NCBI RefSeq assembly: GCF_032191835.1
Contig: NC_083239.1
Location: 31,000,001 to 31,064,000, forward strand
Source of the DNA: Heteronotia binoei
Taxonomy: Eukaryota
DNA: 64,000 bases
Reading direction: 5' to 3'
How positions within the stretch are numbered: position 1 is the first letter of the stretch; each line of letters opens with the position of its first letter. Positions 1-64,000 of this stretch are shown piece by piece. The notes below the pieces were generated by a model. It worked only from the letters and a program-made list of their open reading frames with translations. It was not told the origin of the DNA and did not search any database. The position numbers and the translations under genes were made by a program.

Positions 1-1714
1 ATTATTCTATATTGTCAATAATTCATGAATACAAGGTATAAAGCGCAGAGAAGAAATTTTCAAAAGTGCTTGCAGTTCATTATGTCAATTTCTGATTTGA
101 GATGCTTAGAGACTATTCACTCAACTCTGTGGGACAAATAAAGTGCCAGTGCCGACTGTATCCCAGATGCAGACAATTTTGGTTTTCAAAAAAATTTTTT
201 CATCAATTTTCAAGATGATGCTTTAAACCTTCATCATTTAAAGAAGTTTGATATATAGTGGGTAATCATCAGCCTCTAACAGTAAAGCCTGTTTCAAGTT
301 CCTTCGTTTGAGAGACGTATCCCACTTATCTGTAACCAAAAAAGTGCGTCATTCTAACATGCATTTCAAAAATTCATATAATTATCTTACTCACCCGGGG
401 CATCACAACTCACCAGCACACACCGAAACACATTCCTGTGACACATTCTTGTGCTTTTGACTACACTCCTCTTTCTACTAAAATTCGATCCATAATAAAG
501 CATTGGCACCTGCTGAGTGATGTGCCAGGGTGCAGTAATAGACCTTATATAGGACTTTGAAGAACTCATAGCATAAGAGATTTGATCGTGCACTCAGATA
601 TCAGGAGTAATAACTGAAGTAACACTGAACCTGAAGTGGGAAATCTTCCATGTGGCAGGTGCAAAGTCTGCCCTCTAGTGATACAGACTAAGGAGTTTGT
701 ACAACCTGTAAGTGGAATTAAAATTAAATTGAAACATTTCAGTTCCTGTTTGTCCAGAAATGTGGTATACGCAGTCCTGTGTGGCTGTCCAGGAATTTAC
801 ATAAGCAATACTACTAGACAAATATGGGTCCGGATCCTGGAGCACCAGTTTCAGGTTTGTCTTAAAAGCATGGAGGCTCCTCTCACAGAACATTATGTGT
901 CCAAAAATCATACTGATAGGGACATGAGGTTTTGTGTTCTGTATAAATATCAAGGGACAAATAAGACTCAAACTGAAATCCAAAGGATACTCTTAGGGAA
1001 GAAGCTACCCTGATTTTTCAAATGAATGCGCTAGAACCCATAGGTTTAAATTCAGCCCTGGATCTATCTTGCTTCTTATAATTTAAGTTACTTTAGGATT
1101 TAATCTTTACTTAGAATTGTAATGCTGTATAAACGATTGTGTTCAGGTTCCCAGCCCTTGGTTTCATCATATGTCGTTTTAAATTTTTACTAGCTGTTTT
1201 CAGTTGCAATGACAAAGGTCAGATTGTGCAGGAAGATCCTTTGAGATTTTCTCCAGAGCTAGTGTCACAGGAATGTGTTTCGGTGTGTGCTGGTGAGTTG
1301 TGATGCCCCATGTGAGTAAGGTAATTATATGAATTTTTGAAATGCATGTTAGAATGATGCACTTTTTGGGTTACAGATAAGTGGGATACGTCTCTCAGAC
1401 AAAGGAACTTGAAACAGTACTACAGGCTTTACTGCTAGAGGCTGATGGTTACCCACTATATATCAAACTTCTTTAAAAGATGAAGGTTTAAAGCAACATC
1501 TTGAAAACTGATGAAAATTCTTTTTTGAAAACCAAAATTGTCTGTATCTGGAATACGGTCAGCACTGGCACTTTATTTGTCCTGGGGAGTCGGGTGAATA
1601 GTCTCCAAGCGTCTCAAGTCAGAAATTGACATAATGAACTGCAAGCACTTTTGGAAAATTTCTTCTCTGTGCTTTATACCCTGTATTCATGAATTATTGA
1701 CGATATGGAATAAT
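1..1714 (+). mobile_element. 5'-truncated Penelope-like element (PLE) with long inverted pLTR arms (1-444 vs 1262-1714), in FBL intron 2
   Basis: 1-444 is the diverged reverse complement of 1262-1714. Between them lies a disrupted ORF: ...IRSIIKHWHLL...RDLIVHSD...PCGRCKVC...CLSRNVVYAVLCGCPGIYI..TTR...RILEH, then frameshifted IFQMNALEPIGLNSALDLSCFL*, the PLE linker plus GIY-YIG endonuclease. The left arm runs off the window edge. Confidence 0.85.
445..1081 (+). pseudogene. Disrupted PLE ORF C-terminus (GIY-YIG endonuclease)
   Basis: In-frame stops at 558 and 615, frameshift near 1000; CxxC, NVVY-x2-C, YI-x-x-T-x-R, RI-x-EH and GLN motifs. Confidence 0.85.
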
Positions 1715-2100
1715 ATGTAATTTTGTAGTATTTGTAGAATAATTATTTATATTTTGAAGTAACTTTCAGGATTCATTTGTTATTTTCCACAGTTTTTTGC
1801 GGTTGTTGTATAAGCTCCCCTGGAGAAAATGGCTGCTTTGAAGGGTGGGCTCTGTATGGCATTGTACCATGCTGAGGGTTCTCCCCTCCCCAAACCCTGC
1901 CTTCTCCTGGATCCACCCCCAAAGGTATTTTCCAACGCAGACCTGATAAACCTATATAGTATAAATAAACGTACAGGCGCAGGCTGATTATTTTTTTCTA
2001 GCAAACACCAAAACATATCTTAAGCAAAAGACTAACAAATACAAACAAAATATAATGCGAGCAATTATTTAAGGCAAGAAGGGGAAAAATAACCACTCAC

Positions 2101-2163
2101 CCCGTCCTCCTCGGAAGCCACCGCGTCCGCCGCGATCCCCACGCCCTCCACGAGGAGTAAAAC
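2101..2163 (-). CDS. FBL: Fibrillarin exon 2 (GAR/RGG domain: (G)FTPRGGRGDRGGRGGFRGGR)
   Basis: ttgtag acceptor and gtgagt donor, 63 nt, phase 1-1. Joined to exon 1 it gives MRAGFTPRGGRGDRGGRGGF, matching the fibrillarin N-terminus (human MKPGFSPRGG). Confidence 0.85.
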
Positions 2164-2320
2164 CTACAAGGGTAGAGACGCACCCCCCCCGCAAAAAAAA
2201 TCGGTAAGTAAACACGTGTCTTCCCTCCCTGCCTCCCCAATTCCCACGTGCATGCATTGCCCTACGAAGACAATAAGAAGGTACTCCCACCCATCCATTT
2301 CCCATCCCGCTCCTCCTTAC

Positions 2321-2330
2321 CGGCCCGCAT
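2321..2330 (-). CDS. FBL: Fibrillarin exon 1 coding part (ATGCGGGCCG, MRA-G)
   Basis: 10 coding nt followed by a gtaagg donor, the 10-nt first coding exon known for vertebrate FBL; lies in a CpG island. Confidence 0.8.
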
Positions 2331-2859
2331 TATTGGAGTGAAGTCAGAAAACACTGGCTTCGGAACCACGCGCCCAACACTCTTGGACAGGAAGATTCTA
2401 CAGAAAACATGCGTTAAAACGTCGGAGGCGCACCGGAAATGCGATAGAAGATAAGGCGCGGAAATTAGAGAGGACGCGCGTGAAGGCTTATGGGTAATGA
2501 AGTCTCTTTGCACCATGCGCTTGCGCAGTAGTGTAGGTGTGTCCTCCGTCTTCGCCTAATTATGGCGTCTTCCCCCCGCCCCCCCCCCCCCGCAGATGGG
2601 GGTCGTTGCATTTGTTCTAAAGTAGAGTTTAGACTGGAGCCCCCGGCAGTGGGGCGTCGTGATTTGTAATACGGTTTTCGATACAAGGCCTCGGTTTTAG
2701 GAGCATAAAGAGTGAATGGCAGGTTGCCTTTTGAGTATGTACAGAATGCTTTCTGGGTGGGGCCAGGGGATCTCCCGGAACTGCAGCTCATCTCCAGATT
2801 ACGGAGACCAGTTCCTAGGGTTGAGAAATATCTGGAGATTTTAGTGGTGGAACCTGGGA

Positions 2860-3187
2860 AGGGAGAAATGGATGGGACTTCGGTGGCATATAATACCATA
2901 GAGTCTGCTTTCCAAAGCAGCCATTTTCTCCAAGTGAACTGATTTTTGTCACTTGGAGATCAATTATAATAGCGGGAGTCGCTCTCCAGCTACCACAGGC
3001 TGGAAGTTGGTCACCATAGCTGTTCCCCTGGAGCAAATGGCTGCTTTGAAGGGTGGACTCTGCAGCATTGCACCCCACTGAGGTCCCTGCCCTCCCAAGC
3101 TCCACCCTGCAAATCTCCGGCAGTTTCCCAACCTGGAGGTGGTAACCCCGCCCCTTGGCGGTAGTTAGGAGGACCTAGCAACCCCTA
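2860..3187. mobile_element. MITE remnant(s) of the TAGGGTTGCCA-TIR family
   Basis: Shares the ccctggagaaaatggctgctttgaagggtgg core and gcaacccta end with copies at 23.9, 27.8, 50.7 and 63.2 kb. Confidence 0.55.
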
Positions 3188-3429
3188 ATACTTTCCCTGC
3201 CTCTTAGCCACGTGTGCAGCTCCGTATGTGATCTCTCTACACCTTAGCTTATCCTACCTCAGGTGGTTTTAGGAGTGCAGAACCATGCATCCCGTTTTTT
3301 TCGGAAATGTTGGATTGAGAAAAAAAAAGGTAATAACCCAGGCCTTGGTGGTTTAACAAGGCTTTGAAATTCCTCAGTCACTACAAGCATCAACTACTTT
3401 AGCAAAGCTAGATATATTGTAATTTTTTG

Positions 3430-3815
3430 AACATATGAAGCTGCCTTCTACTGAATCAGACCCTGGGTCCATCAAAGTCAGTATGGTCTACTCAGACTGG
3501 CAGCAGCTCTCCAGGGTCTCAAGCTGAGGTTTTTCATGCCTATTTGCCTGAACCCTTTTGGGTTGGAGATGTCGGGGATTGAACCTGGGACCTTCTGCTT
3601 ACCAAGCAGATGCTCTACCACTGAGCCACCATCCCTCCCCTTAAAGTGAATCAGACCATTGGTCCATCAGTCAAAATTGCCTACTCAGACAGGCAGCAGC
3701 TTTCCAGGGTCTCAGGTAGTGGTCTTTTACATCATCTCCCACCCAATCCGTTTAACTTAGAGATGCCAGAGATTGAACCTGGGTCCTTCTGCATGCCATC
3801 CCCTGAGCGATGGTC
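3430..3815 (-). mobile_element. Two adjacent tRNA-derived SINEs (Squam2/Anolis SINE2-like)
   Basis: Minus-strand head ggggagggatggtggctcagtggtagagc...ggttcaatcccc with pol III A/B boxes; other copies at 34.5, 40.7, 54.8 and 56.3 kb. Confidence 0.7.
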
Positions 3816-5044
3816 CCTCACTTATGTATTCATTCCCTTATTTAATTCATTTGTACCCTGCCTTTCTCCTCAGAATGGCTTGTGTTGTTTTCCACTCCAG
3901 TTTACCCTCATAACAGCCACCTGAGGAAAGTTAGGCTGAGTGTAACTAGCTAGAGGTCAGGTCCACATGGGCAGCCGTGTTGGTCTAAAGCAGGAGTCAA
4001 AATTCAAACCCAGGCCTCCCAGAGACTAGTTGGGACACTCTTAACACACTGGCTCTTTGTTGCTGTTGTGAATGCCTTCTGTACCTTTCTTATTTGAATT
4101 TGACATATATCTCACCCTGTTTTTGCCTGTTTGGCACCACTGCTCACATCCCCCCTCTTCATAACTTCTCTCATACATTGCCTAGTGAAGACTTAGTACA
4201 TGCATCTGACATACTCAGTCCCAGAAAGAAGAACGTAAAGTCTTTCAAGTGCTACCAGGTTCCTGCTTATTTATACAATTGATAACAAGTATAACAAGCA
4301 CTCTTGTAACTATTTTTCTAGGCCCTCTTCCACCCAAGCTCCTCCCCCTGCAGTTACACCCCCGCTTCCAGTATGCTGATCATGGTAGAGATAAGAATTG
4401 CATTATGGCTATCCCTAGATAGGATCTTGATGGTGAGATTCACTGAGCCCTGTGACTGGGATCATTCTTCACTGAGTATATCATTCTTCACTTCTTCCTA
4501 GTTAGGAGTGGGGGGTTGTGGAAGCCAAATTTGCACATTGAGCAAAATATATTCAAGAATTTGGAACAATTTAAAAAAACACCTTTTGATCTAGCAGGAA
4601 AGATTAAGGAACAGTGCTTAACATCTATCTGGTTGATTTTCTACAAACAGTTGAAAACCTAGGACTGTTGAATGGGGGGAATTTGCCTTCTCTTTAATCT
4701 TTATCAGAGCGTGACAACAGCTCATTGATTTCCATATTGTCTCTCTGTGTGTGAGTTAATTATGCAAACGACATGAGATGCACAATACAGATTCCTCAAA
4801 TCTTGATGGATTCATCATGACTGGAGGCATTTTGTTTCATACCTCACCTTTTCCCTCTAGGGGACCTAAAGCAACTCACATCATTCTCCCCACTGCTTTA
4901 CCTTCACAATAACCCGGTGAAGTGAGTTTCTCTGGTGGTGGGGTTTCAATCCTAAGCCAACATCACACTGACTTGAGGCAATTGTACTGTGAATTTCAGA
5001 ATGCAAGTTTGGGAGATGTAGAGTAGATCTGAGTGCAGTTCTTG

Positions 5045-5132
5045 GGATTCCATGGGGATGTCCCTAGTGCTTTGTATGCTCTGTGTGTGGATTCCATGGG
5101 GATGTCCCTAGTGCTTTGTATGCTCTGTGTGT
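5045..5132. repeat. Perfect 2 x 44 bp tandem duplication
   Basis: ggattccatggggatgtccctagtgctttgtatgctctgtgtgt occurs twice back to back. Confidence 0.9.
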
Positions 5133-7239
5133 AACTAAGGCAGATGCAGTAAAAGTATGGCAAGGCTACAGTGTTCACTTCTCCAAAGCCAAGCAACTCA
5201 CCCCCTGGAACTTTTTATCACTTGGGAAGTGTGTTGTGCTGCGCAACAATAACAAAACACACAGACACCCAGGATGGTTTTTAATAGGCAGGCATGTAAT
5301 TTTATGGTTATATGTTTACATCTTAAACTGTAATCACAACAATCATACGTTGCCTTTGGATATGAATGATTCAAAGTACCACAAAATTAACAAGCTTTTG
5401 CATTTCGCGGAACTCTTCATAAAATTAGATATTTTGTATAAAAACAAAACGTGTTTCAGCACATTACATCAAAGCACCTATTTTGCAGTTCAAAGTCTTA
5501 AAATAGAACACAAAATGTGTTGCTGTCTTGATCAGATTAAGCGGCATTGGGTGTAAAACAGTTTTCAAAATGCAGCTCTCCTTTTGCGAATATGAAAGTT
5601 CTCAGTTAATCAGACATCTTAGTAGTAGTTGAAATACATGGGATTCTTGTAATGCAGAGAGCAGAAGGGGGAAATGTGTTAGTCCTTCTGTTTTAACAAA
5701 GCAGGAGATTAACTTTAGGGCTGAAGCCAGGCATGCATAGCCTTTTACGTAAAGTTACAGTATTCAAAAGATAACATTCATAGCCCCTCCAGATTCTGAA
5801 GGAAGCTTAACAATTCTCTGTACAACCGTGGAACAAACTGAAGTCCACTCCGTTACTTAACGTTTTTCTCCTAACCTCTACAGTTAAACAAGCCCCCTTT
5901 CGTATGTTTTGATTTGGCCCAGGAATTGCAATCCCCTCTCCCCCGCTCCCCGGCTCTATATCTCTAACAGATGCTTTAATGAATTTTGAGGAACACGTGG
6001 CCAAGTTGAGCAATTGGATTCACAAACTAATAATTAGTTTCCGGAAAAGCAATTTCTAGGTCTTGATGGCGAGGCAGATGACTGCTGCGACTGTGGATCA
6101 GGGCCTTACGACATGCCAGTACCTGCACAGGGAGCAGCTTCCCTAGAAGAGATCAGGGCTCCTAGGAATGAGGGAGGTACACAAACCTTCCTTTAGCACT
6201 GGTCCAACTAGTTCAGTAGTGTCTATTCTGACTGGCTGTGGCTCTCTAGATTCACAGGCTGTAATGTCAGGAATTGGTGTTCTACCACCAAGCCAGGATC
6301 TGTTTTGTCGGGGAACATTTAAATTTCTTGGGGGCACTTAACTCAATTATACATGATAAAATTATCTTTGATTTAATTAATGACAGAACATCCATTTGCA
6401 CAGAAACCCCTCCTACTCCTCTCCTCCCCCCCCCACTTTGGAGGGGATGGCACCTGCAGCTCTCTCTCTCTCATCTGCTCCTTAAAAAAAAAAAAGGATC
6501 GAAAGGAAAGGAAAGGAAATTTAAAGCTTTGCCCTTCCCTGAAGTGGAGGCTACTGAGGCAGCACCAGCATGGCCAAGTGAAGGCAATGTCTGCTCATGA
6601 CTGCACTGCAAATGCTGATTTTGTACCACAGGCATATCAAGAGAGGTACATGGCTGGTGAGGGTGGCATCTTCTGCTGCACCTGCTGTGGCCCAGGCATT
6701 GCCTGGAAGGGCTGGATGTGAAGTTGGGGGGCCTTGGGAGGAAGTTGGGAGTCCAGACCCCCAGAGGCCCCACTGAAGCTATGGGCCTGCCAGTGCCCCT
6801 GCCCAAGCTAAGGTACCTTTTGCTCAAGTCCATCTAGCTCATCTACATCAGCCATTTGCAACTAATTGTGCACATATCATCAGTGGGATGCAATCTAGGT
6901 GGGACTCAGGGTTTTCTTAACACTTCCAGGGAATTTGCTATCCTTCGGTCTTCCTATCCACCTGCAAGGGTGAAATGCCATCTCTTGCCATGGATTATCC
7001 AACTGTTATATGTTGCATGCTAGCAGTAACTATGAACACTTGGGTGCTTCTCTTAATCCCTGTTCTTATTCCTCATGCCCACCAGCAAGTCTCTTTGAGG
7101 AGCCGCTTCCTGCCAACCCTACCTGCTAGGGAGTACCCGTTAACACCAAAGTGATGAAATTTATCTCTCATGACTGTACTTCCATTTTAATGTCATATCT
7201 AAACTGTAAATGATAAAAATAGCATGAGAACATGTGTGT

Positions 7240-7400
7240 AAAGAGCCATCAAGTCACAGCCAACTTATGGCAACTACAGCAAAGGGCTTTCAAGGCAAGT
7301 GAGAAGCAGATGTGACTTGCCATTGTCTTCCTCTGCAGAGCCTTCCTCAGTGGTTTCCCATCCACGTTTTGATGTTGCTTTGCTTCTATGATTTGACAAA
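7240..7400 (-). mobile_element. Degenerate 5S-headed SINE
   Basis: catcaagtcacagccaacttatggc...caaggcaag...ggtttcccatcca matches the better copies at 34.0 and 50.3 kb. Confidence 0.55.
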
Positions 7401-7479
7401 ATTGGCTATTTCATGCCATTGTCCCTCCCAATAACAGAATGCCTGTGATCATGTAAATACTGGCTTAAGGTTCATTTTA

Positions 7480-8160
7480 GGGCTGAGCCTAATAGTCTTA
7501 TTGCCTGCTTGTTAAGGGACTCTTATACTTCAGTTTGATCAGTGGCCCTTCTGTCCAAACTTAACCAATTAGGTTTGACTACTGATGATCTGTCTACTTC
7601 TGATGAATCATATATTAAGGAAAAAGTACTTGATTCAGAGAAATTTAAATTATGCCCAACTAACCCTAATGTCTGCTCTCCAGCTATCTTAGGTTTGGAC
7701 ATCTATTGCGGTAAGATGCACAGATATTTGACTGATATAGTGATCCTTACATATTGTAGGGCTTTTATGTTGGCCAGATTGAATGCATTTCCAAGGTCTT
7801 GCAGGGGAGGTATCTCCACATTCCTTTTCATGAAAGACTCTGTTCCTGCAGTGCAAACTCCCCTGATACAATTTTTCACTTATTAAATAATTATTATCTA
7901 TATGAAAAAAACCCATCAGGAATTTTCGCAGATTCTGCCCTCCTACCATCAATCAGAATGATTTGTCTTTCTGTTAATTTTTCCTGAACGGCTCTAATTC
8001 AGAAATTACCTGTGCTGTTGCAAAATTTTTGGCTGCCATTCTCCAACACAACTCTGGCTATGCTTGATTTTAGGTCTAATCTACGTTCAATTCTGACTTG
8101 TCTTGTCTATCCAAATCTTTTCTGTATTTTATGCTATGCCATTAAAGGTTTGAAATTGAA
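7480..8160 (+). mobile_element. LINE ORF2 3' end fragment (RTE-X-like C-terminal Cys/His domain)
   Basis: RAFMLARLNAF / GRYLHIPFHERLCSCS...DTIFHLL across a frameshift, followed by an attaaaggtttgaaattgaa tail. Clade assignment is tentative. Confidence 0.55.
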
Positions 8161-8878
8161 AGTAAATACCTTTTTCAGAAAAACTTTTTAAAGCTGTCAG
8201 AAAGATCTGTTTTAGCTCAACTTTGAGTTCTGGGCTCAGAGCAGTAACTTTTACTTTTTAATTGCCTGTGCAAGAAAAAAAAGAGTCGATCTTTTTATAT
8301 TTGAGACCTGTTGGTGCATGATGGTACATGGGATAGTCGCTTCTTTAGCAGGGCCCGTTCTCACTCCCCCCCCCCCCGGAAAATTCCTGTAAAAAAATGT
8401 TCCATCTGAATGCAAACATGATGCTGGTTTTGCTGGGCAGATCCTGTGAGCTGGAGACTAGACTCTTATTGCTGTTCCTTGATCACAGACCTCTCCTGCC
8501 CAAACATCCTATACCCTGCATCTCCTTCCAAGAATGTAAGAAAACAGATGCACTGGAATCAGCTCAAGGTCTTCTAAATAAATCTCAACTTAAGCAAGAG
8601 GGTGACACAGCTGGAAATGCTGTCTCCATCTGTTTTACTCATGAGCTGGGCTCTGGTTCTTGGGCACCATGGATGGATTGTCTCCTAGCCTCCTTGCCAT
8701 ATCTGGAGCATGGGATCCATGGCTGCTTACACAGTGCTTTCCTTTTGAAGAAAGCTTATCCTAGATTTCCTATCTTGGTCTCACATGTTCCTCAAGAAAG
8801 GGAAGCTGCATAGCTCCATGTGGTTAGGAGAGTAGGATCTTCAGCCTCGTTTCACAGGCTGTGTCTTCAAGTGGGATG

Positions 8879-9004
8879 TTAAAGCGCATCGTGAATCCAA
8901 AAGCGAAGCAGCTCTTCCGGGGGCTGCACGTGCACAGACATGTCACATTTCTCGGCTTCCTCTCCCCTGTAGTTCAGTATCCCGGCAGATGATTCTGTGA
9001 GTTT
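8879..9004 (-). CDS. IL20RB: IL20RB last coding exon (cytoplasmic tail KLTESSAG...PPEELLRFWIHDAL*)
   Basis: ccgcag acceptor, phase 0, TAA at 8881-8879; resembles the human tail ...SPEELLRAWIS. Confidence 0.9.
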   Translation of the reverse strand, partial: KLTESSAGILNYRGEEAEKCDMSVHVQPPEELLRFWIHDAL

Positions 9005-9555
9005 CTGCGGAAAGGGGTGGGCAGAAAAGTTTACTAGGGGAAAGGACTAGCAGTGCCATCCTAAGAACACTTCCTGGGAGTTGTCTCATCAATAGGCTTG
9101 AGTAAGATCTTGGTTAGATCTGCTTAGGACTGCTCTCTAAGAACCTTCCACTGTGATGCAGAACGCAGAGAAGGAACACTTAATCTTCAGTGCAGCATTC
9201 TGGAATCTGTAAAGGGGTTCTTTATAGTAATGCTCTCCTTGATCCTGACAAGAGCCCTGTGAGGTAGGCTAGTTTGCAGATCAGACACAATGAGAACAAC
9301 TTGCCCAAAGGCTACCCAAAGAACAGACATTTCAAACCTACTGATCATTCAGTTTCTGGTGCCCGGCTTTTAAAAATTATTGTGCAAAAGGTATATTGTA
9401 CCTTGATTTTTCCTTGTTAGTATTTTATAGCTTTATTGAATTGATTCTTTATCTATATGTTACTTTTGAAGACTATGGCAAGGGAGGGGATCCTAAATCC
9501 AAGTATGCTAAACAGTATCTTGCTCAGTATTATAATTTTTAAAAGGAGTAATTAC

Positions 9556-9701
9556 CAAAGTGTCTGGAAGGCCCTCATTTGGGCAACAGGAATACTGGCA
9601 GACTTGGCAGGTTTTCCAGGCCAGTAAGAAAAGAATAAAAACAGCCAGCACAAAGGCAATGAAGAAAATTGGAGCAAATATCACCGAAAAGGCTTTGCTG
9701 T
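9556..9701 (-). CDS. IL20RB: IL20RB transmembrane exon (...IFFIAFVLAVFILFLLAWK...YSCCPNEGLPDTL)
   Basis: tttag/gtaat boundaries, 146 nt, phase 1-0; hydrophobic helix plus the YSCCP..LPDTL box. Confidence 0.93.
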
Positions 9702-10853
9702 CTAAAGGCAAAAAAGACAGTAAGTTATTAAGGGTGAGAAAACAGACATGGTGGAGACCACACACATCCATCCATTTAGAAAATGCAAATAGTAGCCTCA
9801 ATTTGCATCAAGGACATGAGAAGCAGGGTAGGGTTAACTCTTCAATCACTTAGATTCCCTAATCAAAACTAGCTTTTTATCTAGCACACTACCCTTCCTC
9901 CAAGTAGAGCTGCCAACTGTCTAGAGCAAAAAAAAAAAAATTCCTTAATTAGTGCCTTAATAGGACATTATTTACCAGGTTATGTTACATACTTCCATGC
10001 CAGGCAAATCATCAGCTGCCTGCTTTCACACATTAAGTCTCTATTAAAGGGAGAGAATATTTTTCTCCAGGCTTGTCGGCAACTCTACCTTCAAGAAACT
10101 CAAGGTGACTTGCATAGTTCTCTTTCCCCCCATTTTATCCTAAGAACCACCCTGTGAGATAAGCTAGGCTGAAAGTGAGTGGCCCAAGATCAACCAGCAA
10201 AATTATGGTAGGTAGGGATACGAACTCCAGGTCTCCCAGATTTTAATCCAACTGCTACACCACATGGGCAGAACTGAGTGGCCATGGAAGAGTTAAAGCA
10301 CTCTCCTTGTAGGGTCAACACAAATGGAGATTGCACAAACCTGCAATTAGCATGCCATTAACTGAGATAGCTGCCTGACCTAAGGAGGCCAAAGACCATG
10401 GAAAATAGGAGGGGAATGGTACTGGTGCTAGTGCATTGTCTTTACATGGGGACAATAAAGGTATGCTGGTAAATTGGAGAAGGCTGTATCTGGTTTCCTA
10501 TCCCAATTCAGAGATGCTGAGAATATGTCTTTTCTAAGTCATTTTGATGCATTTCTCACTGATATAACACCCAAACCTGAATGACTGAGGCTAGCCTGGT
10601 CAGATCTTGGAACCTAAGTAAGGTCAAAGCATAAACCAGCCTGGGACCCTGGAGAGTTGGTACTAATCAGATTAGACACAGTATCTATATAAGGCAACTT
10701 CTGCGGATTAGGGGGACTTGATTTGGATTCAGGCTGTGCCATAAACCACAAACAGCAGTCAGAGGTCCACAAAACCTCCATTTCCATTCAGTGCAACTGC
10801 ATGCCCCTTGCAAAGGAGCACTGCAACTGAAAGGGCATCTACCCAATGCTTAC

Positions 10854-11004
10854 CTGCGGCCTTCACACATTGCACCTGGCTAAAATTGCTGCTGCGGTTG
10901 ATTGCCTCCACGTAGGTTTGTGCTTTGACACAGTACTCGGCCCCAGCTTCCATGGTCTCCAAGTGCACAGTGGTATTGCTGTCTCTCACGACTTTTTCAT
11001 ATAC
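10854..11004 (-). CDS. IL20RB: IL20RB exon (VHLETMEAGAEYCVKAQTYV...QCV)
   Basis: ctag/gtaagc boundaries, 151 nt, phase 0-1; near-identical to human VHLETMEPGAAYCVKAQTFV. Confidence 0.95.
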
Positions 11005-11761
11005 CTAGTTTCACATAATTGGGTAGAGAAAAGGTTCAGAAAAGGCCAATACAAATGATCAAAGGGTTGACACTTTTTTTTAAATTCCTTATTATTTTTT
11101 TCAAGGTTACAGGTTAAATATACAGGTAAATTGCTTAAGGAATAACCATAATAACTGTGAGAGTTGACACTTTCTGTGTGCTGAAAGGCTAAAGAGTTCT
11201 AGGGCTTTTAAGTTTATTATATTATGCATCAATGTCATTGCATTAGGGGCACTGCACAGCAACATCCCTGTTGGGAGGGGGGATCCCCTAACAGCCAGTT
11301 GGTCTGCGGTGGGAAGAAACTGGAGGATAACCTCCTGGTAGCTCACAAGCGTAATTCAGACTGTGTGTATATATATATAAAACTTTTTCCTCCCTTTCCT
11401 GAAAAACTAGAACTTGGGGTATCGAAAGAAGTCAATGAGCAGTAGACTCAGGAGAGACAAAAGGATGGACTTCTTCCCATCATGTTTAATTAACTAGTGG
11501 AATTCACTTGCACTCTTGGGGTGAATCACACATGAGTTTTCCTGTTTAAAAAAACTACAAATGTTGGGGTTGTGTTTAATAATCTCTGTTAATCGGGGTG
11601 AATTTCCAAGCAGGGTTGCACTGTTTGTTGCCAGAATTCATAGTGAAGTGGCTCTAGAACATTTTTTCTGCCAGCAAACTGTCACCTGCACATTAGTAAA
11701 TGCTGCCCCCAGACACTTTACTACTTACAGTTTTATTTCTGTAAGCAAAACTTATGATTCT

Positions 11762-12092
11762 ATAAGAACATAAGAGAAGCCATGTTGGATCAGGCCAATG
11801 GCCCATTCGGTCAACACTCTGTGTCACACAGTGGCCAAAAAAAACAGGTGCCATCAGGAGGGCCATCAGTGGGGCCAGGACACTAGAAGCCATCCTACTG
11901 CCCCAGACAGAGTTCCATCAATATGCTGTGGCTAATAGCCACTGATGGACCTCTGTTCCATATGTTTATCCAATCTCCTCTTGAAGCTGTCTATGCTTGT
12001 AGCCACCACACCTCCTGTGGCATGAATTCCATGTGTTAATCACCCTTTGGATGAAGAAGTACTTCCTTTTATCCATTCTAACCCGACTGCTT
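11762..12092 (-). mobile_element. CR1 LINE 3' end fragment
   Basis: (cataagaa)n tail complement plus the conserved CR1 3' region; same family at 56.6 and 61.1 kb. Confidence 0.8.
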
Positions 12093-12206
12093 GGTTTTTG
12101 TTCTTTAAAAAAATTGGGGAAAGGAATGAAAGAGCTGAATGTAACAAGCTGAATGTAACATATAGTTTCTCCATCAGATAAGACCGCATATGAGACCCAA
12201 ACTTAC

Positions 12207-12331
12207 CTGGTTTTCCTGGCCCTTCCTCCAGTAGAGTACTAAGAATTCAAAAGCAGGTCCCAGGTGCTCTAGTTCCACGAGCAAGTGATACCCATCAGCC
12301 ATGACAGTCAGCATAGGTGGAATGAGGGATG
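12207..12331 (-). CDS. IL20RB: IL20RB exon (SLIPPML...DGYHLLVELEHLGPAFEFLVLYWRK)
   Basis: cacag/gtaagt boundaries, 125 nt, phase 1-0; matches human DGFHLVIELEDLGPQFEFLVAYWR. Confidence 0.95.
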
Positions 12332-13324
12332 CTGTGAACACCAGAATTAGAAACATACTGTCAGTACTGCAAGTGTAGTAACATGGATCTTACTTCTCAG
12401 ACTGGATAAGAAGGAATTCAGTCTTTGACCTTGACCTAATTTTTATTTCTGTACAGCCTGCTTTTCTCACTGGTACTCAAGGCAGATCACACGATATAAA
12501 ACAATCCAGCGACATCTAACAAACAACACGTGTTAAAAAAATTAGAAACAGCGCAAAGAACTATCAGATATGATATGTCATGAGCAATGCAAAGGAGAAT
12601 GGAATTATACAAGTAGAAAGTAATACAGTAACAGCAATAATAGATACAATAAGCAATGGAGTAGCCTACACACATAACATTGTAATTAGGAGCTCCTTTT
12701 TTTGCAGATTGCCTACTTCCTCCGTACATCATCGAGCCATGCCAAGCCTTTGGATCAGATGCCAGATTGCTTTCTTGATCCAAGAGGGTCAAAACTGCCA
12801 ACATACACAGCTGGATGCCAAGATCCAGATGCATGGAACCTTCAGTCCACTCTAACCCATGTCCATCCACATAGCCACTGCAGTTTAAACACCTTAACCA
12901 AGGTTTAAGATTGTTACTCTGGCTGTCAGTTTGCTTCTGTGTTCAATGCAAGGTGCTGGCACTAGCCTTTAAAGCCCTTTACCACCTGGAACCTACCCAT
13001 ATGTTCCTATGATACAGCTCCCAATATCGGACCAGGGACTGTTGACACTTTCTCAACTCAAGAACTGTCCCTGTTCAGGCTCTAGTTTTTCCCCAGTGAT
13101 TTTGGTTTTACAGAACAGGCTTTTTGAGGACATGAGGCTGCAGAGGCTTTGAACGGGGTCTGTAAGACAGCACTTTTACAGGTGGTCAATGGTTTGCATA
13201 AGTCTTGTTACTGGGATTTCATTTATGTAAAATGTGATTTTCCCCCTGGTTCTAGGCAGCAATCCAAATGACACTTTCCTGAGAATATGACCCATTGAAT
13301 TCAATGGAACTTACTTTTAGGCTG

Positions 13325-13871
13325 TAGAAAAGAGCAAGAGTCTAGTAGCTCCTTAAAGACTAATAAACTTGTGGCAGGTATGAGCTTTTGTGAGCCACTG
13401 CTCACTTCTTCAAATAGTTATCTGAATTGCCTACGATACATAGTTATCTGAAGAAGTGAGCTGTGGCTCACAAAGGCTCATAAAAAGTAAAGGCCCTGTG
13501 CAAGCACCAGTCGTTTCTGACTCTGGGATGACGTCGCATCACAACATTTTCGCAGCAGACTTTTTATGGGGTTGTTTGCCATTGCCTTCCCCAGTCATCT
13601 ACACTTCCCCCCCAGCAAGCTGGGTACTCATTTTACCGACCTCGGAAGGATGGAAGGCTGAGTCAACCTCGAGCTGGCTACCTGAACCCGCTGGGATCGA
13701 ACTCAAGTTGTGAGTAGAGAGTTTGACTGCAGTATTGCAACTTTACCACTCTGCGCCATGGGGCTCTTACAAAGGCTCATACACTGCCACAAAAGTGGTT
13801 AGTCGTTAAGATGCTACTGGACTCTTGCTCTTTTCTGCTGCTGTAGACAAACACAGCTACCCATCTTGATC
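13325..13871. mobile_element. PLE pLTR foldback element with two degenerate hammerhead motifs, interrupted by a Sauria SINE
   Basis: Inverted arms aagagcaagagtctagtagc / gctactggactcttgctctt; ctgaagaagtgagctgtggctcac core at 13448. Confidence 0.75.
13483..13768 (-). mobile_element. Sauria-type SINE with 13-bp TSD (acaaaggctcata)
   Basis: aaagtaaagg tail complement and body typical of Sauria SINE; identical 13-mers at 13470-13482 and 13769-13781. Confidence 0.8.
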
Positions 13872-13896
13872 CTACTTCTAAGTAGACAGACTTAGT

Positions 13897-14440
13897 CTTA
13901 TTTATTTCTTTATTTTTAGATTTTTAGGCCGCCCTTTCCCATAGTGGGCTCAGGGAGGCTTCCAACATAATAAAGCAATCAAAAAAGTTTAAAACAATTA
14001 AAACAGTTAAAACAATTTAACATTAAAGCGATTAAGCCACCGCTCACATTAAGGCGGCATGGATGGTGTGGACAGATCAGTGCAGTCAGTGCAGGGGGGC
14101 CAGTTTAGATGGTAAGGACGTCCATCCGCCTCAGCCATAGGCCTGGCGGAACAGCTCCGTCTTACAGGCCCTTCGGAATGATAACAAATCCGGGAGGACC
14201 CAAACCTCTGTAGGGAGCTGATTCCACCAGGTCGGGGCCAGGACTGAAAACGCCCTGGCCCTGGTCAAGGCAAGCCGGACGTCCCTTGGGCCAGGGATGG
14301 TCAGAAAATGATGACTGGCTGATCGTAGTGACCTCCGGGGCTCATATAAGGAGAGACAGTCCCGCAGGTATGCCGGTCCCAGTCTGCGCAAGGCTTTAAA
14401 TGTCAGTACTAAAACCTTGAAGTGGATACGGTACTCGATT
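13897..14440 (-). mobile_element. L2 LINE 3' fragment
   Basis: IEYRIHFKVLVLTFKAL...GPAYLRDCL...RAFSV.APTWWNQLP...FRRACKTELF, the L2 ORF2 C-terminus, followed by an AT-rich tail. Confidence 0.85.
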
Positions 14441-15105
14441 GCTCTCTCAGTAATGTAAACTGCTTTGAATCTCACTGATCAGGAGAAAAGGTTATGAATA
14501 TTTAAAATAAATAAATTGCAGAGTCGGCTCTATGCACAGATGGCTTCTGGGTGCAATTCTAGCAATCTTCCAAGAAATGAGGTGCCCATCGCCCATTTCT
14601 AGGATATTGTCCATTCAGTGGCCAAGAATACGAGGCACTTTGCATAGAGGCAGAGCCTAGGCCGCATTTCCAACAAGCCATCCTGCGCTTGCCCCCTATT
14701 TCTCTTGATCCAGTCTCGTTTTTCTACTAGCAGCTACTTGGGGCTAAGGTGGGGCAAAACTAGATTCCACTACCCAAGCCAGGCATTTAGCAATCTTGCA
14801 CAGACTTGAAATATTTCTAGGGCGGCAGAGATACCATTTTGCCCACAGGCTCCATCTGCAGTAATAGTACCAGCATTAGCTAGGGCTGAGCGGAAGACAG
14901 ACCAGTTCTGTCTAAATTAGGAGGAAGACTGTCATCTAAAACGTGATTTGGGAAAACAGAAGGGTAGCAGGAAGCCAAGACTTCCAAGAGCACGATGGCA
15001 ATCTATACTAGTGGTTAACTTTGGAGATATTATTTTTAAAATTTGGTGGTGGTGGAAAGTCCCATCAAGTTGTAACCAACTTATGGCGAACTCATAGGGT
15101 TTTCA

Positions 15106-15277
15106 NNNNNNNNNNNNNNNNNNNNNNNNNNNNNNNNNNNNNNNNNNNNNNNNNNNNNNNNNNNNNNNNNNNNNNNNNNNNNNNNNNNNNNNNNNNNNNN
15201 NNNNNNNNNNNNNNNNNNNNNNNNNNNNNNNNNNNNNNNNNNNNNNNNNNNNNNNNNNNNNNNNNNNNNNNNNNNNN
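15106..15277. other. Assembly gap (172 N) inside a 5S-headed SINE
   Basis: Run of N; both flanks match the 5S-SINE family. Confidence 0.95.
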
Positions 15278-17054
15278 CCCTGCAACACTGGGCTAGTCTC
15301 AGCCATTCAGATCAGGGCAAGTCTGATTTCAATGCGACCCCAAAAGTACTTTTTCACATAGGAATGTCCCAAAGACGCACATTCTTCAGTCACCCATCTC
15401 TTCCTAAATACTAGTGGCTTAAACGGTGAGACAAAGTTCTCTTGCCTTGCTCTGTCCATAATGTGCAACCTCACTTTGCCTTAGTATTACGTGGAGGAAG
15501 GGAGAGAGGCTTAATTCTTCAATTTCTACTGAGTGTATTTATTCAAAACAGGACTGCCTGGCATATGTGTTTTTAAAGGGTGTGTCTTTTCACCTTTAAA
15601 ATGCCAACAGCAGAGGAAAGAGCCTAGTTTAATATGCAGTGTGGCTCTTTGTTTTTGATGTCTGAACAGAAGTCAACAGAGGTCACCAATTTAAAATTTC
15701 AACTAAACTCATGTATTAAAACAGAGAAATTGGAGGGAGGGATGGGCCTGTGAATTGCCTGCAATACATATCCCTGACCTGTATGCCAGGTGAAAAAACA
15801 AGTACTAAAGAGAATGTTCTATATAACATTGTCTTGTGGGATAGCCTCTTGCACCCAAAACAACAGTTGTGCTATTCCTAGGCCTATGGTTTCTGAGGAA
15901 ACCGCACACAATTTCAAGAGAGAAGGAAACTTGTCTCTGTGTTTTCCCAGCTAAGCCACCGGTGTCTCAAAAGAGGAGACTGCTGGAGATGGAGCTCATG
16001 TACCTTTAAAAACTGTGCAGAAGAGGGAAGTTCAACAGGTTCAAATGTCCACAGGCTGCAGGTTGACATGAAACAAAGCTGCACCTGCTGGATTTCCTCC
16101 TACATCATTATTAAAGACACAAAAGTCCTATCCTGCTGTTTGGTTATCATAAATATGGGCCATACCTTCCAGGCCCTGGATAGAAGCTGAGTTTAAGGAG
16201 GTGAAGCCACTTGAAAATTACTACATGAGAGGTAGTGGGACAAGCTTCCTCTAGATCTTGTCATCTCTGAACTAGCATCCCTACCCTAGGGGTCACCAAT
16301 CTTTTTTTAAAAATACAATCTACTTCTGACTGATGTAAAAATAAACTGAGCTACTCTCATCAGCCCCCTCCCCTGTATGTTTCCAAGTTTTTGTCTGTCC
16401 TAGAAACAGAACATCAGCAAAAGTGAAGCTATTGACTAAGCATTAAAGAGAAAAATCCTATAAAAGCTTAAAAAAAGAAGACTCTAGAGCAGATCTTCTC
16501 CTGATCTTTTCCTGGCTCTTCTAGGGGATGCACAAGTTCCACTGCAACAAGAGGTGAGCTACCAGTAGCCCATGAACTACCTGTTGAAGACCCTCATCTA
16601 TTATGTTTGTAGTCCTTCTTTCTCCCAAAGAGTTCAGGGTAGCATACATAATTCTCTCCCTTCCTTATTTTATCCGCACAACAACCTGGTGATTGGCCCA
16701 AAGTGACTCAGCAAGCTTCCATGGCAGAATAGGGGATTTGAACCCAAGCCTCCCCTATCCTAGTCACCACTGCAAGCACTACAACATGGTGGCTCTCCTC
16801 TGTATGTGTTTGAGAGAAATGTATTTCATTCATGCTCACAACTGCTGTGTCTATTACTGTTGCTTCCCATTGTGTAGACTCAACCCTGGCACTGAAAATT
16901 AGATCCCAGCCAAGTTGTCTTGTGACTCAGATAAAGGGTTGGATGTAGTTACTCCCAGCATAACTGTTGCAAAGATAGAAAGAACTGCTACTGTGGAAAT
17001 TCTCCCACCCATAAAAGGCAAAGGGAGTCTATCCCACCATAACTCTGTTTCAGG

Positions 17055-17245
17055 TGGGTGCCCTGTTAGTCTAGCAGAACAAAATCTGAGTTCAGGAGCA
17101 CTTTAAGAGACCAACAACATTTCCCAGGGTATAAGTTTTTATGGCTATCTGACAAAGTGAACTTTGATTCATGAAAGCTGATACTCTGAAAAACTTTGTT
17201 GGTCACTAGGGTGCTCCTGGACCAGATTTTATGATTCTCTTTTTG
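17055..17245. mobile_element. Short PLE pLTR foldback with a degenerate hammerhead (17146-17184, plus)
   Basis: Inverted arms around tat-ctgacaa-a-gtgaactttgattcat-gaaa-gctg-atac. Confidence 0.6.
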
Positions 17246-17799
17246 ACTAGAGAAGATTGCAAGATTCATATAAGATTAGGTTTTGTGATTGCATCAGGAC
17301 CCTCCTCTCGCAGTCAGTCTGCTTATTGGATGAAATCTCAGTTTGGGGCTTCTGATAAGCAGGTTGAGGGAACTGTGCTCATGCCCCCACCCCCAGTGAC
17401 TGTGGAGACTGTGGTCATGCAGCTTTTTTCTGAAGGCCATGAGCATACATTTGTGTGATCCTACAACTTAGGGAATGTGGGAAAGTAGCCTCTATTGTAG
17501 TTTTCCAGCATGGGAAAAATTTAACAAGGTACATGGCTGTGCTTTCCTTGATTAAAAACCTACTGGGAAAGCATATCTAGGACTGAGTAGATTCTCTAAT
17601 GTAATTTAGTCATTTCTCCACTGTGATATAATGAATAATTCTCTAATGTGATGTTACAAAAACAATTTATAATCATTATTATTATTATTACTGGGGAGGG
17701 GGAAATGGGGATTTTCAACCTTAGACATCAAAATGTCTTGGGTTGACAGAGCAATCCTAAGAGCACTTTCTTGGGAAGAATCCCTACTGAACAGAAATC

Positions 17800-18091
17800 T
17801 GAGGAGATGGAGAAGAAGAAGACTAGGAGACTGGATTTCTGCCCTGACCTTCACTTGGAGTCTCAAAGCAACTTACAATCTCCTTCCCTTCCTCCCCCCA
17901 CAATAAACATGCTGTGAAGTAAATGGGGCTGAGAGAACTGCTCTTGAGAGAACATATCTGAGAACATATCTGCTCTTGAGAGAACTGTGACTAATCCAAT
18001 GTTACCCCGCAGCTGCATGTGGAGGAGTGGAGAATCAAACACCGTTCTCCAGATTAGAGCCCACTGCTCTTAACCACTGCACCACACTAGC
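17800..18091 (-). mobile_element. MIR/CORE-like tRNA SINE (Squam3-like)
   Basis: Same family as the 32373 and 52806 copies. Confidence 0.6.
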
Positions 18092-19190
18092 TTAGACCTG
18101 CTTAGAATGGCAGCTTCAGCATCTTACTGAATCTGGCAAGCTTATTTGTTCCTCTTTGCTGCTGTTGCAGCTTCTTCTATTTGAAATGCAGAATTTGTAG
18201 ACAGAGTACCCAAGAGCCTGGGTACAAGATCAGCCTGTACAAGCAAATGTATACATAAAGTACAACTACTTTATGTATACATTTAACCTCCAATTAAACA
18301 GGTATCATTGGAGGTTATATGAAAAAAATGGCGCCAGAACATATTAGATTTTCAGTACAGAGGCTTTCAGTAATTTGTGAATGTGACATAATTATGGAAG
18401 AGGAAATTTTGACTTTTTAAAATACATCCTAAGAAAAGTTGGATTGGGGTAGTTCATACATGCCTGTTCAGTGAGAGTGATTTCAGTGCTGGACTTGGGA
18501 GACTATTTCCATATTTTCATTCAGTCAAGCAGTCAAGCAGCTTGATGGGTGATCTTGGGCCAGACTCTCTTTCAGTTCATCCTACCTTACAGGGGTGTTT
18601 GTAAGGCTAAAAAGGAGGAGAGCCACATATGCTGCCCTGAGCACCTTTGGGAAAGGGTGGAATTTTAAAAAGGTCATCATTCTTAATGGTGACAATAAGG
18701 TCAAGAGATGATAAGCAATTAAAGATTTATTGGGAAAGCATATCCAGGATTTAGTAGATTCTCTAATGTAAATTAGTCATTTTTCCCAATGTGATACCTC
18801 ACCTATCCCCCATTTTTTCACTCCACCTAGGCAATTGTCAGGGTTGATTCACACTTGCAGGGGAATTGGGGGGCAATGAGGCGAGGTAGCACAATGGATA
18901 GTACCCCTTCAGAGTGTAAGTACAGGATCAAAGAATGCTACCCTATGCTGGGGGAAAAACCCCTCTCTATAAATAGCAAACTAGCACAGCAAACAAAGTA
19001 GGACCTTTTGCCCTGCTGTTGTAATTTTCTAAATGCAGGGAGTTTTTTATATCAAGGAACATCCACAACTGGAACCTTCCCCTTATAGTCTCAAGCAGTG
19101 CAATACTCTTCTATTATTTCAGGTCTCTGCCACTTCATTCCCCCTGCATATGTGAATCAGGAAAGAGTGGAGAGTGAATAAAGTACTTAC

Positions 19191-19381
19191 TGGTGACACG
19201 ATTGAAAAGCCCATTGAGAGTGGCCCAGCGTGAGACTTCTGTCCCCTGAGCTGCCCGGACCCGTAGATTGTACGGCACAGTGGCCGAGATATCTTCTGTG
19301 ATGTCACACTGGGTGGCGCTGATATCAGTGCACTCTCCGATGGGGATCCAGCTGTCGTTTGCATAGTCCCTCTCATATTCT
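19191..19381 (-). CDS. IL20RB: IL20RB exon (EYERDYANDSWIPIGEC...CDITEDISATVPYNLRVRA)
   Basis: ccctcag/gtaagt boundaries, 191 nt, phase 2-1; matches human CDVTDDITATVPYNLRVRA. Confidence 0.96.
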
Positions 19382-19824
19382 CTGAGGGAAACAAAAAGGA
19401 ACGGTGGAAATGCCTCATTTTTTGCCCCATACATTTTTGTGTCTAGTAACAATCTGAACCAGTGTCCCATTCAACATAGTGTCCCTCAAGGAGCAAAAGT
19501 CTGCCGTCCAGACAAGATCCTGCAAAACAGGCCTTCCCCATAGGAGATGGATCACCTCTGCCTGTCCTAACCCATATGTCAATTGTGATCTTTGCACTAG
19601 TTTCTCATTTCCTCAGTAGACAACTGATCCTGTCACATGTGGACTGCATGCCAAGAGGGCCCATGACTTTTTGTTGGCTGAGGCATCAAATCAAAATGGC
19701 GACCCTCATATAATAAACAATGTAACTGATGACTAGGTGCCCTTTAATAGACTCATCCCGACCTAATGTTAGGCTACACCCATGTTGGTCAGTGCTATGT
19801 CCTCAGTTTTCCTTCTTTGGTGGA

Positions 19825-20001
19825 AAGTGCAGTCAAGTTGCAGCTCATGGCCCTGTAGGATTTTAAAGGCAAGAGAAGTACAGAGATGATTTGCTCTCAC
19901 TTGCCTCTACATAGCCACCCTGGACTTCATTGGAAGTTTCCCATCCAAGTATGAACCAGGGCCTAGCTTCCAAGATCTGATGAGACTGGGCTAGTCTGGG
20001 C
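19825..20001 (-). mobile_element. 5S-headed SINE
   Basis: cccatccaagtatgaaccagggcc...cttccaagatctgatgaga is complementary to 5S rRNA box A/C. Confidence 0.65.
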
Positions 20002-20591
20002 CAGTCTTCCTTCCTTAATAATGTTTTAATGCAGTTGGGTGTTTTCTGTGTGTTTTGACCCTTATCTATTTTTATGTGGTGCAAAACACTCTCTGTGTGT
20101 TCTAGAAGCAAATATTTGTGCAATATCTACACAAGATTTTCCTAGCAACACCTATGAAATTTGCGTTGCAACATGAACAAAGAGCTGTAGGGCACATGAG
20201 CCTGGCAGGGGATGAGGTTCCCTCCCACCTTCTCACACGGACTGGTTCATTGTCATGCCAATGATCTACGACCATATGTTCAAACTTGCATTGAATTTGC
20301 AAGACGCTTGGCGGGAGAGGCCTTTTTCCACACCAGATGGACTATCTCTGCCTGTACCAACTCATATGTCAACTGCAATCCTCACAGCAATTTATCCTCT
20401 CATTTCCTTATCCTCATGTTGGGGAGTGGGGTGGGTTCTGCCACTGGAATTTTAGGATTGTTGCCTCTGTACTGCAAAACAGACTGCCAGAGAGGGCTTG
20501 GAAAACACCACCTTTGATGTTCCTTAGCAAGGCTTGTGAGGGCTCAAAGGAGGTAAAGAGGGTCACATTCTCAATCCATAGCATGCAGATA

Positions 20592-21664
20592 GATCCAGGT
20601 GGGCAGCCGTGTTGGTCTGAAGCAATAGAACAAAGTTGGAGTCCAGAAGCACCTTTAAGACCAACAAAGTTTTATTCAGAATGTAAGCTTTCGAGTGCAT
20701 GCACACTTCATCAGACAATGAAATGAGGTACAGTGAACAGCATTACATATAGCTGGTGGGCAGTGATTAAGCATGCAAAATAGTACCAAGTCAGAGTCTA
20801 TGGCAAAATAGTACAATTAACAAACTGAAAGAACAACCAGTTTGGTTTAGATACCATTTGTTGTATTGGAAAACAGCAAAGTCAACAAACATGTCAGAAT
20901 TGAAGAGCGATGGTGAGAGTGTCACAGGCAATACATGCAGAATCTGTTAATTGCTCTATAGCTACTTAAGGATGGGTTAAACTGAGAACATGTTTTTCTC
21001 AGAGGTGTTCCTTTCCACCTAGTTATTTTTAAACATGTAGCATACATTATAAACATCATTTCAGTTTGCCAATACAAAAAAAGAATACATTAGAATATAG
21101 TGGAAGATGGGTTTAGTATATGTAATGAGATAAACAACCAATATCCCTTATTTAAGTTTGCCAATTAAAAAAAACCATTATTCTGATACACTATTATAAA
21201 AGAAAAATACATTGGAATAATGTGGATATATAGCTCTTAGCATATGTAATGAGATAAAAACCCAATATTCCTGTTTAGTCCCAGTGAGGTGTTTGTTTCA
21301 AGTTTCATAATAATTTGTAATTCAGCAATTTTCCTCTCCATTCCGATGGAGAGGGAAATTGCTGAATTACAAATTATTATGAAAGTCTTCAATTCTGAAT
21401 GTTTATTGACTTTGCTGTTTTCCAACACAATGAATGGTATCTAAACCAAACTGGTTCTTCTTTCAATTTGTTAATTATACTATTTTGGCATAGATTCTGA
21501 CTTGGTACTATTTTGCTTGCTTAATCACTGCCCACCAACTATATGTAACTCTGCTCACCGTACCCCATTTCATTTTCTAATAAAAGTGTGCATGCATACG
21601 AAAGCTTACATTCTGAATAAAACTTTGTTGGTCTTAAAAGTGCTACTGGACTCCAACTTTGTTC
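20592..21664 (-). mobile_element. Truncated PLE (Poseidon-like) with ~240-bp inverted pLTR arms (20617-20858 vs 21433-21664)
   Basis: Arms are reverse complements. The interior encodes RKIAELQIIMKLETNTSLGLNRNIGFLSHYIC*, a PLE GIY-YIG C-terminus, with a partial tandem second copy. Confidence 0.85.
20685..20714 (-). ncRNA. Minimal type I hammerhead motif (one stem II mismatch)
   Basis: CUGAUGA-A-GUGUGCAUGCACUC-GAAA-GCUU on the minus strand, sense to IL20RB. Confidence 0.65.
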
Positions 21665-22338
21665 CATAGGATGCATATTGTAGGCATGTGCAGCCTCATT
21701 TTGACCCAAGGGCTATGCAGCGAAGAGATAGAGTTTTAACCCTTCATGCTCCTCTCAGTTTTACTCTTTGCAACGGACTTCTACTATTAGCGTTTTAAAG
21801 GAAAACATAAGGCCAGGGTTTCAGATGGAGACACTGTGGAAGCTGAAGTTCCTTTCCCTTCTCTACATGCTCCAAAGTAAACTGAAGCTGTATGAATTTG
21901 CAGCTAGCATATTATGCCTGATCTTTGTCTTACCTCTTTGAGCCCTAAGACTATTCTTTTTCAACAGGTCTCTTCAGGGATATTTAAGGTAACTATGAAC
22001 TTTTTTTTTTTCTGCAAGCAATCAACATGTTGCAATGTAACTTGCTTTTGGAGTGTTTGAGAAGATTTCTATCATACTTTTTATGCTTTAATTGTGTTGC
22101 TCATCCTTGTGGGCATGTTTGTACACCTCCTTGCGCTAACGAAAACAGAGATGATTTTGCATAAATAAAAATGAGTATTTCCACATACAGAATTTTTAAA
22201 AAAGACCTTGCAATGGTTGTAATTCTACTTCACAGAATCTGTAGTTTGACTTTTAATCTGCTCCCATCCCTCAAACCATGGTTGGCCTAAAATTATCAAG
22301 TATTCAAAATGGGAGGCAAACTTTACGGGAAAAGTTAC

Positions 22339-22459
22339 CCTTGAAACTCGACGGAGTATTTTACAGCTTCTCCGGGCACTGTGAGCGGACTCCAAACCAG
22401 AAAATGCTTCATGTTTGTGGACAAGATTGTGATATTCTGAGGTGCTGGCAGTAGCATAC
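22339..22459 (-). CDS. IL20RB: IL20RB exon ((G)MLLPAPQNITILSTNMKHFLVWSP...YSVEFQG)
   Basis: caaag/gtaact boundaries, 121 nt, phase 1-2; matches human LPAPQNLSVLSTNMKHLLMWSP. Confidence 0.96.
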
Positions 22460-22759
22460 CTTTGTGAAGAAATGACCCAGAAACACACAATGAGAAAAAG
22501 ACAGTAGGTAAAAAGTTTGACTTGTTATAGAGGAGTCTAGGTGAGTTTAGTCAACTTGTCTAACGAGGGTTTAGAAATCTCCTTTAGATTTTCAATAAAA
22601 GATCAGGCAGGCATCTTTCAGAGATCCCAAATTTCAGCCACAAATTAAGCTTTTGGAATAAATTCCTGTACAAAAAAAAATGACTGGATGAAAGTTCCCA
22701 GGGCAACAGAACAACGTAGCACTTATAAAAGCGATTCACACTTGCAATATTGGAAAATT

Positions 22760-23160
22760 ACACAAAACTTATTTCAGCATAAGCTTTCATGAGTCAGGGC
22801 TTGCTTCTTCAGATGCAGGAAGTGGACAGCCACTGGGTATGATACAGCCAGGGGCAGTGGTAGGGAGCTGTTACAAAGAGAGAGCAATGTATAACAAGAT
22901 TCATCTAAAGGATACATCCGTTCATACAGAGTGGGTGTGAGACACAACCGCAAAGTAGGACCATCTGAAGTTTAATGAGGGATAAAATGAGATGGTGGTG
23001 GAAAGAGTTGAAATTTGGGTATGCAAGATGGACCATCTGAAATTTGGGACCCACAATTCCAGTTAAGCCATGTGAGTTGGGCTTTACAGTTTCTTGAATT
23101 TTTCAGTGAACTTCACTCTATGTAGAATTTTTGGTGTTCAAGCGTAACAACAAATATATT
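22760..23160 (-). mobile_element. Degenerate PLE 3' fragment with hammerhead remnant (22777-22816)
   Basis: GCAU-CUGAAGA-A-...-GAAA-GCUU-AUGC with stem I intact and stem II decayed; a KF...HGL remnant of the GIY-YIG C-terminus lies upstream. Confidence 0.6.
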
Positions 23161-23611
23161 CTAACAGCGATCTTTACAACATTCCTATAAGGTAGGCCAG
23201 TGCATTTATCTCCATATTATAGAGCTCCACACCAGAAAATACAGGCAATTGAGGCAGAGAGGGAGAGAAAAAGAGAAGCTTGCTTAATGTCAGTCAATGA
23301 ACTCAGAGCTGAGCTGAGATTTGACCTGGTGACCTCCCAGGTAACTCTACAGACACTCTGCTACAACAGGTGCCCAAGAGCCCAAGCCAGATTCCTGGAG
23401 CCTGCTCTACCAGTCATTAGGATGCTGGGGTTGCATCAGTGACTCAGGTACAGGAAGGCAAGATGGAGTCCTTGAGCAGTCTGTGCTGCTCCCCTGCTCC
23501 CCTCTACTTCCAACTTGTGTCCCACTTTCTTCTTGCTAGGAATAGGCAGGGGTTTGTCAGCATTCCTTCCCATGAGAAACCCTGCACAATAACCCACAAC
23601 AATCCGGCTAC

Positions 23612-23672
23612 CTTTGCAAAGGCAACTCTCTGTCATGATTAAGGAGATGCACCAGCCAGAATAGAGCAATAA
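23612..23672 (-). CDS. IL20RB: Probable IL20RB signal-peptide exon (LLLYSGWCISLIMTESCLCK-G)
   Basis: cctccag acceptor and aag/gtagcc donor, 61 nt, phase 0-1; bridges exon 1 to the 22459 exon in frame and is hydrophobic. Inferred, not homology-confirmed. Confidence 0.6.
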
Positions 23673-23898
23673 CTGGAGGTCTGGCCCTCTTATGGATATT
23701 CCAGGCCCCGCACCCCCCTTTCATTAATGTTTCTGTTTCGTGAAAAAGGGGGGAAAAGGTTAGAATGAGCCAGTGACTATTTCAAAGTTGCCCAGGAAAC
23801 TTCCCACCGGTCTAAAGGTCCCCTAGTAGTGGTGGAATGCTCTACCACACCCATTCCAGTCTGAAAGGGAGTTGGTGAGCTGGTGGCAGCCTTCAGGC

Positions 23899-24133
23899 TA
23901 GGGTTGCCAGGTCTCTCCTGGCTACTGGGGGGATGAGTGTTAGGGTTGCCAGATCCAGGTTGGGAAATTCCTAGAGATTTGGGGATGGAGCCTGGGGAGG
24001 ACAGGGACCTCAGTGGGATACAATCCCACCTTCCAAAGCATCCATCTTCTCCAGGAGAATTGATCTCTGTAGTCTGGAGATGAGCTGTAAATCAATGGGA
24101 TCCTCAGGTTCCACCAGGAGGCTGGCATCCCTA
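23899..24133. mobile_element. hAT-like MITE, TAGGGTTGCCA TIR
   Basis: tagggttgcca...tggcatcccta; imperfect 8-bp TSD cttcaggc/cttgaagc. Confidence 0.7.
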
Positions 24134-25643
24134 CTTGAAGCAGTGGCTGGACAAACACTGTCAGGAATGCTTTAGGCTGATCCTGTATTGAACAGGACAT
24201 TGGACTAGATGGTCTTTACAGCCCCTTCCCACTCTAGGATCCTATGGTGTGCAGCAGCTGCTCCTGATGAACAATCCCCCCCTCCCACCAACCTATTTGT
24301 CTTATCTCAGCTTTGCATCTTCACCAATGAGCAACTAAAAATGCAAACCTGGTCCACACATGCAGCAGAATGTGGCTCAGGAATTTGGAGATGATGCTGT
24401 GGATTGAACTATTTCAGACTGCAAGTGAAAGGTGATTTTTAAATATTTAAATGTTCACCCACTTGAGGAGAAAATTGTGTTGCAAATTAAGAAAGGAAAC
24501 TCAGAAACAATGAGTGTGTCATAGAATAAGGTTCTAGCTCAGCCTGCTTGCATTTTGCTAGGAGACTGTGGTGAGGATTTTATCTGACATATCAATATGA
24601 TCACTCCTCCCCCCCCCCCACATCCTAAAGTGGTATGGCCCATTCTCCCACCTCTGGACTCTTCTCATTCCTGTCTCACTCCATGGCATGTATGGACCAG
24701 CCCTTAGCCACAGAATGATAAGAACTGTAGGGGATGAAAAAGACATGCATTTAGTCCAACTCTACATTTGTAAGCAAGGCTATCTGAATCCTTAACTGAA
24801 AGGTCAGTAAGAATGCAGAAAGCCGGTGTGGTATAGTGAAATGTAGAATCCTCACACTGTCATGGAAGCCTGCTGGGTGATTCTGGGCCAGCTACTCTCT
24901 TTTAGCCCAACCTACATCACAGGGTTGTTGTGAGGATAAAATGGAGACTAGGAGGCCAACTGAGTTCCTTGAAGGAAAGGCAGGATTTTAAAAATGCTAA
25001 CTAATCCAATAAACAGAATTAATCCAGATTTTCCTTGGGTTGATGTCGGCACAGAACAGCCAAATAGTCTAAACCTGGAAGACTGGATGTTGGCTTATAA
25101 AACACCTGATTAAATGTTCTGTAATTCAAAGTGATGAAGGAGGCTGGAAAGAAGGAGTCACCAAACCAACTGCCTCACGTGCTTGAAGACTGAGATGCCA
25201 AAAGGGCTTTTCCACATAATCTCTCCATGCAAATTTTTTTTTCACTCAAATGTGTGTTTTGTTCATCATTTCCGATGCGCTGTTGATGCACTTTCCCTGG
25301 GGGTGGGGATGTTTAATACATTTCCTGAGCACACAGACCATAAAACTTGCACCATTTTTTTAAAGACTGTAATCCTACATAGATTTGGGATTAAGCTCCA
25401 CTAAACTCAGAAATTTAGAGCAAACATCTGTGTAAATGAATAAAAAATTTGCAACTGTACTATAAATGTCTGAACCAATGCAGTACTTTGTTCCACCTAG
25501 GTATGAGATGTCAGTGGTGACAGAGAGAGTCTTTGCTGCCTGCTCACCCCTCTCCCATTAAAATGTCCCCCTCCACCACTGCCTGCTCTGAAACAGTGTC
25601 CTTCTGCTACTTCAACTGTCCAATATTTCCCCAAAAAACTCAC

Positions 25644-25658
25644 TTTCTCTGTACCCAT
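25644..25658 (-). CDS. IL20RB: Probable IL20RB first coding exon (MGTEK; in-frame upstream ATGs at 25718 and 25829)
   Basis: Strong gtgagt donor, phase 0; TATA-like tttaaat near 25830. The whole model totals 936 nt = 311 aa, the length I recall for human IL20RB. Confidence 0.55.
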
Positions 25659-26242
25659 GTGCGTGAAAAGCAAAAATATGTCTACTGAACACAGACCCGT
25701 AGTTAACCAGGGGCTCATGGGGCCTGGCCCCCTGACAGTGGTTTTGTGGCCCCTATTCCTCCCTCTCTGGTGTGATTTAAATTGTGCAGGAGGGACACCC
25801 AGAAGCAAACACTGCTGGTCCCGTGCCATTTAAAGGGCAGGCCCATCAGCTGGCTCTAAATCATGCAGGAGAGGGGAGGAAGAGGGGTGGCCCCCCAGCC
25901 TCTTGCTGTCAACCCCATGGTCCTGTCCTCCTGTGGCCCCCTCCCCCTGCAGCCCTCGCCCCCTGCAGTCCCAGCTATGGGGCTGACTGAACAGCAAAAG
26001 AACTCTATCAGCTTTATTTCTTTTCTCTCTAGTAACAATTTGTTATTCCATTTTAAGTATTTTAAGAGACTGGGCCCAGGAGAACAAGCCTTTGTCAATG
26101 TTAAGTAGTAGTCTGCTTCCCCTCCCCCCATATAATGCTTTTTTCTGCCTCAGAGGTATTGCCACCCCACTGCATTATTTACCGTGCAATCCTAAACTCT
26201 CTTCTATGCCCATTGGGGTGGATTCAACAGAGCATTTCCCAC

Positions 26243-26981
26243 TGTGAGTGAGAACCCCCTACTTTCACTTATATATGGACATCGTGATCACTAGTTTGGT
26301 TGCCAGAGTGTCTGGAGTTCTGGCTCACACACATCTGGTCTAAGACATAGGTTTTATCTGCCATTTTCTGAGAGACTTATGTGGATACCAGGGGCCTCAT
26401 CTTTACAGCATTCTCTCCTTCTGAATGGGGGCGAACCAGGAGTGACAAGCTCCCAGCCACTCCATGAGGGCACAATCTTGGCCATTGCAGTGCACCCATA
26501 CCTGACCCATGTCCCACCCACACTGTCATCTTGCAACCTCCCCTTCTCTGAGGTAATGTACCAAGTGATACAGCATCATGTCCCATCTGACCCCATGTCA
26601 AAAGCCCCTGGACCTCCTACCCTCTAAGGGCTCAAGGTAGTCCTTATAACCTCTGACCCAACGCCCCACGTATGTGCATCTGATAGTACCCCTACTCTGC
26701 TGTTTAGATACGCCCCCAATACCTGAGGTCCTTCCCAATCTCCCTTTTTGTTGCCACTGGAGCCTTCCTCGAAGAATACGATAGGTAGTTATTACCCTGT
26801 TTGTCTACCTCGTGTTTACCCCTGTCCATTTCAACACTATTTTCCTAAGTCTGTATGGTTGTTGTATGATTTTATACCCTTGTATGTATGCCTATATTTT
26901 TACAATAAAGACCCCTTGATTATTAGATAATACCTCCTCGTTTTTGGGTGACTTCCAAAGGAGAAATCCTCTGTATTCACA
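26243..26981 (+). mobile_element. Probable solo LTR (~740 bp)
   Basis: TGTGA...TCACA termini, AATAAA ~75 bp before the 3' end, no coding remnant; no TSD found. Confidence 0.4.
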
Positions 26982-27796
26982 GATTCCAAAAATCTCGCTA
27001 AAGCTGAATTGCCCACCTGTTAATTCCCCACAACATAATTCCAGGGCAATTCTGTTAACACCATAGAAGGATTACCACCCACAAAGTGCTACTTTCTTGC
27101 CTTCCTTTCCTGGTGCAACCCCAGAATGCTTCTCCCACAAGAACTACGGTACTTGTGTAAAGTGTCAAGATACAAGGGGGTGGGGGGGAGACACAGATTT
27201 AAATCCTCCATTATGCACAGAAGCTCCCTGGGTGAGTCACCCTCTCCATCTCTACTTTACAGGATTGTTGTGAAGGTGAATCAAAAGAGGGGAGACAAAC
27301 ATTATGATGGGCCAAACTCCTTTCAGGAAAGATGAAAGGCAATATACTAAATAAATAAGTTTCAGGGGTATGTCAGGAGCTGCAGCAAAGAGGGAAATCA
27401 TGCTCCATAAGCAGAGTCCTTTGATCCATGGGAATTCCATTCTATTGACTTCAATGGCCTTAGAAGTGTGTAACTCTGCTTAGGGTCGCATTCATAGGGA
27501 CAGGGCAACTCATTAGAAATCCCTGCTGCCATGACAAAGACATGCTTTCTTCCCATCAGGAACCAGTTACCTTAGGGCTTTCTGTTTGCCCAGCTGCACT
27601 ATATCTTCCTTTGGTTACAAGGGACAACTGTATTTCAGGGATGCTGTTTACATCCCCCAAGTGCTTGAGCAGCCCAGGGCATGGCTGTCTTCCTGTTGTG
27701 TTTGGTTTCTTTTGATAAATCTCATCAAAATGTTTATTTATTTAGATATGTATACCCTGCTTTCTTTTCTCCAATGGTGTCCCAAAGCAGCTTAAA

Positions 27797-28022
27797 TAGG
27801 GGTGCCAGGTCCTGGCCACTGGCAGGGGATGGGAGGTAAGGTTGCCAGATCCAGGTTGAGAAACTTTTAAAAAATTGGGGAGGACAGGGACCTCAGTGGG
27901 GTACAATGCTATAGACGCCACTCTCCAAACCAACCATCTTCTCCGGGGGAACTCTCTGTAGTCTGGAGATAAAATGTAATTCCAAAGGGTTCTCAGGTCC
28001 CACCTGGAGGCTGGCATCCCTA
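27797..28022. mobile_element. hAT-like MITE, TAGGGTTGCCA family
   Basis: taggggtgcca...tggcatcccta; body matches the 23899 copy. Confidence 0.65.
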
Positions 28023-29189
28023 ATTATAACATAATTTCCCTCTTTTCAATTTTATCCTCACAACTCTGTGCAGTAGGTAAGGCTGAGAGACAAAGACTGG
28101 CCCAAGGTCATTCAGCAAGTTTCCACAGCAGAGTGAGGAACTTGAACCTGTATCTTCCAGATCCTAGTCCACCACTCAAACCATTACACATATGTACATT
28201 TTATGCACCAGTTAAGCACTTCAGATTACTCTAGAGGTCTGGAAAGGATTTTTAAGCACTCTTCAAAGCTGTGCTTAACCCTTTTCCTTACCATTCTGAA
28301 CTGCAATTGCACAATTCTTGGCACCTACCTGAAACCAAAAGTGGCATCAGGGAACCGAGGAAGAAGGTACGGAAGAGAGTGGCCATTTCCCTGGAGATTA
28401 GGATGCTTGCCCATGTGTAGCTGGATTTGACATTTTCTTCTCTGGATCCAGGAACCGATCCAGGCACCTCATGCTCTGAGCTGCGCAGCAACACAGGTGT
28501 TCAGCTGAGGACCTTCCTCTCCTGTTGCGCTGTTGTGCCTAAACTGTTCCCATAGCCAACTGACTGTGGCTCCTTGCTCCATCCAACCTTCTGTTGCGTT
28601 GCTCAGGAGGGTGTGGCCACAGGTAATTTAGGTTTGGGCAATTTGCATTCTGGTATTTTTCTAAGGTTACGCAATTGGCCTGAAGAAAGAAAGAGAAGAA
28701 AGGTGGAGACATAAGCCAAAGAATGGTGCAATCAACAATTTGGGGTTGTGCTGACAGTGTAATCTGAAGAGTTACATCCTTCGAACTCTGAAGAAGCCAA
28801 TGGGTTTAGGAGAGTATAACTGTTTAGGATTTTACCATGAGTTGCAGTAAATCAGATACTCTCCAAATCTTGAAGTGGAAGTTCTTCTTTCAGAACTTTT
28901 AAAAATCATGTCAATTGATGTATAAGTTCATAGAAAAATGCAGGAACAATGGAACTCTATGGATGACACACATATCCCTGAACTATATAAAGTCTGTCTA
29001 CACACTACAGTCATCTCACATAAATTACTGCCCAATTCTTCATATCACCCTGTGAAAACTTTAGGAGGATATAGGCTAGCTGTGATCTACTGAAGTGGAA
29101 AAGATGCCTACGAGGGCAATCAGAATGACCCAAGCGATTGGAGCAACGTCTCTACCTTAGATAAGGCTGAAAAGCACTGTGTTTATTTG

Positions 29190-29305
29190 ATTCAGGTAGG
29201 CAGCCATGTTGGTCTTGAAGCAGAAGAACAGTCTGAGTCTGTCCAGACCAACAACGTTCTAGTCTGGCTATGAGCTTTCTTGTGCATGCACACTTCTTCA
29301 GATAT
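29190..29305 (-). mobile_element. PLE pLTR fragment with degenerate hammerhead (29271-29301)
   Basis: CUGAAGA-A-GUGUGCAUGCACAA-GAAA-GCUC. Confidence 0.6.
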
Positions 29306-29432
29306 TTATTTCAGATGTCTATTTAAGAGAAAGCATTAGGGAAGGTGGCATAGTAGAATTTGCTACATCTGTCTAATTTAGGAAAGTTGTGTATGTAATT
29401 CACTTTGAGACTCAGTGGGTTATACTACTGAA

Positions 29433-29624
29433 CCATGTGCCCTCTAAGCTGTGCAGTCTTGTGAGCAAAAATTCTTTGCGAGCTACTGGCATTAAAGTTG
29501 TGAGCTACTGCAGAAATTAGTTTGCTCTAGGGCCATTTTTCCTAAGCTGAGACAAAAATGTGTGAGCTGGAGGCTAAAAAAACTGTGAGCTAGCTCACAG
29601 TAACTCAGCTTAGAGGGAACACTG
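29433..29624. mobile_element. hAT MITE, CAGTGTTCCCTCTAAGCTG TIR family
   Basis: ~190-bp family with copies at 33054, 37236 and 45604. Confidence 0.7.
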
Positions 29625-29939
29625 CACTCCTGGAGGATGACATAATTAATGATTTTTAATATTTTAAATACTATATTATACCTAGTCCCTTTTTTAGATT
29701 TCATTTGTTAAAAATTGTAAATTTAACTTTTGCAAAAGTCAGTCACTTTTATGACTTATTTGGTTGTAAGGTTCCTGTTGAGTTGTTTCAGTTATAAGTT
29801 ATTTCCAACCTGTAATGAAATTACACATTTATTTTTCAACCGCTATGTACAAAGTTATAAAAATAAAGTTAAAAAATAAATCTAAATAACGTTTTTACTC
29901 TAGTCTTTAATAGCGAATCATTTAATTTTTCATTTCCGA

Positions 29940-30480
29940 AACGTCCCAGATTTCGCTCTGGAGCGATCACTTCCCTCACCGGCAGCCAGAGGCGCCAATC
30001 TAAATTAAGGTGGAAAAACGCGGAGGAAAAAGCGCCCAACGGTCGCAATAGCGCCGCCCAACCGTCGTTGCCCCTGTCTGTTTGCGCATGCGCATTTCGC
30101 AGCAGACTCCGGGAAAGAGTTTTGCCTCAAGAAGGGTGCCTGCGTCAGAGACGTCGCCGGAGCATGCGCGGAGTCTCGAAAATGAAGGTGGCCGTGAGTG
30201 GTTGCTGCCATGGCGCGCTGGATAAGATGTACGAGACGATCGAGTTGATGGGGCAGCGACATGGCCACGCGCGGCCGGACCTGCTTCTCTGCACCGGGGA
30301 CTTCCAAGCCGTCCGCGACTCGGCCGATTTACAATGTATGGCCGTGCCCCCCAAATACCGACAGATGGGAGGCTTCGCGCAGTGAGTAGTCCGGAGTTTC
30401 CTTTTCGAGGTGGGATTCCTCCTCGGGGTCTGCTCGGATTGTCAGAGAGGGGGCGAGATTACGTGATGCAGGGAGTACCT
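29940..30480. promoter_or_regulatory. CpG-island promoter of DBR1 with a perfect NRF1 site TGCGCATGCGCA (30083-30094)
   Basis: CpG-dense region spanning exon 1; motif read directly. Confidence 0.8.
30182..30381 (+). CDS. DBR1: DBR1 exon 1 ([11 protein letters not shown]...[12 protein letters not shown]...MAVPPKYR)
   Basis: Metallophosphoesterase CCHG and GDFQ motifs; gtgagt donor, 200 nt, phase 2. Confidence 0.96.
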
Positions 30481-30592
30481 CTGGGCATGAGCAGAATTCA
30501 AGCCGCCTTTTGGCTAATCGCAACAACGACGAAGGGTGTCCTGTCCCCTCAACCCCATTTGAGCATGTGTCTAGAATTAGAAAGGTCCAGGG

Positions 30593-30808
30593 CAAGGGTG
30601 GCCAAACTTGCTTAATGGAAGAACCACACAGAATAAATGTCAGATGTTTGAGAGCAGGAAGATAGGCAGATAGATGGGGGAGGGGGAAAGAAAACAACTT
30701 TAAATGCCTTCTCTAAGCCGGCTGATGAGGTGGTGCGGGCTTCGAGAACCATACAATATGTGTGAAAGAGCCACATGTGGCTCCTGAGCTGCAGTTTAGC
30801 CACCCCTG
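30593..30808. mobile_element. hAT-Charlie-like MITE (CAGGGGTGGCCAAAC TIR), perfect TSD gtccaggg
   Basis: 8-bp TSD at 30585-30592 and 30809-30816; family copies at 31.7-32.0, 36.1 and 63.4 kb. Confidence 0.8.
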
Positions 30809-32372
30809 GTCCAGGGGCTTCTAGGATGACAAATTGCAGGCTTGTTAAATCTGTTATAGTAAAAGTGCAGTGGGAGGCGATGGTGGAATAGTTTTGTGGA
30901 ACCGTAAAGCCTAACCGACTTATTGTAGTATAAAAACTGTTATGGGTTAGAGGCTACTCTAAAATACTCTGTGTGTGCACTCCAAAACAAGAAATATTGT
31001 ATTTATTAAGATGTTTATAATTTCCTTTTCTTCCTAATGGTGTCTCATGACAGCCCACCTCCCTTTTATCCTCACCATGACAGCCCTGTGAGGGAAAAGT
31101 GACTGACCCAGGGACATCCAGTGAGTTTTCTCTGAAGAGTGGAGATTAAGACATGGGTTTCCCAGTTGCTAATCTAGCATGATAACAAGGATGCTATATG
31201 TGTGCACACGGTAAATTATGCATACACATGCTCAGATTGAAAAGGTTAGGAGATACGAGTGATGCATAGCCTGTGATGTTTTCATGCCAGACTTGTTTGA
31301 GCTCAAGAGCTACACAGTAACCTCTTGCCACAGAAGGAAGGAACTCATTCATTTTGTGATGTTAATTTAACAAATCCCTAGACTCAGGGTGATGGTTGGG
31401 GGGGGGGGGGCTCAAAGGTCTGGCCCCGCAGGCCAGAAGTGGCCCACCCAGAGCTTTAATTAGCCCCCGCCTCACAGTTTGAAGCTCCAACAAAGTTGCC
31501 TTCTCTTCAGTTCCCTTCCTTTTCTGCCTTGTCTTTGTAGGCTGCAACACAAATGAAGCAGCAAGGCAAATTGGAACAGACACTCTATCAGAGCTGCAGG
31601 GAGAATGTGGAGTGGATTTTCCATTATGGTCTCTGCCCAGATAGATAGGGCCCACGGACCTTGATAGAAGATCCATTTCATGTTTCCCTTGCAGCTTTGG
31701 CTGTGCTGCATTGTGTTTCAATGGAGTGGAGATAGTTCCACTTTCAGCGTTCCTATATAGCAGGGGTGACCAGACTGCAGCTTGGGAGCCACATGTGGTT
31801 CTTTCACACATATTATGAGTGAAAGAACCCCCCACCGCCCTGTCAGTCAGCTTGGAGAAGGCATTTAAAGCTGCTTTCTTTCCACCTCTCCTTCCCTTCC
31901 CCCCATTTATTTGCCTTCCTGCCTTCTGGCACTCAAAATCTGCCATTCATGTCTTGTGGCTCTCAAACATCTGATGTTTATTCTATGTGGCCTTTATGTT
32001 AAGCAAGTTCGGCCACCCCTGCTATATAGACAGTTGAAGCTCAGGTTTCCTGGAATTTTGTGTGTCCTTGCAAATAAAGAGTCGATGCTTTGAGCCAGCT
32101 TGTCTCTGCTCAATGGATCTGACCTAGTGAGTACTCGAACTTGGGAATCTACAGCCAGAGGGGAATATTATACTGGAGGGCCACTGCCATTCCGAGTAAA
32201 CCCGGGGGGGTGGGGGTGGGGGGAGAAACTTGCAATGCCATTTCATCATTTTTCCCAGGCTCAGAGCATTTTATATTTTTTAGTTTCTGCTGTTTCCTTG
32301 CTTTTATTTTTAAAATTGCATTGTTAAATTCCACTATTCCCCCACTTTTCCCTTTTAAACAAAAAATATTGC

Positions 32373-32660
32373 AAGAAGAAGGTGAAGAAGAAGAAGATAT
32401 TGGATTTATATCCCGCCCTCCACTCCGAAGAGTCTCAGAGCGGCTCACAATCTCCTTTGCCTTCCTCCCCCACAACAGACACCCTGTGAGGTGGGTGGGG
32501 CTGGAGAAGGCTCTCACAGCAGCTGCCCTTTCAAGGACAACCTCTGCCAGAGCTATGGCTGACCCAAGGCCATGCTAGCAGGTGCAAGTGGAGGAGTGGG
32601 GAATCAAACCCGGTTCTCCCAGATAAGAGTCCGCACACTTAACCACTACACCAAACTGGC
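32373..32660 (-). mobile_element. MIR/CORE-like tRNA SINE (Squam3-like), inserted into a hAT MITE
   Basis: Head gccagtttggtgtagtggttaag, B box gggtttgattcc, (cttcttct) tail; high identity to the 52806 copy. Confidence 0.75.
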
Positions 32661-33053
32661 AAGAGTCAGATTCTACAATGCCAAGACCATGGCCATACAG
32701 CTTGGAAAATCTACAACTAATTAACTCCAGCCATGAAAGTCTTTTACAACGTAGTTTTAAGCATGTTTATATTTTAAGTTTAAAAATAATATCTTTAATT
32801 GTGTTTGTGTCCTTTCTAAAGTTTATATCTCCGCTACCTCACATGACATTTGTATCAGATTTGGCCCTCCTAACAAATTAGTTCGACACCCTGATGTAGG
32901 TATTCAGAGATGACTACCTTCCACTTCCGAAAAGTGTGGAAGGTTATAAAAATGAAGCCTTTGCACATATATGCTGTAATTGTAAACATCTCACATTGCT
33001 CTGGTATGTGGTGCGGGTTACATGCTTGTGCTTACTGCCTATACAATATTATT

Positions 33054-33247
33054 CAGTGTTCCCTCTAAGCTGTGGAGTCTAGTGAGCAAAAATTCTACTT
33101 TGTGAGCTACTGGTATTAAAGGTGTGAGCTACTGCATAAATTAGTTTGCTCTAGGACCATTTTTCCTGGACTAAGACAAAAATGTGTGAGCTGGAGGCTA
33201 AAAAGCTTTGAGCTAGCTCACGCTAACTCAGCTTAGAGGGAATGCTG
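33054..33247. mobile_element. hAT MITE, CAGTGTTCCCTCTAAGCTG family
   Basis: TIRs at both ends. Confidence 0.75.
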
Positions 33248-33810
33248 GTATTGTCCTCTTAAAGTATGAGTTCATACATTTCTTTCCTCTTACTAATTTG
33301 CCCTTCCTCGCTGCATTTATAGAAACACTTTCCCTTGGGTTGTATTGTTTGAATTCACTTAATCATCCTTTGCTGCCTATCTTTTGGGAAACTTTCCACT
33401 CTTAAAGTCCAGCTAGCATTGTGATGCACAAATTTCCACTTTGCCTTGCTGGCAGCAGATTTCCGAAACCATTATGGTGCTAGACCTGAAGAGACTTGGT
33501 TTCAAATACCCATACCCCACAAAACTCCCTGGGTGATCTTGGGCCAGTCATTCTTTCTTAGCCTAATATACTTTTCAGGGTTCTACTCTGCAAGATTGTT
33601 GTTTGTGGGGGGGGAATAATCATATACACCACCCTTAGTCCCTTCAAGGAAGAGAGGAATATAAACTTCCTAACAAATTCATCTCCCCTACCCCATATCT
33701 ATTCTATCTTATGAGTGACTTATGGTCTTATTCTGAGCAGGAACTTAGGAGGAGATATTGTTTCCTCATTTTTGTCTAAGGCCCTTGAGATTTGGATTGT
33801 GTTCTCCTAG

Positions 33811-33935
33811 GTACTATTCTGGAGAGAAGAAGGCTCCAGTCTTGACCATCTTTATTGGGGGAAACCATGAAGCCTCCAACCATTTGCAAGAACTCCCATA
33901 TGGTGGATGGGTAGCGCCAAACATCTACTACCTTG
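33811..33935 (+). CDS. DBR1: DBR1 exon 2 ([20 protein letters not shown]...WVAPNIYYL)
   Basis: cctag/gtatta boundaries, 125 nt; GNHE motif. Confidence 0.97.
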
Positions 33936-33980
33936 GTATTAAATTGTGTTTCCTGTTTTGATGGCTAATATTGTTTGCTT

Positions 33981-34194
33981 TCTGACCTGGGTAGTTCAGG
34001 CTAGTCCGATCCGCTTAGATCTTGGAAGCTAAGTAGGGTCAGCCCTGGTTAGTGTTTGGATGGGAGACCACTTTAAAAGCCGAGGGCTGTTAGAAAGGGT
34101 CAGGGAATGGCAAGCTACCTCCGTTCATCTCGAGGCCTGAAAACACTGTGGGGTCACCATAAGTCAGTTGCAACTTGATGGCAGTTTCCACCAC
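33981..34194 (+). mobile_element. 5S rRNA-headed SINE with a BovB/RTE-type 3' end
   Basis: gatcttggaagctaagtagggtcagccctggttagtgtttggatgggagacc matches 5S nt ~40-95; 3' end cttgatggcagtttcc. Confidence 0.75.
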
Positions 34195-34226
34195 TAGCTC
34201 TGATTGCTAGTGAGGAAGTCTTTTAC

Positions 34227-34405
34227 CAGGGCTTTTTTTGTAGCAGGAACTCCTTTGCAGATTAGGCCACACATCCCTAATGTAGCCAATCCTGGAGTTT
34301 ACAGTAGGCCCTGTACTAAGAGCCTTGTAATCTCTTGGAGGATTGGCTACATAAGAGGGGTGTGGCTTCATATGCAAAGGAGTTCCTGCTACAAAAAAAG
34401 CCCTG
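34227..34405. mobile_element. Palindromic hAT MITE (CAGGGCTTTTTTT TIR), TSD tcttttac/ccttttac
   Basis: Nearly the whole element is self-complementary. Confidence 0.85.
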
Positions 34406-34722
34406 CCTTTTACATTGCCCACTTTCTGAGCTTTTTAACTGGAGATGTTGGGGACTCAACCTGGGTATTTCGGCATATAAAGCAAATGCTCTGCCACCCA
34501 GCCATGTCCCCCAAAATACATGGACACATGAATTTGCCATAGGCTGAGTCAGACTATCAGACAATTAATGTTAGTCTTGTCTACTCTAACTGGAAGCAGC
34601 TCTCCAGGTTCTCATGTGTTTCCCATTATTTCCTACCTGATCTTTTTAAAAAGTGAAGATGGTGGGGATTGAACCTGGGATGCTCAGCTATTGAGCCCCA
34701 TCCCCAGCCCAATGGTTCAATC

Positions 34723-34906
34723 CAGGGCTTTTTTTTTTGTAGCAGGAACTTCTTTGCCTATTAGGCCACACACCCCTGATGTAGCCAGTCCTCCTGAAGC
34801 TTACAGTAGGCCCTGTGAGAAGAGTCCTGTAAGCTATTGGAGGATTGGCTACATCAGGAGTGCGTGGCCTAATAGGCAAAGGAGTTCCTGCTACAAAAAA
34901 GCCCTG
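34723..34906. mobile_element. Second palindromic hAT MITE of the same family
   Basis: Same sequence family; imperfect TSD gttcaatc/gttaaaac. Confidence 0.85.
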
Positions 34907-35333
34907 GTTAAAACTCTCAGCTTCCTTGACAGAATGCAAAAAAATCAGGCAATGCCTGAAGAATTGTAAATTTGATTGAAACGAGAGATGAAAATTAGCA
35001 TAGCAGGGAGGGGCTTGGTTGTGACCTGGGAAGGGATTCTCTGAGTGAGTTGGCATTGGCCATGGGTGAGGTGAAGTTGCCATCTGCGTTGCAAATACCA
35101 TTGACTCAGTGCAGTGTGCCCCTGCAGGCTGGCAGAAGTAGAAAACTAGAAGTCAAGCTGCTGTCAGTAGGGATCTGCATACCTGCAGGGCTCAAAGACC
35201 ACAGCTTCCAGGGATGGTAGACATAGGTGTGCGGGGACGTTGCATGGGCTTTGTGGGGTAAGCTTATGCTGGTGGCTTTTGCAGTCAGCACTGTCTTGCT
35301 TTTGTTGAATAATGTAACCTGTTATCTTTTCAG

Positions 35334-35414
35334 GTTATGCCGGAGTAGTGAAATACCGTGGGTTACGCATCGGTGGGATCTCTGGCATTTTCAAATCTCA
35401 TGACTACAGAAGAG
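35334..35414 (+). CDS. DBR1: DBR1 exon 3 ([26 protein letters not shown])
   Basis: ttcag/gtattt boundaries, 81 nt. Confidence 0.97.
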
Positions 35415-35954
35415 GTATTTTGGGAGGGGCCTCACTGCAGAGTGAAGTCTGCTGTTTGAAATCTGAGTTTATTTTATTAGCTGAGGTTCCTGAGGTGGGT
35501 GGATTGCCAGTCTTGTGTCTCAGAGGGGGATTCTGAGCTTCCTTGGCAGGGGACAGTATGTGGAACAGACTTCCTCAACATTTCCAGGTATGGCTCCCAT
35601 CTGGCGGAATGATCTGCTTGAGGAGATCAGGAAGGCTCCCTTGCTTCTCAGGAGGTGCAAAATGGAATTGTTCAGAAGGGCACTTTTATAAAGAGAACAG
35701 GGCCATTTGTTGCGCTGTTTATTGCACATTATTTTGTGTTTGTGCACTGTGTAACTCTTGTAATCTAGTTTTCAAATTGCAGTTTTTGCATTGTTTATGA
35801 TATGGTGGGGTCCTTTTAGATTGCATGGTTTTCTGATGATGTCACCCGCCTTGAGTCTTAGTAAGAAAGTCTAACTAAAGACAATGTAAACAAAAATTGA
35901 TAAATAATAGTATAGCTTTCATCATAGTAATGAATGTCTTGTTGCTTGTTTCAG

Positions 35955-36040
35955 GCCACTTTGAGTGTCCCCCTTACAATCAAAATACCTTAAGAAGCGT
36001 CTACCATGTGAGAAATATTGAAGTGTTCAAGCTCAAGCAG
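35955..36040 (+). CDS. DBR1: DBR1 exon 4 ([28 protein letters not shown])
   Basis: ttcag/gttagc boundaries, 86 nt. Confidence 0.97.
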
Positions 36041-36136
36041 GTTAGCAAAAATACTTCAGAGTCCAAGGCCATGCCAGAGGACATTCAATGGGGTAACAGT
36101 CCTAGCAGCTTGATGTGTGTTTTGTATGCTTTGGGG

Positions 36137-36391
36137 CAGGGGCAGACTTGCTTAATGTAAGAGCCACGTAGAGTAAACATCAGATGTTTGATAGCCTCAA
36201 GACATGAACATCTGATGTTGGAGAGCCAGGAGGGAGGGAGGAATGAAAATAGATGGGGGAGGGAGAGGTCAAAAGAAAGCAAAGTGCATTCTCCAAGCTG
36301 GCCAATGACGGGGCAGTGGGGGCTTCAAGAGCTACACAGTATGTGTGAAAGGGCCACATGTGGCTCCCGAGCCGCAGTTTGGCCACCCCTG
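36137..36391. mobile_element. hAT-Charlie-like MITE, TSD ctttgggg/ctttgagg
   Basis: Same family as the 30593 copy. Confidence 0.75.
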
Positions 36392-36833
36392 CTTTGAGGT
36401 ATTGTTCTTCAGTGCGTAAATACCTTCTTGGTTATGAGATACATTTGCTTAGAAGAACCTGATTTGTAAGAAGGATAAATGTTTAGCTGTGAATATAGTG
36501 ATAGGATACATTATAGTCAATTTAGTAAATAAAATTTATTTAAAAAAAAAACAAAACACTTTCATGGGAAGGCCCTGCTGGCTATGCTGTAGCTGCTATT
36601 TCATGCTGTCAATATTTCCCCAGAAAAGGCAGAAAAATATTTGTATTTTGCTTTTGTAAGTCTTTTTAAAAATATAAACTATTAAAAATTTAAACAAGAT
36701 TTAAAAAAAGAGCAAAGAAAAATCACAGAGAATGTTTTGTAAGTCTCCATTGTCATCCTGGACTCTTAGATTCTTTTGCTTACAGTGGCTGTCACATTTT
36801 AATTCATGTGTTGTTTCATTTTGGGGCGAACAG

Positions 36834-37058
36834 CTGAAGCAGCCCATGGATATCTTTATGTCCCATGACTGGCCCAGAGGCATCTATCATTACGGAAACA
36901 AGAACGCGCTGCTTAAGAAGAAATCCTTTTTCCGCCAAGAAGTGGAAGACAACACACTGGGAAGCCCTGCTGCATCGGAACTTCTGCACCATTTGAAGCC
37001 TGCATACTGGTTCTCAGCTCACCTTCATGTCAAATTTGCAGCCGTAATGCAACACAAG
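36834..37058 (+). CDS. DBR1: DBR1 exon 5 ([16 protein letters not shown]...[12 protein letters not shown])
   Basis: SHDWP and SAHLH metal-ligand motifs; aacag/gtacgg boundaries, 225 nt. Confidence 0.97.
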
Positions 37059-37235
37059 GTACGGGAGGGGAGAATTTGGCTGAATGGGTGTGGAGATCTG
37101 TGTGTTCGTGGAGGAGTTCCCAGATGGGTTGTGGTGGAGATAAAAATGCATTCCTGTTTTAAAAGAATAAATTGGACATTTGGCTGGAATCTCTTATAAT
37201 TGGTAACATATATGTTTCTTGTAGGATCTTGGAAC

Positions 37236-37429
37236 CAATGTTCCCTCTAAGCTGAGTTAGCATGAGCAAGCTCACAGATTTTTAGCCTCCATCTCACGCG
37301 TTTTAGTCTTAGCTCAGGAAGGATGACCCCAGAGCACAATAATTTATACAGTAGCTCACAACTTTAATGCCAGTAGCTCACAAAGTAGAATTTTTGCTCA
37401 CAAGATTCTGCAGCTTAGAGGGAACATTG
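37236..37429. mobile_element. hAT MITE, perfect 8-bp TSD cttggaac
   Basis: TIR caatgttccctctaagctg at both ends; TSD at 37228-37235 and 37430-37437. Confidence 0.85.
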
Positions 37430-38399
37430 CTTGGAACAGTGTCATTTTGACTGCCAGGCTCAGATTTCTCTTGACAATGAAATTGGTATCTTTATTGCTG
37501 ATAGCAGCCCAATCACAACTTACAGCATGAAGATTTTACAAAATCTGATTGTGGCTTAGTAGGATGGGAGAGGTCACATTGCGAGAAAGCAAAATGTATT
37601 TGGGTAAAAAATTGGATTGATTCAGTAGAGAAGCCATGGCCTTCAGTTTGGAAGACCAGATCATAGGATGTTTTGGTGATCATAGGGTTGCCATAAGTCA
37701 GAAACAATTTAGCTGCATATAACATGCACGCAAGATGGGTGACCTGCTGTGGGCTTAATTCGTACTTCTCCTCCCCCAAAGAAATAACAAGGAAGCATTA
37801 GGGGTTGGTTTGTTTTTGAAAGATGGTTTATTATTTTTATTGGAAAAATATTATTCACAGAGCATTGATCTTCTGGATTGATAAGTAGTGCTTGGTTAGT
37901 TTAAGAGCCTGCTTCGGCAGGGAGGGCAGGATATCAATCAAAGAAATAAATGTCATTTCAGTCCTCCAAGGGAACTGGTTGGCTGCTGTGAGATAGGATG
38001 CTGGACTAGATACCTCACTGGTCTGATCCAGCAGGGCTCTTTTTATGTTCTTAGATCAAGCTTAGAAGTGTACCATGGAGCAGTATGTCACATTTCTTCA
38101 TGGTGTGGCTGTAAAATAACTGGGCATTTTGCTTTTCTGTCCAAGAACTATAGTGAGCATTGATACTTTCAAATGTTCAGAGTATCTTATCTTGCTATGA
38201 TACTTAAAATATTTTTGTCAGGCTATTAGTTTTGATACCCCCAAGTTACAGAAGGTGGTAGTCAAGTGAAGAGTGGCTGTACTAAGAGCGGTTGAGTTTG
38301 TTACAGAGGCAAGATTTGAATGAAGGACAGGTTCATAGCCCAGCCTCTTAGCCCCTATGATAGACTAGCTCTTTTTTCTTTTTCTGGTATTTTGTGTGT

Positions 38400-38607
38400 G
38401 CGTGTGAGTGCATGTTTGTGCACCTGGAAGTCATAGTGACCTCTGGTGACTGACCCCTACTGGGAGTCTGGAGGATGTTCAGAGAGTTGGCTGAATAAAG
38501 CCTGCCCCCGCCTCCCACATCTGGTATTCCAAGGAGGTCTCCCATCCAAGTACTTGCCAGAGTCGACCCTGCTTAGGTTTCGAGATCTAATGGGATCAGG
38601 CTTGCCT
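38400..38607 (-). mobile_element. 5S-headed SINE variant
   Basis: ggtctcccatccaagtacttgccagagtcgaccctgcttagg is complementary to 5S; sister copy at 43925-44153. Confidence 0.65.
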
Positions 38608-38902
38608 GGGCTATCCAAGCTTTCAAAGGATTCCCCCCACCCCAATTTTTATTATTATTTAAGGCTATTTATTCTGCCTTTCCTCCATAAATCTTATATG
38701 TGATTCATCTTTATGTCATTCAGTTCTCACAATGATTCTGTGTGGGAGGTCAAGCTAAGCAAAAGTCTAGTTCAGCTACTAGACTAGATAACCCTAATTC
38801 AGCTACTACAAGCATTGATGGTTGAACTGAAAGTCCTGTAAACAAAAAAAAAGTTTAGTTTTTTAAAAAGAGAATAAAACATGGCACCCCAAAAATAATG
38901 TA

Positions 38903-39634
38903 CCGTATATACTCGAGTATAAGCCAACCCGAATATAAGCCGAGGCTTCTAATTTTACCCCCAAAATCTGGGGAAACTTATTGACTCGAGTATAAGCCGA
39001 GGGTGGGCTTATACTCGGTAGTTACTGGTAAACCTATGGAGGAGCGCCTCCAGCCCCGGGTCTCCCGCGGTCCCCTCGCCCGGCCGCACCGACCGCAACT
39101 CCCGCAACCCGGCCAGGCGCCGCTCCACTGGGCTGCACATGATCCTCCGCTCGCCGAAGCCGCCGCAGGAGCAGTTGCGGCGAGGGAGCGAGGAGGCTGC
39201 CGTCGAGGCAGAAGGAAGACGAGGAAGAAACGACGACGGCGCCCGGCCAGCCCGAGCCAGATCTGCCGCCTCCAGCACCTGAGGAGCCACTGCGAACAGG
39301 GGTCCAGCCAGGAGCGGCTGCGGCTGAGAAGGGTCGGCGGCCGGTTCCGCCGATGGTCCCCGGCAGGGAGGACCCCGCCAGCCCCCGCGGGTGGCGCCAG
39401 AGGAGCCGGGCGACGAGGAGGCGGTGACCAGAGGGCTGGAGAAGCGAGCTCGGCCATGGGGCCCTCTTCCACAGCGAGACGATGTGCGGGGGCCCCCCAG
39501 ACACCCCAGACGTGGGGCGACCCGCCCTCCCCGCCCCCCCTCCCTACACCACTGACTCGAGTATAAGCCGAGGAGGGGGTTTTTCTGCCCAAAATTTGGG
39601 CAGAAAAACTCGGCTTATACTCGAGTATATACGG
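38903..39634. mobile_element. Tc1/mariner (Tc2-like) MITE with TA TSD carrying ~500 bp of CpG-rich internal sequence
   Basis: TIR ccgtatatactcgagtataagcc at both ends, TA flanks (38901-02, 39635-36), GC/CpG-rich interior 39030-39545. Confidence 0.85.
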
Positions 39635-39827
39635 TAAATAAAAAAATGTGATTGTTCCATCTGTGCAAAATGTGATTATTCCATTGATGTGAGCTTTGAG
39701 TGGGTGTGAGGAATGAATATACAGGTATTCCACGTTGTTGCTTCCAAGTAGTGTCTCTTGTTTGTTTTATTATAATAGCCGCAATTAGCACATGTACATA
39801 TTATATGTCTTAACTCCTATTTTCTAG

Positions 39828-39908
39828 GCTGACAGCAGTGAGCAGCAGCCCAAAGCAACAAAATTTCTAGCCCTGGATAAATGCTTGCCAAAGCGAGACT
39901 TTCTTCAG
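39828..39908 (+). CDS. DBR1: DBR1 exon 6 (ADSSEQQPKATKFLALDKCLPKRDFLQ)
   Basis: tctag/gtaggc boundaries, 81 nt; TKFLALDKCLP motif. Confidence 0.97.
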
Positions 39909-40684
39909 GTAGGCCTCTCTGAAGTCTTCTATCTCGAATGTTCTCTTAATACCAACATGGCTGGCCTTGATCAAGGAAGCAGAAAATGGTCAGACAGGTC
40001 CCCTCCTTGGTTGGGACTCTTCATATATAGGGGGAAAAATGACTTCTTTAATTCATGAAAAGCAAATTGGGGAGGGAGGGAGAATTAGACAAGCCCCAGA
40101 GCAGCCTGATGAGGCCTGAATATGCTCTGAAAGGCACTGAATGTTGAGAGGAGCTTGGAGCGTCTGTTAAAGGGGGCAGTTGGTCTACGCAAGCCCCTGA
40201 GGCTTCACAGCATCTTGGGAAAGGAAGTTTTTGAAGGATAGCTGTCAAGTTGTTTCCTCTTCCGGGTGATTCCTGGCCAGGTTCTCAACTTGTTTTGATA
40301 TATATTGTCAGGCCTGAGACAGGTAGAATTGGGGGTTTTTTTAAGGCTGATATCCAAAGATGGCTGACTGTTTTTGAAGCTGGAGCCTTTGATAGGAAAA
40401 AGTAATTCTTACTAGGCCTTTGTCTGTGTTCTTGGCTTTCCTGAAGTGTATCTTAAACAGTCAGCAGGATAAATGACAGCTTGGGCTGAGTGGAGGGGGT
40501 TGTTTGTTGAGAAAGGTGCCACAGGGAGGGAAGAGATTATTCCCTCTCCCTCAACACTGTGACCCTAATCCAGTTTGTTCAGTGCCCTCCCACGCTGCTC
40601 TTTAGCAAGGAAAACCATGCTGGAGGTCCCTTCACAGATACTTCCTCTGTTTTTTTTTAAATGTAAAATTGCCACAGTCCATTG

Positions 40685-40890
40685 GAAGAAGGGCTGTGAC
40701 TCACTGGTTGAGCATCTGCTTGGCCTGCAGAAAGTCCCAGGTTCACTTCCCGGCATCTCTAGTGAAAAGGCTCAGGTAGCAGGGGATGTGAAAGACCTGT
40801 GTAAGACACTGCAAAGCTGCTGCCAGTCTGAGTAGACAATACTGACCTCGATGAACTGATGGTTTGGTTCAGTAGAAGGCAGCTTCACGA
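40685..40890 (+). mobile_element. tRNA-derived SINE (Squam2-like)
   Basis: A/B box head and gaaggcagcttca 3' end, same family as 3430. Confidence 0.7.
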
Positions 40891-41290
40891 AATTTCTTCA
40901 CGTGAAATTTAAACATCTGATTGCTTTCCATCAGAGAAATGAACAGCTTCAACTGGCTGCCATTTGTCTCTTCCCAATTTCTGATTGGATTCGCTGAGCA
41001 AATCAGTGTAGAGTTTCATCTCTGTAAGCCCATTGATTTCAAGGATCTTAAAGGGGGTGCTGAATGGCACCATTAGGTAAGCATAAACCTTTGTAGCCTG
41101 GCTTCAGATACAGAGTTTCTCAGCCTTTCCCCAAGAAAGCAGAGGGAGAAAAAGGCAAAGTGTTGTGAGAATCTGTGTCTTTCTGCTGAAAGAGGGCAGA
41201 GACAAAGCTTCCTAACTTCTGGAGTGTGTGCATGTGTTTTCATTGATTTATTTTATCACATTTATATCCCTCCCTCCCCTAATTTTAAAG

Positions 41291-41436
41291 ATTGTAGAGA
41301 TCGAGCACAATCCCAGCGCTTCTGACACCCTGGAGTATGACCCAGAATGGATTGCTGTTCTCAAAGCGACCAACAACCTCATCAGTGTGTCTCCAAACAC
41401 TTGGAATATGCCTGAAAACAATGGACTCCATGCCAG
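41291..41436 (+). CDS. DBR1: DBR1 exon 7 (IVEIEH...[14 protein letters not shown]...NNGLHAR)
   Basis: taaag/gtaggt boundaries, 146 nt. Confidence 0.96.
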
Positions 41437-41938
41437 GTAGGTAGAACAGAGGACACTTGCCAGATGTTAGAATTCCTACCTGCAAACATCTGCTTGGTTG
41501 ACATTCCAAAATTCAGCTTGACTGGATGGCCTGCTGACATCTATTGGACCAAAATTTAATTACTTCTAGAGTAATTAAACTAAAGTCCAGGGCTTCTCAA
41601 AAAAGTCTACTTCTAGAATAGAGATCCAAACCTCTGAAAAGTCTGCTCACTTTCTCTTCTTGAGCCACTCTGGTAGGGTACGTGGCAAAAGTGCCCTTGT
41701 GATGGTGGTATGCTGTGTTTAGGTGACTTACAGTGGTTTGCCTGGGGGATGGGTGTCCAAAGCCTAGCAGAACAGCACTGTTTTCTCCTGATTTAGGACA
41801 TCCCGATGCCTCTTCTGCAGGTCCTTCCCTGCTGTAGCTTACTCACACATATAGGGTTTTTGTGTTTTTTTCTGTCTTGGAGAGAAAGCTATCTTGCTTA
41901 TACCTAAGCAAGTTGTCAATTATTCAATTCCCCTAGAC

Positions 41939-42639
41939 CAGGGGTCCCCAACCCCTGGGCCGGGAACTGGTACTGGGCCGTGGCCTGTTTAGAATGGGCC
42001 GTGGCCTGTTTAGAATGGGCCGTGCAGCCTCGCCGCCTCTCTCTCCCACCCCCGTTTTCACCATTTTAAGTACAGGGAAGGGAAAGAGATAAGGGCAGCA
42101 TCACTGGCTTGCTTTCCTGCCAATCAGCGCTTCATGGGCCCTTCCCTGGCCTTAAAAATAGTGAAAACGGGAGGAGAAGGAGGCTGCACGGGGGCAAAGG
42201 AGGCAGGAGGAAACAGGGGAGGGAAATGGGAGGAGGAGGAGGCGGCGAAGCGGCGGTGCAGTAATGAGGCTGCATGGGGGGCTGACGAAGGAGGGAGGAA
42301 GAAAACGGGGGAGGAGGAGGCTGTGAGGCTGCGTGGGGCAGCAGCGAGGCTGCACAGAGGGCCAGCGAAGGAGGGAGGAGGAAAACGGGGAGGAGGCTGT
42401 GAGGCTGCGTGGAGCAGCAACAAGGCTGCGAGAGGGGCCAGCAAAGGAGGGAGGAGGAAAATGGGGAAAGAGGCTGTGTGGGGGGGGCAAAGGAGGGAGG
42501 AGGAAATGGGGGAGAGGAGGCACCGTGGGGGGGCAGGGGGAGGTTGAATTGGGTGCCCCCACCCTCCCGGCCCTGGGGCTGTGGTCGGCAGGCCGGCCCT
42601 GGTGCTGGTCCCTGGGGCGAAAAAGGTTGGGGACCACTA
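41939..42639. mobile_element. hAT-Charlie (MER1-like) MITE with perfect TSD ccctagac and an internal purine-rich minisatellite
   Basis: TIR caggggtccccaac / gttggggaccacta; TSD at 41931-41938 and 42640-42647. Confidence 0.85.
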
Positions 42640-42690
42640 CCCTAGACTCTTGGTTCATCCCACTCCAGCCTCTGCCCATATGGTATTTAG

Positions 42691-43081
42691 CAAGGATCCC
42701 CAACCATTTTGTCCTGGCAGGCACCTTTGGAAATCTGATGTAGGGTAGCGTGTGCAACCACAAAATGGCCATTGCAGGAGACGGAGCCAACCACAAAGTG
42801 TCAGGGAGTGAGATTATACACAATACTTCAGCGTTTCTGGCAGAAGCTCTGTTTAATGGGATGCTTTTGGATATGAACATATTAACAATATATCCTTGCA
42901 GGCACTCAAGTGTTCATATTGAGCTGGCTAAGAAAACTCATCTGGCAGTTATCTGCCAGATCTCCAGTGGTTAATCAGAAGCTCTGTTGGCCCTACCCAC
43001 TTTCTAAAAATGCTTGGTGGGCACCAGGAAAGCCATCAGCAGGCACCACGACTCTCACTGGCACCATGTCGGGAACCCCTG
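42691..43081. mobile_element. Older hAT MITE
   Basis: caaggatccccaac...gtcgggaacccctg termini; no clean TSD. Confidence 0.5.
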
Positions 43082-43924
43082 TGTTACGGGATACTTCTGT
43101 GTCCCTACTTTTTGTCTTTTAATTTTTTAAAATAACACAACAACAATGCATCAATGTAACATCACGCCAGAATAAATTTAATACAGAATTAAAATTGTTA
43201 TTATCTTCTGTAAATCTAAATTATTACATTAATGAGGTAAATTTAAAATAGTGACGATTAATAAAAGAATACAGGGAAATTCGGTGTCGCTACTTAGCTG
43301 CCTATATGATCCTTCTTTCCAACAAAGTGGCTAATGATACTTCAGGATTACTACTTTTGCCTTGGGCGTTGGGGTGGAAACATTAACTTGATAGCTCTGC
43401 TTTTGGATGTGACTTAAAGTGGGGGGGTGGTGCTTGGTGGGGGAGGGAAAAGCGATCTGTACTTTCCCCCAGACATTACAAATACTTGGGTGCTCTGATT
43501 AGGAGCAAAGGGGCCCCAGGAGGAGTTTGTGAGAGGGCATGGGCAAGATAAGGGCAAGAAGCAGAGCCAGGGTGACCAGACATCACAGCTGGTGATGCAA
43601 GTGGGTCGCATTTGGTGTACCCTCAGTTCCTCTCAGACCTATTTGCATGCCCAGCTAAGGAAAGATGAAGGGACTAACTAAACACTAAGGAAAGACGTGG
43701 CCAAAAAGAAACTAATGGCTGCAGTTTGTCTCTAGAACCACTGGATTGTTAAAAAAAACAAGTAACAGAGATTCTTGGTAGATTCTATACAAGAATTATT
43801 CAAAGTATATAATTTTTTAAATGCAAGTTGGCAAAGAAGTCGACCAATCCCATCCCTAGTCACCATAAGCCAGCTGCAATTTCATAATACTTTACACACA
43901 TCTATATCTTTTTGTGTGTGTATT

Positions 43925-44153
43925 TTGTATATTTTTGTGTGTGTGTTTCTACCTGGAAGTCATGTCAACCTGTGGTGATTGACTCCTATGGGGGCCTGGA
44001 GGATATTCAGAGGTGACTGAATAGAGCCTGCCCCTGTCCTCTAGACTGGGTATTTCAAGGAAGTTTTCCATCCATGTACTAAACCACAGTCAACCCTGCT
44101 TAGCTTCTGAGATCTGATGAGATTGGGCTTGCCTGGGCTATCCAGGTCAGAGC
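43925..44153 (-). mobile_element. 5S-headed SINE variant
   Basis: ccctgcttagcttctgagatctgatgagattgggc is complementary to 5S. Confidence 0.65.
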
Positions 44154-44333
44154 ACACATCTTTATCTTTTGATAAGTTCTGCCTGCTACAGATGGACAGA
44201 TGTATACTTTTATTATTACAGTTTATTTAAGTATTTATGCCCCTACTTTACTCCCCAAGGGCTCCCACTGGAATTTAGCACGTGCAAGTCTGGTTACCTG
44301 ACTTTGACTCACCTTCTTCTCGACTTCTTGCAG

Positions 44334-45000
44334 GTGGGATTACAGCGTTACAGAAGAAGATACCAAGGCAGTGCTGGACGAGGCCAACAACAACCTTCAG
44401 GTCCCCCAGAACTTCAGCGCCACGAGCTCCAACGGCAACAAATCGCAGCAGCGCGTAGCTCCAGTCCACAGAATCAATCCTCAGACCACGGAGTTCTGCG
44501 CCCGGTTTGGTCTGGTGGACATCAACAACAGAATCCAGCAAGTAAGGGAGGAGATTCTGGCACAGAGAGGGGACGAGGAAGAAGAGGAGGAGGAGGAAGA
44601 GGAGGTAGACAGTACTGGGGAAGCCAGTGACTATAATACGGATGTGTCCGGGTTGACCGCCTCCATCAACCCTGACGAGATAATACTGGATGACGAAGCC
44701 AGCGGTGAGGAAGATCCCAACGACAGCTCAGACCAGCAGTCTGATGCCACCTCCACGTATTCCGAACTCAGGAGGCTGCCGAGCAGCATGAACGTATCGT
44801 CTGATGACGGCCTGGACAGCGCGAGCGCCAACCTGGGGCAGATGAGCAGCGGTGACCAGGAGGAAGAGCAGAACACCTCCGACAAATCCCTGAAGCGGGC
44901 AGGCGATGAGGACGCAGAAGAAAAGAGTGGGAAAAAGAAAATTAAAAGACGCAACCAGGCCATCTATGCGGCACAGGAGGAGGAGGAGGAGGGGGAATGA
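44334..45000 (+). CDS. DBR1: DBR1 exon 8 (WDYSVTEED...INPQTTEFC...NPDEIILDDE...KKIKRRNQAIYAAQEEEEEGE*)
   Basis: tgcag acceptor, 667 nt to TGA; conserved NPQT..FC, NPDEI and KRRNQAIY motifs. Full CDS 1611 nt = 536 aa. Confidence 0.96.
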
Positions 45001-45603
45001 AGAGTCTCCATTTGGGAGACCTCTGAGGCTCTTCTCGGACTGGGACGTGTGCCCGGCTTGATGGAGGCTGTGGCAGTACTGGATTGTTTCTGATGGTTTT
45101 AATGGTGTCCACCAGCCCTATATTTTTTTTAAGCAACAACAAGAATATAGTATCACAGAAGTTTTAAAACATCAGTGTCCTTTATTACTTTTTTAACATA
45201 ATGCATTACTTTTTTTACAGGGCCTTGCCAGGCAGGGAGGGACTATTTAAAAATGCAAGAGAGAGTTTGAAAAAGGGGGTTCTCTTGAGTTGGAGTGTAA
45301 CGATTTGACATGGTTACCCCTGTCTTTTTTTTTTCCGTTCTTTCCACCCACAGCACTTAAACCCCCTGGGTCTGAATCCCTCGATCAGCTCATTTTGCTG
45401 TGGCAGATTTCAGGAGGTCACAATTTCTCAGGGAAGCCCCTCCCCTCCCTCTTCCAGTGATGACAAGGTGATTTATGCCATATTGGCATTAGGAGCCAAA
45501 AGGCTATCTCGCATGTGTTTTCTCGGGTGGGAGGAGGGTACCTTCAGAAGCATGTTTGCTATATGTAATAGATGAAATCAGGGTGATTTTACCATGTCAG
45601 AAG

Positions 45604-45798
45604 CAGTGTTCCCTCTAAGCTGAGTTAGTGTGAGCTAGCTCACAGTTTTTTAGCCCCCTGGCTCACCTATTTTTGTCTTAGCTCGGGGAAAATGGCCCCA
45701 GAGCAACCTAATTTATGCAGCAGCTCACAATTGTAACGCCAGTAGCTCACAAAGTAGAATTTTTGCTCACAAAACTCCACATCTTAATGGGAGTATTG
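45604..45798. mobile_element. hAT MITE, CAGTGTTCCCTCTAAGCTG family, in the DBR1 3' region
   Basis: Left TIR intact, right TIR decayed. Confidence 0.7.
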
Positions 45799-46471
45799 GT
45801 GAACCAGGGATTTGGGATATATTTATTGCCTTAATTTTCCAAGATGAACTGCGTGTGTTTAAATAAGTCCTTTAAAAAAATGAAATAGCTTATGGGCTTT
45901 TGCTCAGTCTGGTGCTCACGGACGCTGTGGTATAGCGCCACAGTGTTTCTCAGTGTCCACTTGCTTCTTTCTTAAATTATCTTTTCCCCAAAGCAGAGAA
46001 AAAAAAAATCCTGGCTCTTCTCCACCTCCTGGGCAGAGCGGGAGGCATTTTAAAAGACTCAAGGGAACATGACTTTTGAGTCTGCAATGAGTGCTGCTCA
46101 GAAATGGCTGCCTCCATCATAGACGAATGGAGTGTCCCAACATTTTATAACTGCTCTTCCCCTCATGGCAACCATTTCTTAAAATTCTGTAGTGCTCACA
46201 GGTTCCCCAAGGCTTGAGAAATCCCTCTTACATGTTGGAAATGTGCGGTATAGTGACAAAACGGAGACAGAAGAGAGAAGGAACAAGAGGGAAGAACAGA
46301 TAGTAGTGTCTGAACCAGAACTGGAATACAGGATGCTGATTTCTATAAACTCCATGTAACTTAATCAACAGGGCATGTCTATCAAGAACTGATCTTGTAG
46401 TTCTGCAAATACGCTAAATAATTATCATCTTGATTAGTCAGGACAGTTTAAAAAGCTGCTCTGAAGCTCCA

Positions 46472-46929
46472 TGTGTCAAACATGCGGTTTGGGGGCCCAG
46501 TCAGGCCCCCTGGAGGGCTCCTATCAGGTCCGTGAGCAACTGGCTGTCATCTGCTTCCTTCTCCCTCTCTCTTCCTTCTGCATCACAGCTTGCTCTGCCA
46601 GGCTCACTCAATTGCACAGGAGCTACAGAGTAAAGCCTCTCTTTTCTCCATCGGCTGGGGAGAGAGAGCTTGCTTTGTCAGGCTTTCTCAATCACGCAGC
46701 AGAGCTACTGAGCTACTCTTTTATTGATCGAGGCTCCTCAGAGCAAGAGTGGTCAGTAATCAGAGACTGTTATATAAAATAAAATATTGCAAGAGCGCTA
46801 ATGTTTTAAGCATGTTTTATTTTAAGTTTATTTAAAAAAAAATTGTTTGTCTTTATGACACATACGGCCTGGCCTCACAAAGTCCCATTTATGTCAGATT
46901 CTTGTAACAAATGAGTTTTGACTCTCCTG
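46472..46929. mobile_element. hAT MITE (CAGGGGTGTCAAAC family)
   Basis: Long match to the 49545-49945 copy and to pieces at 32.3-32.9 and 48.4-48.6 kb. Confidence 0.7.
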
Positions 46930-47749
46930 GGTTAGAGTATATTCCACTAGGACTTGAGAGGCCCAGATTCAAATTTTCACTTAGCCATGAAACCCATTGA
47001 GTGATGTTGGGCCAGGCACCTTCTCCTAATTTCACCTTTCCAGACCTGGGATCGGCCTTGAACCCCTAAGGCAACAAACTACTAAATTGTGAGCATATGA
47101 CATCAAAATCACATGACAGGCTTCTGCCTCCACTTAAAAAGGAATCTTCTCTGCCATTGACTGAACTTGCCTCTGTCTGCATGTTCTTTTGCACAGGTGG
47201 AAAGAGATGAGGCAAGATGCCTGTGACTAAAACTGCTAGCTTCAAAATGGCTCAGCAGTGCCCCCTGGAGTATTCTGGAGTCTAGGACCTGTGGAGTTTA
47301 CATTGGAATAACCCAGTCATTCCCATTCTTCATTGGGCCATTTTACCAACCTTACTTTTTAAAACAAAAGAAACCAGTTTGGACAGGAGCAACTGTTTGT
47401 CTTGGAAGTTCAGGGTCATTAACATCTACTTAACAGGAAAGAGTAACTTTCTGATTGATAACATTAGTTCCTGACATCAGAGGATGGGATTCTGCATTGG
47501 ATTGGTTAAACTGGCTGGTCATTTAGAAAAAGAGACTGGTTTAGGTTAGCTTCCATTTTCCATATATGGGGTGTGTGTGGATTTTCTCTTGTCCCATTGG
47601 AACTGTCTGAATCTGGTGGCCACAGGATGCTGGGTGAAGGTTAACACCCCCCCCACCCCCCCCAGAAATCTTGTTACTGAAAGGAGCTCTGCTCATTCAT
47701 TGAGTCATTTAGATAAAGTATGACTATCTAAACTTAGTTTGTGTCTGGT

Positions 47750-47900
47750 GGCACCAACAACGTTTTATTCAAGGTATAAGCTTTTGTGTTCTCATACACT
47801 TAGTTTATACCTTGAATAAAATTTTGTTGGTCTTAAAAGGTGCCACTGGACTCAAACGTCGTTCTATTGCTTCAGACCAACATGGCTGCCCACCTGAATA
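47750..47900. mobile_element. PLE pLTR foldback remnant
   Basis: ccaacaacgttttattcaaggtataagc / ataccttgaataaaattttgttggtc inverted pair. Confidence 0.65.
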
Positions 47901-49354
47901 GAATTAAGCTAGACCAACATTGTTGCTTTTTATTTGAAAGTCTGTGTGCTGCGAAATTGTACGACTCCCCCCACCGCCAATATTTTTATTTTGTTCCTTT
48001 TTTCTACCTCTTTTAGAATCCAATATCATTTTTTCCTCTTTGTTTTACAAATAAACTTTTTTGAAAAATTGGGCGCTTAGTTTAGTACATTATATTTCAC
48101 TGGGATATTTGTCTTAATCCCTTCCTAAATGCTGGACTCCAGAGAGAATACTTAAGGTATTCCCGTAAGGGTTTCATCCTGTTATTTTTTTTAATGGTCT
48201 ACTACTGTTCTCTCACCTGGATAGTCCATGCTTGTCCAATCTCATCAGATTTTGGAAGCTTAGCAGGGTTAACCTTGGTTAGAACTTGGATGGGAAACCA
48301 CCAATGCCTAGCCATTTCAGGTTTTCCTAGTCTCAGAGCATTTCTAGTTTCCGCCGTGATCCTTGTGCTTTTTCTTGATGTTTTCTTTTAAAAATTCCAT
48401 TGCCAAATCCCACTATTCCCCCACCTTTCCATTTTAAACAAAATGTTGCAATAGTTTTAAGCATGTTTGTATTTAAAGTGAAACAAAATATCTTATTGTG
48501 TTTGTGTTCTTTTCTAAAGTTTGTATCTCTGCTACCTGGAATTACATTTTATGACATGCATGGCCCAGCCCCACCTTTGTTTGTTTGTCACCCCTGATTT
48601 AGTCATTGAGGCTAACAGCTGTTGATAGACCTAATCCCCTGAATTTGTCTAATCCCCTTTCAAAGCCCACTGACCTAATAGCCAGGGCTGAACTGTCTGG
48701 GACCCTAGGCAAGGCTAACTTCTGCCCCCCCTGCACAGATAACGTCACCAAGTCATATGAATGGTGCCAAGTTTGGTGCCCCCAGAAGATTGGCACCCTA
48801 TGCAATCGCCTAGTTTGCCTACTGGACTGGCAGGGCCAACCCTGCTATTGGCCAAACTACATCCTTTAGCTTTGAATTCTGCATGGTAATTTCTCTTCCA
48901 AAGTACTTCTGTTTGGTAACCTAGTTTAAAATGCAGATATTTGAGGAGAATGGTCCAATTCTGTTTTCCTCCCAGAGGTTTGTTAAATCTCCCAGTTGTT
49001 CATTAAATCTTAAGTCTTGGGTTAATCTCAAGTTCTGTGTTGGTTCCTGGCTGAGTCTGATCCACATGCCAGCCTCAAGGCTGGCTCATAGAGCATAAGG
49101 TTTTGTGGGTGTGCACCACGTATTCCATGTACTTATGTCTGTGGGATATGAACTCCGTATCCCTCTCTTCCTTTTGTCCACTTGGAAGATACATGCTTGG
49201 GAAACTTCATTTGACTCTGGGTCCCTACAGTGCAATCTGTGCCATGATAGCTAAAGAGGGCTTCATTTATAGGGCTGAGAAACTGCTTTGGGGGAGTTAA
49301 TGTTGCTGGTGGAAAGCACTATCAAGTTGCAGCTAACTTGACCCTGTAGGACAA

Positions 49355-49540
49355 AGGAATCCAGTAGCACAACAAAGTTTTATTCAGAATGTAAGCTTTC
49401 GTATGCATGCATACTTCATCAGACAATGGAATGGGGAACAGTGAGCAGAGATATATAGCTCTTTGTTGGTCTTAAAGGTGCTACTGGACTCCTACTTTGT
49501 TCTATTGCTTCAGACCAACACAGCTGCTCACCTGGATCTT
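49355..49540. mobile_element. PLE pLTR foldback element containing the best-preserved hammerhead
   Basis: tccagtagcac...aacaaag arm versus ctttgttggtcttaaaggtgctactggactc arm. Confidence 0.75.
49382..49432 (-). ncRNA. Apparently intact minimal type I hammerhead ribozyme
   Basis: AUUCCAUUGU-CUGAUGA-A-GUAUG(CAUG)CAUAC-GAAA-GCUU-ACAUUCUGAAU: intact core, 5-bp stem II, palindromic AGCU stem III, stem I of 3 bp + internal loop + 4 bp. Confidence 0.7.
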
Positions 49541-49544
49541 GACC

Positions 49545-49945
49545 CAGGGGTGTCAAACATGCAGTTTGAGGGCTCCAATCAGGCCCCTGGAGGGCTCCTA
49601 TCAGGCCCCCAAGCAACTGGCTGTCATCTGCTTCCTTCTCCCTCTCTCTTGCTTCCTTCTGCATAACAGCTTGCTCTGCACAGCTGGAGCTACACCCAGG
49701 AGCTACAGAGCAAAACCTGTTTTCTCCATTGGCTGAGGCTCCTCCTTTGGGGAGGAAAGGGGAGAGGCAGAGCTTGCTTTGCCAGGATCTTTCAATCCCA
49801 CAACAGAGCTACCTCTCTTCCTTCTATTGACTGAGGGTCTTCCCCCTTCTGGTCCCCTGGGGAAGGAAGGAAAGAGCCAGAGCTTCCTTTGTCAGCCCAA
49901 TAAGGTCTCATTTATGTCAGATCCAGCCCTCATAACAAATGAAAA
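49545..49945. mobile_element. hAT MITE (CAGGGGTGTCAAAC family), right end interrupted by a 5S SINE
   Basis: Intact left TIR; body matches 46472. Confidence 0.7.
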
Positions 49946-49953
49946 CCCTGTTG

Positions 49954-50123
49954 TAGGGTTTTCAAGGCAAGAGACATTCAGAATTGGTTAGCCATTGCTT
50001 CCCTCTGCGTAACAACCTTCAGCTTCCTTGGTGGTCTCCCATCTAGGTGCTAACCAGGGCTGACCCTGCTTAGCTTCTAAGATTTGAAGAAATTGGGTTG
50101 GTTTGGAACATCCAGGTCAGGGC
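49954..50123 (-). mobile_element. 5S-headed SINE
   Basis: ggtggtctcccatctaggtgctaaccagggctgaccctgcttagcttc is complementary to 5S. Confidence 0.7.
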
Positions 50124-50343
50124 TTGAGAGTTAACAGCAATTCTAATTAATAGAAGCAGATTGTGAAGCAAAGGCCACTAGAGGGCATCCATCACACAGA
50201 GCAAAGACTGCCTTTATGTCTTTTTCCCCAGGAGCAGCATAGAGCCAAGAATAAACATGTAGATACGGAGCAGCGGCTGCTGCATTGATTGCCTGAAATC
50301 AGAAATGCATTTCAAGTAATTTTGATGCATTTTTGCTGGACCT

Positions 50344-50545
50344 GGTGGAAAGTGTCATCAAGTCACAGCCCAGTTACAGCGACCTTGAAGGGTTTTCAAG
50401 GCAAGAGATGCTCAGAGGTGGTTTGCCACTGCCTGCCTCTGCGTAGCCACCCTGCACTTTCTTGATGGTCTCCCATCCAAGTACTAACCAGGGCCAACCC
50501 TGCTTAGCAGATGAGATCAGGCTAGCCAGGCCCATCCAGGTTAGG
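50344..50545 (-). mobile_element. 5S-headed SINE, near full length
   Basis: ggtctcccatccaagtactaaccagggccaaccctgcttagc closely matches 5S box C to box A; BovB-like end gaaagtgtcatcaag. Confidence 0.8.
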
Positions 50546-50709
50546 ACTTACTAACTAGATCTACCAGTTTTTTGTTTTAAATATGATGAATCAGCACATT
50601 CCTTTTTGAAGCATAGGAGTTTGGACTTAAAAATAACAAAGATCTTGTGCATAGCTGCTATGGCCCCGAGCTGTTTAGGACCTTAAAAGTATGAATCAGC
50701 ACTTTGAAT

Positions 50710-51188
50710 TTGGGTTGCTAATCCCCAGGTGGGGGCGGGGGATCCCCCGGTTTGGAGGCTCTCCTCCTACTTCCGGGGTATCAGAAACCGGGGGAGTGGG
50801 GGGGGGAGGGAAATGTCTGCTGAGCACTCCATTATTCCTATGGAGACTAATTCCCATAAGGTATAATGGAGAATTGATCCACGAGTATCTGGGACTCTGA
50901 GGGGGCTATTTTTTGAGGTAGAGGCACCAAATTTTCAGCATAGCATCCAGTGCCTCGCCCCAAAATACCCTCCCAAGTTTTAAAAGGATTGAACAAGGGG
51001 GTCCAATTCTATGAGCCCCAAAAGGTGCTCCTATCCATTATTTCCAGTGGAGGAAATAATGTGTGTGGTCCTTTGAAATGCGATGGCCAGAACTCCCTTT
51101 GGAGTTCAGTTACGCTTGACACAACCTTGCTCCTGGCTCCACCCCCAAAAGTCCCCAGATATTTCTTGAATTGGACTTGGCAACCCTA
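50710..51188. mobile_element. hAT-like MITE (TAGGGTTGCC family), perfect TSD ctttgaat
   Basis: TSD at 50702-50709 and 51189-51196. Confidence 0.8.
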
Positions 51189-51224
51189 CTTTGAATTGTG
51201 CCTGGAAACAGATATGTGACCCTA

Positions 51225-51622
51225 GTCTGCACTGTGGAACCAGCTTCCGGAGGAAGTGCGGGCCCTGCGGAACCTCGACCAGTTCCGCAGGGCCTGCAAG
51301 ACCGCCCTTTTTAGACAAGCCTATAATGACACTGACTGCTGAGTTGCCTGGTACAAAGAACCGCCATCTATAAGATTATCTAAACTGGCAGAACCAGCGC
51401 CATAACAGTTTTATTGCTGCCAGATATATTTATATATATATAGTGTAACGTAAATTATGTATTTTAACTTAACTGACTGGTTTTTATATGTTTAATTTTA
51501 ATTGTTAAATTCAAAGTTTTATTATGTTAACGTGTAAGTTGTTGTTAGCCGCCCTGAGCCGCCTAGGCGGGGAGGGCGGGATAGAAATAAAAGTTATTAT
51601 TATATTATTATTATTATTATTA
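51225..51622 (+). mobile_element. L2 LINE 3' end with (TAT)n tail
   Basis: WNQLPEEVRALRNLDQFRRACKTALFRQAY, then gttagccgccctgagcc...aataaaag(ttatta)n. Confidence 0.8.
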
Positions 51623-52113
51623 TAGTAGACCTTTCAATACGAGGAATATGTTTTCCCTGTTTCCTCAGCAAAAACCTGGTTGCCACATTTTGGACCAACT
51701 GAAATGCAGATCTTTCAGCACTGGGCTGACTTATTTCCAACCTAAGTCTTAATACTCTGTCTCCAGCCACAGACCTTGCAAAGATTTAAGGACGCTTAAG
51801 TTATATTGGTCTTTCCCTAGACTGTCTGGCACCCCGCACTGATAACATTACTGAGTCGCCTGGCGGGGTGCCCAATTCTTCACCCCCAGAAGGCTGGTGC
51901 CCTAGGCGATCACCTAGGTTACTAGTGCCACAGCCGGCCCTGTCTTTTCCACATTCTCATTTTCCTTGCTTGGGAGGGCCTATTGCTCATGGGGGGTTCT
52001 GTTACACACGTTTTGCTCCCTCTAGTGGCTGAATCAATGACATTGCTGCAGGTTTTTACACCAGATATAAAGGCTGGATTCAGATGGCCAATTTGAGCTG
52101 ACATAGGCACTTC

Positions 52114-52285
52114 CAGGGGTGGAATTCTATCAGGAGCTCCTTTGCATATTAGGCCACACCCACCTGATGTAGCTAAGCCTCCAAGAGCTTACAAAAAAAG
52201 AGTCTTGTACGCTCTTGAAGTATTGGTTACATCAGGGGTGCGTGGCCTAATATGTAAAGGAGCTCCTGCTAAAATTCCACCCCTG
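52114..52285. mobile_element. Palindromic hAT MITE variant
   Basis: caggggtggaatt...aattccacccctg; core shared with 34227. Confidence 0.75.
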
Positions 52286-52805
52286 GGTAGGATTAAAAAG
52301 TTAAGGTCAGACAGGCACAGCTGCTGCCCATTCCACTCTCACACTTACCCCGTCCTCTGATGTCTCTGAGAGAGCTCAAATTGCTACCAGTTGGGAAGTG
52401 GTAGTCTGACTGTGGGAGCACTCAAGTGAGGCAGATTGATGGTGTGAATCCACCTAGGTGCTCAGCAGTATTTTTTTTTTTAATCACTGCTGATGAGTGG
52501 ATGAGAGCATATGCACATGGCTACTAAAAAATGTCAGAGGAAAAAAAGAAATCCAAACTGCACTAATGGGATTGGTGTGCAACAAGCGTATGAACACACC
52601 AAAATGCCCCCTGTTTGACATACAGGTGCCTCAGGTGGGAGCATGTGATTTGTTCACTCCATTTTGGGGCAATGCAATTTGAGACACCTCTTATGCACAC
52701 AGAGCTGCCCGTTTGTACCCAGCCAATGAGATGTAGTATCAAATCGACCTCTACAGGGAACAAAACACACGTGGAACAGACCTCTCCCCCCCAAAAAACC
52801 AACAG

Positions 52806-53072
52806 AAGAAGAAGACTGCAGATTTATACCCCGCCCTTCTCTCTGAATCAGAGTGGCTTACAATTTCCTATATCTTCTCCCCCCACAACAGGCACCCTGT
52901 GAGGTGGGTGAAGCTGAGAGGGCTCTCACAGCAGCTGCCCTTTCAAGGACAGCTCCTGTGATAGCTATGGCTGACCCAAGGCCATTTTAGCAGCTGTAAG
53001 TGGAGGAATGGGGAATCAAACCCAGTTCTCCCAGACAAGAGTTCACACACTTAACCAATACACCAAACTGGC
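52806..53072 (-). mobile_element. MIR/CORE-like tRNA SINE (Squam3-like)
   Basis: Same family as 32373. Confidence 0.75.
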
Positions 53073-55736
53073 TCTAGAAACACACAGGAGAGGAAAAAGA
53101 GAATGGAGAAAAGTCCTTTAAGAAGGACAGTGATGTTTTCAGCAGATTCCCACTCTGCTGTTCTCATGGGTCTACTAATCTCCAAGGCCAAAATTTCGGC
53201 AGCCTCAGTCAGCTCCAGCAGGAGGGGGGAAACAGCTCCCTTTTGAGAGAACTTAATGCCTTTGGCTGGATACTGGATTGCCTCTCCCCAGAGCGTGCAG
53301 CCTATGGGCAGCTGTCAGTCTATTGCTAGATGCCATTTATGTATTTGAAAGGAAAACTGTATGTTGCCTCTTCACAGCTGTTCAAACAATAAAACAAAAC
53401 CAATGCAATAAACATGTCAATAAAAACCAGTCACACCAATAAAACAAGCCAGGTCACTTAATATAAATAGCAACAAGCAAGGGTATAAAAGCACCTAAAA
53501 CAAACAACACAGACTAGAAGAATACTGATAAAACAGGCCTTGGGCAAGGGGTAGAACATGAAACGGCGGAACCCCTTTAGATAAAAGCTTTTGTAAAAAG
53601 AAATGTTTTGATCTGGTGCCAACAGGTAGGTGCTAAGCAAGCCACAAGGAGGGTGTTCCACAGGCAAGGTGCCACCACTGAAAAGGCCTTGCCTCTGGTT
53701 GCCACTTGCCTTACCTATGCACGGAAAGGAAGGCTTGAAGAAGAAAATTTGAACTGGCGGGCTGAACAATATCGGAGGAGGAGGTTCTCTGAGCACTCCA
53801 TTTGGGGTCTCACTGGTAAGAACCAGAACTTCACAATGTAATCACAAATAAAGAGGCAGCCAACATAGAGCTTTCATCAAAAGGGTGATGTGATCCCTGT
53901 ATCTACAAACATATGCTCCATCAAGTCGTAACGAACTTCAGGCAACACCAGCAAGGGGCCTTTGAGGAAAGGGGGAAGCAGAGGTGGTTTGCATTCCCTT
54001 CCTCTGCAGAGTCTTCCTTGGTGGTCTCCCATTCAAGTAGGTTCTGAGATCTGACAAGATTGCACTATACCATGCTGCCTTTGAACTGTGTTATCTAGCC
54101 ACTGATAACAATCTGCCTGGGGGACATATTCTGGATCGACTGAAGTTTCCAAGCAGTTTTCAAAGGCACCCCCACAGAGAGTGCTTTACAATAATCTAAT
54201 CTGCGATGTGATCGGAGCATGATTTACTGCAGCCAAATCATGGGTTTTGAGGAATGGCCACAGCTACCACATCAGCTGACAAAAGACACTGCAGGGCAGG
54301 AGGGAACTTGAGCCTCCAACCACAGGCCAGGATCCATCCATCAGTTACCTAAGAGTTGCCATTAAGTGCTGTTTTTGTTAGAAAGCAACTGATTGGTCCC
54401 TCCTTATGACTGTAAAGAACAGCAGAAAAGACAAAGTCAGATAACGTAACTCTGAGGACGCGATGGGGAATGCTAAAACCAGACCATCTTTGTTATTAAC
54501 AATTGCCAGCGTAATTAGAGAGGGCTTTCATCAGCTACCCCTTCATTAAGGGCTGGCAATGAATAGAACCAGCATCCTGCCCTGGGCTGGGCTCGCCAGC
54601 AGGTTAAAAGTGGCCTGAGAATGAAATGCCGTAGTTCTGCAGGGTTCACCACAGTCCAGATCCATCAAGGCAGCAGCGTAACCTGATTTTCTTCCCTCCT
54701 CTGCAGCGTAAAAGGACAGCTTTGGAAGCTCCATACTGAAGGAAAGGAGTTTCTCTCTTGGGATCCGGTAAGACCCTCTTCCAATATTTTTTACCCCAAG
54801 GAAGCTGAGGGCTTGAACCCAAGACCTTCTGGATGCAAAAGTAGAGGCTGTCACTGAACTGTGGCACCCTCCCCATGGCGTAAGGTAATTGCTAAGAATG
54901 TATGGATATATGCCTCCCTTCAGCTAAACTGGATCCTATGACACTCTTTTGCTTATTTGGGGTAGGTAAGCTGTGTGGGGCTGTGGCAGAATAGCAATGG
55001 TCCAGTAGCACCGTTAGATATCAAGATTTCCAGGCATAAGGCATCGGGAGTCACATTTGACAAAGGGAGATTTAGCTCTCAAAAACGTAGACCCTAGAAA
55101 TCTTGTTGGTCTTTAAAGTGGGACCAGACCTCAAATCTTGCTCTTTTTTTTGCTGCGTTTGCTTCTTCCAGTAGAAAATTACTCTGGTGGAAAAAGGCTT
55201 TCTCTGGGAGAGGAAAGTCTTGTTGAAGGAAGTCTCTCCCAGTTGGGGGAAAACCTGTTGGAAGGCAGTGGTAAGATCCACCTTGGCTGCAGGGAGACAT
55301 AAAAACAAACCTTGGCTGCAAAGTGATGACTGCATACCTGAGGGTAAGCCCCCTTGAAGTACCTGGGGCAGAGTTCCAAGTAGACTCACTTGGATTGCAC
55401 TGTAATCTGCAAACTTGGAAGTCACTGGCTTGAATCTTCCATTTATCACAAAAAAGCAGATGGACTTAGGCAAGATCAGCTTTCTTAGCCCCTAACCTAC
55501 CTTCCTAGGTGGTTAGTAAGGACTGCAGCTAGATAATGTATGCAAAGCACTTGGAACACTCTCAAATGTTTTATAAAACACTGCGTCTTAACTGTGATTC
55601 AGTGTGTAAGGGAGGGAATCCAGAACTTGCTGCTCTAAATGCATCATACTGAGATTTCAACCTCAGAAGTAAATTCCAGTTGATGTTCTTTTTTCTTTTT
55701 CAGGGTACCAAACATCACCTGACACAGTCCATCACC

Positions 55737-55788
55737 ATGACAGCCTTGATCATCCATGCTGTTATTTTGCTCTTGATTTCTTCATTGG
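55737..55788 (+). CDS. Trypsin/kallikrein-like protease, first coding exon (signal peptide MTALIIHAVILLLISSL-V)
   Basis: Acceptor ttttcag at 55703, Kozak accATG, hydrophobic stretch, gtaaga donor, phase 1. Confidence 0.8.
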
Positions 55789-55844
55789 GTAAGAGTTTGT
55801 GTGATATGTAAGTGCAAATGAATGTGCCCTGGTTTCCTCTAGGC

Positions 55845-55981
55845 CAGGGGTGGGGAACAGTGGCTCTCCAGATGTTTTTTTCGCTACAACTCCCATCAGC
55901 CCTGGCCAGCATGGCCAATGGCTGGGGCTGATGGGAGTTGTAGGCAAAAACCATCTGGAGGGCCACTGTTCCCCACCCCTG
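55845..55981. mobile_element. Palindromic hAT MITE, perfect TSD ctctaggc
   Basis: caggggtggggaacag...ctgttccccacccctg; TSD at 55837-55844 and 55982-55989. Confidence 0.85.
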
Positions 55982-56602
55982 CTCTAGGCCAAGCAGCCCT
56001 CAACTTGTTGAACTCATAGGCAGTTTTGGAGTTTTATGAACAGTCAGGGAATGGTCCAACAAAATGGCTGCCATGGGAGGAAATCACAAAATGGATGCCA
56101 CAAGGGCTTAGTTCAGTCAAAAAAAGTTGATAGATTAGGCTGTTTCCGAATAGGTGTTTCCTGTTTGAGCTCTTCCTACTTCAATTATATGAAACACAGT
56201 GAGGTTTGACTCTTTATTTCCAGGAAGAGATGCTCTGGGGGAGAAAGAAGTGGGCACCAAGAAACGTATTGGTCATGGGTCCCATGGCTCCTATGGGCAC
56301 TATGTTGGGTATCACTGCTCTGGAGTTTCAGGCAGAGGTATTTTGCCAGATCCCTTTTAAGTGGAGATGTTGAGGACTGAACCTGGGACCTTTTGTGTGC
56401 CAATCAGATATTCTACCACTGAACTATGGCCCCCTCTCCTACTTCACTCACAAGAATGTGCTGAGAATAAAATGGAGCCAGTAAGAGCCATGTCTACTGC
56501 CCTGTGCTCTATAGGGTAGAATAAATTAAAGGTGTAGAGGCTTTGGTTCCTGTCATTGTAAGGTATATAAGTCTTGGTCTGAACCAGCATAGAGGGTTTC
56601 AT

Positions 56603-56695
56603 AAGAACGTAAGAGAACCCATGTTGGATCAGACCAATTGCCCATCCAGTCCAACACTCTGCATCACACAGTAGCCAAAACCCAGGTGCCATTGC
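56603..56695 (-). mobile_element. CR1 3' end fragment
   Basis: cataagaacgtaagagaacccatgttggatcag. Confidence 0.7.
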
Positions 56696-57434
56696 ATTTT
56701 CCATGCATTTTGGCTCCTGTGGTTTGAACCTGATACCCTGCCCTGTGATCCACTTGCACAGACTGAGGCTCTCTACATGCTTGCCTTCTGGAGAGGCAGG
56801 GTCAGGAGGACCATAACTTCTGGCTTCATGCACATCATATTTTATTGGCATAAATGTTGACCAGTCATTCTTTTATAAGCCAACACCTTTGTATATGAAA
56901 AAGGAGGGAAGGCTGGGGTCAGGAATATACCTCTTAAATGAAGAAAGCAGTTTGCTGAAGGGTGTTCTCTGTGGCCCACGTGGCCATCCCTGGGAATTCA
57001 TGTCTTGTTCTGGGCAAAAACCTCGTTCAACAAAGGAAGATTTTTTTTTCCATCTGAGGAATCTTTTCTCCCTCCAGAAATGGTCTTTCTCTGTTGGAGG
57101 AAGACTTAATAGAATCCTCCCCTAGAGAAAGACTTAATAAAGAATATCATAAGATCCTAATTAGTGACAGGCAGTCATAGGATCCAACCTCATACAAGTA
57201 AAATACATTTATTTGATTGAGATTCATCAGTCTGATTCATCTGAGTGTATGTCTGAAAATCAACTGAGCATGTGCTGTAAAATATATCATTCAATCACAT
57301 AAAACTCTCCAAACAAGTAAGAAACTTATTAAATGAGATAACGCCCCCCCCACACAAAATGTCACAAAATTCAAAGCCTCAGCAAACTGGACTGTCAGAA
57401 CAGCATTGTATGGAAACTCAAGAACAGTGGTCTT

Positions 57435-58000
57435 CAAGAACAAAGTCAGAGTCCAGCAGCACCTTTAAGACCAAAAAAGTTTTATTCAAGGTTTGAGCTT
57501 TCGTGTGCATGCACACTTCCTCAGCTAGAAACGGAAGATAATCATTCAAACTTATAGACTGAACAGCAAATTATCATGTAACGTGATGAAGATATAGGTA
57601 TCGTGCTTAAGAGGAGATGAATGGAGCGTCTCCATAAACTTCCCACAAATGAAAAGGATTCTCTTACCCATTTATCTCCTATTTGACATATTTATTGCTT
57701 CACTATTGTCCCCCCTTAATTAAATTCAAAACTGTGAACCCTGTATAACTTAACATGTTATTCTTATTTTGTCTCCACATATTTTAAAATATCTTCAGCA
57801 TGTTACACGCTAATTTGCTGTTCAGCCTCTGTCTAAAAGTCTGAACTATTATCTTCCATTTCTGAGTATCTGAGGAAGTACGCATGCACATGAAAACTCA
57901 TACCTTGAATAAAACGTTGCTGGTCTTAAAGGTGCCACTGGACTCTACCTTCTGTTGTGTTGCTTCAGACCAACATGGCTACCCACCTGGAGTGGTCTTA
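57435..58000. mobile_element. PLE remnant with inverted pLTR arms, each carrying a hammerhead motif (57495-57524 minus; ~57866-57903 plus)
   Basis: Minus copy CUGAGGA-A-GUGUG(CAUG)CACAC-GAAA-GCUC has an intact core and stem II, but stem I is broken. Confidence 0.75.
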
Positions 58001-58094
58001 AAGCTTCACAGTGCAGTGCTAAGCAAGCCCCCCCCCCCCCAATTTAAATTCTTTGATTTTATGAAAAATAGGGAATAGTCAATGAAGAGTCAAT

Positions 58095-58291
58095 AAGTCA
58101 CAACTGATTTATAGCAATCCCATAGGGTATTCAAGGCAAAAGATGTTCAGACATAATTTGCTATTGCCTACCTCTTCATAGCAACCCTGGATTTCTTGGG
58201 TGAACTCCCCTCCAAATACTGACCAGGGCTGAGCCTGCTGAGCTTCAGAAATCTGATGAAATTGAGCTAGCTTGGGCTATCTAGGTCAAGG
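58095..58291 (-). mobile_element. 5S-headed SINE
   Basis: Same family as 50344. Confidence 0.6.
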
Positions 58292-58511
58292 CAAATTATG
58301 CCCTTCTAGATCAGCTGAAGTCGGTTGGTTTAGAAGGGTGTAATTGTGCTTAGAATGCCAAAGAAAAACTTGTAAAACAATAATGGAAGCAGAACTCCCC
58401 ATGGAAGCAGTAAAAGCCTGTGAAAGCCATGAAAGATGATATAAAACTGGGACATGATTAAAAAGAAAGCTACAGCGTGGGGGGTAATCTCATCTCAAAG
58501 ACAGAGAAAAT

Positions 58512-58708
58512 CAGGGCTTCTTTTTGTGAGCAGGAACGCACAGGAACACAGTTCCTGCTGGCTTGGCGTCAGGGAATGTGGCCTAAAATGCAAATGAGTT
58601 CCTGCTGGGCCTTTTCTTTAAAAAAGCCCTGTGTGAAGCAATGGTGATGTTAGGGGATGTGCCCTAATGAATTCCTGGTGGGTTTTTTTCTACAAAAAAA
58701 AGGCTCTG
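58512..58708. mobile_element. hAT MITE, perfect TSD gagaaaat
   Basis: cagggcttcttttt...aaaaaaaaggctctg; TSD at 58504-58511 and 58709-58716. Confidence 0.8.
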
Positions 58709-58760
58709 GAGAAAATTAATCACTGACTCATGTTTCTACTCATAACTGGTTGCTTTTAAG

Positions 58761-58914
58761 TACTTGCCAAGAGTGGCTCGCCACCGAAGGGACACCCCTG
58801 CGTTCCCTACTCTCAGCCATGGCAAGCGGCTGTCTACAAAGCCTTCTCTTTCTACTGCGGTGCCATCCTCCTAGATCGGAAGTGGGTACTCACAGCAGCT
58901 CACTGCAAAAATGG
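58761..58914 (+). CDS. Trypsin/kallikrein-like protease exon (LAKSGSPPKGHPCVPYSQPWQAAVY...YCGAILLDRKWVLTAAHCKN-G)
   Basis: ttaag/gtaggt boundaries, 154 nt, phase 1-2; SQPWQ, CG and TAAHC (His57 at 58901). Confidence 0.93.
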
Positions 58915-60424
58915 GTAGGTGGACACAGGGAAGAATGAAGGTGAGCATGTATGCTTGTGGTTTCTCTGGGGTGGGCAGGGATGACAACATTTTATTTATT
59001 TGTTTTATTTATTTAAAATATTTTTATGCTGCCTTTAAATCCATTGTTGGGTTCCCAGGGCAACTAACTATCAAAATATTAAAAGATTTTACACACACAC
59101 TCACACACAATTAAAAACTGCAGTTAGGCAAAACACATGCACAGTTAGAACACAGACAAGAAGAAAGGTCGGTGAAGGAACAACAGGTGAAATAGATACG
59201 TTTTTATCTGATGGAGAAGACAATGACAGAGGGACAGATGGATCTTTCTGGGGGTGGAATTCCATAAGTCTGGTGTCACAGTTGGATTTTTCAAAGTGCT
59301 ACCCATCTGTCCTCAGATGGAGGGGGCACTTAAAATAGGGCTCCTCAAGATGACTGCAGAGGTTGGGTGGATTCAGATGGTTCAAATGGGATGAAATAGC
59401 TTTGATTTAAAGGGAAATAGGGAAGGGTCAATGAATAACAGGTAGGACCTAGAGTTTTCCTGGAGTTATGATTGCTCTCCAGACTAGAGATCTATTCCTC
59501 TGGAGAAAATGGAGGGTGGAAATGGAAAGAGTGATACCACATCCCCTTAGAGGTCCCTGCTCCCTCAAACCTCCAAGAATTTCCCAGGCCTAACAATTTC
59601 AGTTTTAACAATGTATATATAAGGGGAAGAGATGGAGGTGAAGGGAGGACTGAGACAAGGGTATAAATTTAATCAAATGAAGTTATTTAGGCATTCTGCC
59701 TGAAACACTTCCTCCAAGCAACTCAGGGCAGTTTTACATTGTTCTTCCTTCCTCTGAGTCATAATAAATCTGTGAGGTAGGTTGGATCGATGTCCTAAAC
59801 ATTTCCCCAAATATGTCCCTGAGCTGGATCAACAGATTTGGTGTGGGAGATCAGTGTTTTCCATGGTAGTTTGGACCCATTTCAGACTGGAACCACAGTA
59901 TGCAAAAAGAAAGGGTTTAGACCACCTCCGATACCATTTATTCAACTGGAAATGGTGCTAGAGGGATGCTATTTCCCCAGTAGGGGAACGGAATGTGTAA
60001 CTAATCAGTACAGGTTTAGTTTCTTTGGTGGGGCAAATAGCCACTTCCTTGGGGCTGTTTCAACTTGAGAAACAAATGTTGGAGGGAAGGCTTCAGTTGC
60101 ATGTCCAAGCCCCAGTCCAAATCTGGACCATGCATACTTGGAATCACAGGACTCCTTGACCATGTCTGTTGACCTGATCTGGGGATGCATCTTGGGGCAA
60201 ATGTATCCATTAATTACATGTTCCCACTGATCAGCTGGAGGGCTCTTTAAATTCCACAGGAGGGGAGGGAGAGGGGTGGCTGCTAGTGGTCACTCTTGGG
60301 GGTGGGGCTTCCCCTGCTGGCCAGCTGACTGGGGGTGGGCAGGAGCCTCCAAACAGGGGGATCCCCCACCACCAACTGGGAACTGCAAAACAAAGAAATA
60401 ATCATGTATGAATTAGCTGAGAGT

Positions 60425-60940
60425 AACTCAAAAGAATTCATTACAAAATTATTGTAGAAATTCATAAGAAATTAAAGTTTTAGAATATTAAGTCAAGCCT
60501 ATCTTTGACAAAAGCAATCTTTCTTTAACAATAAAGTGTGCCAAAATGCAATTAGTAGTCCATTAAATTATCTGTGTGCGAATAGAATCAATAGGAGAAT
60601 TTTTCTCTAAAGAATTTGTGCTTGTGATATTTGTAGACTATATTTGGAATGGTAAGAAAACACAGGACGATTGCTAACCCTTCCCTGAAGAAGGTCTCTT
60701 GAAACGAACTAATAAGCTACCAGCTCCATTGAGGTGGTGGTCAAGATGTCCTTCTACTGATTCCATTTGCACACAGATAATTTCATGGACTATTAATTGC
60801 ATTTTGGTATAAGCACTTTACTGTTAAAGAAAGATTGCTTTTGTCAAAGATAGACTTGACTTAACTAATATTGTAAAACTTTAATGAATTTCTTTGCATT
60901 TCTTCAAAAATTTTGTAACAATTTCTTTTGAATTACTTTT
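60425..60940. repeat. ~170-bp AT-rich inverted repeat (60425-60597 vs 60753-60940) around a hammerhead-like remnant
   Basis: Arms are diverged reverse complements; ctgaagaaggtctcttgaaac in the spacer. Probably a PLE relic. Confidence 0.7.
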
Positions 60941-61060
60941 ATACCAATTCCGCAATAGCAGTTGCTCTGCTCCCGGGCTTCTGCTGTCCTTAGATCAAGC
61001 GATTGATTCTCCACCTCTTTCTTCACGGCCACATTTTGACTCACGGCTCCCTCCAATTTA

Positions 61061-61520
61061 CATAAGAACATAAGAGAAGCCATGTTGGATCAGGCCAATG
61101 GCCCATCCAGTCCAACACTCTGTATCACACAGTGGCCAAAATACACACACACACACTGTGGCTAATAGCCACTGATGGACCTCTACTCCATATTTTTATC
61201 CAATCCTCTCTTGACACTGCCTATGCTTGTAGCTGCCACCACCTCCTGTGGCAGTGAATTCCACATGTTAATCACCCTTTGGGTAAAGAAGTACTTCCTT
61301 TTATCCGTTTTAACCTGACTGCTCAGCAATTTCATTGAATGCCCACGAGTTCTTGTATTGTGAGAAAGGGAGAAAAGGACTTCTTTCTCTACTTTCTAAA
61401 TCCCATGCATAATCTTGTAAACCTCTATCATGTCACCCCGCAGTCGACGTTTCTCCAAGCTAAAGAGCCCCTAGCATTTTAATCTTTCTTCATAGAGAAA
61501 GTATTCCAAACCTTTAATCA
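61061..61520 (-). mobile_element. CR1 LINE 3' fragment (ORF2 C-terminus plus tail)
   Basis: GLFSLEKRRLRGDMIEVYKIMHG...RTRGHSMKL...KYFFTQRVINMWNSLP. Confidence 0.9.
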
Positions 61521-62909
61521 TCACCCCACGTCTTCCTGATCTTTTTTTTAGAGATCAAGAAGATGCAGGGGAAACTGGAGGGAGCTGTGGGTCACAATGC
61601 AGTCACATAGCAACTGGTGGGGAATCAATCACCTGATCTAGGGAAAGCAGAAGCCTGGGGGAGGAACAGCTGTTACTGCGAAATCAATTAAATTCATACA
61701 TGGTTATTTCTTTGTTTTGCATTGCCTTGTTCCATTGTATCTCTTTGATTACTTACCCACCTGGGGACTGTCATCCCTATATCAAGTGGGGTGGGAAGTA
61801 CAGCCTGAAATAAAAGTTTTTGTAGAATTTTTAAAAAAGAGTGCTTGACGGGCTGATTTCTGAACATAGTTGCCAACCTCCATGAATTACGACTGGTCTC
61901 CAGGCTACATTTATCAGTTTCCCTAGAGAAAATGGGTGGCTTGGAGGGTAGTCTGTATGACATCAAATCCCTCCTGAGCTCCCACCCCAAACTTTGCCCA
62001 CTCTGGATTCCCCCCTCAAATCTCCAAGAAATTCCCAAGTTGTCAGCCCTGTTTTTGAGGGAAGAAAGAGAAATAGAATCCTGTAAACTTGTTAGGTGTG
62101 GTAAAAAAAAGAAAAGAAAATTCAAATGGGATAGTCAACCAAATGTCTTTTTAAATTTTGTTTGTTTTTAGAGAAGGAAATGATGGGGGGAATACTTAGT
62201 GTAGATCTAATTTTCCTATTTAATAGTTTATTATTTATCCAACATAGTCTGTAAGAGTAAGATCTATAAAATTATGGCCATGTATGGCCATAGTTATGTT
62301 TAGATTAAAATGAAGGCTTGAAATTAATATTAAAATGTCATTTTCTTTAACTGCTTATTGTATTTTTTTCTGAAATATCATTGAAATACCTTGTCTATTT
62401 CTTTTGGCTATAGTATAATTATAGCAATCATAGAATATAGTATAATCTGCAATTTCAAGTAAATCAGCTAATGCAGTCTATCAAACACTGGTTGATGCAG
62501 TCTAATTAAAATTGTGTGTGTGAGAGAAAATATTATTGAATACTGAGATTATGTTTCTATATTATATGTTCTCATACTTGAAATATTAAATATTAAAATA
62601 AATGAAAGATAAATATTAAAATATTTTAATTGTCCTTGTGTGTAAATAATATATCTAAAACCTTATTCTTGATTTTTTGTTTCCCCTTTACCCCTTTTTT
62701 CCCTTTCTGTATACCTATTTCTTTTTGAGAAAATAAAAATATATATATTAAAAAGAGAGGGAAACAAGGGGGGAAATGCTCAGTCCCAAAACTGAAACTG
62801 AACAGAACAGTGCCCCAAATCTCTATCCTCACTCTGCTCCAAGCTCTTTGATCAGAGCCAACAATCTACAGTCCAGGGCAAATTTCCACCTGCATTGCTT
62901 CCTTCGCAG

Positions 62910-63163
62910 ACTTATCCACGTCCGGCTTGGAGAAAGAAACCTGGATTGTTATGATGGGACGGAACAATATAAACATGTGATCAAAGCTATTGTTCATCCT
63001 GGATTCAATCACTCAACCCACAGCAACGATCTCATGCTGCTGAAACTGATGACCCCAGCAAGGCTGAACTGCTATGTACAGCCCTTGGGACTGTCTTCCT
63101 GGAGAGCAAGCCCTGGAAAAATGTGTTTGGTATCAGGATGGGGTGCTCCTATAAATGCTCAAA
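62910..63163 (+). CDS. Trypsin/kallikrein-like protease exon (LIHVRLGERN...HPGFNHSTHSNDLMLLKL...CLVSGWG)
   Basis: cgcag/gtatgt boundaries, 254 nt, phase 2-1, as in trypsin-family exon 3; Asp102 at 63028. Confidence 0.93.
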
Positions 63164-63227
63164 GTATGTACACTATGTTGGCTTCTCTTATATTCAGCTA
63201 TCAAAAAAAGAGGTATCCTATTTAGAA

Positions 63228-63730
63228 TAGGGTTGCCAGAGTGGGAAAATACCTGGAGATTTGGGGGGTGGAGCCTGGGGAGGGCAGGGTTTGGGGAGGA
63301 GCCTCAGCAAGATGCAATGCCATGGAGCCTGACGTTCCCCTGGGTTACAAATGACTTCCAGGCTACAAGACCCAGTCAGGTCCCTTAGATAAAATGGCAG
63401 CTTCAGAGAGCAAACTCTATGGCAGAGATGGCCAAACTTGCTTCATGTAAGAGCCATATAGAACAAACATCAGGTTTGAGAGCCGCAAGACAGGAATGCC
63501 AGATGTTTAAGAGTCGAAGGAAGGAAGACCAAATAGAGAGGGGGGAAGGAAAGGTGGAAAGAAAGCAACTTTAAATGCATTCTCCAGCTGGCTTGGATTG
63601 CTGAAGTGATTTAAAGAGACAAATGCCTTCTCCAAACTGGCTGATGGGGTGGTGGGGGCTTTGAGAACCACACAATATGTGTGAAAGAGCCACATGTGGC
63701 TCCCAAGCCTCAATTCGGCCACCCCTGCTC
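63228..63730. mobile_element. TAGGGTTGCC-family MITE interrupted by a Charlie-like MITE (~63420-63728)
   Basis: Termini match the families above. Confidence 0.6.
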
Positions 63731-63954
63731 TTTGGTATCATATCTCCAATAAGCTCCCTCCCCAGGTACTGCTCCAAATCTGCAGGAATTTCCCAAGGCA
63801 GAGTTGGCAGCCTTAATAGCAACAACACTTAGGTCTGGTTGTACTATATGTACAAAAAAATGTAGATAAAAATGGGGAAACTGCAAGTACTTGCAATGGG
63901 TCATCTCATTTCCCTCTCCTCCATTATCTGTTCTTCCCTGCCCTGAAAGTCTTC

Positions 63955-64000
63955 ATAGCATCTCCTCTTTTCTTCCTTCCTTCTCTCCTTCCCAGCCAGA
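63955..64000 (+). other. Polypyrimidine tract and acceptor of the next protease exon (probably starting at 63996)
   Basis: tctcctcttttcttccttccttctctccttcccag at the window end. Confidence 0.55.

What the first reader, a model, noticed from the sequence alone, without database searches (positions are those of the whole stretch)
55737..64000. Trypsin/kallikrein-like gene whose IVGG activation motif is replaced by PPKG
Seen: intact exons with trypsin-type intron phases encode signal peptide-KSGS-PPKGHPC. Counting back from Cys22, residues 16-19 are PPKG (58781-58792), and residue 15 is Ser rather than Arg/Lys. His57 (TAAHC) and Asp102 (NDLMLLKL) are kept and there are no stops. Established: S1 proteases are activated by cleavage before Ile/Val16, whose new N-terminus salt-bridges Asp194, and X-Pro bonds resist most proteases. 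Inference: the product may be non-activatable, cofactor-activated or a pseudoenzyme that is still under selection, and could be an undescribed squamate paralogue.
Basis: partly seen in the sequence, partly recalled or inferred. Interest (0 to 1): 0.7.

Follow-up and report, generated by a model that had tools for sequence, protein, structure and literature searches.

The report
Gecko kallikrein-15 without activation motif
This is the first three exons of an intact gecko (Heteronotia binoei) kallikrein-15-like serine protease gene which, like its counterparts in other geckos, lacertid lizards and turtles, keeps all catalytic residues but has lost the cleavage site and hydrophobic N-terminus that normally switch such enzymes on; so it probably works as an uncleaved, zymogen-like enzyme, but this is untested.

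Summary
Exons 1-3 (55737-55788, 58761-58917, 62910-63163) have kallikrein intron phases and encode signal peptide, KSGS, then PPKG at residues 16-19 (58781-58792), with Ser15, His57 and Asp102.

The window is Heteronotia binoei DNA. The gene is already annotated automatically as XP_060113972.1, "trypsin-like". Exons 4-5 lie just beyond the window. They are intact and encode Asp189, Gly193, Asp194 and Ser195.

PPKG is not an assembly error or a private mutation:
- Gekko and Sphaerodactylus genomes also read PPKG.
- Lacertids read KPKG.
- About 20 turtle species read KL(K/R)G, TLKG or QLRG.
- None has a conserved Arg/Lys15 followed by a hydrophobic residue 16.

The clade is the sister of mammalian KLK15 (SH-aLRT 92). 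It shares Glu192 plus WGDVPC only with KLK15, so it is most likely the sauropsid KLK15 orthologue and not a new squamate paralogue.

Pairwise dN/dS is 0.29-0.34 among geckos, which indicates purifying selection.

The best reading is a secreted single-chain, zymogen-like kallikrein. Human KLK10 is the nearest precedent. The mechanism is inferred only. The read tools covered only an intronic repeat, so expression is untested. AlphaFold could not discriminate between readings.

The scan had not noted this before on other DNA.

The parts
55683..55736 (+). In-frame upstream extension used by the database gene model (its CDS starts at ATG 55683). A likely splice acceptor AG lies at 55702-03, so this may be 5' UTR.
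   Evidence: L001 gene start 10001 equals window 55683. P0159 begins 18 residues before the Met at 55737. Which ATG is used was not tested.
55737..55788 (+). Coding exon 1: the hydrophobic signal peptide, ending in phase 1.
   Evidence: It is conserved in Gekko and Sphaerodactylus.
58761..58917 (+). Coding exon 2: end of the signal peptide, then KSGS-PPKG-HPC22 through to TAAHC (His57). It ends in phase 2.
   Evidence: The best matches among solved structures are KLK1, KLK8 and KLK10 (E about 1e-12). Pfam Trypsin.
58781..58792 (+). Codons for residues 16-19, reading PPKG where IVGG-type residues normally sit. Ser15 is at 58778-58780.
   Evidence: The same four residues are read in the Gekko japonicus and Sphaerodactylus townsendi genomes, with one synonymous difference (CCG/CCC).
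58901..58903 (+). His57 codon (CAC).
62910..63163 (+). Coding exon 3: the 70-80 loop, Asp102 and Cys136-SGWG. It ends in phase 1.
   Evidence: The best matches among solved structures are trypsins (E about 1e-19). Pfam Trypsin.
63028..63030 (+). Asp102 codon (GAT).
63164..64000 (+). Start of intron 3. Exons 4 and 5 lie beyond the window, at positions that would be window 65720-65856 and 71085-71237.
   Evidence: Locus L001 is identical to the window over 13,264 bases. Exon 4 is L001 20038-20174 and exon 5 is L001 25403-25555, both with canonical splice sites.

Best explanation
The region holds exons 1-3 of the Heteronotia binoei gene for XP_060113972.1. This is a five-coding-exon tissue-kallikrein-type S1 protease and most likely the sauropsid orthologue of KLK15.

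Shown here:
- The gene is complete and has the catalytic triad, Gly193, Asp194, Asp189, Gly216 and Gly226.
- The canonical activation site (Arg/Lys15 then Ile/Val/Leu16) is missing in three gecko genera (PPKG), in lacertids (KPKG) and in turtles (KL(K/R)G, TLKG, QLRG).
- The gene evolves under purifying selection.

Inferred:
- After signal-peptide removal, probably after VLA, the secreted protein starts about four residues ahead of position 16 with KSGSPPKG.
- It has no bond whose cleavage could produce an N-terminus able to insert and salt-bridge Asp194.
- It therefore remains a single-chain, zymogen-like trypsin-type protease. Its active conformation would be populated only weakly on its own and stabilised by substrate, a cofactor or an ion, as proposed for human KLK10 and for factor VIIa. 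It would not be switched on by a protease cascade.
For: Gene identity and integrity:
- P0159 is 100% identical to the window's exons, and L001 is identical to the window over 13,264 nt.
- Exons 4-5 are intact with canonical splice sites.
- Pfam Trypsin scores E 4e-65, and the match starts at profile position 3.
- The AlphaFold model has pLDDT 87.6, with Foldseek TM about 0.9 to KLK6, KLK8 and trypsin.

Conservation of the odd N-terminus:
- It is present across orthologues and was verified in the genomic DNA.
- Only 19 of 140 aligned relatives lack the K/R15 plus hydrophobic-16 pattern, and 8 of those are this clade.
- The triad, Gly193 and Asp194 are present in every full-length orthologue.

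Selection: NG86 dN/dS is 0.29-0.34 among geckos (bootstrap upper limits 0.47-0.53) and 0.08-0.25 for Heteronotia against Lacerta, Elgaria and the turtles.

Orthology:
- The target clade has support 99. It is sister to mammalian KLK15 at SH-aLRT 92, and its internal topology follows the species tree.
- Glu192 plus WGDVPC occur together only in this clade and in proteins named KLK15 (plus three unnamed database proteins), 44 of 140.
- The order DBR1, this gene, then another S1 gene is conserved in four squamates.
- Reptile KLK15 grouping with mammalian KLK15 is published (PMC8705180).

Precedent: human KLK10 has Glu16 and a disordered N-terminus that does not salt-bridge Asp194, yet it is active (PMC5551965).
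Against: - No activity, N-terminal sequence or expression data exist. The read tools returned only an intronic repeat.
- AlphaFold confidence dips in the activation-domain loops, but the echidna KLK15 control with a canonical N-terminus dips in the same places. The model therefore says nothing about a zymogen-like state.
- KLK15 orthology is favoured but not proven. The AU test does not reject grouping the clade with the main sauropsid KLK clade (p 0.42), and the chromosomal neighbour DBR1 is not a mammalian KLK neighbour.
- Signs of dispensability: the His57 exon is undetectable in Elgaria; no snake, iguanian, skink, bird or crocodilian orthologue appeared among the listed annotated proteins; and squamates lost the Cys128-Cys232 disulfide.
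Confidence: 0.55

Rival explanations
1. It is a catalytically silent pseudoprotease. Locked in a zymogen-like state, the protein would serve as a binding protein or decoy, and selection would act on its surfaces and not on catalysis.
For: - No route to canonical activation exists.
- Squamates lost the Cys128-Cys232 disulfide.
- Constraint is moderately relaxed, with dN/dS 0.3-0.48 within geckos and within turtles.
- The gene appears broken in Elgaria and was not seen in many squamate annotations.
Against: His57, Asp102, Ser195, Gly193 and Asp194 are kept in every full-length orthologue, and Asp189 in all but the sea turtles, across the turtle-squamate split. Known S1 pseudoenzymes such as haptoglobin, HGF and azurocidin have lost triad residues (background knowledge).
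Confidence: 0.2
2. It is activated by cleavage at a non-canonical position. In turtles this could be after Lys16, giving a Leu17 N-terminus one residue short. In squamates it could be an unknown processing step, and the new terminus would still engage Asp194.
For: Most turtles read S-L-K-L-(K/R)-G, with Lys before Leu. Lacertids have a basic cluster, RKK, before PKG.
Against: - Lys16 is Thr in Caretta and Gln in Carettochelys.
- In geckos the only basic residues nearby are the first mature residue and Lys18.
- Pro16-Pro17 gives no hydrophobic terminus, and X-Pro bonds resist trypsin-like cleavage (background knowledge).
Confidence: 0.12
3. It is an artefact or a dying gene: an assembly error, a private mutation, a mis-chosen exon or a young pseudogene.
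Against: - Three independent gecko assemblies encode the same PPKG.
- All five exons are open, with canonical splice sites.
- dN/dS confidence limits lie well below 1.
- An in-frame stop upstream of exon 2 excludes an extended exon, and no other S1-like exon is in the window.
Confidence: 0.03

Closest known systems
Mammalian KLK15 (kallikrein-related peptidase 15)
   Same: - Sister clade in the tree.
- Shares Glu192 (SCEGDSGG) and WGDVPC, a pair found in no other aligned kallikrein or trypsin.
- Five coding exons with phases 1-2-1-0, Asp189, about 250 residues, and about 50% identity.
   Different: Typical mammalian KLK15, and echidna KLK15-like, have Lys15 followed by Leu/Val16 (LLEG, VLEG, VLGG). 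The sauropsid proteins do not. The gecko gene sits next to DBR1 and not in a 19q13-type setting. Squamates lack Cys128-Cys232.
Human KLK10 (zymogen-like kallikrein; PMC5551965, PDB 5LPE)
   Same: - A kallikrein with a non-hydrophobic residue at position 16 and an extended N-terminus.
- The triad is intact.
- The N-terminus is disordered and makes no Asp194 salt bridge in the crystal, yet the enzyme is active.
- Exon 2 of the gecko gene aligns to it at E 1.6e-12, including the residue before Gly19.
   Different: It is not the orthologue, since the gecko gene groups with KLK15. KLK10 has Ser193 and a long 99-loop, whereas the gecko protein has Gly193 and no such insertion. KLK10 still offers Leu13 as a usable hydrophobic terminus. 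The gecko protein offers Lys-Ser-Gly-Ser-Pro-Pro.
Single-chain tissue plasminogen activator and factor VIIa (background knowledge; VIIa is also cited in PMC5551965)
   Same: These are S1 proteases whose activity does not depend strictly on N-terminal insertion. Activity comes from an internal surrogate or from a cofactor.
   Different: tPA uses Lys156 to pair with Asp194. The gecko protein and all sauropsid orthologues have Tyr156 (alignment A1). Both tPA and VIIa keep a cleavable activation site.
Engineered trypsinogens K15A and delta-Ile16-Val17 (PDB 1F7Z, 1FY8)
   Same: These trypsin-fold proteins cannot insert an N-terminus, yet they adopt the active conformation when a tight ligand binds. 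They appear among the structural neighbours of the model.
   Different: They are laboratory constructs with very low free activity, not natural genes under selection.

Membership tests
Peptidase family S1 (chymotrypsin fold, Pfam PF00089) | Sequence match to the family profile | tested here: met
   Exons 2 and 3 score E 3e-11 and 4e-17. The whole protein P0159:19-267 scores E 4e-65.
Peptidase family S1 (chymotrypsin fold, Pfam PF00089) | Catalytic triad His57, Asp102, Ser195 and oxyanion-hole Gly193 | tested here: met
   TAAHC and NDLML lie in the window. GDSGGP, preceded by SCE, lies in exons 4-5.
Peptidase family S1 (chymotrypsin fold, Pfam PF00089) | Two-barrel fold | tested here: met
   The AlphaFold model has pLDDT 87.6 and pTM 0.88. 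Foldseek gives TM 0.90-0.92 to KLK6, KLK8 and trypsin.
Peptidase family S1 (chymotrypsin fold, Pfam PF00089) | Zymogen activation by cleavage after Arg/Lys15, exposing Ile/Val/Leu16 | tested here: not met
   Residues 15-19 read S-P-P-K-G. This feature is typical of the family but does not define it.
Tissue kallikreins (KLK), specifically KLK15 | Five coding exons with intron phases 1-2-1-0 | tested here: met
Tissue kallikreins (KLK), specifically KLK15 | Phylogenetic placement with KLK15 | tested here: inconclusive
   It is sister to mammalian KLK15 at SH-aLRT 92. The AU test does not reject an alternative placement (p 0.42). Published trees place reptile KLK15 with mammalian KLK15 (PMC8705180).
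Tissue kallikreins (KLK), specifically KLK15 | KLK15 signature residues Glu192 and WGDVPC | tested here: met
   The two occur together in 44 of 140 aligned proteins: 7 of this clade, the proteins named kallikrein-15, and 3 unnamed ones.
Tissue kallikreins (KLK), specifically KLK15 | Position in the KLK gene cluster | tested here: inconclusive
   Another S1 gene follows on the minus strand, but the upstream neighbour is DBR1. Wider synteny is not visible with 10-kb flanks.
KLK10-type zymogen-like kallikreins | Non-hydrophobic residue 16 with an intact triad | tested here: met
KLK10-type zymogen-like kallikreins | Orthology to KLK10, Ser193 and a long 99-loop | tested here: not met
   The protein has Gly193 and no 99-loop insertion, and it groups with KLK15.
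KLK10-type zymogen-like kallikreins | Disordered N-terminus with no Asp194 salt bridge, yet enzymatically active | not testable with these tools
   This needs protein chemistry or a crystal structure. AlphaFold confidence did not discriminate.
Snake-venom-type serine proteases (SVSP/SVL) | C-terminal extension with an extra Cys paired to Cys91 | tested here: not met
   The protein ends ...KKTILEN with no extension, and it has no Cys at position 91. It belongs to the KLK4-15 side and not to the KLK1/SVL side described in PMC8705180. No SVL sequences were included in my tree.

The most novel reading that the evidence does not exclude
Sauropsid KLK15 may be a naturally cleavage-independent S1 protease. 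It would have dispensed with zymogen activation for more than 250 million years and would reach the active conformation by an as yet unknown intramolecular or cofactor-based substitute for the Ile16-Asp194 salt bridge. One example would be the basic residue 18, which is conserved throughout the clade. If so, it would be a natural counterpart of engineered 'activation without proteolysis' trypsinogens.
Probability: 0.15. Interest if true: 0.7.

Novelty: new variant of a known kind. Interest (0 to 1): 0.45.

Why it matters
Insertion of the new N-terminus is the near-universal switch of chymotrypsin-fold proteases, and kallikreins act in activation cascades built on it. Here a kallikrein orthologue group keeps every catalytic residue under purifying selection from turtles to geckos, yet has no conserved cleavage site and no hydrophobic residue 16.

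- It is a natural experiment on how far the fold can work, or be regulated, without that switch.
- It gives a second, independent case beside human KLK10.
- It removes KLK15 from any proteolytic cascade in these animals.
- It shows that 'trypsin-like' and 'kallikrein-15-like' labels in reptile annotations hide a functionally atypical protein.

Tried and rejected
- **Read evidence.** The look-up of sequencing runs found only six runs, each holding 5% of the sampled words. Laying four of them showed cover almost only on an intronic high-copy repeat at 60965-61568 and nothing usable on the exons. Neither expression, nor splice joints, nor PPKG in raw reads could be checked.
- **Word search with exon 3 alone.** It found nothing, because of the tool's length window. 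This is why the large representative search was used.
- **AlphaFold as a test of a zymogen-like state.** The gecko model has low pLDDT at the N-terminus, the 145-150 loop, 185-193 and 218-226, which together are the classical activation domain. The echidna KLK15 control with a canonical N-terminus shows the same dips, so I rejected this as evidence.
- **A tPA-like Lys156 surrogate.** Residue 156 is Tyr in the whole clade, so I rejected it.
- **Basic residue 18 as a special novelty.** Lys or Arg at 18 is common in KLK11 and KLK15 (IIKG, VLKG), so this is weak.
- **KLK10 orthology.** It was suggested by the PDB hit and rejected by the tree.
- **A paralogue in the window with IVGG.** None was found.
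- **AU test to exclude a reptile-specific origin.** It was not decisive (p 0.42).
- **Joined translation.** A joined (spliced) translation of the window's exons was never sent to any search. Exons were searched one by one by reference. From then on I used the database protein P0159, which a tool had returned. The dN/dS counts were made exon by exon, leaving out the split codons.


Full report
**Observation**

The stretch 55737-64000 holds three exons on the plus strand.
- Exon 1 (55737-55788) encodes MTALIIHAVILLLISSL and ends in phase 1.
- Exon 2 (58761-58917) follows an AG acceptor. It encodes (V)LAKSGSPPKGHPC...TAAHCKNG and ends in phase 2.
- Exon 3 (62910-63163) encodes LIHVRLGE...NDLMLLKL...CLVSGWGAPINAQ and ends in phase 1.

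The His57 codon is 58901-03 and the Asp102 codon is 63028-30. An in-frame stop two codons upstream of exon 2 prevents any longer exon, and the window holds no other S1-like exon. Both exons match Pfam Trypsin. Among solved structures, exon 2 is closest to KLK1, KLK8 and KLK10, and exon 3 is closest to trypsins.

**Identity of the gene**

A word search with exon 3 alone found nothing because of the tool's length limits. The representative search with exon 3 led to a turtle protein, P0007. Word searches with P0007 and then with its gecko relative returned P0159, XP_060113972.1, 'trypsin-like [Heteronotia binoei]'. P0159 is identical to the window's three exons.

Its locus L001 (GCA_032191835.1, CM063341.1) is identical to the window over all 13,264 shared bases. 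An earlier scan note had called this a gecko genome, and this agrees.

Exon 4 (L001 20038-20174) and exon 5 (L001 25403-25555) lie 1.7 and 7.1 kb beyond the window's end. Both have canonical splice sites, and together the exons show the kallikrein phase pattern 1-2-1-0. They encode Asp189, Cys191, Glu192, Gly193, Asp194, Ser195, Gly216 and Gly226. The catalytic machinery and a trypsin-type S1 pocket are therefore complete.

**Is PPKG real and conserved?**

The genomes of Gekko japonicus (L002) and Sphaerodactylus townsendi (L003) encode the same S/T-P-P-K-G-H-P-C. The only difference within the four codons is synonymous.

Other orthologues read as follows:
- Lacertids (Lacerta agilis and three Podarcis species): R-K-K-P-K-G-Y-P-C.
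- About twenty turtle species: S-L-K-L-(K/R)-G.
- Caretta: S-L-T-L-K-G.
- Carettochelys: S-M-Q-L-R-G.

None has a conserved Arg/Lys15 followed by a hydrophobic residue 16. In a 140-sequence alignment of kallikreins and trypsins, only 19 lack that pattern. Eight of them are this clade and most of the rest are mammalian KLK15 models. An assembly error or a private mutation is excluded.

**Orthology**

A maximum-likelihood tree of 76 proteins gives these results:
- It recovers the gecko-lacertid-anguid-turtle group with support 99.
- The group's internal branching follows the species tree.
- It places the group as sister to mammalian KLK15 (echidna, marsupials, placentals), with SH-aLRT 92.

Glu192 together with WGDVPC occurs in 44 of 140 aligned proteins. 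These are members of this clade, proteins named kallikrein-15, and three unnamed database proteins, and nothing else. Barua et al. (PMC8705180) also report that reptile KLK15 groups with mammalian KLK15.

The AU test does not reject an alternative grouping with the main sauropsid KLK clade (p 0.42). I therefore rate KLK15 orthology as likely, not proven.

The local gene order DBR1, then this gene, then another S1 gene on the opposite strand is shared by Heteronotia, Sphaerodactylus, Lacerta and Elgaria. That settles orthology within squamates. DBR1 is not a KLK neighbour in mammals (background knowledge).

**Selection**

Exon-by-exon Nei-Gojobori counts, with split codons left out, give the following:
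- dN/dS 0.31, 0.34 and 0.29 for the three gecko pairs, with bootstrap upper limits of 0.47-0.53.
- 0.20 for Heteronotia against Lacerta.
- 0.08-0.14 for Heteronotia against turtles, where dS is saturated, so these are rough.
- 0.31-0.48 among turtles.

This is purifying selection of ordinary to moderate strength for a kallikrein, and it is not neutral decay.

There are also signs that the gene can be dispensed with:
- In Elgaria the His57 exon cannot be found by tblastn or blastn.
- Squamates have lost both Cys128 and Cys232.
- No snake, iguanian, skink, bird or crocodilian protein joined the clade in the listed hits. That is weak negative evidence.

**Mechanism**

Shown: the enzyme core is intact, the canonical activation bond is absent, and the gene is conserved.

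Inferred:
- The signal peptide is probably cut after VLA (the -3/-1 rule; no predictor was run).
- That cut would leave KSGSPPKG-HPC22.
- Pro16-Pro17 gives neither a cleavable bond nor a hydrophobic free amino terminus. The Ile16-Asp194 salt bridge, which orders the activation domain (Huber and Bode; background knowledge), cannot form in the usual way.

The retention of Asp194, Gly193 and the triad for the whole history of the clade argues that catalysis still matters. The best-supported model is therefore a single-chain, zymogen-like protease whose active state is selected or induced by substrate, ion or partner. This is what Debela et al. concluded for human KLK10, which has Glu16 and a disordered N-terminus that makes no salt bridge, yet is active (PMC5551965).

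I put about 0.55 on this overall reading. That combines identity and conservation at about 0.85-0.9 with the mechanism at about 0.5. The rivals and my confidence in each are:
- A true pseudoenzyme: 0.2.
- A non-canonical cleavage: 0.12. It is conceivable in turtles after Lys16, but that Lys is not conserved.
- An artefact or a dying gene: 0.03.

**What did not help**

The sequencing-run tools returned only runs that share an intronic high-copy repeat, so expression and read-level support remain untested.

AlphaFold models the fold well (pLDDT 87.6), and Foldseek confirms a kallikrein/trypsin fold. The low-confidence loops coincide with the classical activation domain, but they are just as low in the echidna KLK15 control with a canonical N-terminus. 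The model cannot speak to the zymogen-like state. No tPA-type Lys156 is present; the residue is Tyr.

**Novelty and verdict**

The gene is already annotated, though only automatically, and a reptile KLK15 clade is published. I found no paper noting that this clade lacks the activation site.

It is a new variant of a known kind: a kallikrein, probably KLK15, that lost the canonical switch long ago and is still maintained. It is of moderate interest to protease biochemists and directly testable with recombinant protein. It is not related to the venom (SVL/SVSP) branch, since it has no C-terminal Cys extension and no Cys91.

Noticed in passing
alignment A2 (proteins P0185, P0191, P0275, P0281, P0288, P0300, P0310, P0312): Several mammalian proteins named kallikrein-15 also lack Arg/Lys15 plus a hydrophobic residue 16. 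They include naked mole-rat, guinea pig, hedgehog, three bats and tree shrew. The KLK15 N-terminus may be unusually labile across amniotes, or these may be gene-model artefacts.
   Followed up: no
L005 (Elgaria multicarinata) 10001-15600: The orthologue's exon 2, which carries His57, cannot be detected between exon 1 and exon 3. The database model splices exon 1, read in another frame, straight to exon 3. The gene is probably broken in this anguid.
   Followed up: partly
alignment A1; window 63094-63096 and L001 exon 5: All squamate orthologues have lost both partners of the Cys128-Cys232 disulfide (Arg at 128; Ser, Phe or Met at 232), while turtles keep them. Geckos and Elgaria carry a new Cys in LNCY (about residue 116), and Heteronotia alone adds one in LDCYDG (about residue 75).
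   Followed up: partly
window 60965-61568 (intron 2): A very high-copy interspersed repeat. It is the only part of the stretch covered deeply in all four public runs that were laid, including metatranscriptomic libraries from other organisms.
   Followed up: no
window 30161-44997, plus strand: The lariat debranching enzyme gene DBR1 (Metallophos at 30161-30382, DBR1 C-terminal domain at 44371-44997). It is the conserved upstream neighbour of the protease gene in four squamates.
   Followed up: partly
window 19138-19470, minus strand: An exon of a class II cytokine receptor (Pfam Tissue_fac, E 8.5e-10). From the human 3q22 gene order it may be IL20RB; that gene order is from memory and was not tested.
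   Followed up: no
window 55683-55736: The database model starts translation 18 codons upstream of the Met at 55737 and reads through an apparent splice acceptor (AG at 55702-03). The upstream stretch is similar in Sphaerodactylus and Lacerta models. Which start codon is used affects whether the hydrophobic segment acts as a normal signal peptide.
   Followed up: no
L001 27524-35555, minus strand (beyond the window): A second S1 protease gene (248 residues) lies tail-to-tail about 2 kb downstream. The same arrangement is seen in Sphaerodactylus, Lacerta and Elgaria.
   Followed up: no
sea-turtle orthologues (P0007, P0337-P0340, P0346, P0347): Sea turtles have Asn where other orthologues have Asp189 (GGTNSCEGD), which suggests a changed S1 specificity in that family.
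   Followed up: no
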